Shown one piece after another: positions 1-60,000 of a stretch of DNA of 60,000 bases. The translations under genes and the position numbers were made by a program. Below the pieces are notes generated by a model, which worked only from the letters and a program-made list of their open reading frames with translations, had not been told where the DNA came from and ran no database searches. The stretch is taken from NCBI RefSeq assembly GCF_963921235.1, contig NC_086108.1, positions 37,512,001 to 37,572,000 on the forward strand. The letters are read 5' to 3'. Every line of letters begins with the position of its first letter. Positions within the stretch are counted from its first letter, which is position 1. The stretch comes from Mobula hypostoma. Lineage: Eukaryota.

Positions 1-248
1 TTTTCAGCAGCTTTACCACCCTAGAACATGTCTATTTCTGAGCAATGTCCTACGCAATTGTTCCTACATTTGAGTTGTAAGAGTTGTAATATTTGCCAAC
101 TTTGTGGAAATAGATACCTACTTTTGGTGCGTGTCACATATAGTAGGAGCAACTTTTTAAAAATGCTCTCCAGGATTAGCTCTGGCACTCTCTTTTTGTC
201 ATATCACGTTGATATTTATAAAAACCCAGGGAGAATGGTAGGGATCAT

Positions 249-360
249 TTAGAACATAGAACAGTATAGCCCAGACAGGCCATTCAGCCCACAATGCTGT
301 GCCAACCTTTTAACCTATTTCATGATCAATCTAACTCTTCACTCCTGCATAGTCCTCCAA
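249..360 (-). mobile_element. CR1-type LINE 3' terminal fragment
   Basis: tagaacatagaacag...aggccattcagcccacaatgctgtgcc matches the reverse-complement 3' tails of other CR1 copies here (e.g. 39870, 44625). Confidence 0.55.
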
Positions 361-842
361 AGTAAGAAATACTTCCTGTTTCCAATTCTTGTAACTAAGA
401 TCTAAAAATAAATCAGAAAATGAGTGCTGACAACAATAACTTGCACTTTTAGTGAGATGAATGTCCCGTAGGCTTTCACAGATGGTCGGTCAGAAGCAGA
501 GAAATGGGCTTGGGAAGTTGACCACTCTGCCAGAATTAATTCTTATTTATTTTCCACTTGTCACTCAACTGGAGCTAGGAAATGAGATTCAGCCAAATCT
601 ACTTACTTTTCATCATCTCCTAAATGCTCCCTCAGTATAAACATTGTGTAGCTGCGTATTGTTAGTACCATTATAAATCACTGTCAATAATACAGAGACA
701 GATTTCAAATTCAGAACATCACAATAATATTTTGTGAGGTTCTAATATTATAAAAGTCATGCTGCACTAAATCGCATTTTCAGGTTTTTTTATTAAATGC
801 ACAAAGCAAGGAATAACACCAAATGAAAACACTTTCCTTTTT

Positions 843-905
843 GTTGGTTAGCAGCACTCTCAACTCTGAACTAAAATATATAGGTTCAAGTCTTATTCCA
901 TGGAA
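843..905 (+). mobile_element. Highly degenerate tRNA-derived SINE head (DeuSINE/SacSINE-like)
   Basis: gcagcactctcaactctgaa...ggttcaagtc: A-box-like and B-box-like (GGTTCAAGTC) motifs; family call from memory only. Confidence 0.3.
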
Positions 906-1965
906 GTACCTATATATGTGACCCAAGTGCAGAGGTCAGGGAAAAGGAGTGACCACAAGTAATTTGTTCTCTCTCCTACTATGGTCTGGATAATAAGGAC
1001 TTGCTTAACAAAAGGACAGATGACAGATGGGAGTGAAGAAATTAGCATGCAGAATTGACCACACCTCCTCTAAACTTAATGCAATACCTGTTTTTCTATA
1101 ATCATTTTGATACAAGTATGGATTTGAATAAATATGTGCTCTTAGAACTGAGGAAAATTATATGGGCATAATAAAATTCATTGGAGCATATCAACACTTT
1201 CCTGCAGGATTGATGAAAGAAATTATCAGCTTGAATTGCCAACTGTAAAGTAGAATGTATACCACACAGAGCTGAATTACTAACCTACCACTTAATATAT
1301 ATTAAACTAGTGCCACTAAATCCACATCTGGGGTACATTATCAGATCCTGCCATTTTAATGAAAGTGCATACAGGATGGCTTCAATTATTCTGTCGAATA
1401 GGTTTATCTTCACCACAGTGAATTAAAATTAAAGTTCCAAACACAGTTAAATATCACAATTGTCTACACTAGTCTAGGTTAAAACACTTATATTTACTCA
1501 GATAAAAATAATTATTGGGATATCAGATTCATGTGTTTGGAATGTATTACTTTAGCAATGTTATCAAGTCAAGCGTTTCTTTTAAATTCAAGAAAGGAGA
1601 TAAATATGTTCTGTATTCACTGATTGCATTAGCCAGCACTAAAATCTTTCAGAAGAGATAATAAATGCTTATTGCTTGAACAAAATATACAGATGTAGTA
1701 ACTGGTGCACATTTCATCCATTGATTTCATTGGAACTAAAGTTTGGAGAGAAACAGAGTGCCAAAGGCTGACATTGCAATATTGTATGTCTATAAATATC
1801 AGTGCAAGGATGAATAGCCTGATGATATTCTACTGATGGCACAAGTCAGAAGGATAATACATTTCTATATGTTATTCAAAAGAGAGCAAAGAATTCCATG
1901 CTGCCTTCGCCAAGATTCTACCTCAACTAAAACTATGATAAACAGGAATACTATTGTGTACACAC

Positions 1966-2080
1966 AAAATAATCTGCAGATGCTGGGGTCAAAGCAACAC
2001 TTCCAACACGCTGGAGGAACTCAGCAGGTTGGGCAGCATCCATGGAAAAGATCGGTTGACGTTTTGGGCCAGAACCCTTC
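1966..2080 (-). mobile_element. Penelope-like terminal repeat fragment (truncated within the hammerhead core)
   Basis: ctgcagatgctgg...gctggaggaactcagcagg...gacgttttgggccagaacccttc, same repeat as 56870-57000. Confidence 0.7.
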
Positions 2081-2159
2081 TGTGCTTTCTGCTCCCATTG
2101 TACCTCTGTTACAATGGGAGAAAAAATGGTCCCAATTGTACTTTTAAATGTTGGTTTTA

Positions 2160-3965
2160 TAGAGTTATAGAAAAATACTGCACAGAAAGAGGCTCTTGAC
2201 CTATCTAGTCCATGTTGGACCAGATTGACCTACACTGAGACCCTCCATTCCCCTACCATCCATGTACCTATCCAATCTTCTCGTAAGCAATGAAATCATG
2301 CTCATGTGCACCACTTGCACTGGCAGCTCGTTCCACACTCTCACAACCCTCTATGATGAAGATGTTTCCCTCATATTCCTTTTAAACCTTTCTCCTTTCA
2401 CACTTAACCGATGAACTTTAATTGTAGTCCCACCCAAGATCAGTAGAAAAAGCCAGCTTGCATTTACCCTATCTATATTCCTCAAAATTTTGTATATCTC
2501 TATCAAATCTCCTCGCTATCTTTTATGTTCCAAGGAATAAAGTCATTACCTATTCAATCTTTCCACATAACTCAGGTTCTCCAACCCTGGCAACATCTTT
2601 GTAAATTTTCTCTATACTCTTTCAATCATTTTTACATCTTTCCTGTAGGGAAGTGACCAGAACTGCAGATAACTCTCCAAATTAGGCTTCACCAACATTT
2701 TATACAACTTCAACATAACATCACATCTCCTGTACACATTACCTTGATTTATGAAGTCCAAGGTGCCAAAAGCACCTTATCTACCTGTAATGCCACTTTC
2801 AGTGAATTATGGACCTGTATTTCCAGATCCTTGTTTTACAGCACTCTTTAGTGTCCTACCATTCACAGCATAAGACCTACTCCGGTTGATTCTACTGAAG
2901 TGTAATGCCTCGTATTTGACTGTATTAAATTCCATCTGATATTCTTCAGCCCATTTTTCCAGCTGGTCCAGAATCTTCTGTAAGCCATGATAGTCTTCCT
3001 TGCTGTCCACTACACCCCCAATTTTGGTGTCATCTGCAAATTTGCTGATCCAGTTAACCACATTATCATCCAGGTCATTAATATAGATGTCAAGCAACAA
3101 TGGACCCAGCACTGATCCCTGTAGCACTTCTCTAGTCATAGTACACCAATTGGAGACTTAACCATCTGCTACAACTCTCTGGCTTCTTCCACAAAGCCAA
3201 TATCTAATCCAATTTATCTCATCTTGAATGCCAAGCAACTGAACCCTTTTAACCAACCTCCCATGTGAGACCTTGTCAAATGCTTTGCTAAAGCCCATGT
3301 AGACAACATCCACAGCCTTGTCTTCATTGACTTTCATGGTAACTTCCTTAAAAAACTATAAGATTGGTTAGACACAACCTACCACACATGAAACCATGCT
3401 GACTATCCCTAATCAGTCCAGGTCTATTCAAATACTCACATATCCAGACACTTAGTATACCTTCCAATAACTTTCCCACTACTGATGTCAAGCTCACTGG
3501 CTTTATTTCTTAAACAACAGAGCATCATTGGCTATCATCTAATACTCTGGTACCTCACCTGTTGCTAAGGGTGATTTAAGTATCTCTTCTAGGACCCCAG
3601 CAATTTCTGCACTTTCCTCCCACAGGATCTGAGGGAACACCACATCGGACCTACGGATGTATCTTCCTAGTTTGCCTCAAGACAGCAAATACCTCCTTCG
3701 TAATCTGTATAGGATCCATGAAGTTGATGCAGCTTTGCCTCATTTTGTGTCCATCTTCTGAGTGGTGAAAAAAATTCATTTAAGATCTCCCACATCTGTT
3801 TTGGTTCTTCACATGGAATACCATTCTGATCTTCCAGAGGACCACTTTTGTCCCTTGATATCGTTTTGCTCTTAACATATCTGTAAAATCCCTTAGGATT
3901 CTCCTTCATCTTGTCTGCTAGTGCAACCTCATGCCTTATTTTAGCCCTGCAGATTTCGTTCTGAA
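2160..3965 (-). mobile_element. CR1-clade LINE, 5'-truncated, degenerate RT
   Basis: ORFs with QGSVLGPLL..YINDLD..SKFADDTK and MKENPKGFYRYVKSK; multiple stops/frameshifts. Confidence 0.9.
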
Positions 3966-5197
3966 GTGAACTTTTATGTCACACTTTTAATTTTACTGTA
4001 CATGTTTTGTCTTCGCTCAATGAGAAATCAAATCTGATAACTTTTAGGTCCCCAGGCTGGCTGCTTGAAACATCAATGTCATCATGTTTACCAATGCAGA
4101 ATTAACACCTCTGAAGCCCAGATACCCCACATTTCCTGCAGCTAAACCAAAGGAATACTAACAACTGCCAACCTATAGGAAAACTCACTTACAAACCATT
4201 ATAAGTACAGATGGTTTCACAAGTGGCAATGGAGGTGATGACATTTTGAACTTGCGTTCTGTCTTTCACTCTTCCTTCTCCTACTCCTTCGAAGTTGAAT
4301 GAATTTCCAAAAACCCTGACTGGTGAGATGCATCAGAATGCATTTGTTCACAGCTCAGGGTTTATGAATAAAGTGAGGCCAAATTTTCAGTGAACACTGG
4401 ATATACATCTTTGTTAGCACATCACTCCTTGCTTCTCGTTTCTGCCAATACACAAATTCCTCCATCACAGTGCTTGCCAATTTCCCCTGTATAACAGCTA
4501 TAAAACAAGCAATAAACAATGATTTATACCTTTGGGTTTTGATGCGGTAGATTATCATACAACTGCAATCTCCATTGCATTATCTTTCAATTTACCATCA
4601 CCAGATAGACTGCAGCAGTTCAAGTACACCAAAAATAGGAATTGACAATAAATTCAGGACTTACTTAGTGTTATCCACTAAGTAAAAACAAATAAAAATA
4701 CTGAGCAATGGGTACAGGCTGTTCCAGATCACTGTATAATTAATTCATAAAAATCAAGAGATAGATTAATCATTTCTTATCTATTTTTATGGAATACAAT
4801 GAATAAAATAAATTAATCTTGACTTTCTTTAAACTACAGTAAAAGTCCAGGTTTGATTAAGACTGCAGATCATCAAGGTATTATGCATTATTAAATACAT
4901 ACAGTTTATTGCTCAGGTTATTAGACTCAATCTTAAATTAAGATGTCATCCCACAGGAATTATCCACCGATTCAATACTTAGAATAAAAGGTAAACATTA
5001 ATTTATGTTAGTATGCTGATATCATTACATCTGACATTCAAACACAGATTTTGCAACAGTTGGGGTTAATTGCAATTATGTTGGGAAACCTTGTTGACTT
5101 TCATATCCAGATTCCAGAAGGGTCAGTACATTTTGCTACCTTAGTAACACGCTAAAGAATTTGGAACTTGTTCTGATGTAAGTTTTTTGTGGAATCT

Positions 5198-5715
5198 CAA
5201 GTTCAAGTTCAATTGTCATTCAACCATACATGAACACCCATAAATACAGCCAAATAAAACAGCTTTATTCTGGGGTCAAGGTGCAAAACACAGTTCCGAC
5301 AGTCATTCACTGTGTGAGGCATACATTGCACATGCTGCAAAATACAGTCAGACATAAAAAAAAGAGTCTCAGAGTCCATGCGTGTTGCAGCAGTCTGCAG
5401 TCGAAAACAATGCACCCTGTCTTCTGCCTAGCAAACACTCGAGGGCAGCACCAACTCCAGCATTAATGCTACGCCACACTGCCTCTGGCACTCAGGTGAA
5501 GCACACTGACTCTAATGCCTCTCTTCTGGGTGGATCCAAATAAGTGACACTGTGGTTTGAGGGCCAGTCCTCGCTAAGACCTAAGCCACACAATGCCCCA
5601 GCTGGTCGCCGATGAAACAGTGAATCGGACTTGCAGCATCCCACATTACTGATGTCTTACAGGGTATTGCGATCATAAGGAAGTGACTAAGACAATCACT
5701 TGCTGTTAGCTACTC
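5198..5715 (-). mobile_element. Non-autonomous/LINE-3'UTR-like retroelement with (TTGAAC)n tail
   Basis: caagttcaagttcaattgtcatt tail at left end; GC-richer body; no coding motif. Confidence 0.45.
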
Positions 5716-5886
5716 TGTCAGTTAATCCATTGTTTTTATACATTGTAATTAAGCAAATATTAGAATTTTAGAAAGATAGGTTTGCATGATCATTGCAACT
5801 GTCAAATATTACACAGATTTATGATACCTTAAGCAAGTTACTTCATATATGAGGATCGTAAAAAATAGCAGCTTTAATCTGTTGTC

Positions 5887-6428
5887 CACTCAGTGGCCAC
5901 TTTATTCAGTGCACCTGTACACCTGCTTGTTAATACAAATATCCAATCAGTCAATCATGTGGCAGCAACTCAATGCATAAAAGCATGCCAACATGGTCAG
6001 GGGGTTCAGTTGTTGTTCATACCAAGCATTAGAATGGGGAAGAATGTGATCTAAGTGACTTTGACCACGGAATGATTGATGGTGCCAGATGGGATGGTTT
6101 GAGTATCTCAGAACTGGCTGATCTCCTGGGATTTCCATACACAACAGTCTCTATAGATTACAGAGAATAGTGAAAAAAAAACACAAAATAAAATCATGAG
6201 TGACAGTTTTGTGGGTGAAAATATTTTGTTATTAAGAGAGGTCAGAGGGGAATGGTCAGACTGATTCGAGCTGACACAAAGGTGACGGTAACCCAAATAA
6301 CCACACATTACAACAGTGGTGTGCAGAACAGCATCTCTGAAGGCACAACAAGTCAAACCTTGAAGTGGATGGGCTACAGCAGTAGAAGACCATGAACATA
6401 CACTCAGTGGCCACTTTATTAGGTTCAA
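5887..6428 (+). mobile_element. Tc1-derived non-autonomous element with transposase N-terminal HTH remnant
   Basis: cactcagtggccactttatt terminal motif at 5887 and again at 6401; degenerate CDLSDFDHGMIDGARWDGLSISELADLLGF from ~6045. Confidence 0.75.
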
Positions 6429-6439
6429 GAGGTAAAACA

Positions 6440-7955
6440 CAGCTCAAATGCCATAATAAGTTTGCTGATGACACCACTGTTGTAGGCCAAATCAAAGGTG
6501 GTGATGAATGAGCATATGGGAGGGAGATTGGAAACCTGGCTGAATGCTCGCACAACAACAACTTTTCACTCAATGCCAGCATGATCAAGCACCTGATTAT
6601 TGACTTCAGGAGGAGGAAACCATGAGCCAGTCCTCACTGGGGGATCAGAGACAGAGTGGGTCAGCAAATTCAAATTCCTCAGTGTTATAATTTCAGAGGA
6701 CCTGTCCCAGGTCCAGCACGTAAGTGCAATTATGATGATTATGAGGACCCGCAGTCCCGTTTTATTGTCATTTAGTAATGCATGCATTAAGAAATGATAA
6801 AAATGTTTTTCCAGAATGATGTCATGAAAACACATGACAAACCGACTTAAAAGCTAACAAAGACCACATAGTTATAACATATAGTTACAACAGTGCAAAG
6901 CAATACCGTAATTTGATAAGAACAGACCATGGCACAGTAAAAATCTCAGAGTCTCTTGAAAGTCCCATCATCTCATGCAGATGGTAAACCACCAGCGCCA
7001 CCAACTTGCTGATGCAGCATCCCGGAAGCATCCGACCACAGTCCGACTCCGAGTCCTTCCGAAAAACTCCGAGCCTCCGACCGCCTATTCGACACCGAGC
7101 GCTGAGCACCATCTCTGCCGAGCGCTTCGACCCCGGCCCCGGCAACAGGCGATACGCAAAGCTGAGGATATGGGGCCTTCGTCTCTGGAGATTCTCGATC
7201 GCACAGTAGCAGCGGCAGCGAAGTAGGCATTTCAGAAATTAATCCAGATGTTTCTCACGGCTGTCCCCATCAAATCCAGATTGCGCACGGCACCCTAGTT
7301 ACACATATCGCTATTTGAAGAAAGCACGGCAGCTGATCTACTTCTTTAGAAGTTTGCAAAGATTTGGCATGACAACTAAAACTTCGACACACTTCTATAA
7401 ATGTGTGCTGGAGAGTATATTGATTGACTGCATCACAGCCTGGTATGGAAACACCAAAGCCCCTGAATGAAAAATGTAATGGACAGCGTCCGATCCATCA
7501 TGGTTAAAGCAAACCCCGTCACTGAGCACACCTTCCTGGAGCATTGTTGCAGGAAAGCACATCCATCATCAGGGACCAGCACCACCCAGGTCATGCTCTC
7601 TTCTCACTGCTGACATTAGAAAGAAAGTACAGGAGCCTCAGGACTCACACCACCTGGTTCGGGAACAGTTATAACCACTCAACCTTCAGGCTTGTGAACC
7701 AGAGGGGATAACTTCACTCAACTTCACTTGCCCCATCACTGAACTGTTCCCACAATATATGGACTCATTTTCAAGGACTCTTCATCTCATGTGCTTGATA
7801 CTTATTGCTTATTTATTTATTATAATTTTGTTGTACCTGCACAATTTTTAGTCTTTTGCACACTGGTTCTCTGCCCTGTTGGGTTTGGTCTTTCATTGAT
7901 TATGTTATGGTATTGGAATTACTGAGTATGTCTGAAAGAAAATGAATCTCACAGT
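6440..7955 (+). mobile_element. Rex1/Babar-like LINE 3' part (RT C-terminus and 3'UTR), interrupted at ~6730-7315
   Basis: KFADDTTVVGQIKGGDE; ESILIDCITAWYGN; SIIRDQHHPGHALFSLL. Confidence 0.8.
6730..7315 (-). mobile_element. Unclassified short retroelement inserted in the Rex1-like LINE
   Basis: Splits the Rex coding sequence; minus strand ends AATAAA...gggactgcgggtcctc + (TCA/TAA) tail; CpG-rich body suggests a young copy. Confidence 0.6.
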
Positions 7956-7964
7956 AATATCACT

Positions 7965-8280
7965 ATTTTTTTCTGCAGGTAAGGGGGTCAGGGATTACTA
8001 TTGTTGCAGCATTTTTTCTGCGAGCGAGGGGGTTCGGGGCTGTTATTGGCGCTGTGTTTTTCTGCAGTGGAGGGGGTTGGGGATTTTGTGGTGTGTGTTT
8101 TGTTTCTTGTCTTTTTCATGCTGGGGGTGGGGGGAGTTGATGTTTTTTCTTTCAACAACTTCCCTGGTTTTTCTGTATTCCATGGCTATCTGGAGAAACC
8201 AAATATCAGTGTTGTGTTGTACATGTACACTTTGAACATAAATGTACTTTGATAATAAATTTTCCTTGAACTTTTGAACT
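7965..8280 (+). mobile_element. Short retroelement 3' end with (TTGAAC)-type tail
   Basis: G/T-rich body ending aataaattttccttgaacttttgaact; resembles 34359-34597 in the opposite orientation. Confidence 0.5.
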
Positions 8281-8959
8281 GTGAATTACAATGAAGCCAC
8301 AATAGCTACCATAACTGGAGACTTCTTTTCCACACCTAACCTATCAAACCCATTTATAATCATGGACCTCAACTGCCGGGTAATTCACCCTTATTCTCTT
8401 TCACAGAGAAAAGTCTGCACAAAACCAAAATATAACAAGAGCTGGAAATCCGAAATAAAAATTGAAAATACCAGAAATAACTAACATATCAGATGGTCTA
8501 GGTGGAGATGGAAACGGTTGTTTCTTGAGGTTGATGCTCTGACGAAAGTGCACAGGAGCAGCGATGTAGAGCAAGGACCTACTGCAAATACTGGCCTCCA
8601 GTGTTATTGATACTTACTAAGATGCCGGAAAAAACTATGACGTTGCTCTAGTTCACATAATATAAAATAGAAACACCAAATCCTCCAACCTTATCCCATT
8701 ACCAGCACTAAGCACTTCTGACCATGACATATTTGTCCTGTGGGTCCTGACATAGTCTGACATTCATCGTGAAATAAGAGCTGACCGCAGGTCACAATCA
8801 TGAAAGAGGTATTGAAGTAGAACAAAGCAGATGGTCTTGCATGGCATTGTAAAACAAAAAGAAAACATAACAACATGGGATTTTGTCAAATTCCCTACAT
8901 AAATGCATTTTGTTTTCATAACTCTAAATTGTACCAGTCCTGGAGTCATTCAGAACTTT

Positions 8960-9140
8960 TGGTCCACCAAGTCAATTCCCATTCACTAATCCTCCACTAA
9001 CCCTATTTTATGCTCCCCATATCCTTATCTACTGTTTCCAGATTCTATAATTCTCCTATCTGCCTCAGGGAAAGTTATAGTGTCTAATTAACCTGGCAGA
9101 TGATATGTAGAAGAAATCTGAAATACACAAAGGAAAACCG
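8960..9140 (-). mobile_element. Degenerate HE1/V-SINE-like SINE
   Basis: agggaaagttatagtgtctaattaacct...gtagaagaaatctgaaatacacaaaggaaaacc resembles the reverse complement of the V-SINE central domain. Confidence 0.4.
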
Positions 9141-9751
9141 TTTCCTCCATATATCCCTGTCACCCTGCTATTTATTCACCCATCTTGCTACTTACCCTAC
9201 ACCAAGATTCACAAATTAATATTAAGGTTTGCTGTTGGATTTCACTTTTGATGTGGAGGCGTGAGGGGGAAGGGAGGTAGTTTCACCATAACTGCTGTTG
9301 GACCCAGGCATTTTAAAAACATGAGGTATGAAAGCCAGCGTTAGTCAGGCAGCAAACGGCTGAGAGATAAATGGAATAAAGAAGCAAGCAGTTGGAAAAT
9401 TAGCTTTAAGTCAAGTAAGACAAACCATTCAAGCATTTTTTTACACTATTACATAACGTCATGTTGTACTGATGAAAGTAACTTAGTGCATACATTATTG
9501 TTATCCTATATAGTTTGAGATGGGCTATGAAACAGCCTAAATATCCAGATTAAGTTTCCCACCAAGTGTTTGGTCAATCTACCATTAAAGGTATTGAAGA
9601 AATCTGTGTGCAAAAGGAATGGGGATCTGGTCCGGGCAACAGGCGGTACTGTTATATCTCAAGTTATACTTTTGTACAACTGAATAAAGTAAGTGTGGAG
9701 TTCAGGAGGGAAAGAATTAATGCTGTAGATCCTGAGAAACAAACTAAAGTT

Positions 9752-10290
9752 GAAATTGGAATTGGATTATTATTGTCACATGTATCGAGATGCAATGAAA
9801 ACCTTGTTTGGCTTATGGTTCATACAGATTAAATCACTACACCGTACATTCAGGTAGAACAAGGTAAAACAGTAACAGAATGCAGAGCAAACTATGTAGC
9901 TGCAGAGAAAGGGCAGTTCAAGTAAACAATAAACTGCAAGATTATAATAGAAGATTGTAAGGTTAAGAGATCATTTTATCGTAGTAGGGAAGCACTTATT
10001 AGTCTTGTATGAACGAGATAGCTGTGCTTGGGTATAGTGGTACATGTTTTATCTTTTGCTTGAGAGAAAAGGGGAGAAAAGATAGTGTCCAGGGTGGGTG
10101 GATTTTTTGATTATATACTCCTGCTTTACTGAGGCAGCGGATATAGACAGAATCCATAGAGGGAAGGTTGGTTTTTATACGTTGAGCTATGCCCACAGCT
10201 TGTGGCACTTTCTTGCAGTCACGTGCAGAACAGTTATCATTTCAGCCTTACGTCTCCATATAGGATGGTTTCTATGCTCCACATTGTAAA
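9752..10290 (-). mobile_element. Rex1/Babar-like LINE 3' end
   Basis: AQRIKTNLPSMDSVYIRCLSKA remnant; ttggaattgga tail. Confidence 0.7.
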
Positions 10291-10404
10291 TACAGAGCAG
10301 ATTCTAATTTGTTTAGGAGCTTCGTGGTTCCGTTGGTCACCCTTGGAATGATACAGGTCTTGCATTTTTAATGGCCAGGCTTTGTTAATTTGTACAAGAA
10401 GGAA

Positions 10405-10600
10405 AAAAACAAACACAGATGCTAGAAATTGAATTAAGTAAAACTATATTAAAGATACTGAACAAGTCATGCATTGTCTCTGGAGAGAGAAAAACAGTTA
10501 ATGCTTAAGTTCAGTTCTGATGAAAGATAATATAATGCAATTTCCTTCTTCAGAGATGCTGCCTGACTAGTTGACAAATTCCAGTGTTTTCTGTTATCAT
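10405..10600. mobile_element. Old Penelope-derived foldback element with decayed hammerhead core
   Basis: cagatgctagaaat... (minus arm), cagttctgatgaaag, then agatgctgcctgact...ttccagtgttttctg (plus arm). Confidence 0.45.
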
Positions 10601-10642
10601 TTATTGATAGGGCACTTGCTTTCACCCATCGTGCCATCCACC

Positions 10643-11062
10643 TGTAACATGCTATAGGGTTTCACTGCTGTGTAACAAGCTGTAAGGTTTCACTGATAAT
10701 GTAATGGTTTCTCTGTAGCAGCAATGTTTGGGTTATGACTAGAGATAACAGGGTTTGGAATGCTGTTGTTCTTTCTTGTGATTTGGAAGAGAGATTTTGG
10801 CGGTCTTTTGCTGGGGAGAGAGGAGGAGAGAAGACGCGAATGGAGACAGTTGGTAGATTGCCGGACAAGGTGTACTTGGAGCAAGGGTCCGAAGGGCAGC
10901 GACGATTGGAGGAGGTCAATGTTGCGCTGTTTGCTATTTCAGGGTACTGATTTGTAACGGGGACACATCGCGCAGCATCCACCCAAACGAGATTTCTTAA
11001 GTTTGGCCTGGGCGGGGGCTATCACCCCCTATATTTCGCCGCTAGCCAAAGCGAGAGTTACA
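10643..11062 (+). mobile_element. Solo LTR (Gypsy-like)
   Basis: Perfect terminal inverted tgtaac...gttaca; flanks cacc/caca (near 4-bp TSD); first ~28 bp tandemly repeated at 10671. Confidence 0.65.
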
Positions 11063-13464
11063 CACAATATTTTGCATTCTTGCAAAATGCTCAAATACAG
11101 AAGTATGAATTTCCATTTTGTAAAAAATAAACTAACAGGAAAAAAGTGAGTGAGCTCATGGCTTCACAGTTAAATGTATATAACAAAGAAAATAAGTAAA
11201 TTATTACAGTTGATATAGTACAGATCACTACTCGATTGTATGTCTGTGAAGCTGTGATGATTTTAACCCTACAGTCAAGATAGTGTTCTTTTTCCCATTT
11301 TAATCATACTTCTGGATGTTTTAAAATGGCAGCATTCCATCTTCCCTTGGAGAAGACAACCATTCTGAAAAAGGTTTGGATCTGAACAGGCCCTGCAGAT
11401 AATTTATTTTAGATACAGGATTATTTCATATCTAAGAATCCACTTTCTGTTTTTAAAAGGTATCAAATACCTCTTAATACCTTATTAAAATGGTGAAAAT
11501 GAAGCATTGTACAAGAATATTATCTTACAATGACATACTAGTTATAGGTTTAGTACATAATTAATTGGTTAGAAATTCAGCCCAGTCAATCTTGCTAAGT
11601 GTGCTAGATAATTGAGTCAATGTCTCTGAAATTCATTCCACTGACTCCTTACTTCTGAGAATTTGGTTCTCTTTATGGAATGATAAAGAGGCTACTGAGA
11701 ATTTAATATAGGCTCCCAAATTATGAAAATAAGACAGGTGAGCAGAACTAGGAGCCACTCACCAGGGATATATTTCTAGGCAAGTGTATTTTACTAATCC
11801 TTGCGAGTTGGTGTAATAATGACTATGATTGATATATTTGTTCAGTGAAACATCTGCTTGGCCCTCCACTCCCACTTATTCCTCCAGACTCAATCCAATT
11901 TTAAAATCTGCTTTATGTACTAAAAAATGATCTGGAAATAGGCAGCATATTTTCAGAATTTTTTATTTTCTTGAGGTTACAATTAATGCGTGCTCTGGAG
12001 GAGAGTTCAAATACATGTGGCAGGAGGACCAGGAGCAAGATGCAGTAGTTGAGATGGGGGGAAATAAAGGCCAATATTAAACTAGAAGAGTCAAACAACT
12101 ACAGAAAAGGAAATGTTGGTAGGGGACAAGGAGAGAAGAATTATTGAATCAGACATGCATGATGTTGGAATGAATGTGCATTAGTGTGATGAGTAAATAC
12201 AATGCTCAAGTTACTATACACATTCATATCAATGGCTGTTATGGCTTAACAAGGCTGTAATGGGCACTAAACATTGCTCCAAGTAATTAACTGGAATTAG
12301 AGAACAGGGATGGGATAAAGAATGAATTGATCAATATTTTACTGTTATATTACTTCGTACATTGTCCCCAAATTATGAAAACAAGAAAGGGCATGCAATC
12401 TGTAGCAAGTAATTAACATATGAATGATGGCATAATTTGTATTTTATTTTTTACCCGACTTTCTTGCCACCTTCTAGACTTCTGCTGAGCCTATTCACTA
12501 CCTTGTGTGCTAATTTGATCTTGTGTGACTGCATCCTTCACATTTACTTCAGTCAGGTTCCTCACAATTAATTTTCTCCCTGGCACTGTGCCATCATTTC
12601 CTCATTAATTACTATGACGTTCCTCTAGTCTACAGCCTTGTCCCTCATATCCCATCCTTGTGCATGATTCCGCGAAGCTAACAACTTCAGTCTTTTCCCA
12701 TGTTCCTTTGAGCAAGTTTTGCTTTAGATTAAATCATACATAAAATATTTTCACGGGGTTTCTTACAGTGGCTATCATTTTTAAAATCGGGTTCACACAA
12801 GACATTTCTTCTAGAAACAGTAATACTGCCACAGTGTCCATCCTTTAAAAAGATAGTTTGTTTCCTAACAGAAAGCATTTATACAAATCATATCAAAATG
12901 AATCATTACCCTCCTTCTGGCATTGCCTTAACAAAAAATAATGCAATAATCTTTTGACTTTCTGTGTTGCTAGATGTTTTGGTCGTGAATTGCTTTTTCG
13001 AGCCACTGATTTCCTGTCATTTTACTCGTACTTGCTGTCTACGTTTTGCATTCTCTTGATATAAAAGACAAATCTGCAGTTTAAAGCTGTTGCCATGCAA
13101 CTTCCACCATTTCTTATCCAAGTCAAAAGCAAATAAATCAATAAATAAATACACTTGATGCTGAAATTACATTTTGAAATGAAAAATAACAGGTAGCAAA
13201 TAATAATGAACATTGTAAGCCGATGGTTATTAATAGTAAGTTTAATATGATTAAACTTTACTATCATAATTTTCTCCCCATGAAATTGAGATAGACTATG
13301 TCTTTGTCTCCATACATTGCCGATGAATGAAATTGCAAACAAAGAAGAAAATAACATTATGGGAGCAGCTGGGATTGTGCTGAATAATACACCCACCACA
13401 TCAACACCTCATTTTTTCTGAGCTTAGCTTCACTTATTGATTAATGCTACGCCTTAAAAAGAAC

Positions 13465-15590
13465 ACAAAAGATTCTACAGAAACGGGAAATCTTGAACGA
13501 CAACACAAAATGCTGGAGGAACTCAGCAAGTCAGGCAGCATGTATGGAGAGGAATAAATAGTGGACATTTCAGGTTGAAACTCTTCGTCAGGACTGGAAA
13601 GGAAGGGGACAGAAACCCAACAAAGAACCTAGGGCGAGGTGAAGGAGCACAAGCTGATAGGTAATAGTTGAGATCAGATAAGGGTGAAGGTGGGTAGATG
13701 AGGAGGAGGGATGAAGTAAGAATCTGGGAGGTGATAGGTGGAAGAGGTAAAGGGCTGAAGAAGAAGGAATCTAATAGGACAGGACAGTGGACCATGGAAG
13801 AAACAGAAGGACAAGGGGCACCAGAGGGAAGTGATGGGTAAGTGAAAAGAGAAGCGTTGAGAGGATAATCAGAATGAGGGATGGAAAGACAGGAGGGAGA
13901 TGGAAGAAGCTACTGTAAATTAGAGAAATCATTGTTCATGTCATCAGATTAGAGGCTAATCAGATGAAATGTGAGGTATTTTAACTCCATTCTGAGTTTG
14001 GCCACATCATATCAGTAGAAGAGACTATGGATAGACGTCAGAATAAGAACAGAAAGGCAAATTGGAATGGGTAGCCACCAGCTGCTCGACAAAGCAGTTC
14101 CACAATCTGTATAGGGTCTACCAATATAGAGATTATATCAGATACAATAACTGAGCCTTTCAGACTTGCAGGTGAAGTGCTGCCTCACCTGGAAGGACTT
14201 TGGAGTCTGGAATGTTGGTGAGGCAGGAGATGTCGGGGCAAGTGTAGCACTTGTCATGCTTGCAGGGATAAATGCCTAGTGTAAGATAAGTGGGGAGGGA
14301 CAAATGGACAAGAGTGGTTCCTAGAGAGTAATCCCTATAGAAAGCAAAAAAAAAAGGAGATAGGAAGCATGTGCTTCGTGTTAAGATCCCTTTGAAAGTG
14401 ACAGGAGTTACAGGAAATGACATGCTGGGTACAGAGATTCATAGGGTGGCATGTAAGGACAGGGGGAAACCTATCCCTGTTATAATGGCAGGAGAATGGG
14501 GTGAGGGAAGATGTGTGGGAAATGGAAGAAAAGTGGGAGTGGGCAGATCAATGGTAGAAGGGAGGTTCACGAGGATTATTCCAGTAATGAAGGGGTTAAC
14601 ATATGAGGAGCGTTTGACAGCTTTGGGCCTGTACTCTCTGGAATTTAGAAGAATGCAGGAGTATCTCATTGACACCCAGTGAATGCTGAAAGGACTAGAT
14701 AGGATGGAGGTGGAGAAGATCTTCCCCATAGTGAGGATGTCCAGAGCTAGCAGGTACAGCCTCAAAATTGAAGGGTGACCCTTTAGAACAGAAGTAAGGA
14801 GAACTTTTTTTAGACAGAGAATAGTAAATCTGTAGAATGCTCTGCCACAAATTGTGGTGGAGGCCAAGTCCGTGCGTATATTTAAGGCGGAAATTGATCA
14901 TTTCCTGATCAGTCAAGGCATCAAAGGATATGGCAAGAAGACAGGAGCACGGAGTTGAGTGGGATCTGGGATCAGTCATGATGCAATGGCAGAGCAGACT
15001 TGATGGGGGTGAATGGCCTAATTTAGCTCCTATGTCTTATGGTCTTATAGCCTAGGAGAAACCTCATTCTTTGAAAAAAAAGAGGACATCTCAAATGTAC
15101 TAAAATGGAAAGCATCATTCTGAGAACAAATATGGTGGTAGTAACGGAGGAACCGAGAGATTTTTACAAGTAATAGGGTGGGAAGAGTTACAGTCAAGAT
15201 AACTGAGAGACTCAGTAGGTTTTTGAAAGATGCCAGTGGATAGTCTGTCTCCAAAAATTGAGAAAGGGGAGAGGAATGCCAAAGATGGATCAAATAAATT
15301 TGAGTGCAGGATGCACGCTGGGGGCAAAGTTGATGAAATTAATGATTTCAGCAAGGGTGCAGGAAGCAGCACCAATACAGTCACTAGTGTAGCAGAGCAA
15401 GAGTTAGGGAGTATTACCAGTGTAGGCTTGGAACATGAACACATAGCCAACAAAAAAGCAAACACGGTTGGGACTCACGCATTGCCAATGGCTGTAGCTT
15501 TGGTTTAGAGAAAGTGGAAGGGGCCGGATGAGAAATTGCTGAGGATAAGAGCCAGTTCCACAGTTCCACCAGGTGGAGGATAGTAGTAGA
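13465..15590 (-). mobile_element. Penelope-like element (degenerate RT, GIY-YIG region and terminal repeat), interrupted by CR1
   Basis: Terminal repeat at 13465-13600; GIYPCKHDKCYTCP; similar to 56870-58325. Confidence 0.8.
14556..15047 (+). mobile_element. CR1 LINE 3' end nested in Penelope
   Basis: RFTRIIPVMKGLTYEERLTALGLYSLEFRR; tail tgtcttatggtcttat. Confidence 0.9.
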
Positions 15591-15799
15591 GGGGTTTCTA
15601 TCAGATGGAAGAGGGTGCTAGTGGAGGGATAATTCTTATAGGGTTGATGTTACTAGTTTTGATTTTATTTCACAATAGCCATTAAGTTTAGATAGTATGA
15701 TCAGCAATTACATTGGATAAATGAGAAATTGAATAAAATGTGAATGCTAATAAAAGCAAGATCTATTTATTTAGTGTTGCTGACATTTGTTGAACATCA

Positions 15800-15945
15800 T
15801 TGTCTTTTAAATTCTGTGGGCTCACTCCTCGTCATCTAGAACATAGGACATGAGACAGAACTGGTTGGCATGCTTTGGTTAAACTTGGTCACAGCAACTT
15901 AGAAGATAGGCATCTGGAGACCGCCCAAAAGAAAAGGAAAGCAAC
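15800..15945 (+). mobile_element. Ancient RTE-clade LINE C-terminal relic
   Basis: LKFCGLTPRHLEHRT*DRTGWHALVKLGHSNLEDRHLETAQKKRK resembles the RTE ORF C-terminal 'DRxxWR' motif. Confidence 0.45.
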
Positions 15946-16011
15946 TCCCTTGTCCCCACTACAGATGTCTTATGCCATTTAACAATTGGACTCTAGTCAC
16001 ATCCAAGCATA

Positions 16012-16865
16012 CGAGGGGTGATTGATAAGTTCATGGCCTAAGGTAGAAGGAGTCAATTCTAGAAAACCTAGCACATTTATTTTTCCTACATTTAGTCATA
16101 GTCATAGTCATAGTCATACTTTATTGATCCTGGGGGAAATTGGTTTTCATTACAGTTGCACCATAAATAATAAATAGTAATAAAACCATAAATAGTTAAA
16201 TAGTAATATGTAAATAATGCCAGGAAATAAGTCCAGGACCAGCCTATTGGCTCAGGGCGTCTGACCCTCCAAGGGAGGAGTTGTAAAGTTTGATGGCCAC
16301 AGGCAGGAATGACTTCCCATGACGCTCTTATTTACACACTTAGTCCAGCAGTCGTGGAGCATATGGATCCCTTCTTTATAGAAGTCAGCGTCTTGGACCT
16401 CCAGAAAGTGGTCCATGGCAGAGGTGATTGAAGTTCGTGGACTAAGGTAGAAGGAGATGAGTTATTAACTTCAAGCTTTCTGCATTTTCACTCAAAGAGT
16501 TGAACTGCACGTGCATGTAACAAGAGCTCTATATCTCATCTCCTTCTACCCAAGGCCATGAACTTATCAAGCTGTGGACCACCTGGAGGACCAAGATGCT
16601 CTCGTTACATCCACATGCAGTTCAACTCTTTGAGTGATAATGCAGAAAGTTTGAAGTTAATAACTCATCCCCTTCTACCTTAGGCCACAAACTTATCAAT
16701 CACCCCTGCTGTGGACCACTTCTACAAAGAAGGGATCCGTATGCTCTACGACCACTGGACTAAGTGTGTACATGTAGGAGGGGACTATGTTGAAAAATAA
16801 ATGTGCTAGGTTTTCTAAAATGGACTCCTTCTACCTTAGGCCACGAACTTATCAATCACCCCTCG
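16012..16865. mobile_element. Mariner-derived palindromic MITE
   Basis: TA TSD; TIR cgaggggtgattgataagttc / gaacttatcaatcacccctcg; encodes the mariner C-terminus FYKEGIRMLYDHWTKCVHVGGDYVEK*. Confidence 0.9.
16095..16329 (-). mobile_element. LINE 3' end (Rex-like) with (TGACTA)n tail nested in the mariner MITE
   Basis: tagtca x4 tail; candidate TSD attta (16090-16094, 16330-16334). Confidence 0.65.
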
Positions 16866-19189
16866 TACACCAGATGAGCTACAATCAACATTGTCGAAAT
16901 CAATGAAGAGCCAACAAGACATTGTATGGTGAAGAATTGACAGCATTAAAAGCCACATTCTAAATGCACTGCTGCTTAATGAAGCATTTGCAAAGTCACT
17001 GCCAGTTTGAATCAGCAGGTGTAATACTACTATCACTTTTAACATCTTTATATTTACTATAACGCCAGAAGTTAACAAAGGTTTAAAAAATGTCCAGGGT
17101 TGCTTCACGATGATACCAAGGTCTCTTTATGAACAGAAATTTTGATCGTACCCTTCATACGTTATAAGAACATTCATATTATATATAATAAATGCACAAT
17201 GAAACAGGGTTAACCTGTTAATTAAACCATGACCCAGGATTGATAATAATATATTACAAGGAGCTGAAGTAATTCTTGTCTGTTATTAAATGTATAGCTG
17301 CGCAAGTCACTTGTTTTCTCACTCTTTGTGTCTCTCAGTCTATGGCTCACATCGATGAGCTTATGTTTTAACTCAAAATACATCCCTCAGTATTATCTCA
17401 CTCAACACAGAAAATAACTATCTTTTACACAAACAAATCACCTGCCAGAGGTGTTCACGAAACTTTCACTTGACAGAGTGGCAGAGATCTGATTATAAAG
17501 AGGATATGCACAGAACGGAAAGGTTGCAAAAAAAAGCACCATATGATACCACACTGAATAAGAACTGAGAAATGATCTTACATTATTAAGAGGTTTAACT
17601 GAGTAGTTAGGGGTAATATCTTACAATTTCCTCTAAAATTCTGAAAATATTTAACAGGATAGATATGGAGATCTTTACAGCTGTGAACTGACTGAAGGGA
17701 AAGGGGCTGAATTGTACTGACCAAAGCAAGCAGTCCTGAAGGGAACTGAGAGCATTCAGTACCTCCACGACAAACAAGTGCTGGACAAGTATTAATGTGT
17801 TGTAAATCTAAGACTTTCTGACCAGGAGATATTTTATTATGATTTTTTAATTGTTTAAGACAGTTTTGTATCTGAATATTAGAGACATGGCCTGTGCAGG
17901 AAATGAGGTTCTTCTTCCATGAGGTGAGCAGTATTGGCACAAAAATATGAACAAAGGACTTCCCACAGCATTTCACATTACCTCTTGTCAATGGCTGTTG
18001 GGTATTCCGGGGGCTGGGCCTCTGCAGAACATAACCTAAGACTTACTTGCTGTTGCATTCTCCAATGCCTCAGCAGATACCTCCAAGGAAGTTGAAGGTC
18101 TGCATATTCTGTCCTTCACTTCCAGCCAAGGGAAGTGCAGAAGGGTAGAGATAGTTGGGAGTCGGTGTGAGACTAAGTTGTGCAGTCAATCTAATGTTTC
18201 TCAATTTGAGCTAATTCATTAATAAATCCATCAGGAGCTCACTAAACGAATTTGTGGTAGAGAAGAATTTTGTCTGTGTAAACTGTGAATGCTCAAGATA
18301 GCAGAGTCAACTGCTTGAGATGCACTTAAGGAAAATCTAGAGAGACCAATGCATTGTAGGGAATAGGAGGAGATAGTCTGATGGAATAAACAATGAGCAG
18401 TAAAGAAAGCCAAACTTATGTAATAAACAAGAACAATTAAAATATTGCTGTAATACTAATAAAAGTAAACCAAAGAAAACAAACACGCATAAACAAAAGC
18501 AATTACTGAGTGTAAAAAGCCATCAAGTGGAACAAAGTGGGAAGAAATAATTATGAAAATGTTTCAGATGAGAGTATGAACACAATTTAATTGTTCCAAG
18601 CTGTTAAAATATTTTGATAAATGCGGGAAAGTAATTAATTTATGAAAGGCTTAAACAAACATTTTGACCATATTTAAATACTTGTTATTGTGCACAGTTG
18701 CAGATACGTGTAACCTCAAAGATATATTCCAACTGGCCTATTGGTGTCTGGAAATTCGTCTGGCCTGTTTTTGGTAAACATACAGTATTCTATGCATCTT
18801 CCACATTGTGCTAATTCCCAATCTTATTCCATTGCAAAACATTGTGTAATTGGTTAAAAATACAGTGAAGCAATGGTTTCACCGGGAAACATGCTCCACA
18901 ATGGGAACTACTCTGTTCGTGGTTATTGTTCCAAGGGACAATTAAATGCAGCTTCCAAAATTCAACTGTGCTCCTATGTGATAAGTACATCAACAAATGC
19001 AGATATGACACAGAAACAAACAGCAGCAATACACATTCTATCTGCTATGAAAGTAAGAAAGACCTCACAATTGAGGGGAGGAGGCCTGTCAGAACTGTCA
19101 GAAGGTTGTGGACATCATTAGAGAGATAGCAGGAGAATGTTCCTGTGCTACCCTGAGATGCCATAAGAAAAGTCTGGCATGAGGATCTC

Positions 19190-20610
19190 TAAACACAAAA
19201 GATTCTGCGGATGATGGAAATCCAGAGTAACACACACGAATTCCTGGAGGAACTCAGCAGGTCAGGCAGCATCTATGAAGGAGAGTAAACATTCAAAGGT
19301 TTGGGCTGAGACCCTTCATTAGGACTAAAAAGGAAGGGAGAAGAAGCCAGAATATGATGGTGGTGGGCGAGGGGGGAATACCAGTCAGCAAGTGATAGGT
19401 GAGCACAAGATATTCTGCAGATGCTGGAAATCCAGAATAACACACACAAAATACTGAAGGAATTCAGCAGGCCTGGCAGCATTTATGGAAATGAATGAAC
19501 AGTTTTGATGAAGGGTCTTGGCCCAAAACATCAGCTGCATATTCATTTCCATAGATGCTACCTGACCTGCTGAGTTCCTCCAGCATTTTGTGTGTGTTGT
19601 GTAGGTGATTGGTGAAGTTAAGTGAGGGAGAGTAATCTTTCTGTTGAAGATTATTTCTGCCATCTTCAATGGGATCCTACCAGTCAACACACTTTTCCAT
19701 CCCCTCCATTCTCTGTTTGGCACAGGGATCTCTCTCTCCGTGACTCTCCTGTCCATTCATTCCTTCCCTCCGATTTTCCTCCTGGTATTTATCACTTCAA
19801 GCAGCACAAGTGCTACACATGCTCATTCACCTCCTCCCTCACCACCAATCAGGGTCCCAAATAGTCCTTCCATGTGAGGCAATTCTTCACCTGCAAATCT
19901 GTCAGGGTCATCTACTGTATCTGTTGCTCCCAGCATGGCCTCCTCTACATTGGCAAGACTCAATGTAGTTTGGGGGACTGCTTTGTCAAGTGCCTTGCTT
20001 CGTTCACAACAGGCAGGATTTCTTGGTGTCCACACATTTTAATTCCACTCACCATTCCCATCCAACCTGTTGATCCATGGCCTCCTCTACTGCCATGATA
20101 AGGTCCCTCTCAGGTCGAAGGGGCAACACCTCATATTCCATGTGGGCAGCCTCCAACTTGATGGCATAAACATAGATTCATTTAACCCCTTGTAATATAT
20201 TCCCCCTCCCCCTTCTCCTTCTTTTTCCATTCCCCATTCTGGCTCCACTGTTATCCCTTCTTTTCTGCTCACCTGCCTATCACTTCCGTCTGGTGTCCCT
20301 TCTCTTGCCCTTTCTCCCATGGTCCACTTTCCTGTTAGCTTCCTTCTTCTTCAGCCCTTTACCTTTTCCAGCTATCACCTACCAGCTTCTCACTTCAGCC
20401 CCACATCCCCCCTGACCTTCCTCCTCACCTGGCTTCACTTATCACCTGCTAGCTTGAACTCCTTCCCTCCCCTCACCTACTTATCCTGGCTTCTTCCCCC
20501 TTCCTTTTCCAACCTGATGAAAGGTCTCAGCTTGAAACATTGACCATCTATACTTTTCCATAGCTGTTGCCTGATCTGCAGAGTTCCTCCAGCATTTTGT
20601 ATGTGTTACG
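19190..20610. mobile_element. Penelope-like element with inverted 5' segment (19190-19630 minus; 19630-20610 plus, GIY-YIG)
   Basis: FTCKSVRVIYCICCSQHGLLYIGKT GIY-YIG motif; terminal repeats in opposite orientation at both ends. Confidence 0.85.
19403..19601. mobile_element. Penelope-derived foldback mini-element with a hammerhead-like core in the loop
   Basis: ~65-bp inverted arms (about 19437-19501 / 19533-19599); TSD taggtga at 19396-19402 and 19602-19608. Confidence 0.7.
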
Positions 20611-21239
20611 AGGAGCTCGAGTTGTCTCAGAACCCAAAAAGTCACAGCAATCAAAAAGTACAAGCCACCACCACATTACAAGTTGATGAGGTTGCGTTCC
20701 TGGAAAATGATCCACATCGTGATTTTCCATAACACAAAGCCGCGTCATCAAGGCATGCATCAAGAAATGAGGGTTCAAAGAAAAATCTTTTGTGCTTATT
20801 TATTTTAGTTTTTCCCACAAAAATTCCATGCAAGCATATTTTAATTTGTATATTTTGGTTGTGATTTGTGAATTGCGTAAAGGCAAATTTGCATCACCCA
20901 AATAGCAGTAACGCAGGGATCATCTGTGTATGAACATAGGTCTTTGTGATTACAGCACCTGGGTGACATGACCGAAGCAGAGCACCACCAAATTACAAGG
21001 CATTTCAGAGACCAACTGCAGGTTCTTAGAACAAATCTGAAAAAACTATTTGCCAAGAACGATCATGATCATGGGGACACGATTGCCCACATCATACAAA
21101 ATGGCACAATATCCTTGTATTTGCCCATTCAGTATCTGATAGCTAAAACATAGCAGTGGCTATCATTAGTTACTCTGTGGTTGGGGGAAAAGCAAGGTAA
21201 CTTTATTACAGGTTGATGGACAACAGTTCACTTTCCATG

Positions 21240-21333
21240 CAACACGCACAAAATGCTGGAGGAACTCAGCAGGCCAGGCAGCATCTATGGAAAGAAGTAT
21301 AATCGACTTTTCAGGCTGACACCCTTCAGCAGG
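21240..21333 (-). mobile_element. Penelope terminal-repeat mini-insertion
   Basis: aacacgcacaaaatgctggaggaactcagc...cttcagcagg, flanked by the direct repeat tcactttccatgc on both sides. Confidence 0.75.
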
Positions 21334-21819
21334 TCACTTTCCATGCTATGACAGTGGACTGTCAGAATAATCTGACATGTCTGTTTGTCCCTTTGATTGA
21401 TCTACGGGAAGGTTTGGGGTAGTTTGTATTCGAATAGCTGCAATGACTTCACTCTGGTAGCATCACCTCCTGGACGGTCCTTTCGATCACTGACCCAACC
21501 ATTGACAGGAGTCCAGCTCATTTGTGTTTACACCTAGTAAGCGTGGGGTGGTGGCATTCAAATGCTATGTGTGATTTCTTCACTTTCTCATTGAGCCTTG
21601 CCATTGAAGTTGTTGAGCTCGATGTCTCTGCCATAACTTTCTTATCTATTTTCCCCAATACATTTCTAATCTGATCAATACAACTAATTATCTACTTCCC
21701 AGAACCTATAGCTGCACAAGCTAAGTATAGTTACCGTTATACATTAACATGTTGTTCATGGCTTGCTGACACACTCTCTGTGTCTTCTGCATTCATATTT
21801 CTATTTATTGCACCTGCAG

Positions 21820-21852
21820 GTCTACTTTCCAATCAGGAATGGTCAGATATAC
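21820..21852 (+). other. Candidate 33-nt host micro-exon
   Basis: Pyrimidine-rich acceptor ...tttctatttattgcacctgcag| and consensus donor |gtaagt; length a multiple of 3; open in all frames; unique sequence. Confidence 0.3.
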
Positions 21853-22753
21853 GTAAGTACTGGGCTGGTGCTCATCAGCCGGCTCCTCTGTGATGACACT
21901 GTTCACGGGTGGAGTTGATCCCTCGTTGGGTCTGTGAGGACCACAAGAAGATGAATCATAATGTTTCACCTCAGTCCAGAGTTTCCACTGGCTGCTTCGC
22001 TGGGTTTGCACAGAAACACAGATGTCATTTGTCAGAATCACCCCCTGTAGTCCTATCCACCTGGATCTATCATCTCTCTCTCCTGCTGTCCCTGAATCTT
22101 CCTACAGTTTGGCTTCATCCTCACCATCACATCTTTATTATTTCCTCTACATTTAGGTCTGAATCACTACTGATATTAAAACAAGCAAACCATGAACAGA
22201 GCCCTATGGAACTTCGCAGGCCACAGTACTCCAGTCAGGAAAATCACCCATCATCATTACCTTTTGTTTCTTGCTATTGAGATGACCTTGGATCCAGTTT
22301 ACTGTTAGTCTTGGATCTCAGAGGAATAAACTATACTTGAACAATCTGCCATGTGAGAACTTGTTTAAAGTCTTACTAAAATCCACAAAGACTTTATCAG
22401 TTATACTGCCCTCATTCCCATTTCCTCAAATAAGAAAGTCAAGATGGTCACACATGACTTTCTCTTAACATACGTAAGCTGATTAATCTGTGCCTTTCTA
22501 AATGAATATGTACAGTGCCTATAAAAAGTATTCACACCCCTTGGAAGTGCTCATGCTTTATTATTCTCCATCACAGTGAATTTAACTTGGCTTTTTTTTG
22601 ATACTTAGCAACAGAAAAAGACTCTTATGTGTCAAAGTAAAAACAGATTTCTATAAAGTGATGTAAATTAATTACAAATATAAAACACAAGATTGCATAA
22701 GTATTCACCCCCTTTAATATGACACATCAAATTATCATTGGTGCAGCCAATTG

Positions 22754-23064
22754 TTTTTTTTTATAGGCATCCGTTAGTCTTGTGAGACCATGGATTTATG
22801 CCTTGGAAGGTTTCCAGGGCGCAGGCCTGGGCAAGGTTGTAAGGAAGACAGGCAGTTGCCCATGCTGCAAGTCTCCCCTCTCCACGCCACCCATGTTGTC
22901 CAAGGGAAGGGCATTAGGACCCATACAGCTTGGCACCGTTGTCATCGCAGAGCAATATGTGGTTAAGTGCCTTGCTCAAGGACACAACACGCTGCCTCAG
23001 CCAAGGCTTGAACGAGCGACCTTCAGAACACTAGACGAACACCTTAATCACTTGGCCATGCGCC
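22754..23064 (-). mobile_element. tRNA-derived SINE with CORE-like central motif and poly(A) tail
   Basis: Minus strand: A box TGGCCAAGTG, B box GTTCAAGCC, gtgtccttgagcaaggcacttaac, A-tail (poly-T 22754-22762). Confidence 0.8.
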
Positions 23065-23242
23065 AGTGCAAATTGGTTTTAGAAGTCACATAATTAGTTA
23101 AATGGAGAATTTGTTTTGGAGACCTGTGTGCAGTGAAGGTGTTTCAATTGAATGTAGTAAAAATACACCTGGATCTGGAAGGTCCAACTGCTGAACATCA
23201 CAATAAGAGTGTTTTTAGTATTGGGTAGCTGGGTGGCTGGTA

Positions 23243-25659
23243 AATAGGTGCAGGAGTAGGCCATTCGGCCCTTTGAGCCTGCACCGCCATTCAGTATAAT
23301 GACGGCTGATCATCCAACTCAGAACCCTGTAACTGCCTTCTCTCCATACCCCCGATCCCTTTAGCCACAAGGGCCATATCTAACTCCCTCTTAAATATAG
23401 CCAATGAACTAGCCTCAACAGTTTCCTGTGGCAGAGAATTCCACAGATTCACCACTCTCTGTGTGAAGAAGTTTTTCCTCATCTCGGTCCTAAAAGGCTT
23501 CCCCTTTATCCTCAAACTGTGACCCCTCGTTCTGGACTTCCCCAACATCAGGAACAATCTTCCTGCATCTAGCCTGTCCAATCCCTTTAGAATTTTATAC
23601 GTTTCAATAAGATCCCCCCTCAATCTTCTAAATTCCAGCGAGTATAAGCCTAGTCGATCCAGTCTTTCATCATATGAAAGTCCTGCCATCTCAGGAATCA
23701 ATCTGGTGAACCTTCTTTGTATTCCCTCTATGGCAAGACTGTCTCTCCTCAGATTAGGGGACCAAAACTGCACACAATGCTCCAGGTGTGGTCTCACCAA
23801 GGCCTTGTAAAACTGCAGTAGTACCTCCCTGCTCCTGTACTCGAATCCTCGTGCTATGAATGCCAGTATACCATTAGCTTTTTTTATCACCTGCTGTACC
23901 TGTATGCCCACTTTCAATGACTGGTGTATAATGATACCCAGGTCTCTTTGCACCTCCCCTATTCCTAATCAGCCACCATTCAGATAATAATCTGTTTTCC
24001 CGTTGTTTTTGCCACCAAAGTGGATAACCTCACATTTATCTACATTAAATTGCATCTGCCATGAATTTGCCCACTCACCTAACCTATCCAAGTCACCCTG
24101 CATCCTCTTAGCATCCTCCTCACAGCTAACAGTGCCGCCCAGCTTCATATCATCCGCAAACTTGGAGATGCTGCATTTAATTCCCTCGTCTAAGTCATTA
24201 ATATATATTGTAAACAACAGGGGTCCCAGCACTGAGCCTTGCGGTACCCCACTAGTCACTGCCTGCCATTCTGAAAAGGTCCCGTTTATTCCCACTCTTT
24301 GCTTCCTGTTTGCCAACCAATTCCCTAACCACATCAATAACTTACCCACAATACTGTGTGCTTTAAGTTTGCACACTCGTCTCCTGTGTGGGACCTTGTC
24401 AAAAGCCTTTTGAAAATCCAAATATACCACATCCACTGGTTCTTCCCCTCCACTCTACTAGTTACATCCTCAAAAAATTCTATGAGATTCGTCAGACATG
24501 ATTTTCCTTTCACAAATCCATGCTGACTTTGTCCGATGATCTCACCACTTTCCAAATGTGCTGTTATCACATCTTTGATAACTGACTCTAGCATTTTCCC
24601 CACCACCGATGTCAGGCTAAGCGGTCTATAATTCTCCGGTTTCTCTCTCCCTTCTTTTTTAAAAAGCAGGGTTACATTAGCCACCTTCCAATCCTCAGGA
24701 ACTAGTCCAGAATCTAAAGAGTTTTGAAAAGTTATCATTAATGCATCCACTATTTCTTGGGCTACTTCCTTAAGCACTCTGCAATGCAGATCATCTGGCC
24801 CTGGGGATTTATCTGCCTTTAATCCCTTCAATTTACCTAACACCACTTCCCTATTAACATGTATTTCCCTCAGTTCTTCCATCTCACTAGACCCTTGGTC
24901 CCCTACTATTTTCGGAAGATTATTTATGTCCTCCTTAGTGAAGACAGAACCAAAGTAGTTATTCAATTGGTCTGCCATGTCCTTGTTCCCCATGATCAAT
25001 TCACCTGTTTCTGACTGTAAGGGACCTACATTTGTCTTAATCAATCTATTTCTTTTCACATATCTATAAAAGCTTTTACAGTCAGTTTTTATGTTCCCTG
25101 CCAGTTTTCTCTCATAATCTTTTTTCCCTTTCCTAATTAAGCCCTTTGTCCTCCTCTGCTGGACTCTGAATTTCTCCCAGTCCTCAGGTGTGCCGCTTTT
25201 TCTGGCTAATTTTTACGCTTCTTCTTTGGAATTGATACTATCCCTAATTTCCCTGTCAGTCATGGGTGCACTACCTTCCCTAGTTTATTCTTTTGCCAAA
25301 CTGGGATGAACAATTGTTAACAACAGGAATTCTGCAGATGCTGGAAATTCCTGACGAAGGGTCTTGGCCTGAAATGTCGACTGTACCTCTTCCTAGAGAT
25401 GCTGCCTGGCCTGCTGCGTTCACCAGCAACTTTGATGAACAATTGTTGTAGTTTCTCCATACGATCTTTAAATGCTTGCCATTGCATATCCACCGTCAAC
25501 CCTTTAAGTATCATTTGCCAGTCTATCTTAGCTAATTCATGTCTCATACCTTCAAAGTTACCCTTCTTTAAGTTCAGAACCTTCGTTTCTGAATTAACTT
25601 GTCACTCTCCATCTTAATGACGAATTCCACCATATTATGGTCACTTTTACCCAAGGGGC
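23243..25659 (-). mobile_element. CR1 LINE, 5'-truncated, relatively young (long RT ORF pieces)
   Basis: ORFs of 241, 155 and 220 aa: KSPGPD, QHGFVKGKSCLTNL, YLDFQKAFDKV, GVPQGSVLGP, FADD; TSD ctggta (23237-23242, 25660-25665). Confidence 0.95.
25319..25433 (+). mobile_element. Penelope-derived mini-insertion (inverted head plus hammerhead core) inside CR1
   Basis: 14-bp duplication gatgaacaattgtt at 25305-25318 and 25434-25447; ctgacga-a-ggg-tcttgg-cct-gaaa-tgtc. Confidence 0.8.
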
Positions 25660-28471
25660 CTGGTAGGAATATGGGTTTGCTGGATTATGCAATATGTCCC
25701 ACTGTAGCTTTTTGGATAACTCCACCTTGTTTTTTTCCAATGATTTTAGTTGATTTTAATTTGCATGATTTAATGAATCCAAGGATCCTCATATGCTTGA
25801 CAGTATCTTCCATTTAGCAAATCAGAAGCTAAGGGATTAGTGGTGCAAAGAATTAGGGGTTATGGCAAGACTTGGGATATTGGGCATAACGGAAAACACC
25901 TTTACAGAATACATAAAACTGTTGGATTGATGGTAAAAGGGAGTAAAACAAGAAGAGAGGGAATTATATTGACTTAGATATGAGCATACTATGCTGAATA
26001 TTCCTTATATCTTTGAGGGTTGATAGCTTTCATTTGAAAACCTTACTAAGATATGGAAGTGACTTTAATTTAGTTTACAATATTGACTTACATAATTTAC
26101 AATTTAAAGGGCTTTTTAGGGTAATTTAGTTTAGATTTGATAAAGAACTAGTAAGAGTTTTATTTCTCGGCTCTCTACACCACACTCCAGTCCAGCTGGT
26201 GGTAGTATTGCACCTTTAAGTTGGACTGGCAACAACCATTAAAAGTCAGAAGAAGAAAAATGGTGGACAACTGCTGCTGAGTCATTGTCCTGGCAAAAAC
26301 TACACCCTGAAGACAAAAGAACACTCCAAGCAACTCTGCGAAAAGGTTATTGAAAAGCACATCTCAGGAGATGGATAGAAGAAAATTACCAAGTCTGGAA
26401 TATCCTTTGGAGTACAGTTAAGTCAATCATCAAGAAATGGAATGAATATGGCACAGCTGTAAATCTGCCTAGAGCAGGCCGTCCTCAAAAACTGAGTGCC
26501 TGTACATGAAGGGGACTAGTGAAGGAGGACACTAAGAGACCTATGACAACGCTAAGAGTTACAAACTTCGGTGGCTGAGATGGGAGAGACTGTACAAACA
26601 ACAACTGTTGCCTGGGTGCTTCATCAGTCGGAGCTTTATGGGAGAGTGGGAAAGAGAAAGACACTGTTGAAAAAAACCCACATGAAATCTTGGCTTGAGT
26701 TTGCTAGAAGGCATGTGGGAGACTCTGAAGTCAGCTAGAAGAAGGTTCTATGGTCTGATGAGACAAAAACTGAGCTTTTTTGGGCATCAAGCTAAACACT
26801 ATGTTTGGTGTGGAGATACTTCACTGCAGCAGGTCCTGGAAGGCTTGTGAAGGTTGAGGGTAAAATGAATGCACAAAAATACCGGAAAATCATGAAGGAA
26901 AACCTGATGCAGCCTGCAAGAGAACTTGGAAGATTTGTTTTCCAGCAAGCCAATGACCCCAAGCATAAAGCCAAAGCTGCACAGGAATGGCTTATAAACA
27001 ACAAAGTTAATATCCTGGAGTGGCCAAATCAGAATCCAGAGCTCAAGCCAATTGCGAATTTGTGGCTGGACTTGAAAAGAGCTGTTCTCTCATGATCCCC
27101 ATGCAATCTGACAGAGCTTGAGCAGTTTTGTAAAGAAGAATGGGGAAAAATTGTACTGTCCAGATGTGCAAAGTTGATAGAGATCTATCCACACAGACTC
27201 AAGGCTATAATTGCTGCCAAAGGTACATCTACTAAATACTGACTGAAGGGGGTGAGTAATTATGCAATCAATTATCTTGTGTTAAATAATTGTAATAAAT
27301 ATAGACCAATTTGCAGAAATTCGCTTTCACATTGACAGAAAAGAGTTTTTTCTGTTGGTCATTGTCAAAAGAGCCAAATTAAATCCACTGTGATTCAATG
27401 TTGTAAAACAATAAGACATGAAAACTTCCAAAGGAGATGAATACTTTTTATAGGCACTATTTACCTGATTAGAATGGGGAGAACAATTTTCTCATCTCTG
27501 GAAGCAGACTGAAATGTCCTGATAACTTGCTGTACAGAATTACTAATTCTCCAACTCACTACCAATACTCCTGTCAACAGAGAGGATTGAAAATTGTAAT
27601 GAAAGCCTCTACAACTTCTTTTATCCATCTAGGACACAGAGTATTTCATCCTGGCCTGATGATTAAACCAACGCTTTTAATACTTTAACTGGGATGCTCT
27701 TAATAATTTGACTAAGTTTATCCCACCTTACATTGCACATTTGTTTGCCTTGACTACAACCTCAACATTATCCACCACTTTCATGAAGACAGTTAAAAAA
27801 AGATTCATTAAGGATTCCCCTGGCCCCGAAACAAATTTTCTTCTTTTTTTGTTAAGTCTACTCTTTACTTGGTTATATTCTTGCTTTTCATATAAAGCAT
27901 TTACTTGCCATTATTTTTCCATACCTTCTCTTCACACCCCTAACATTTTGTACAAGTTCACCTGAAACTTTTCACAGTGTTAAGCACTATGGGCTGTCAT
28001 AAATTGTCATTTTTACTTTATCTGACCCTTTCTGCACCTTGTCATTCACATAGGTTTAAATAGTGCTGCCCTTATTTTGTGGGGATATATTTCCACTTGA
28101 ATCTTCCTCACCATATGTTAGTTCCAATTCCTGACAATGCTGCCTGTTAGATTCCCCCTGTTCCTTCCCTTTCAAACACTGCTAGTCCCCCTACCTACCT
28201 TCCTCCCGCCACTGTAACATTGACCCAAAAAGACCTGCGATCGCTGGCCATTTAGAATCAACTTCCAAAAACATTAGTGATGCAACTGAAATTTTCAACA
28301 GAGGGCCAATTCCTCTCCAACCAAGTACATCCATTAGCTCAGACTATCTGAGATAGTTGGTTTAAACATCTTTGTGATAAATGGATAACATCATGGCACA
28401 AGATTTGTGCTGCCCCCTCCCAGTTCCAACAAGCTGGGATTAATCCATGCTTGCCATTCAGTCTTTGTGGA

Positions 28472-29400
28472 TAGAACATAGACTGGTAGTGCATAGGAAC
28501 AGGCCATTTGGCACACAATATATAAAGCAAATCAAAAACATCCAAACCCTAATCCCTCCTACCTACACAATGTCCATATCCCCCCATCTTCCTTACATCC
28601 ATATGCATATCCAAACATCTCTTAAAAGCCTCTAATGTATTTGCCTCTACCACCATACAAGGCAGCGCAGTGCGGGCATTCACGATGCTCTGTATAAAAA
28701 AACTTACCCCACATCCCTCTTGAACCTACGTCCTCTCACCTTCTTTGGCACTAAATATTTTAATCCAGGGAAACAGATAATCTCTCTCTACCTTTCATAA
28801 TCTTATAAACCTCTGTCAGATCTCCCCTCAGCCTCTGGTGCTCCAGAGAAAATAACCCGAATTTATACAGTCTTTCATGATAGCACGTGCCCTCTGTAAC
28901 CTCTCTAAAGCCTCAACAGTCTATCTATAGTGCAACGACCAGAACCATATGCAATACTCCACAGGTGGAGTATCCGGAGTTTCCTCCTAACCAGAGTTTT
29001 ATAAAGCTGCAACATAACTTTTTGAACTCAATAGCTCAACCAATAGAAGCAAGCATTCCTTAAGCCTTCTAAACCACCTTATCAACATGTGCAGCTACTT
29101 TTAAGGAGTGGTAACCTTGGATCCCAAGATCTCTCTGCTCAGCAACACTGTTAAAGATCTTGCCCTTAATAGTGTATCGTCTCCTTGCATTTGTTGTATC
29201 GAAGTGCAACACCTCACGTTTATCTAGGTTAAACTCCATCTGCCATTTCTCTGCCCATACCTACATTTGATCTATATCATGCTGTATTCTTTGCCAGTCT
29301 TAAACACTATCCACAACTCTACCAAACTTAATGGCAACTGCAAACTTACTAACCCACCCATCTACATTTTCATCCAGGTCATTTATATATATCAAGGATG
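28472..29400 (-). mobile_element. CR1 LINE 3' fragment, degenerate
   Basis: atagaacatag tail; ctgcaaactt (KFA) and aactccatctgccatttct (KWQMEF) RT motifs. Confidence 0.8.
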
Positions 29401-29627
29401 TTCTCCTTGTAACTATGTAGATTTTGGATAGATTCCTATATTGAATGGATGTTCATCACAAGATGTAAACTAACAAGCCTCTGGTTATCCCTTCTTTCTC
29501 TTTTAAACACCAGTATTATATATCAGTCATTAAAACCTCTGATAAGTTGTTCTCAAAGAGTTATGGCAACTTCCTCCATTCATTCTTTTAACATATTTTG
29601 TCCAAGTCTGGTGACTTCTCTGGTTTT

Positions 29628-31190
29628 CATAAGACCATAAAACATGGGAGCAGAATTAGGCCATTCAGCCATTCCAGTCTTCCCTGTCATTTTATCATGG
29701 CTGATTATTATCCCTCTGAACCCCATTTCTCCTACCCTCTCCCCGCAGGAGCAGAGACCATAGACCATAACCATAGGACCAGAATTAGACCCTTTGGCCC
29801 ATTGAGTCTGCTCCGCCGTTTAATCATGGCTGATCCTATTTTACCATCCTCAACCCCATTTTCCAGCCTTCTCCCTGCAACCTTTGATGCCGTGTCCAAT
29901 CAAGAGCCTATCAATCTCTGCCTTAAATATACCCAATGACCTGACCTCCACAGCTGCCCGTGGTAACAAGTTCCACAAATTCACCACCCTCTGGCTGAAG
30001 AAATCCCTCCGCATCTCTGCTTTAAATGGATGCTCCACTATCTTGAGACTATGCCCTCTTGTCAGGCTAACGGATCTATAATTTCCACCATGGGAAATGT
30101 CCCTTACACATCTACTGTATCTAGGCCGTTCAATATTCGAAAGGTTTCACTGAGATTCTCCTTCATCCTTCCAATTTCCAGCGAGTGCAGACCCAGAGCT
30201 ATCAAATGTTCCTCATATGATAGTCCTTTCATTTCCGGAATCATCCTTGTGAACCCTCTCTGGACCTTCTCCAATGCCAGTACATCTTTCCTTAGATGAG
30301 GAGCCCAAAACTGTGCCTTATAAAGCCTCAGAATCACATCCCTGCTCTTGTATTCAAGACCTGTTGAAATGAATGCTAATATTGCAATTGTCTTCCTTAT
30401 CACTAGCTCAACCTGCAAGTTAATCTTTAGGGCGCTCTGCACAAGTCCCTTTGCATCTCAGACTTCTGGATTTTCTCCCTGTTGAGAAAATATTCCGCAC
30501 ATTTATTTCTGCTACCAAAGTGCATGACCATGCATTTTCCAACATCATATTTCATTTGCTACTTTCTTGCCCAGTCTCCTAATCTGTCTAAATCTTTCTG
30601 TAGCCTATCTGTTTCCTCAGCACTATCTGTCCCTCTACCAATCTTTGTATCATCTGCAAACTTGGCAACAAAGCCATCTATTCCATCATCTGAATCATTG
30701 ATATGCAGTATTTGAATAAGCAGTCCCAACACCGACTCCTGCAGAGCACTAGTCACTGGTAGCCAACCAGACAAGGATACTTTGATTCCCACTCGCTGCC
30801 TCCTACCAATCAGCCAATGCTCTAACCATGTTAGCATCTTTCTTGTAATGCCATGGGCTCTTAACTTGGTAAGCAATTTCATGTGTGGCACCTTGTCAAA
30901 GGTCTTCTGAAAGTCCAGAGTTACGACATCTGTATCCCCTTTATCCATTCTACTTGAAATCTACTCAAAGAATTCCAACAGGGTCATCAGGTAAGATTTT
31001 CCCCTCAGGAAACTATGCTGACTTTGTCCTATCTTATCCCATGTCACCAAATACTCCATGACCTCATCCTTAACAATTGACTCTAATACCTTCCCAATCA
31101 CTGAAGTCAGGCTATAATTTTCTTTTTGCTGTCTTTCCCCTTCCTTAAAGAGTGGAGTGACATTTGCAATTTTCCAGTTCTCTGGCGCAC
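29628..31190 (-). mobile_element. CR1 LINE (two adjacent 3' ends; RT fragments)
   Basis: cataagaccata tails at ~29628 and ~29755; LDFQKTFDKVPH, KFADDTKIG. Confidence 0.9.
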
Positions 31191-31194
31191 TTTT

Positions 31195-31500
31195 TGAGCA
31201 CTTTGAATTATTAACTTCAAACTTTCTGCATAATCATTCAAAGAGTTGAACTGCACATGCACGTAACGAGAGCTGTATAACTCATCTTCTTCTACCTTAG
31301 GCCACAAACTTATCAATCACCCCTGCTGTGGACCACTTTCTGGAGGTTCAAGACGCTGACTTCTACAAAGAAGGGATCTGTATGCTCCACGACCGCTGGA
31401 CTAAGTGTGTACATGTAGGAGGGGACTATGTTGAAAAATAAATGTGCTAGGTTTTCTAAAATTGACTCCTTCTACCTTAGGCCATGAACTTATCAATCAC
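31195..31500 (+). mobile_element. Fragment of the same mariner MITE family as 16012-16865
   Basis: ttctacaaagaaggg...ggggactatgttgaaaaataa...gaacttatcaatcac. Confidence 0.85.
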
Positions 31501-31669
31501 TTAGTATTCTTTCTTTATTTCTTATTGCACGTTTAGAGCAGCTGAGATGCCAGACAGGATATAGGAAGGAGCCTCTTGTGAGATGTAGCAAGGTAAGGGG
31601 ACCTAGAATGTCCCTGATGACGACACCTGCTAGAAGTGTCTCCAGCTGCAGCTTCTAGCAAACAATGTT

Positions 31670-31705
31670 AGTCCTGACGAAGGGTCTCGGCCTGAAACGT
31701 CGACT
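31670..31705 (+). ncRNA. Minimal type-I hammerhead ribozyme motif (Penelope-type), best-preserved copy
   Basis: AGUC-CUGACGA-A-GGG(UCUCGG)CCU-GAAA-CGUC^GACU: stem I AGUC/GACU, stem II, catalytic cores, GUC cleavage triplet. Confidence 0.7.
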
Positions 31706-31803
31706 GCGCCTCTTCCTATAGATGCTGCTTGGCCTGCTGCGTTCACCAGCAACTTTGATGTATGTTGCTTGAATTTCCAGCGTCTGCAGAATTCCTGTTG
31801 TTT
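31670..31803 (+). mobile_element. Penelope terminal-repeat mini-insertion in CR1 ORF1
   Basis: Begins at the hammerhead motif and ends ...ctgcagaattcctgttgtt; CR1 ORF1 sequence on both sides. Confidence 0.8.
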
Positions 31804-34358
31804 AAGGAATTAGAGCTGGAACTGGATGAACTCCAGATCGATGATAAGGCTGAGGGGTCATGGGGGATGGGAACTAGAGCACCATAATAAATAGTGTAGG
31901 GTTGTGGAGAAAAGTGTTGTTAAACCCACATACAAAGTCAGGAAGTAAAAGGTTGAGCATGGTGAGACTAATGTTCTAAGCTATATATATTTCAATGCAA
32001 GAAGTATCGTAGGAAATTCGAATGAGCCGAGGGTAAGAAACAGCTTACACATTGGAGCCGTTAGTGAGACTTGGCTGCAGGAAGGGTGGGACTGGCAGTT
32101 TAAGGTTTTCGGGTTCCATTGTTTTAGACATGATAGAGCAGGAGGGATTAAAGTGGGAGGGGTGGCATTACTAGTCAGAGAAAATGTCACTGAAACTGCT
32201 CAGACAAGACAGACTGGGAGCTCATCTAGGGAGGCTTCATGGGTAGAACTGAGGAATAAGAAAGGTATGGCTATGTTAATGGAATTACATTATGGACAGC
32301 CCAACAATCCACGAGATTTAGAGGAACAAATTTCTAGAGAGATTGCAGACTGTTGCAAGAAATCTAAGGTTATGATAGTAGGTGATTTTAACTTTCCACA
32401 TATTGACTGGGACTCCCATACTGTAAAAGGACTGGATGGGAAAAAGTTTGTCAAATGTGTTCAGGAATACTTCCTTAAAAAGTACATAGATGTTCCAATT
32501 AGAAAGAGTGCAATACTAGATGTCCTTTTAGAGAATAAAACAGGGCAGGTGGCAGAAATTTGTGTAGGGGAACACTTTGTATCTAGTGATCATAATACCA
32601 TTAGATTCAAGATAATTATGGAACAGTATAGGTCTGAACCTTGGGTTGAGATTTTAAATTACAGAAAGGCCAATTTTGATGGTATAAGAAAAGATCTGGC
32701 AGGTTGTTTTCTCTCAAAGGTGTACTTGTGTGAAGTCTTCAAATATGAAATTTTGAGAGTACAGAGTATATATGTTCCTCTCAGAATAAAAGGCAAGGAT
32801 AACAGGTTTAGGGAATCTTGGTTTTCGTAAGATATTAATGCTCTGGTTAAGAAAGAGAAGGAGGTACATTGCAGGAAAAGGTAGGCAGAGACAAATGAGG
32901 AACTTGAGTCTCAGAAATGCAAGAGAACATTTAAGAAGAAAATCAGGAAGGCTAAAAGAAGACATGAGGTTTCTGTTACAGACCAAGTGAAAGAGAATCC
33001 TCAGGGCTTCTACAGATATATTAGGAGTAAAAGGATAGCAAGAGACAAAGTTTGTCCTCTGGAAGATCAGATTTGTAGTGTATGCATAGAGTTGAAAGAG
33101 ATGGGGGAAGACTTATATGGATTTTTTGCATCTATATTTATTCAGGAGGTGGTCACAGAGTCCATGTGAGGCAATGCAGCAGGGAGGTCAGGGTCCCTGT
33201 GCAGATTACAGAGGAGGTGGCGTTTGCTGTTGAGTCAAATAAGGTGGATAAATCCCCAGGGCCTGACAATCTGTGCCCTTGGACCCTGTGGAAAGAGAAT
33301 GCAGAAACTGCAGAGGCCCTGCCAGAAATATTTAAAACATCCTTAGCCATAGGTGAGGTGCTGGAGGATTGGAGGATATCTGATGTTGTTCAGTTGTTTA
33401 AGGAAAGCTCTGAGAATAAACCAGGAAATTATAGGCCAATGAGACTGACATCAGTAGTGGGAAAGTTAATGGAAGGTATTCTAAGGGACTGGACATATAA
33501 GTATTTGGATAAATAGGGACTGATTAGGGATAGTCAACATGGCTTTGTGCATGGTAAGTCATGTCTAACCAATCTCATAGAGTTTTTCCAGGAAGTTACC
33601 AGGAAAATTTATGAAGGCAAGGCATGGGCTTTAGCAAGGCATTTGACAAGGTCCCATATGGAAGGTTGGTCAAGAAGGTTCAGTCGCTTGGCATTCAAGA
33701 TGAGGTAGTAAATTGGATTAGACATTGGTTCCATGAGAGAAGCCAGAGAGTGGCAGAAGATGGTTGCATCTCTGACTGGAGGCCCGTAACTAGTGGAGTG
33801 CTGCAGAGATCAGCGCTGGGTCCATTGTTGTTTGTCATCTATATCAACCGTCTGGATAATAATGTGGTTAACCGGATCAGCAAATTTTCAGATGACACCA
33901 AATTAGGGGGTGTAGTGGTCTACGAGGAAGTCTATCAAAGCTTGTAACAGAATCTGGACCACCTGATGAAATGGGCTAAAAAGTGGCAGATGGAACTTAA
34001 TGCAGACAAATGTGAGGTTTTGCCCCTTGGGAGAACCAACCAGAGTAGCTCTTACATGGTGAGCAGAAGGACACTGAGGAGTGTGGTAGAACAAAGAGAT
34101 CTTGGAATACAGGTTCATAATTCCTTGAAAGATGTGTCACCGGTAGATAAGTTCATAAAGAACGATTTTGGCACATTGACCTCATAAATCAATCTTTTGA
34201 GTACAGGAGTTGGAATGTTATGGTGAAATTGTATAAGATATTGGTGAGGCCTTCGCTGGAGTATTCCATGCGGTTTTGGTCACCTACCTGCAGGAAAGAC
34301 ATAAATAAAATTGAAGAAGTACAGACAAAATGTACAAGGATATTGCCAGGACCTGAGG

Positions 34359-34597
34359 TTCAAATGTTCATTTTTTAAAATCAACGTGTATATGCAGAAT
34401 ACAACTCTGAAATTTGTCTTCACCAGATAGCACAGAATATAGAAAACCATTTAAGTAGTTGAAAGGAAGCCATCAATCCCCCCGCATGAAAAGAATAAGA
34501 AACAAAAACTCGCGAACCCCAAACCCCCTCCACACATAAAAACTAATAGATCACCCAAACCTAGCTCGACATTCCTCAACAAGAAAGAACAGCCCTT
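34359..34597 (-). mobile_element. Short retroelement 3' end nested in CR1
   Basis: gttcaaatgttca tail; TSD ctgagg (34353-34358, 34598-34603). Confidence 0.7.
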
Positions 34598-35333
34598 CTG
34601 AGGACCTGAGTTACAGGGAAAAGTTGAATACATTAGAACTTCATTCCCAAGAATGCAGAATATTAAGTGGAGATTTGATAGAGGTAAAAAAATTACAAGA
34701 GGTAAATAGGTAAATGCAAGCAGGCTTTTTCTGCTGAGGTTGGGTGATATTACAACTAAAGGTCACGAGTTAATGGTGAAAGTCAAAATGTTTAAGGGGA
34801 ACATGGGGGTGAGGGGGGGAATCTTCTTCACTCATAAGACGGTGAGGGTGGAATGAGCTGCCAGTGCAAGTGGTGAATGCAGGGTCAATTTCAACACTTA
34901 AGAGAAATTTTGATAGGCACATGGATGGGTGGGCTATGGAGGGCTATGGTACAGGTGCAGGTCGATGGGACTAGACAGATTCATGGCTTGGCACACACCA
35001 GATGGGCTAAAAGGTCTATTTCTGTCCTGTAGTAACTCTAATCAAGCACCTATCGATCTAACATCAGGTCTTAGTTGTATATTCATGGAGCCCTCCTTCA
35101 ACACAGTCATAAAAGGGTTATATTTTGGGTGCCTGAAGTTTATACTCAGAGGTTTTAGAACAGATGATGATATTGAATAGTCAAGGGGGTTCTGCTAGTT
35201 AGGATTTGCTGACATTGTAAATGTTTTCTTCCACAACCCAAAGATCCTGCGAGTAAGTGCTTGGTAGAAGAATTGGGGTAATTGGCATGAGAGAGAGTAG
35301 GTCACAGGAAAGTAATTGGGAAATGGGATCGAT

Positions 35334-36117
35334 CAGACATCCCAGCTCGCAAAAACTCATTTCAGGGAGGTAGCACCCCTGCCCCCCGCAACCCCATATC
35401 CCCCCCCTCACCGGTTGACCTCCAAGGGTGTATGTAATACTTTCTTTAGTGATTTTGTCTAATCTGTAAAGCAAATTGGATATATGCAGAAAATGTGACA
35501 TTAAAATATGTACTTATATTATACTATATTATGTTTATTCTATTACAACTTTAAGCAAGTCTACAAGGAGTTTGGCCTCATCACATAGGACATCAATAGT
35601 GTAGCTCCTTAGCAGCCAGCCGGCTAGTTTAAATAACATTAGCTATGCTAACGAATGAATGACACTTGTTAAACTCACCTCAACATGTCTTTTGCAGTCA
35701 TCTGAGCAATAGAAAAGTCACTGTTGCAAACAGTGCAGCGAGCAACACTGTCATTATTTTTGACCCCTATTAGGCAGGGGTACACTTTTGTGTAGTCTGG
35801 GGTGAAGTGCGTTTTATATATTTTTTTGAAACACTCTGCCACGGCGGTGCAGGACACGAAACAGAACTGATGGAGAGACTGAGGTCGACTGTAAAGCCTG
35901 CCCACAGAGAAAACTGATAGGTCTACTTAGCACAAAGAGAGACCAATCAGGATGCTCACTCCCGCCCCCACTCCCGCTCCCGCTCCAGCTCCTGCTCTCG
36001 CTCTTCCTCTCAAAAAAATCAATTTCCGGGATATTATATATAATTTGTGGGTGTCAGGGAGCGGGAGCATCTATATGCGGGAGACTCCCGGAACTTCCGG
36101 GACAGGTGGGATGTCTG
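35334..36117 (-). mobile_element. hAT-like non-autonomous DNA transposon
   Basis: 11-bp TIR cagacatccca/tgggatgtctg; flanks (g)gatcgat/(g)gattgat form a near-TSD; remnant ARCTVCNSDFSIA resembles a transposase N-terminal Zn finger. Confidence 0.75.
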
Positions 36118-36482
36118 GATTGATTGAATGACTCAAGGACCAAATGGCCTTGTTCACAGTTGTAAAAAACTGAAAGAGGCAAATAAAATCACTCTCATGG
36201 TCCAAGCCTTTTCCTTCAGCATGATTAAGGTAACTGTGCATAAAATGATGAAAGCCTTTTATTTGGAAGGCTTGGAATAAATGCTGGTCCTGTGTAAACT
36301 TTGGCAAGTATTTAGAAACTGTTTCTGCATTTAGCAACTATGCTTCCTAAGTACTGCTGCTGATGTGGCAAGAAATGAGGCAGCGAATTGGCAGGTTGGG
36401 AAGTTTCAGTCTATATTCAAGGACCATGAAGGCCTGGCATGCTGAAGGCTTAGATCAATATATCTTTGTTGAGGGAATCCAG

Positions 36483-37308
36483 TGTAATGCCCTGGTTAAG
36501 ATTTTTACTGCTATATTGTAAGTATTTCATTTTAACAGTTCTGCAAAAGTAATCTGTTCTACATTTAGCATGTTTGGGTTTGAGCTAAAGATAAGGAGTT
36601 ATGTTGTTCAACTTAGCAATGTTGTGTCAGCCAATCACGATGGTGGAATTGGGAGAGGATTCTACAGAATGCTGGGCGGAGAGGTTTTTGTAACGGACGC
36701 TGGTGTGGGTTGAGATCTTTTGGCGGGAGCTGGGAGAAGACAGGAGGGAAGTTGGCTAAGAATGTGGTCCCTGTTGCACAAGGTGATTTGTGCAGATGAA
36801 TGCCTTCAAGGAGGAAGGACCAATACTCCAGTGGGGAATCTGTTTGTTTGAGGTGCGTTTTCGAGCGACATTCAAAAAGTGGTGTGTGCTTTCACGCAGA
36901 CTGTGGGTCCAGCGCATGAGTTAACGACAACTTCAAGATGAGCTTCAACTTGTGTGCACATTTGGACAGGGTTAACTGTAATGGGACCTTTTATTCTTTT
37001 TCCTACTAACTGTTCAATAAAGCTGATATTTGTAAATATACTCTCTTTATAATTGTCTTCAGTGTATGATCTGTTATTTCTTACCAGCGGCTAATTGCAT
37101 TGGGGCGGTATTTACACAATATTTGCATAGATCAGGGTTTCGACGGTAGAGACATCCCAATTTCTTGATTTTGGTGGGACCCAAGTCTTGCTGATCCTGA
37201 CGTAGGGAGTTTGAGAAAGGTGGCTTTCTTGCCACTGAGTTCAGTGACTGTTAACGAGGGACTAATGAGCCACATCTCCAGAGAGGCCCGGTAAAAAGCG
37301 GTTTCTCA
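36483..37308 (+). mobile_element. Probable solo LTR inserted in an old CR1 3' end
   Basis: tgtaatg...tctca termini, internal aataaa, start similar to the 10643 LTR; CR1-tail-like sequence on both flanks; no clear TSD. Confidence 0.55.
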
Positions 37309-38139
37309 AGGATAATGTGAAAAGGTGAATTTGAGTGGAAGTTTGGCCATGTTCTTGTTAAACTGCATAGCATATATGAAATCTACATTGCCTATTTCTG
37401 CTCCTATTTTCTAATTTACTTTCGTGCATTATCTGTGCCCTTGAAAGAATATTTATGTCTTGGAATAAACTAACTCTTGCAAGTTGATTAAGTCAAAGGG
37501 TGCATAAAGCAGCATTTTATTCAATATGTCCTTCCCATGGAAATAACATTCTAAGCTGTATTAAATGTTGGAAGAATATTCACTCATATTTGCATTTTGT
37601 TTCAAGCAACCTCCTGGCTCAGAAAACTAAATTGCTTTATCTTAATGCCCAGTTGAGGCTAAAACCTGCAGCTCATTATTGGATGGATTGATGCTACTGT
37701 TATTCTATCCCTTGTTGATTCCCGAATATATAGCATCAGCATGACTACTTACCCTGACTGATAGTAAATAAGTCAAATTATCAAAGCCTCAGTGGATATA
37801 GATGATCACTGAAAAAACCTAACTAACATTCCTTATGGCGTAAAGAATTTTACACACCCAATTTAACCTTAATGTACTTCATTCTTCAGGCTTGTTGCCC
37901 TGCCATTTTAATTTATTAAGAACCAAGCTGAACTTAGTATGGAAGCTTTAATTTATTACACTAATGAGTCCCCATGGTGCCAAGATACCATGGTAGGTTT
38001 GGCCTGGAACTTGTGGAGAGAAATAATGTTAGGGATCATTTTGAGGTTATGAAATTATGGAAGCATAATTATGGAATAACTAACATGAGAATCGGTCTTC
38101 AGGAAATAAAACCTCTATACAATTTAACTTCCAACTGAT

Positions 38140-39005
38140 ACATTGATCCATTTGTCCCTCCCCATTCATCTCCCTCCTGGCACTTATCCTTGCAAGCAAA
38201 ACAAGTGCTACACCTGCCCCTAAACCTCCTCCCTCACTATTATTCAGGGCCTCATACAGTCCTTCCAGGTGAGGCAACACTTCATCTGTGAGTCTTTTGG
38301 GGTCATCTAGTGTATCCAGTGCTCGCGGTGTGGCCTCTTGTGTATCAGTGAGACCCACTGTAGAGAGGGAGACCGCTCCAACAAGCACCTATGCTCTGCC
38401 GGCCAGAAAAAGCAGGATCGCCCAGTGGTCACCCATTTTAATTCCACTTCCCATTCCCATTCCGACATGTCAGTCCAGGGCCTCCTCTACTGCCATGATG
38501 AGACCACCCTCAGGTTGGAGGAGCAACACTTCATATTTTATCTGGGTAGTCTCCAATCTGATGGCATGAACATCAATTTCTCAAACTTCCAGTAATGTCC
38601 CCGCTTCACCATTCCTCCTTCCTAGTTCCCTCTCTCACCTTATCTCCTTACCTGCTCATCACCTCCCTCTGGTTCTCCTCCCCATTTTCTTTCTTCCATG
38701 GCCTTCTGTCCTCTCCTATCAGGTTCACCCTTCTCCAGTCCTCTTTCTCGTTCACCAATCAACTTCCCAGCTCTTTCCTTCACCCCTCCTCCCAATTCCA
38801 CTTATCACATTGTGTTTCTCCCTCCCCTCCCCCACCTTCTAATCTGACTCCTCATCTTTTTCTCTCCAGTCCTGATGAAGGATTTCGGCCCAAAACTTCA
38901 CTGTTTACTCTTTTCCACAGATGCTGCTTGGCCTGCTGAGTTCCTCCAGTATTTTGTGTGTGTTGCTTGGATTTCCAGCATCTGCAGATTTATCCTCGTT
39001 TGTGA
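38140..39005 (+). mobile_element. Penelope-like element 3' part (GIY-YIG and terminal repeat)
   Basis: VTHFNSTSHSHSDM..GLLYCHDETTLRLEEQHFIFYLGSLQSDGMNINF; cagtcctgatgaagg at ~38867. Confidence 0.88.
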
Positions 39006-39869
39006 TTGAACCGTTCTGATTTTGTCCCATTGAAGATACATTGGGGAAGACAGAAGACAAATGTTCCTGCTATTAGCACATTGTTGAACGTTTATCCTCT
39101 TAATGCACAGCTCTGGACAGGTTTGTATTGTCACTTAACCTTCTGGTTAGCTGCATATCATGGAGCCATCCTTCAGCACTGTAACAAAAGGGGAATATTC
39201 TGGGTGTCTGCCGTTTGTACTCAGAGGTTTTGGGACCCCAGTATTGAATACTCAAAGTGATTCTGCTTGTTGGTATGTGCTGCCATTGTAAATATATAAT
39301 TCTTTAAATTTACCTGACTAGATTCTAAATGATAAAGCTAAGAAGGAGATCACAGCAATTGAAACTGCAGTTAATCATTTATTTTTTTTTAAAGTAGAAA
39401 ACGTTCTATCAGAAGAGTGACATTCTCTTGGACTTTCTATCCTGAAGGTTTGCTGTGTAAATGCAGAATTTTATATTTCCCATTTGCAGCTTTCATGTGG
39501 GTCAGAGTTAGTCAGTTGCAACATTATGGTGAAGCTATCGGCACTCACCATGATAATGGGAAGAAATCTGACAGCAACTCCTGGAAAATGCACATGCAGA
39601 GTTAAACAGGGAAATACAAAAACTCTCAGCGCTTATCTGTTCCAACAGGAGTGACATTTTGCAGTCTTCTCCAGTGAACTGATAAGCACTCTGAAAAACT
39701 AAGCACAGGAAATATACAATTCAAGCCACTTTTTTAATGCCAATTTCACATTCAGTATAGCATTTTGCATCTTTTGACGTGTATACATCCATTTCCTGTT
39801 ATAAGGTGCTGTCCTATGAGGAATTGGAGCAGCACTTTTTGTCATAATTGCCATAAATATAGACTCATA

Positions 39870-41265
39870 TCATAGAAATCTACAGCGCATTATAGGCCCT
39901 TTGGCCCACAATATTGTGCTGACCATGTAACATATTCTAGAAACTGCCTAGAATTTCCCTACCACATAGTCCTCAATTTTTCTAAGCGCCATGTCCTATC
40001 TAAGAGTCTTTTAAAAGACCCTATTGTTTTTGCCTCTACTACTTTCGCTGGCAGTGCATTCCACGCACCTACTACTCTCTGTGAAAAACTTACCTCTGAC
40101 ATTCCCTTGTACCTACTTCCAAGCACCTTAAAACTATGACTCCTCGTGTTAGCCATTTCAGCCCTGGGAAAAAGCCTCTGGCTATCCACATGATCAATGC
40201 TTCTTATCATCTTACACACCTCTATCACGTCACCTCTCATCCTCTGTCACTCCAAGGAGAAAAGGCCAAGTTCACTCAACCAATTTTCATAAGGCACGCT
40301 CTCCAATCCAGGCAAACATCCTTGTAAATCCCTGTAAATTTCCTCTGCACCCTTATCTGGGTTGAACTCTATCTGCCACTTCTCAGCCCAGTGCTGCATC
40401 CTATCAATGTCTCACTGTCTCACTGTAACCTCTGACAATCCTCCAGACTATCCACAACATCCTCAACTTTTGTGTCATCAGCAAACTTACTAACCCAACC
40501 TTCTACTTCCTTATCCAGGTCATTTATAAAAATCACAAAAAGGAGGGGTCCCAGAACAGATCTCTGCAGAACACCATTGGTCACCATCCTCCATGCAGAA
40601 TAAGAACCATCCACAACTACCCTTTGCCTTCTGTGAACAAGCCAATTCTGGATCCCCAAAGCAAGGTGTCCTTGGATCCCATGCCTCATTACTTTCTGAA
40701 TGGTCCTCGCATGTGGAACCTTATCAAATGCCTTACTGAAATCCAAATACACTACATTCGCTGCTCTACCTTCATCAATGTGTTTTGTTACATCCTCAGA
40801 GAATTCAATCAGGTTTGTAAGGCATGACCTGCCCTTGACAAAGCCATGCTGACTATCCCTAATCAGATTATGTCTCTCCAAATGCTCATAAATCCTGCCT
40901 CTCAGGATCTTCTCCAACAACTTGCCCACTATTGAAGTAGAATTACTGGTCTACAACTTCCTGGGTTATCTCTACTCCCTTTCTTGAACAAGAGAACAAC
41001 GTTTGCAACCGTCCAATCCTCTGGTACGTCTCCTGTCCCTATTGATGATGCAAAGATCATCACTAGAGGCTCAGCAATCTCCTCCCTCGCTTCCCTCAGT
41101 AGCCTGGAGTATATCTCGTACAGTCCCAGTGACTTAGCTAACTTAATCCCTTTCAAAAGCTCCAGCACATCCTCTTTCTTAATATCTATACACTCAAGCG
41201 TTTCAGTCTGCTGCAAGGTCATCCCACAACTGCCAAGGTCCTTTTCACTGTTGAATACTGATATT
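39870..41265 (-). mobile_element. CR1 LINE fragment with internal deletion
   Basis: QHGFVKGRSCLTNL, YLDFSKAFDKV, KFADDTK; 3' tail at ~39870. Confidence 0.92.
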
Positions 41266-41284
41266 TGCAATATGTGTATTTGCC

Positions 41285-42138
41285 AGTGAACAACATGACC
41301 AAGGCGACGTCCTTCAGACGATTTGTGAAACTACTTCTTTCACTTATTTTACTTCTCTTTCTTTCAGATGTGGTTCTACTACCGTTGGAGCCTGTGATCT
41401 ACATTTTGTTGGTACGTTTTCAGGCCGTTTGGGCAATCTGGCATTTTGCTGTCACTGAGGGATTTGGTGAAGCTTTGAGCAAAGTGTGAGGTCTAAAGGC
41501 CAGGAAGCCTGGAGAGGGGGCATGAGCCATGATCAACTCACTAACTAAAATGCTGAGAAAGATTGAAATCAATGACAATGAGAGTAAAGGCAGACGGGTG
41601 TTCAGCGCTGTCTACCTACATGTGACCGGTCTGTCTCTCTCTCGCCCACTGCTCCCGGAGGAAAGAGCCTACATAGAAATGCAGTCTCTCTCTCTCTCTC
41701 CCTCCCTCTCGCTTTATGCTGTCAAAGCATGGTGCCAGAGTCTTTGATCTTAGACAAAGTTTAATCGATGCATTTTGTGGATTGGACTCTGCAGTTCATG
41801 TTATGATGTGTTTCTGGTCGCTCCATTTTTTCGCTATTTTGTGCAATTTTGTTCAGGGCAGACTGTGGCCTGCAGAAAATGAATGGCACAGCACTAGATT
41901 GAACGAACTGAATATGACTGGACTCTTTCGGTGACTTTGTGAGTTGTGTTTTATATTCTGTGATTTTTCATTGTTTGCACGATTTGGTGTTTTTTTGTGC
42001 ATTGAGGATTTGATGTTTTTCTTTGAACGGATTCCATGGATTTCTTTGTTTTGTGGCTGCCTGTGGGATGACAAATCTCAGGGTTGTATTCTGTATACAT
42101 ACTTCGAAAATAAATGTATCTTGAGTCTTTGAATCTTT
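41285..42138 (+). mobile_element. Unclassified non-coding retroelement with (TTGAATC)-like tail
   Basis: Ends aataaatgtatcttgagtctttgaatctttgaa; 3' part resembles 46430-47245. Confidence 0.5.
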
Positions 42139-42252
42139 GAAGTAAAGGCTTGTCAATGTATGCAACACCCTTCAATTATCATCAAAAAGAAGATCACAAC
42201 CTTTTTAACTTGAAATAAAATGTTTTATAATTGGTGTCACTCATTTAAGTAC

Positions 42253-42584
42253 TGTGCGGTTATATCTCAAATGTCTCAGTCTATGGCCCTGATGATGTCA
42301 CTGGCTAGCTGGCACGGCCCCTTTAAAAATTCAGGCCCGCCCCACTAATTGGCAGCCATGTTTTCGCACCAGGATTTTAATATTGAAGGAGCACCTGGAC
42401 TGTGGTTCAGTGCTCAACCTTCAGCTCAACTTTGGATTCTCACCTAACGTCTAGTTTAGAAGCTTGTCTCTGTTTCAGTCTTGTATCATGTCTCGATTCT
42501 AGTCTCAAATAATCCCACTCATGTTTGCTGACTATCCTCGCCTAGGTCTTTTGTCATAGTGTGATTGAGTCTCACAATAACACA
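42253..42584 (+). mobile_element. Candidate LTR of Gypsy element
   Basis: tgtg...caca termini, tttaaaa TATA-like motif, directly upstream of pol remnants. Confidence 0.45.
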
Positions 42585-42589
42585 ATGGG

Positions 42590-43770
42590 GTGTCAGATCC
42601 TCTCGTCAGCAGAAAGTTCATCAGAAACTTCAGCTCAGTGGCAGCTCCGCTGACAGCAGGAACTAATAGATCCATGGGCCCTTTTGTTTGGACTAACAAA
42701 GCGGAGGCTGTGTTTGCGGAGCTCAAACAGCGGTTCACAACAGCTCCCATTTTGGTTTCACCTTACCTGGGCCTTACCTTCATCATGGAGGCGAGCACCT
42801 CAGACTTTGGAGTGGGTCTGGCTATCCCTGCAGAGGTGAACTATGGCAACAGAAATAGAGAGCTGCTTGCAGTCAAATTGGTTTTGGAGGAATGGCATTA
42901 CTGGCTTGAGGAGGCTAAGAACCTTTTTGTGTATGGACAGACCACAAGAACCTGGTTTATATTCAGGAGGCCAATAGACTGTATTCTAGTAGGCCAGGTG
43001 GTCTCTTTTCTGTAACCACTTCAGTTTCGTCCTGATCTATTAACCAGGGTCAAAGATTCAGAAACCGGATACCTTGTCTTATCAGTTCGACGAAGTCGAA
43101 AGACAGCAGCACCCTACCACTATTTTGCCCCAAGCAAAGGTGATGGTGCCAACTCATTGGGGATTGATGCATTTGCTCGTAAGGCCCAGGCACAAGGGGA
43201 GATTCCCAAGAGCAGTCCTCTGGGTCGTCTGTTTATCCCAGGTTCCATCAGGTCTCAGGCACTTCAGTGGGGCCACACATCGAGAATGACCACTCACCTG
43301 GGGATTGCCAGGACCCTCGGGTTCATCACGAGAAGATACTGGTGGCCTGGAAAGGCGAGAGGGCTTTGACAATATGTCCAGGCGTGCAAGGAATCCTGCA
43401 CCCAACCTCAAGGGCCCTTTCACCCTCCACCTGGTCATTTGATGTGGGCAGAGGTTACCCACAACATTTTGTAGTATTCTGCATATGGGTCTTCTTTGCT
43501 GCTCTTCCCTGAGCAGAAGGCTGAGGTTGGGGTTCCTGCAGCCAAAGATCTCGTCTGACACTGCAAGGAGAAATGGACTAGGGCAAGGGAGATTTTGTTG
43601 GTCTCTACCCGGAAGGCTGAAATAAAGGCTAAACGCAAGAGAAGACATTGACCAGCTTTGCAGCCTTGGCGACATAGCTGGCTGTCTACTGAGGATTCAT
43701 CTCCCCGAGGGGAATCTAGGAAGAAGATGCTCCAGGAGATCTTCGCCTTCAGTATCTCCACAATCATTAG
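42590..43770 (+). mobile_element. Ty3/Gypsy (sushi-like) pol remnant: RT connection/RNase H and integrase Zn-finger region
   Basis: RKFIRNFSSVAAPLT, FTTAPIL, NYGNRNRELLAVKLVLEEWHYWLE, HTSRMTTHLGIARTLGFITRRYWWP. Confidence 0.85.
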
Positions 43771-43799
43771 GGTTGGGAGTTGTTGTTGTTACCATCACA

Positions 43800-44455
43800 G
43801 TCCTCCCGATACTGGACGGCCTTAGCAGGAACGGCTGCAGCTTTGGACATTCAGCCTACAGGGGATCTGCTTCTCCACAGTAGTAGCAGCAACCTCTACT
43901 CCACCACCGGGACCTCTCATTGGTGAAGAGTCTTGTGTAGCCTACTTGCATAGGCTCAAGAGGATCCTGGGCTGGACAATATCTGAGGTAGGCAGTGGAA
44001 CTGTGATGCGTTGAGGCTGGACTTGGGCTAGCCCTCTTTGACCTCTTGAGGTAGTCCCACTCTCGCTCCACCAGGCAATTATCAAAGCAGATTGACTGGT
44101 CAATCAGATCCTCTATGTCCTCTACCATCTCTCCCAAGGCAAGGACATCCTTTGGAGAGAGTCTGTGTTGGCACAGAATGGCCAAGGCCTCCCCATTCCA
44201 GCCACTGTCCTCGGCCAAAGTCCGAAATTCAATAACATAGATGGCTGGAAACCACCTATCCTGACACACCGTCATCCGAAGGTCCAAGGCTCTGCTTGCT
44301 TTGGTGGGATGATGAAACACCTTCCTCATGGCGTCCATGAATACGTCTGAATCCGAGCAAATCTCCGACCTCCACTCCCAATATGCAGTGGCTCAGGCCG
44401 AGCTTTCCTGGTCAGGAAAGAGATCATAAAGGCCACCTTTCTGTGTTCTGTAGGC
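43800..44455 (-). mobile_element. Sushi-like Gypsy gag remnant
   Basis: KVAFMISFLT, YVIEFRTLAEDSGWNGEAL, EPMQVG, CCYYCGEAD (degenerate CCHC knuckle). Confidence 0.85.
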
Positions 44456-45410
44456 CACTTGTCACATTCCCTCTTTTCTCTATCTCTATTTTCCTCGATA
44501 CATCTACCATTTAACATGGTTGCATCACCAAATCCCATAGTGCCCATTTTCCCATATCATAGTGAGAACTCTCTTCCCAGCAATCACTGTGCAAATGACA
44601 TGGCAGATGGCCGTTCAGTCAACTATATAACATAGAACAGTACTGCAGAGGAACAGGTCCATTGGCCCATGATGTTGTGCTGAACTAATTAAACCAGTAA
44701 TTTAAATACTTAATGAAACTGGTCCCTTTTGCCTACCCTGTGTTCATATCTAGCCATTTCCTGCACATTCATGTGCCTATCTAAAAGTCTCATGAATACC
44801 TCTATCATATTTGCTTCCACCACCGCTCCAACAACACATTCCGGGCACCATCACATTCTGCACAAAGAGCTGGCCTGCACATCCCCTTTGAACTTAAATG
44901 TATGCCATCTTGTGTTTGACATTTCGACCCTGTTAAAAAGATAACCAGCTGTCTACTTTAACCATGCCTCTCAAACCTTATGAACCTCTATGACATCTCC
45001 CCTCAGCCTTTGCTAATCCAGAAAAAAAAACAACCAAGTTTGTCCAAATTCCTCTTCTAGTACATGCTCTCTAATCCAAGAAGCATTCTGGTAAACCTCT
45101 TCAGTATCGTATCCAAAGCCTCCACAGCCTTCCTGTGATAGGACAACCACAACTGAATGCAATATTCCAGATGCATCCTAGCTCGAGTTTTATAAAACTG
45201 CAACATAACTTCCTGACTATTGAACTCAATGCCTCCACTGATAAAGGGAATCATGTTATTTGCCTTCTTTACCAACCTATCAACATGTGAGGCTGCATTC
45301 AGTGAGCTATGGACGGGCTCCAAGATCTCCCAAGATGCAGCACCTCCTATTCGGCCAGATTAAACTTCATCTGCCATTTTCCTGCCCACATCTGTCACTG
45401 TATCCTTTGG

Positions 45411-45934
45411 TGTCTCCAGGGAGGGGTAGCACCTCTGGTGAAGGGGCTTGTCGTGCCCATTCTAGGACAACTCACTCACCTTTGGTCCCCACCAGACACT
45501 CAGCCGTCACTTGTAGCTCCATGTAGCTGTTTGTATGTGACAGCAGCCCCACTCCTATACACCACTCCCACACGCACGGGCTAAACCATTCGACGGTAGC
45601 TAGCAGTCTCCTACCTCAGTGAGATAGGGAAATGTCCCTTCCAGCATGTAAAACCAGCTCCAGCAGGCCAGGTGGATGAGATCTACAATGAGATCCAATA
45701 GCCAGAAAGACAGTGCTGCAATGCTTTGCGCAGAGTTAAGGGCATGGTAAGGCACAGAAGATGTCATGGTCATCCACTGCAACCAAGGAAGACTCCAGTT
45801 TGCAACCCTTGTTCATACCACTGGACCTGCACTTGAGGTCAAGAGAGTGGAACTGCCCCAGTGCAAAGAGTTTTTTATATTTAGAAAACTCTCTCACACA
45901 GGTTTCCTGTCACCGGACACAATGGACAGCCACC
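45411..45934. mobile_element. Unclassified 524-bp insertion
   Basis: 9-bp TSD atcctttgg at 45402-45410 and 45935-45943; structured left end. Confidence 0.7.
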
Positions 45935-46224
45935 ATCCTTTGGCAATGTTCTACACTATCCACAACACACTTATCTTTCTGTCATTCGTGAATTTACTAA
46001 TCCACCCATCTACAGTTTCATCCAGCCCATTGATATGCATCACAAACAGGAGAGGCTTCAGAATGATCCCTGCAGAACACCATTAGTCATACACCTTCAG
46101 TCAGAAGTCCCAATAATCACTATCCAATGTCTCCATGGGCAAGCCATTTCTAAATCCAAACAGCTAATTCACCATGGATCCCATGAAGAACATTATCAAA
46201 TGCCTTATTAAAATCCATGTAGAC

Positions 46225-46350
46225 CAGTGGTCCCCAACCTCCGGGCCACAAAGCATGCAGGGGTGTGCAGCGGTATCTGGAGCGTACCCAGCACATCTTT
46301 AAGGAAAAAGCCGAAATAAACAAGCTAATTAATTAGGTGCTACCCAGCAT
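46225..46350 (+). mobile_element. hAT-like MITE terminal fragment
   Basis: cagtggtccccaacctccgggccac is a Charlie-type terminus; only one end visible. Confidence 0.45.
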
Positions 46351-46429
46351 GTAATTAATTTCATCAATTAACTTTGTCACCTCCCCTAAAACCACAATTA
46401 AATTATTAAGATAATGCTCCAGTTTAAGC

Positions 46430-47245
46430 TGATACTAGCAGCGGTGACTTGCTGGCGGCAAACAAAACTACTATCCACGTAATTAATCACATTTTTTCTC
46501 AAAAACAATCACTGCAATCAATAGCCTGTAACTTCCTTCTCCTGAGTTGAACTTTTGAACTGCATGTACAACCTGGCACTTCTGTTGTGTGAACTGAAAT
46601 CTCAGAGATGTAAGAGGGTTGTGGTGTGGTATGTATGCAGTGAATTGAGGTGGCAGAGCCTGGGTCTGAGAGTGGGAGGCTAGCCAATGTCTGACTATTT
46701 CTGGAGCAGATCTGGAGGCAATTCGAATGGGAGAACTGAGACTAGGCTAGGTGAGGCGAGGCAGAGGCGAGGGACTGGGGTCCGGGCCTGAGTGCATATC
46801 AAAGCAGCAAAGCATGTGCCCCAGAACAAGGAATGACCTGCTGTTTGGCTGATTTAAGTGCCAGGCCTGACTGAAAAAGTCAGGGTGTCATTGCTAGAGA
46901 AGAGGATGGGCTGGTGTTCAGCTCACTACCCATGAAGCTTGCTCTCTCTGTGCTGAACTGAGGCTGTAGCCTGCAATTAAATGGTAACCTAAATGAGTTG
47001 CAGTGATGACTGGCTTCCTGGATTCACTTCTGTGAACTTCAGTGCTGAATGTTATTTCCTAACTTTTATTGTTTTGCACGGTTTGGTTTTTTTTTCTGCA
47101 CATTGGGTGTTTGACGGTATTTTTCTGTAAATTGGTTTCATAGGGGTTGTCTGCTTTGTTTTGTGGCTGCCTGCAAGAAGATAAATCTCAAGGCTGTATA
47201 TAGTATACATGCTTGGATAATAATTATACTTTTAATTTTTGAACC
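46430..47245 (+). mobile_element. Unclassified non-coding retroelement
   Basis: 3' end ttgtggctgcctgcaagaagataaatctcaaggctgtat...ttgaac, shared with 41285-42138. Confidence 0.5.
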
Positions 47246-47344
47246 CTGCACAAAGACATGCTGATTACCCGAATCAAGCATGGTTTTCCAAATGCTCATA
47301 ATCTAATTCCTAAGAATTCTCTCCAGTAGTTTTCCTATCAATGA

Positions 47345-50300
47345 GATAGGAAGAAAAATCAAAGATGTCCTGAAGGGAGAATTTAGAGATCTAGGCAGAA
47401 AGCTGAGAAGCAGGACCTCCAGGATGGTAATTTCCGGATTTCTGCCTGTGCCACGCACCAGTGAGAATAGAAACAAGATGATTTGGCAGATTAATGCATG
47501 GCTGAGAAGCTGGTGCAGGGGGTAGGACTTTATTGTTCTTGGATCAGTGGGATCTCTTCTGGGGGAGGTACTACCTGTACAAAAGTAATGAGTTGCACAT
47601 GAACCTGAAGGGGGACCAATATTCTTGTAGGCAGGTTTGTTAGAGCTATTGAGGAGAGTTTAAACTAATTTGGCATGGCGGTGGGAATCGGAGTGAAGGG
47701 ACTCAGGATAGGACAACTGATAAAAAAGCAAAGATAATGTGCAATCATAAAAAGTAGGCAGATAATCGGACAAAATTGCAGCCAGCAAAGTGAGCATCAC
47801 TGTATTGGGGATGCAGAATCAAAAAGGGTATCAAATACAGTGCTCAAAATGTTTTATCTCAATGCACGGAGTATAAGAAATAAGATGGATGATCTTATTG
47901 CACTATTACAGATAGTCAGGTATAATGAATTGTGGCTGAAGGATGGTTGTAGTTGGGAGCTGAATGTCCAAGGTTACATGTTGTATCAGAGGAATAGGAA
48001 GGTAGGCAGAGGGGGAGGTGTGGCTCTACTGGTAAAGAATGGCATCAAATCAGTAGAAAGATGTGACATAAGATCGGAACATATTGAATCCTTGTGGGTT
48101 GAGTTTAGAAACTGTAAGGGAAAAAGGACGTTGATGGCAGTTATATACAGGCCTCCCAGCAGTGGCTGGGAGGTGGACCACAAGCTATAACAGGAAATAG
48201 AAAAGGTGAGTCAAAAGGGTAATGTTATGGTAGTCATGCAGGTCGATTGGGAAAGTCAGGTTGGAAATGGATCTTGAGCATGAGTTTGTTGAATGCCTCT
48301 GAGATGGCTTTTTAGAGCAGTTTGTTGTTGAACCTACTAGGGGATCACCTGTACTGGATTGGGTGTTATGTAATGAACTGGAAGCGGTTAGGGAGTTGAA
48401 GGTAAAATAACGCTTAGGATGCAGTGAGCACAATATGGTTGAGTTCAGCTTTAAACTTGACAGGGAGAAAGTAAAGCCAGACATAGCAGTGTTTCAGTGG
48501 AGTAAAGGAAATTACAGTGGTATGACAGAGGTGTTAGCCAAAGCAAATTGGAAAGAGATGCTGGCAGGGGTGACAACAAAGTGCAGGATAGTTGTATTCT
48601 AATAATTAAAAAATATTCAGATGGCAAAATAGTACAATCGTGGCTGACAAGGGAAGTCAGAGCTATTGTAAAAGCAAAAGAGAGGGCATACAATAAAGCA
48701 AAAATTAGTGGGAAAGATAGAGGATTGGGAAGCTTTTAAAAACCTACAGAGAGCAAATGAAGGAACCTTAGGAGGGAAAAGATGAAGTATGAAAGCAATC
48801 TAGCAAGCAATATCAAAGCCGATAGTGAAACCTTTTCCAAGTATGTAAAAAAAAAGAGATCAGAATGGATATAGGACCGCTAGGAAAGAAGGCTGGATTA
48901 ATAATAAAGGGGAGAAGGAGATAGTAGATGAAGTGATTGAGTATTTTGCATCAGTCTTCACTGTGGAAGACACTAGCAGTGTGCTAGATGTTGAAGAGTA
49001 TGAGGGAAGAGAAGAGAGTGCAGTTACTATTACAAGGGAGAAGGTGTTCAAAAAGCTGAAAGACCTGACGGTGCAGGGTTCTGAAAGAAGTAGCTGTAGA
49101 GATTGTGGAGGTATTAGTAATGATATTTCAAAAACGGCTGGACTCTGGCATGGTGCTAGAAAATTGCAGATGTTACTCCACACTTTAAGAGAGGAGGAAG
49201 GCAGCAGAAAGGAAATTATAGACAAGTTAGCTTGATCTCAGTGGTTGGAAAGATGTTGGAGTCAATTTTTAAGGAGGAGATTATGGAAAACTTGGTGACA
49301 CAGGACAAGATAGGAAGAGTCAGCATGGTTTCCTCAAGGGAAAATGTTGCCTGATGAACCTGTTGGAATTCTTTGAGGAGATTACAAGTAGGATAGATAA
49401 AGGGGATGCAGTGGATGATGTGTATTTGGACTTCCAGAAGGCCTTTGACAAGGTGCCACACATGAGGCTGCTTACCAAGTTAAGAGCCATGGTACTACAG
49501 GAAAATTACTGGCATGGTTAGATCATTGGCTAATTGGTAGGAGGCAGTGAGTGGGAATAAACGGATCTTTTTCTGATTGACTACCAATGACTATTGGTAT
49601 TCCGCAGGAGTTGGTGTTGGGACAGCTTTTTATGCTGTATATCAATGATTTAGATGATGGAATAGGTGACTTTGTTGCCAAGTTTGCAGATGATGGAGGG
49701 GCAGGTGGTGATGAGGAAACAGTCTGGCTGCAGAAGGACTTAGACAGATTAGGAGAATGGGCAAGAAAGTGGCAAATGAAATTCTGTACAATGTTGGAAA
49801 ATACTTGGTCATGCACTTTGGTAGTAGAAATAAATGTGCAGACAATTTTTTTTAAACAAGGAGAAAATCCAAAAATCTGAGATGCAAAGGGACTTGGGAG
49901 TTTTTGTGCAGGACACCCTAAAGGTTAACTTGCAGGTTGAGTCAGTGGTGTGGAAGGCAAATACCATGTTAGCATTCATTTCAGGACGTCTAGAATACAA
50001 GAGCAAGGTTATAATGCTGAGGCTTTTTAAGGCACAGGTAAGGCCTCACCTTGCCTATTTTTAACAGGTTTGAGTTCTTTATCCAAGAAGAGATGTGCTG
50101 GCATTGGAGAGGGTTCAGAGGGGGTTCACAAGGATAATCCTGGGAATGATAGAGTTATCATACAAGGAATATTTGATGGATTTGGGTCTGTCCTCGCTGG
50201 AATTCAGAAGGATGGGGGGGGGGGAATCTCATTGAAACCTTTTGAATGTTGAAAGGCCCAGACAGAGTAGATGTGGAAAGGTTCTTTTCAATGGTAGGGG

Positions 50301-50612
50301 AGTGTAGGATACGAGGGCACATCCTCAGGATAGAGGGATGTCCATTTAAAACAGATGTGGAGAAATTTCTTTAGCCAGAGGGTGGTGAATTGGTGGAATT
50401 TATTACCACAGGCAGTTGTGGAGGCCAGGTCGTGTGTATACTTAAGGCAGAGATTGTTAGTTTCTTGATTGGACACAACATCAAAGGTTACGGGGGAGAA
50501 GGCCAGGGAGTGGGGCTGAGGAGGGGAAAAATAGATCAGCCATGATTGAATGGTGGAGCAGACTCGATGGGCCAACTGGCCTCATTCTGCTCTATGTCTT
50601 ATGGTCTTATGG
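47345..50612 (+). mobile_element. CR1 LINE with ORF1 esterase-like remnant and degenerate ORF2 (APE and RT)
   Basis: LRSRTSRMVISGFLPVP..INAWLRSWC (ORF1); YLNARSIRNK, GRGGGVALLV, IYRPP; YINDLD..KFADD; tail tcttatggtcttatgg. Confidence 0.92.
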
Positions 50613-50614
50613 AC

Positions 50615-53290
50615 ACTAGAGTTACCTGTCTTTCTTTTGAGGATTACTTCTACTTTCCTTCTTTGCATATTTGTCAATTCATCTGAACCTCACCTGTGGC
50701 TAGAGAGGACATGAAGATCTTATTCAAAGCCCCAGCAATCTCATCTCTTGCTCTGTCAAACACCTGAGGTATATTCCATCTGGTGCTGGGGACTTAATCA
50801 CCTTAATATTTCCAACAATATTTCCTTCTTTATCTCTGAATACCTAGCATATTAGCATGCTCCACAATGATTTCTCTATCCTCCACATCCTTTTGCATGG
50901 TAAATATTGATGCAAAGTATTCATTTAGGGCATCCCTTATTCCCTGCTTCCAAGCACATGTTCCCTCTTTTATTGTTGTGAGGTTTGATCCTGTCCCTAC
51001 TTATCCCCTTGCTCTTGATGTTTTCATCGAATGCCTTGGGATTCTCATCAATCATACTTACTTAGAACTTTTCATAGTCCCTCTTGGCTGTCCTAATTCC
51101 CTTTGTGTGTTCTTTTCTAGCTTCTTTAAAATCTACAAGAGCATTGTTTGACTTCAGTTTCCTAAACCTTCCATACATTTCCTTTTACTTCTTGACTGAT
51201 TCACTACCTCTCTTGACCTTCAAAGCTCTTTTCCCATGACAGCCATCTCCTTCCCTCTCACTGGAACATATCTGTCGTATTCTCTGTATAGTTGGCCTTT
51301 AAACAGATGTGGAGAGTTGCACCCAATTAACTTTCCCAATTTCTTGCCTAACAATCTCATTATTTGCACTGCTCGAATTTAATACTCTCCTGCATTAATC
51401 CTTATCTGTAACTACTGTATCTGAAAACTTTAAGAGCTGTGATCACTGATCCCTAACTGTTCTCTCATTGAAAGGTGAATCTCACAGCTAGGCTTATTAC
51501 TCAGCACCAGATCTAGTACGAGCTCTCCACATTTTGGACTGTCTATATATTTAATGAAGAAATGCTCCTATATGCATCTATTAAATTCTTTCCCATTTAA
51601 ATCTTTTGACCAAGGGGTTCACAGTCTATGTTAAGGAAGTTGAAGTCACCCATAACAATAACCCTGTTCTCACACCTTTCCCTAATCTGACTGCATGCCT
51701 GCTTCTCAATTCTCAGTGGCCGTAAAGGCAATATAGTCCTATTTTATTTTTGAGATCTTGTTATTTAGACCCAGTGGATAAGCCCTGCAATATTTCTCTT
51801 CTGAGTGTAGATGAATAGTGCGAAAATTCTTTACCTCCTCCTCTACATTTTCTAAAACATTAGAACCCTAGAACATTAAGTGTCTAGTCCTGTAATTTTC
51901 TTAACAAAGTTTCTGTTATAGCCACAGCATATGGTTGACTAGAGGAAGGCCATACGTTATTTTGGATGCGTACATCAGGATGCTCTTCATTGACTTGACA
52001 GAGCTGTACAAGATGATAAGAGGCATAGATAGAGTCGATAGCTGGAGAATGTTTCTTCTTGGGCAGAAATGTCTCATACAAGGGGGCATAATTTTAAGGT
52101 GCTTGGATGGAAGTATGGGGGAGATGTCAGAAATAGTTTCTTTTCCCCCACACAGAGAGTGATAGATGAATGGAATGTGCTGACAGGGGTGGTGGTGAAG
52201 GCAGATACATTAGGGATATTTAAGAGATCCTTAGATAGGAACATGGATGAAGGAGAAATAGAAAACATGTGGGATGGAAGCATGAGATTGATCTTAGAGT
52301 AGGTTGAAGCATTGGTACAGAAACATGGGCCAAATAGCCTGTGCTATATTGCTCTATGTTCCATGTAACATCATAACTCGATGTACAAATCCATGCTGTA
52401 AATTCATCACCCCAATACATCTAGCATGAAAATAAATATACATTAATCTGTCCTTCCCTTCATGTCTATTTCCTCATTCCTCTTCTATTACCAGTTACCT
52501 GTTCTTTCTTGCAGACTTGTTGGTCATGACAACTACCATCCTCTCAATCTGTTCATTTTCTGACCTGCAGTTCTGGTTCCTACCCTCCCCCCCCCCCCCG
52601 TCAAACTAGTTTAAACTTTCCCAATTAGCATTAGCAAACTCTCGACCAGGATACTGGTTCCCCTCCAGTTAAGGCGCAACTCATCCCTCTTCTACGTGTC
52701 TCCCCCTCAGGAAAAACTTCCAATAATCCAAGATCCTGAAACCCCAATGCCTGCATCAGTTCCTCAGCCACTTATTCACCTACTCTGTTCTTTGCTACCT
52801 GCCCCTAATTAGCACGTAGCACTGGGAGCAATTCAGAAATTAAATTCCTTGAGATCTCGCTTTTCAGCATTTTTCCCAACTCCCTATACTGACTGTTCAG
52901 GACCTCTTACCCCACCCCAACCCCTTTCGACATACTTTCCACATAGCCAAGTAGTCTACCAAATAAAGTGGGACACCAAGTGTATGTCATTGGAGCTAAT
53001 AAGTGCACAATGGCCTCTGGTTGCTCCCCCTCCCCCTTGAGGATATTCTACATCCACTCCATGGCATCATTGATCCTGGCACCTGGGAGGCAACGCACCA
53101 CTTACAGCCTTAGAATCTCCTCTCCATCTCCCTAAATATTGAGTCTCCTGTCACCACTGCAGTGCTTGACTGTACGCTTCCCTGCTGATCCTCAGCTTCC
53201 TCAGTGCCGATGATCTGGCTGCTGCTGTTGGGCCCTGCAGATCATTCCCCCACCCCCCACTCCCTCAGCAGCATCCCAAGGGATGTACTT
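50615..53290 (-). mobile_element. Old, highly degenerate CR1 LINE (interrupted at ~51945-52365)
   Basis: Reverse-complement motifs: ctggggactt (KSP), gatgcaaagtattcatt (NEYFAS), gttgaagtcacccat (MGDFN), tagtttaaac (ORF1 end). Confidence 0.65.
51990..52365 (+). mobile_element. CR1 3' end
   Basis: DLTELYKMIRGIDRVD; TRGHNFKV; tail ctatgttccatgt. Confidence 0.85.
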
Positions 53291-53421
53291 GCTGCCGACC
53301 TGACAGCAACTAGACACGGTCAGTTTGTAATACTCGTTAAGAGCAGAAACAATTACTTCTTTTTTCGAAGAGTGTACATGTTCTATCTTGGTGTTGTAAA
53401 GAGGTCACTTGATTTTACATC

Positions 53422-53668
53422 GGCTGGTGGCGCAGTGAGATCAGCGCCGGGCTTGAGAACGGATGTTCCCGAGTTCGATCCAGTGACAGACCGCCCCCGT
53501 GCGTGCTCTCCATTCGCGCCGGGTTGATGTTGAGCACGCAACTCGGCCTTGTAAAAATAATACTGCGAAATGTCCGTGTGAGGAGTGGCGCCCCCCCCAC
53601 AGCCTTTCGAACTGCGCCTTGTAAGGCATGAAAATGCCCGACGCTGGCCTCTCAGGTCTGAGTCAACG

Positions 53669-53699
<31 letters not shown>

Positions 53700-53700
53700 G
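53422..53700 (+). mobile_element. Young tRNA-derived SINE with (CAT)n tail
   Basis: A box TGGCGCAGTG, B box GTTCGATCC; CpG-rich; about 10 CAT units; TSD ttacatc (53415-53421, 53701-53707). Confidence 0.88.
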
Positions 53701-53814
53701 TTACATCAGGGAAGTATGTTGCACCCAATTAATAGAGTAAAAAATTGAGTGAAATAAAATAAAATGCTGAACAAAGTTCCTTTTATACACAGTATACTTT
53801 CAGTATATAAATTT

Positions 53815-54280
53815 GTATAGTCGCAGCGCACAGAAAAAAGTGCTTCAGCTCAATCTGTCTATGCTGGCTACCAAGGACCATTCCCTTTTACCAGGTCTTC
53901 GTCCACAGCCTAATATACCTCAAGGATTCAAGTGCTCATCTAGATAAATGTTGCTAGAATCTCTGCTTTCATCACTTTCTCAAACATGCCTTCCAGGTTG
54001 CAAATAACCTCTGAATGGAAAGAGTTCTTCCTCACATCCCCTCTAAACCTACTCCTCACCATGTGCTCTCTCATCTTGAACATCTCTGTCCTGACAGGTT
54101 TTCATCCTGACTCCGTTGCTTCAAGGAAAATAAACGCAACATATCCAGTCTCTCTCCATAACGGAAATGCTCCATTCCAGGCAACATCCTGGTGAATCTC
54201 TTCTGCACCCTCTCTGGTACAATCACGTCCTTTCTCAAGTTTGGTGATCAGAACGGCACACAATGATCCACTTGCTGTAC
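53815..54280 (-). mobile_element. Old CR1 3' fragment
   Basis: Degenerate ttcctcacatcccctctaaacc and ggtgaatctcttctgcaccctctc motifs. Confidence 0.6.
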
Positions 54281-54360
54281 AAGGTGCAACTCTGTGTTAG
54301 TTGCTTACCTTTTCATTTAAAACTGAATTTCAAGTGTGTAGATTGTCACCCTCACACATA

Positions 54361-54901
54361 CAGCACTGTGCAAAAGTCTTAGGCACACACATATATATAT
54401 ATATATATATGTATAGCTAGGGTGCCTAAGACTTTTGCACAATATTGTAGGAATTTTAATGTATTGCACTGTACAGCTACAAAAAAAAAAGACAAATTGA
54501 CATCTGTGTGTGATGATAAATTTGATTCTGATATGAACTGAGAGTGGGAAGGGGGCTGCGAGAGGGGAATCATGGTTGGGAAAAGGGGAAGGGAGAGGGA
54601 AGCACCAGAGAGATATTCTGTAATGATCTACAAACTAATCGTTTGGAATCAAATGACTTTGCCTGGTGTCTCAGGGCTAAGTGTGTCTGCAGCACCTGTA
54701 CCACAGTCCCATCTCTGGCACTCCTTCTCTGCCACCTGTCCCACACCCCTCCCAAGGTGCTCCACCCTCACCATTCCCAACATCCTTTGCTCCCGCCAGA
54801 TTTACAGAGTCGCTCTCTGCTCCACGTTGACCAATACAGTACTGTGCAAAAGTCTTAGGTACCCTAGCTATCTATGTGCCCACGACTTGTGCACAGTACT
54901 G
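54361..54901. mobile_element. Composite Tc1-type MITE
   Basis: TA TSD; TIR cagcactgtgcaaaagtcttaggcac; each end is itself a TIR-TIR hairpin (54361-54447, 54837-54901). Confidence 0.8.
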
Positions 54902-55031
54902 TAATTATTTGAGAGTTATATAAGGCTTAGAATGTTTAAAATGTTTTTTGCCTAAATTTATATTTAATTCAAAAGAGCATGAATGCAGAACCTTTGACCA
55001 ATTATGGTCTCACAGCTATCAAGCATTAGCC

Positions 55032-55230
55032 AGCTGGTGATGTAGTGGCATCAGCATCGGACTTCAAGACCAAAAGCCCTGGGTCTGAATCCAGATGGTT
55101 CCTTTCAGGCTTTCCATCTGTGCTGGACTGAGTGTCGAGCTAGCAATTCAGCCGCGTAAAAAACAGTCAAATGCTACAGAAATGGCATAAACACCACCTG
55201 ATGCATCACAAGGCACAAAAAGGAACAGCA
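55032..55230 (+). mobile_element. Older tRNA-SINE related to 53422-53700
   Basis: gctggtgatgtagtggcatcagc...tccatctgtgctgg...gcaattcagcc..gtaaaaaa. Confidence 0.65.
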
Positions 55231-56867
55231 TCTATCTGTAATAATCCTATTTTTTCTTCTGCTTTTATACCTGAATCTCATATGCAAGCTCCCAATCTTT
55301 TTGCATTCTGCAAGATATTTTTTTAAAAATGTAGTTATAAATTAATGTTTTGTTCTTTCTAGTTTGCTGCTGTGAGAATTCTTCAATATGATTCATTGCT
55401 CAGTCAACTTGATTGCATCACAATGGCAGGATCCTGGAGACCTTCTTTAGAATCTAACACCAGAATTAATTTAACGCTGGAAGGAGACAAACTGGCAGCA
55501 TAATGATTTCAGGACATAAACAGACGATGCTGCAATCTCTAGCCAAAATCAAACTGCCGAAAGGACTCAGTGGTTCGAACAGCATCTATTGAAGGAAATG
55601 GACAGTCAACATTTTGAGTGGAGACCATTTATCTGTACTCTGCAGGCAACTTTGCTTGGGGTAGATAGGGAATAAATGCCTTCACAGGCTCTTAAGTCCG
55701 ACCTATTGTGTTATATCACAGAGTAAAAGGAATTTGGTTTTAGATCAGCCACTAGTTAAGTACCCCGCTTAATTTTTCATCCATTGGAAATATAGTTTTC
55801 CATTAATATTTTCATAAATGGAACACAAAACAGTACAGTACAGGATTCCAACTCGCAATGTTGTGCCAAACTAATTTAATTAGTAATTAAATGTGTAACT
55901 AAACCAACCCCTTCTGCTTACACAATGTCCAGATCTCATATATATTCATGACAGGAATAATTTATTGCTAATATTTTCAGTAAGCGATATCAAAGTGTAC
56001 ATGAATAGGAAAAAGTGATTTCAGCTCTTCCAGGATCTTTAATTTTTTGGGATTCCTTGCTTTTGAAAGTAATTGATCAATATAAAATAGATTAGAATTC
56101 CCAGATTATAAGAGAAAACTTATGAGCGGGTTTGATATGTTCCATAGGGCCTTACAGAAAGTATGCATGTAGATATTGGAAAATACATTTGTTCATGGCT
56201 ATAACAGTTTCCATAGTTAAGCAACGTAGACTCACTATCCAAGATTGGTTATGAAAAACATCCACTTGGCTACTGGGCGTGTTAAGCTGCCTTCAAGTCA
56301 GGAAAACAGAATCAAAGGTGAGTTTGTATTGGAATCAAATCTCCACAAATTGACAATTTCAAATGCAGTAACGTAACCTTGCAAAAGCAGCTAGCAATTT
56401 GAAGGGTGAAAGAAAAGCAATTCATCTCCATATTTTCTTGCATGCACCACTTGATACCTAGGCTGCATCAACCCCTTCAATGTTATAGAGTACATATTCC
56501 TCAACCTTCAGATGTGGATTGAAATATTATTCTTAATTATGACTTCAAAATTCCTTGATGTGCATACTATGTTGAATGTTATACACAGAACGATATTATA
56601 ACTCTTTGTAATATAAATACACCAATAGATTATCAAAACACTGGAAAAAAAGGTAAAAAAATATTTAGGCCTGTAGTGAATTAGCAGGTTCTCATGTATA
56701 GAGAATGCATCACAAATGGTTAGAGGAACAAAAAGACCAGGAAATACATTTATAAACTTAGACAAGTCAATAATAACTCAAACATGAAAACAGAGCATTG
56801 TGGCTCAGTCCTAGAGGAAAAGCAAAGATATTAAATTAAGGCTTGCATTAATCACAGAGATTTAAAA

Positions 56868-58325
56868 TACAAAAATGAGATGCAGATGATGGAAATCCAA
56901 GCAACACACACAAAATGCTGGAGGAACTCATTCGGCCAGGCAACATCTATGGAAAAGAGTAAACAATCGATGTTTCAGGCCAAGACCCTTCATCAGGACT
57001 GGAGAGAAAAAGATGAGAAGTCAGAGTAAGAAGGAGGGGAGAGAGGAGGAAGAAATACAAGGTAGTAAGTGATAGGAGAAACCAGCAGAAGGGGAGGGGT
57101 GAAGTAAAGAACTGGGAAGTCGATTAGTGAAAGGGATAAAGGGCTAGAGAAGGGGGAAACTGATAGGAGAGAACAGGAGGCCATGGAATAAAGGGAAGGG
57201 GAAGGAGCACCAGAGGGAGGTGTTGGGCAGGTAAGGAGATGAGGTGCAAGAGGGAAATGGGAATGTGAAGGAATGGAGCGAGCAATTACCCGAAGTTTGA
57301 GAAATCGATGTTTGATGCCATCAGGTTGGAGGCTACCCAGACACAAATAAGGTGTTGTTCCTCCAACCTGAGTGTGGCCTGTTTACAGCAGTAGAGAAGA
57401 CCATAGACTGACATCTCAGAAAGGGAATCGGAAGTAGAATTAAAATGGGTGGCCACTGAGAGATCCCACTTTTTCTGGTGGTTGGAACATAGATGCTTGG
57501 CGAAGTGGACACACAAAATCTACATTGGGTCTCATTGATATAGAGGAGGCCACACTGGGAGCACTGTGTACAGTAAATGACCCCAAAAGACTTGCAGTTG
57601 AAGTGTCGCCGCATCTGGAGAGACTCTTTGTGGCCCTGAATGGTACTGAGAGAGGAGGTGTAGGGGCAGGTGTAGCACTTGTTCTGCTTGCAAGGTTAAG
57701 TACCAGGAGAGAGATCAGCAGGGAGGGACGAATGGACAAGGGAGTCGTGTAGGAAGCGATGCCTGCAAAAAACAGAAAGTTGGGGCGGGGTGGAGAGGGA
57801 AAATGTGCTCGGTGTCGGGATCCTGCTGGAGACAGCAGAAGTTACAGAGAATTACGTGCTGGACATGGAAGGGTGGTGAAGTGGTTGGTGAGGACAAGAG
57901 GAATCCTATCTCTGGTGGGGTGCTGGGAGGATGTGGTGAGAGCAGACGTACATGAAATGGAAGATATGTGCTTGAGCTAGGATGGTGGAGGGAGAGAAGC
58001 CCCTTTCTTTGAAGAAGGAGGTCATCTCCTTAGTTCTGGAATAAAAAGTCTCATCCTGAGAACAGATGCAGAGGAGACAGAAGAATTGAAAGAAGGGGGT
58101 GGCATATTTACAAATAACAGAAAGGGAAGAGGTATAGAATCAGTGGGTTTATAAAAGATATCAATAGATTAGCTGTGTCCAGAGATAGAGACAGAGATCA
58201 AAAAAGGGGAGGGAGTTGTCAGAAATGGACCAGGTAAATTTGAGGGCAGGGTGGAAGTCGGAGGCAAAGTTGATGAAGTCGACAAGCTCTGCAAGGGTGC
58301 AGGAAGCATTATCAATGCACTCATC
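56868..58325 (-). mobile_element. Penelope-like element (RT C-terminus, GIY-YIG, terminal repeat)
   Basis: LVDFINFASDFHPALKFTWSISDNSLPFFDL; HFNCKSFGVIYCTQCSQCGLLYINET; RLEEQHLI. Confidence 0.9.
56964..57001 (-). ncRNA. Minimal hammerhead ribozyme motif in Penelope terminal repeat
   Basis: CAGUC-CUGAUGA-A-GGG(UCUUGG)CCU-GAAA-CAUC^GAUUG; 5-bp stem I with one G-U. Confidence 0.6.
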
Positions 58326-58541
58326 GAATTTAAAAAAAAACATTTAGTTTGGGTCTCCCTGTTGCAAGAAAGGAAAGAAATAGGGCTAAAAGAGGAGCTG
58401 TGATTCTAACTACCAGGGATTGTTGTACATGCTGAGGATCAATTCTCCAGGCAGAGGAAGCCAAAGGGTGAGCCATAGAGGTTTTTAAGATCAGATAGGT
58501 TTGCTGTGTTAGATTAGAGTAGATTATACAAAATGTTTCTA

Positions 58542-59593
58542 CAAACCCCATTTCCAGAAAAGTTGGGATATTTTCCAAAATGCAATAAAAACAAAAATCT
58601 GTGATATGTTAATTCATGTGAACCTTTATCTAACTGACAAAAGTACAGAGAAAAGATTCTCAATAGTTTTACTGACCAACTTAATTGTATTTTGTAAATA
58701 TACACAAATTTAGAATTTGATGGCTGCAACACACTCAACAAAAGTTGGGACAGACCCCTTTGCGCCAAAATTCGTGAGAGAATTGTTAGTCAGTTCAAAA
58801 GGAACATTTCTCAACGCAAGATTGCAGAGAATTTAGGTCTTTCAACATCTACAGTACATAATATTGTGACAAGATTCAGAGAATTCAGAGACATCTCAGT
58901 GCGTAAAGGGCAAGGTCGGAAACCACTGTTGAATGCGCATGATCTTCGAGCCCTCAGGCGGCACTGCCTAAGAAACCGTCATGCTACTGTGACAATTACA
59001 GCCACCTGGGCTCGGGAGTACTTCGGAAAACCATTGTCACTCAACACAGTCCGTCGCTGCATCCAGAAATGCAACTTGAAACTGTATTACGCAAGGAGGA
59101 AGCCATACATCAACTCTCTCAGAAACGCCAGAGAGTTCTCTGGGCCCGAGCTAATCTCAGATGTACCAAAAGACTGTGGAACCATGTGCTGTGGTCAGAT
59201 GAGTCCACATTTCAGCTAGTTTTTGGAAAAAACGGGCGTCGAGTTCTCCGTGCCAAAGATGAAAATGACCATCCAGATTGGTATCAGCGAAAGGTGCAAA
59301 AGCCAGCATCTGTGATGGTATGGGGGTGCATCAGTGCCCACGGCATGGGTGAGTTGCATGTATGTGAAGGTACCATTGACTCTGAGGCGTATATTAGGAT
59401 TTTAGAGAGACATATGTTGCCATCAAGGCGACATCTCTTCCCGGGACGTCCATGCTTATTTCAGCAGGACAATGCCAGACCACATTCTGCATGGGCTACA
59501 ACAGCCTGGCTTTGTAGACACAGAGTGCATGTGCTTGACTGGCCTGCTGCCAGTCCAGATCTATCTCCAATTGAAAATTTATGGCGCATCATA
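58542..59593 (+). mobile_element. Tc1 DD34E transposon, frameshifted, 3' part interrupted by CR1
   Basis: ta|caaaccccatttccagaaaagttggga terminus; KGQGRKP, WSDESTF, FQQDNARPH, SPDLSPIENLW with 34 residues between D and E. Confidence 0.92.
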
Positions 59594-60000
59594 AGACCAT
59601 AAGACCATAAGACAAAGGAGCAGAAGTAGGCCATTCGGCCCATCGAGTCTGCTCCGCCATTTTATCATGAGCTGATCCATTTTATCCTATTTAGTCCCAC
59701 TGCCCCGCCTTCTCACCATAACCTTTGATGCCCTGGCTACTCAGATACCTATCAATCTCTGCCTTAAATACACCCAATGACTTGGCCTCCACTGCTGCCC
59801 GTGGCAACAAATTCCATAGATTCACCACTCTCTGACTAAAAAAATTTCTTCGCATTTCTGTTCTGAAAGGGCGCCCTTCAATCCTGAAGTCATGCTCTCT
59901 CGTACTAGACTCCCCCATCATGGGAAACAACTTTGCCACATCCACTCTGTCCATGCCTTTTAACATTCGAAATGTTTCTATGAGGTCTCCCCTCATTCTT
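59591..60000 (-). mobile_element. CR1 LINE 3' end (continues beyond window)
   Basis: (ataagacc)n tail; MRGDLIETF..FFSQRVVNLWNLLP. Confidence 0.92.

What the first reader, a model, noticed from the sequence alone, without database searches (positions are those of the whole stretch)
31670..31705. Minimal hammerhead ribozyme in the Penelope terminal repeat, about 10 copies in 60 kb
Seen: AGTC-CTGACGA-A-GGG-TCTCGG-CCT-GAAA-CGTC-GACT. It has both hammerhead core boxes, stems I and II, a GUC cleavage triplet and an extra A after A9. Helix III is reduced to the palindrome ACGU with no loop. Variants lie at about 2050-2080(-), 13560-13596(-), 19290-19326(-), 19500-19535(+), 20511-20545(+), 21300-21332(-), 25347-25382(+), 38867-38903(+) and 56964-57001(-). 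Established: Penelope-like elements carry minimal type-I hammerheads that are thought to cleave as dimers. Inference: the loopless ACGU means helix III can only form between two copies, so cleavage would need tandem repeats or two transcripts. If this region is an intron, such sites could cut host pre-mRNA.
Basis: partly seen in the sequence, partly recalled or inferred. Interest (0 to 1): 0.72.

Follow-up and report, generated by a model that had tools for sequence, protein, structure and literature searches.

The report
Hammerhead caps Penelope retrotransposon RNA start
The motif is a real minimal hammerhead (a predicted self-cutting RNA) in the end repeat of a very abundant jumping gene of a known kind, and the ends of its genomic copies pile up at the motif's first base rather than at its cut site, so the element's RNA likely begins at the ribozyme and is likely copied back into DNA uncut.

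Summary
Confirmed, and of a known kind. The 36-mer at 31670-31705 is a minimal type-I hammerhead in the pseudo-LTR of a Neptune-like Penelope element (RT, CX4CxxC linker, GIY-YIG), in a genome that is likely a cartilaginous fish's. It has 32,886 exact copies; 65,699 copies keep an intact-looking core; the family is roughly 450,000 copies. Such motifs, their extra nucleotide and their dimer model are published. Only 1 of 12 window copies keeps an intact core, and it is a solo 134-bp insert in a dead LINE. Under 1% of copies are joined to an ORF start, so tandem dimers are rare. No host exon was found; cutting of host pre-mRNA is unsupported.

Added here: 5' ends of copies cluster at the hammerhead's first base (3.0% of copies genome-wide against 0.42% at the cut site; 7 of 41 internal jumps against 0). 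That base lies in an initiator-like motif about 30 nt after an AT island. None of 16 full-length copies starts at the cut. The RNA likely starts at the ribozyme and is copied uncut. Cleavage was not tested. This scan noted the same reading earlier on other genomes; one note reports the opposite.

The parts
31670..31705 (+). Minimal type-I hammerhead: stem I, CUGACGA, extra A, stem II closed by G-U, GAAA, ACGU palindrome, predicted cut 31701/31702
   Evidence: 32,886 exact genomic copies
31670..31803 (+). Whole insert: solo 134-bp pLTR fragment from the first hammerhead base (-32 from the cut) to the long tail end (+102); no clear target-site duplication; the 5' edge is ambiguous by up to 3 bases of microhomology
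   Evidence: the flanks form one LINE reading frame, and an uninterrupted relative exists in L099; 3' ends cluster near +65-75 and +101-107
31550..33516 (+). Decayed LINE (CR1-like by recalled resemblance; endonuclease and RT remnants) into which the pLTR fragment inserted
   Evidence: Pfam Exo_endo_phos_2 E 3.8e-10 for 31949-32827
25345..25437 (+). Young-subfamily copy with C15.2 changed and stem I weakened; a short inverted tail piece lies just upstream
56905..57841 (-). Older 5'-truncated copy: hammerhead remnant preceded by a decayed Cys-linker/GIY-YIG frame (57333-57695)
   Evidence: no Pfam hit for this decayed frame, identified by likeness to intact copies
38147..38988 (+). Older 5'-truncated copy with decayed hammerhead at 38867-38903
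19190..20607 (.). Cluster of older copies in both orientations (19231-19328 -, 19441-19504 -, 19499-19596 +, 20509-20605 +), all with broken cores
13461..14535 (-). Older 5'-truncated copy with decayed hammerhead at 13560-13596
21243..21336 (-). Short older copy, broken core
1997..2081 (-). Copy truncated inside the hammerhead, CUGANGA box absent
55550..55639 (-).

Best explanation
The motif is the minimal hammerhead in the pseudo-LTR of a high-copy Neptune-like Penelope retrotransposon, and it likely forms the first 36 bases of the element's RNA, which is likely reverse transcribed uncut. Shown: the element is a 3,517-bp unit with a roughly 1,015-codon RT plus GIY-YIG frame whose first ATG lies 138 nt after the predicted cut; copies end 3' at about +65-75 or +101-107, run through the cut site, and their 5' ends cluster at -32, the first base of stem I. 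Inferred: a TATA-like island and initiator put the transcription start at -32; the element's RT primes in the tail, copies to the RNA's 5' end, then joins target DNA, a second oppositely oriented cDNA, or another template. The window's copy is such a start-to-tail product. Predicted: alone, the RNA folds into an inactive rod in which core bases GACG pair with CGUC, so cutting would need a second copy and probably the element's protein. Cutting would remove the capped 32-nt leader or sever the priming site from the body, so it more likely regulates or recycles the RNA than defines insert ends. Solo genomic copies are mostly inert and decay fast at CpG sites in the core.
For: Element identity. 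Genome-wide junction counts (four non-consensus bases directly upstream): -36: 333 (0.89%), -32: 1,067 (3.0%), -30: 532 (1.4%), -2: 93 (0.10%), cut site: 382 (0.42%), +2: 139 (0.15%), +4: 208 (0.23%). First 100 listed copies: 12 end at -31..-34, 2 at the cut, of 39 ending within 0..-55 (binomial p 5e-6; non-inverted only 5 of 16, p 0.003). Internal jumps: 7 of 41 land at -32/-33, three with no microhomology and three with added A-rich bases, none with a GT donor, none at the cut. 0 of 16 full-length copies start at the cut; 11 of 16 pass it. AT island at about -32..-25 from the first base and YYAGUCC in four subfamilies whose intervening sequence differs. Monomer fold -10.0 against -6.0 kcal/mol for the open form. 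Literature: internal priming, protein-assisted cutting, cutting not needed for insertion (PMC11167929); pLTR promoters with initiator (PMC2377424; PMC3846280).
Against: No RNA ends were observed; the start is inferred from DNA junctions. The -32 peak sits in a broad hot zone (-11 to -55) and is only 2-3.4 times its neighbours; 20 of 30 sampled -32 junctions are inverted joins, several with A/AG microhomology. Denominators for -36/-32/-30 are estimates scaled from local counts. The cut site shows a 2-4-fold bump over its neighbours, though 18 of 30 sampled cases are inverted joins, many using stem I's own complementarity. 10 of 16 full-length copies extend beyond -50, so many templates reach upstream of the proposed start. 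The AT island is a poor TATA match in the young subfamily, and the pyrimidine tract plus AG also resembles a splice acceptor. Covariation is not above shuffles.
Confidence: 0.68

Rival explanations
1. Cut-and-circle model: two pLTR hammerheads 3.5 kb apart cut as a dimer, the unit is ligated into a circle, and RT runs round it, giving longer-than-unit inserts with no trace of the cut.
For: 4 of 20 long copies hold two same-strand motifs about 3.5 kb apart; 10 of 16 full-length copies exceed one unit; an element's two pLTRs differ by 1.4% against 2.8% between elements, 15 elements; proposed in PMC4209133.
Against: A circle has no end at -32, yet ends pile up there. Three elements (L236, L097, L211) differ between their pLTRs at a diagnostic site, and L085 carries a broken ACGU in both pLTRs with shared private changes. 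Matching pLTRs are equally expected from matched tandem donors. It can coexist with the best explanation for the long copies.
Confidence: 0.2
2. The -32 pile-up is a joining or pausing hot spot (microhomology between oppositely oriented cDNAs, or a splice acceptor at helix I as in Drosophila Penelope), not a transcription start.
For: 20 of 30 sampled -32 junctions are inverted; pyrimidine tract and AG precede the core in all four subfamilies; the D. virilis intron ends at helix I (PMC4209133).
Against: Jumps at L213, L215 and L221 join at -32 with no microhomology and no GT donor; three clean inserts have the target duplication abutting -32 or one base from it; a splice would begin the exon at -30 or -34.
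Confidence: 0.25
3. Dispersed copies cut host pre-mRNAs by pairing in trans or in tandem.
For: 65,699 intact-looking motifs, about 19 per Mb, so many must lie in introns.
Against: Published dimers cut poorly (PMC4209133); the ACGU duplex is predicted at only -1.7 kcal/mol and the monomer prefers an inactive fold; 1 of 12 window copies is intact; no host exon was identified.
Confidence: 0.07
4. The motif in the young subfamily is a degenerating passenger: G10.1-U11.1 has weakened it and the element spreads regardless.
For: U11.1 in 40 of 50 young copies; L085; hammerhead-less Penelope clades thrive (PMC8557442). That G10.1-C11.1 matters for rate is recalled knowledge; its conservation is stated.
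Against: All core positions, stem I and the palindrome are kept in the young master sequence and in 12 of 13 columns across subfamilies, although four core positions lie in CpGs that decay quickly in dead copies (66% retained in old copies).
Confidence: 0.15

Closest known systems
Minimal hammerheads (min-HHR) of metazoan Penelope-like elements (Cervera and de la Pena 2014, PMC4209133; parts 1-2 of 4 of the text read)
   Same: Type I, short helix I, extra nucleotide between 9 and 10.1, palindromic 15.2-16.2 with no loop 3, located in the pLTR, mostly solo truncated copies; reported for Neptune elements of fishes.
   Different: G10.1-U11.1 in the youngest subfamily; helix II only 4 bp; 65,699 intact-looking copies against about 4,000 and 9,000 reported for coelacanth and Xenopus; position at the inferred RNA start is not stated in the parts read.
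Poseidon element of Anolis carolinensis, PAc (Frangieh et al. 2024, PMC11167929; parts 1-2 of 4 read)
   Same: Two internal RT start zones giving the tail; uncut RNA as template; both DNA strands extended, which fits the inverted pairs here.
   Different: In PAc the ORF starts inside the hammerhead; here the ATG is 138 nt after the cut; different clade (Cys linker present).
Neptune clade of EN+ Penelope-like elements (Craig et al. 2021, PMC8557442; passages)
   Same: RT, DKG motif, CX2-5CxxC linker, C-terminal GIY-YIG; partial tandems, inverted 5'-truncated copies, 30-40 bp tail.
   Different: Neptune versus Nematis not resolved here (no tree with named references).
Animal non-LTR retrozymes (PMC7229834, passages; bioRxiv 10.64898/2026.07.22.740005, parts 1-2 of 5)
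   Same: Type I hammerheads acting as dimers; very high copy number (126,247 in axolotl).
   Different: Retrozymes are short non-coding tandem arrays; these copies are truncated ends of a coding element, dispersed or inverted.
L1Tc and R2 elements with 5'-terminal HDV-like ribozymes (PMC6765202, passages)
   Same: A ribozyme at the very 5' end of a retrotransposon RNA.
   Different: There the cut makes the RNA's 5' end; here insert ends lie 32 nt before the cut.

Membership tests
Minimal type-I hammerhead (PLE type) | CUGANGA and GAAA boxes, NUH triplet, stems I and II | tested here: met
   stems I and II present in the predicted fold
Minimal type-I hammerhead (PLE type) | Extra nucleotide between 9 and 10.1; palindromic 15.1-16.1 without loop | tested here: met
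   A at 31681; ACGU at 31697-31700; features listed in PMC4209133
Minimal type-I hammerhead (PLE type) | G10.1-C11.1 pair | tested here: not met
   G-U in this copy and 40 of 50 young copies; G-C in 28 of 65 mostly older copies
Minimal type-I hammerhead (PLE type) | Covariation in stems | tested here: inconclusive
   74% of cells paired against 20-43% when slid, but 78-166 of 500 shuffles reach the observed values; the copies are neutrally decayed
Minimal type-I hammerhead (PLE type) | Self-cleavage as dimer or with protein | not testable with these tools
   needs an in vitro assay; no raw RNA reads were offered
Rfam hammerhead families | Match to a curated covariance model | tested here: not met
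   no hammerhead hit at E<=10 in the window
EN+ Penelope-like element | Single ORF, RT then GIY-YIG | tested here: met
   1,036-aa open frame in L081; GIY-YIG E 1.5e-4 to 1.9e-4, just under Pfam's cut-off, in 2 of 3 fragments; homologues carry PF00078 and PF01541
EN+ Penelope-like element | pLTRs from partial tandems, inverted 5'-truncated copies, optional tail | tested here: met
Neptune clade | CX2-5CxxC linker between RT and EN | tested here: met
   C-X4-C-X2-C in the frames; the feature is shared with Nematis
Neptune clade | Phylogenetic placement with named Neptune RTs | not tested
   no named reference sequences were at hand
Non-LTR retrozyme | Short non-coding head-to-tail array with a hammerhead per unit | tested here: not met
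   window copies are solo or inverted and linked to a coding element

The most novel reading that the evidence does not exclude
In vertebrate Neptune-type Penelope elements the hammerhead is the capped 5' leader of the transcript, placed at +1 by a TATA-like box and initiator. It acts as a protein- or dimer-triggered decapping switch that limits or redirects the element's RNA rather than excising unit copies, and hundreds of thousands of solo pLTRs carry this promoter-ribozyme cassette through the host genome.
Probability: 0.4. Interest if true: 0.62.

Novelty: new member of a known kind. Interest (0 to 1): 0.36.

Why it matters
The role of Penelope hammerheads is described as unclear in print (PMC8557442). 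With about 91,000 near-identical young copies, this genome lets insert ends be read as a record of the RNA template. They point to an RNA that starts at the ribozyme and is copied uncut, which gives a direct test (capped ends at -32, 5'-OH ends at 0, circles). The 65,699 intact-looking motifs exceed the minimal-hammerhead counts in the papers read and are about half the axolotl retrozyme count in a genome one eighth its size. The motif and the dimer idea are already known.

Tried and rejected
Rfam scan: no hammerhead hit; only sub-threshold microRNA matches to a (TA)n hairpin.

Footprint of in vivo cutting as 5' junctions at the cut site: a small bump, mostly inverted joins or single-base deletions; 6 of 30 sampled were simple truncations; rejected as evidence of cutting.

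Spliceosomal origin of the -32 junctions: no GT donors; no GT..AG joint onto the motif among the 15 joints shown for four contig runs, 87 more not shown.

RNA evidence: no RNA holder listed on record; the contig runs cannot show ends or strand.

Host gene: 20 of the window's 60 kb were laid with contigs and no exon joints were seen among those shown. None of 126 open frames in mostly unmasked sequence of 260 kb looked like a host exon by eye; they were not scanned against Pfam. Intron status remains unknown.

pLTR identity as a test for circular templates: not discriminating. Covariation: not above shuffles. The last p-value printed used an arbitrary denominator and is not relied on.

Lunse et al. 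2017 was not held; only its title and the summary in PMC6765202 were seen. Searches for a published link between the hammerhead and the transcription start found none: one search listed 4 papers, none. Subscription papers and supplements were not seen and may hold it.

Full report
Observation. The 36 bases at 31670-31705 are as described. All ten listed sites belong to one repeat family; a profile built from them finds 12 window hits and none in reversed sequence. Only the copy in the finding keeps the core and the ACGUH segment (1 of 10 scored; the other two lack the first box). Rfam has no matching hammerhead model at E<=10. The exact 36-mer occurs 32,886 times in the 3.48-Gb genome, and a relaxed intact-core pattern 65,699 times. 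Forty 10-kb stretches taken at round coordinates hold 52 copies, about 450,000 genome-wide (Poisson range 340,000-590,000, clustering ignored).

The carrier. Upstream of young copies lies an RT frame with YIDD, a C-X4-C-X2-C linker and a GIY-YIG domain that stops about 300 nt before the motif. Four of the 20 longest copies fetched have two same-strand motifs about 3.5 kb apart. In L087 the unit is 3,517 bp and the first ATG is 138 nt after the predicted cut. This is an endonuclease-bearing Penelope-like element with the linker of Neptune and Nematis (PMC8557442 passages); the clade was not placed on a tree. The named homologues with highest identity are from a bamboo shark (72% and 69%), so the host is likely a cartilaginous fish. 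The copy in the finding is a solo 134-bp piece (31670-31803) that interrupts a dead LINE frame; a relative without the insert is in L099.

What is already known. Cervera and de la Pena (PMC4209133, parts 1-2 of 4) defined these minimal hammerheads, including the extra nucleotide, the palindromic 15.2-16.2 positions and the dimer model. They reported them in Neptune elements of fishes and found no monomer and low dimer activity. Frangieh et al. (PMC11167929, parts 1-2 of 4) showed internal priming that explains the tail, protein-assisted cutting, insertion independent of cutting, and no RNA-seq ends at the site. One departure: the youngest subfamily closes stem II with G-U (40 of 50 copies), where that paper calls G10.1-C11.1 highly conserved.

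Do insert ends record cutting? If cut RNA were copied, inserts should begin at the cut. I counted copies with four non-consensus bases directly upstream of a given position. At the cut there are 382 of 90,865 (0.42%), against 93, 139 and 208 at -2, +2 and +4. Of 30 sampled, 18 were inverted joins, many using stem I's own complementarity, and 6 were simple truncations. Among 70 of 738 copies that include the ORF start, none begins within 5 nt of the cut and 52 pass it. Among the 16 of 40 longer loci that proved full length, none begins at the cut and 11 pass it. All 100 first-listed copies end 3' at least 38 nt after the cut, mostly near +65-75 or +101-107, so RT starts downstream and reads through the site. 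Templates were uncut or re-joined.

Where ends do cluster. Internally rearranged copies jump to -32 or -33, the first base of stem I, in 7 of 41 junctions (five others are one shared duplication). Three of the seven have no microhomology, three have added A-rich bases, and none has a GT donor. Genome-wide the -32 junction count is 1,067 (about 3.0%), against 532 at -30 (1.4%) and 333 at -36 (0.89%); these denominators are scaled estimates. Of the first 100 listed copies, 12 end at -31..-34 and 2 at the cut; one of the 12 is probably misplaced, and both arms of inverted pairs are counted. Against this, 20 of 30 sampled -32 junctions are inverted joins, 2 are element-internal and 8 are simple, and the whole zone from -11 to -55 is elevated. 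The A at -32 sits in YYAGUCC, which fits the initiator consensus YYANWYY (recalled). An AT-rich island lies about 32-25 nt upstream in four subfamilies (106, 15, 7 and 3 copies) whose intervening sequence differs. I checked the island after reading an earlier scan note. pLTR promoters with initiator or TATA-like motifs are published for Drosophila and rotifer elements (passages). I infer a transcription start at -32, at about 60%.

Likely working. The RNA would start at the ribozyme. The 36-mer alone is predicted to prefer a rod in which GACG of the core pairs with CGUC across the cut site (-10.0 against -6.0 kcal/mol), and the ACGU duplex needed for a dimer is worth only -1.7. Cutting would thus need help, as in PAc. 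A cut at the 5' copy would remove a 32-nt capped leader; a cut at the 3' copy would separate the priming site from the body. Neither helps a linear template, so cutting is either rare and regulatory or followed by ligation into circles. Ten of 16 full-length copies extend beyond -50, and an element's two pLTRs are closer to each other (1.4%) than to those of other elements (2.8%; 15 elements). This fits circles or matched tandem donors equally. L085 has a broken palindrome in both pLTRs.

Across four subfamily majority sequences the core is identical at 12 of 13 columns, the 36-mer at 28 of 36, the upstream 40 nt at 8 of 40, and two downstream blocks at 10 of 20 and 26 of 40. In 67 older copies non-CpG core positions are 88% retained, the downstream block 84%, and CpG core positions 66%, as expected for dead copies. 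Covariation in 65 of these sequences does not exceed shuffles. Tandem geometry is under 1% of copies. No host exon was found and no RNA run on record was offered, so cutting of host pre-mRNA is untested and, given the above, unlikely for this solo copy.

Verdict. Real, a new member of a known kind, interest 0.36. The value beyond the literature read is the genomic evidence that the RNA likely starts at the hammerhead and is copied uncut. The scan's notes show the same reading on other genomes and one contrary result; these are unchecked and add no support.

Noticed in passing
L171-L240: In 33 of 70 copies that include the ORF start, similarity to the element breaks off at +144 to +320 and usually resumes in the 3' UTR or pLTR: a second hot zone, possibly a re-priming or template-jump region.
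   Followed up: partly
L108:6062-6114, L119:3708-3760, L130:7728-7780, L080:3348-3400: Four old copies have C at position 9 followed by A, perhaps a subfamily with a variant core.
   Followed up: no
L123, L097:6641-6693, L120, L063, L070: An older subfamily appears to have U-A in place of C-G at the innermost stem I pair, a GUU triplet and a one-base longer stem II loop region.
   Followed up: partly
L179, L207, L221, L225, L237: A shared duplication of about 208 nt in the proline-rich N-terminal part of the ORF in five copies.
   Followed up: no
L085 (both pLTRs): Both pLTRs share a broken ACGU palindrome and two private changes, suggesting copying from a ribozyme-defective template or gene conversion.
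   Followed up: partly
L028/L029: A perfect head-to-head palindrome whose two arms both end at -32/-33; inverted pairs are common in this family.
   Followed up: partly
window 54365-54443: Inverted repeat around a (TA)n tract; gives sub-threshold microRNA hits in Rfam, one arm repeated at 54835-54871.
   Followed up: no
window 58698-59602: Frameshifted DDE transposase (Pfam DDE_3, E 8.5e-13), Tc1/mariner-like by recalled resemblance.
   Followed up: no
window 42581-44392: Decayed frames resembling an LTR retrotransposon by eye; no Pfam hit for the one frame scanned.
   Followed up: no
window 16010-16867 and 31204-31500: Another short high-copy repeat with internal inverted segments, one copy about 170 bp upstream of the finding.
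   Followed up: no
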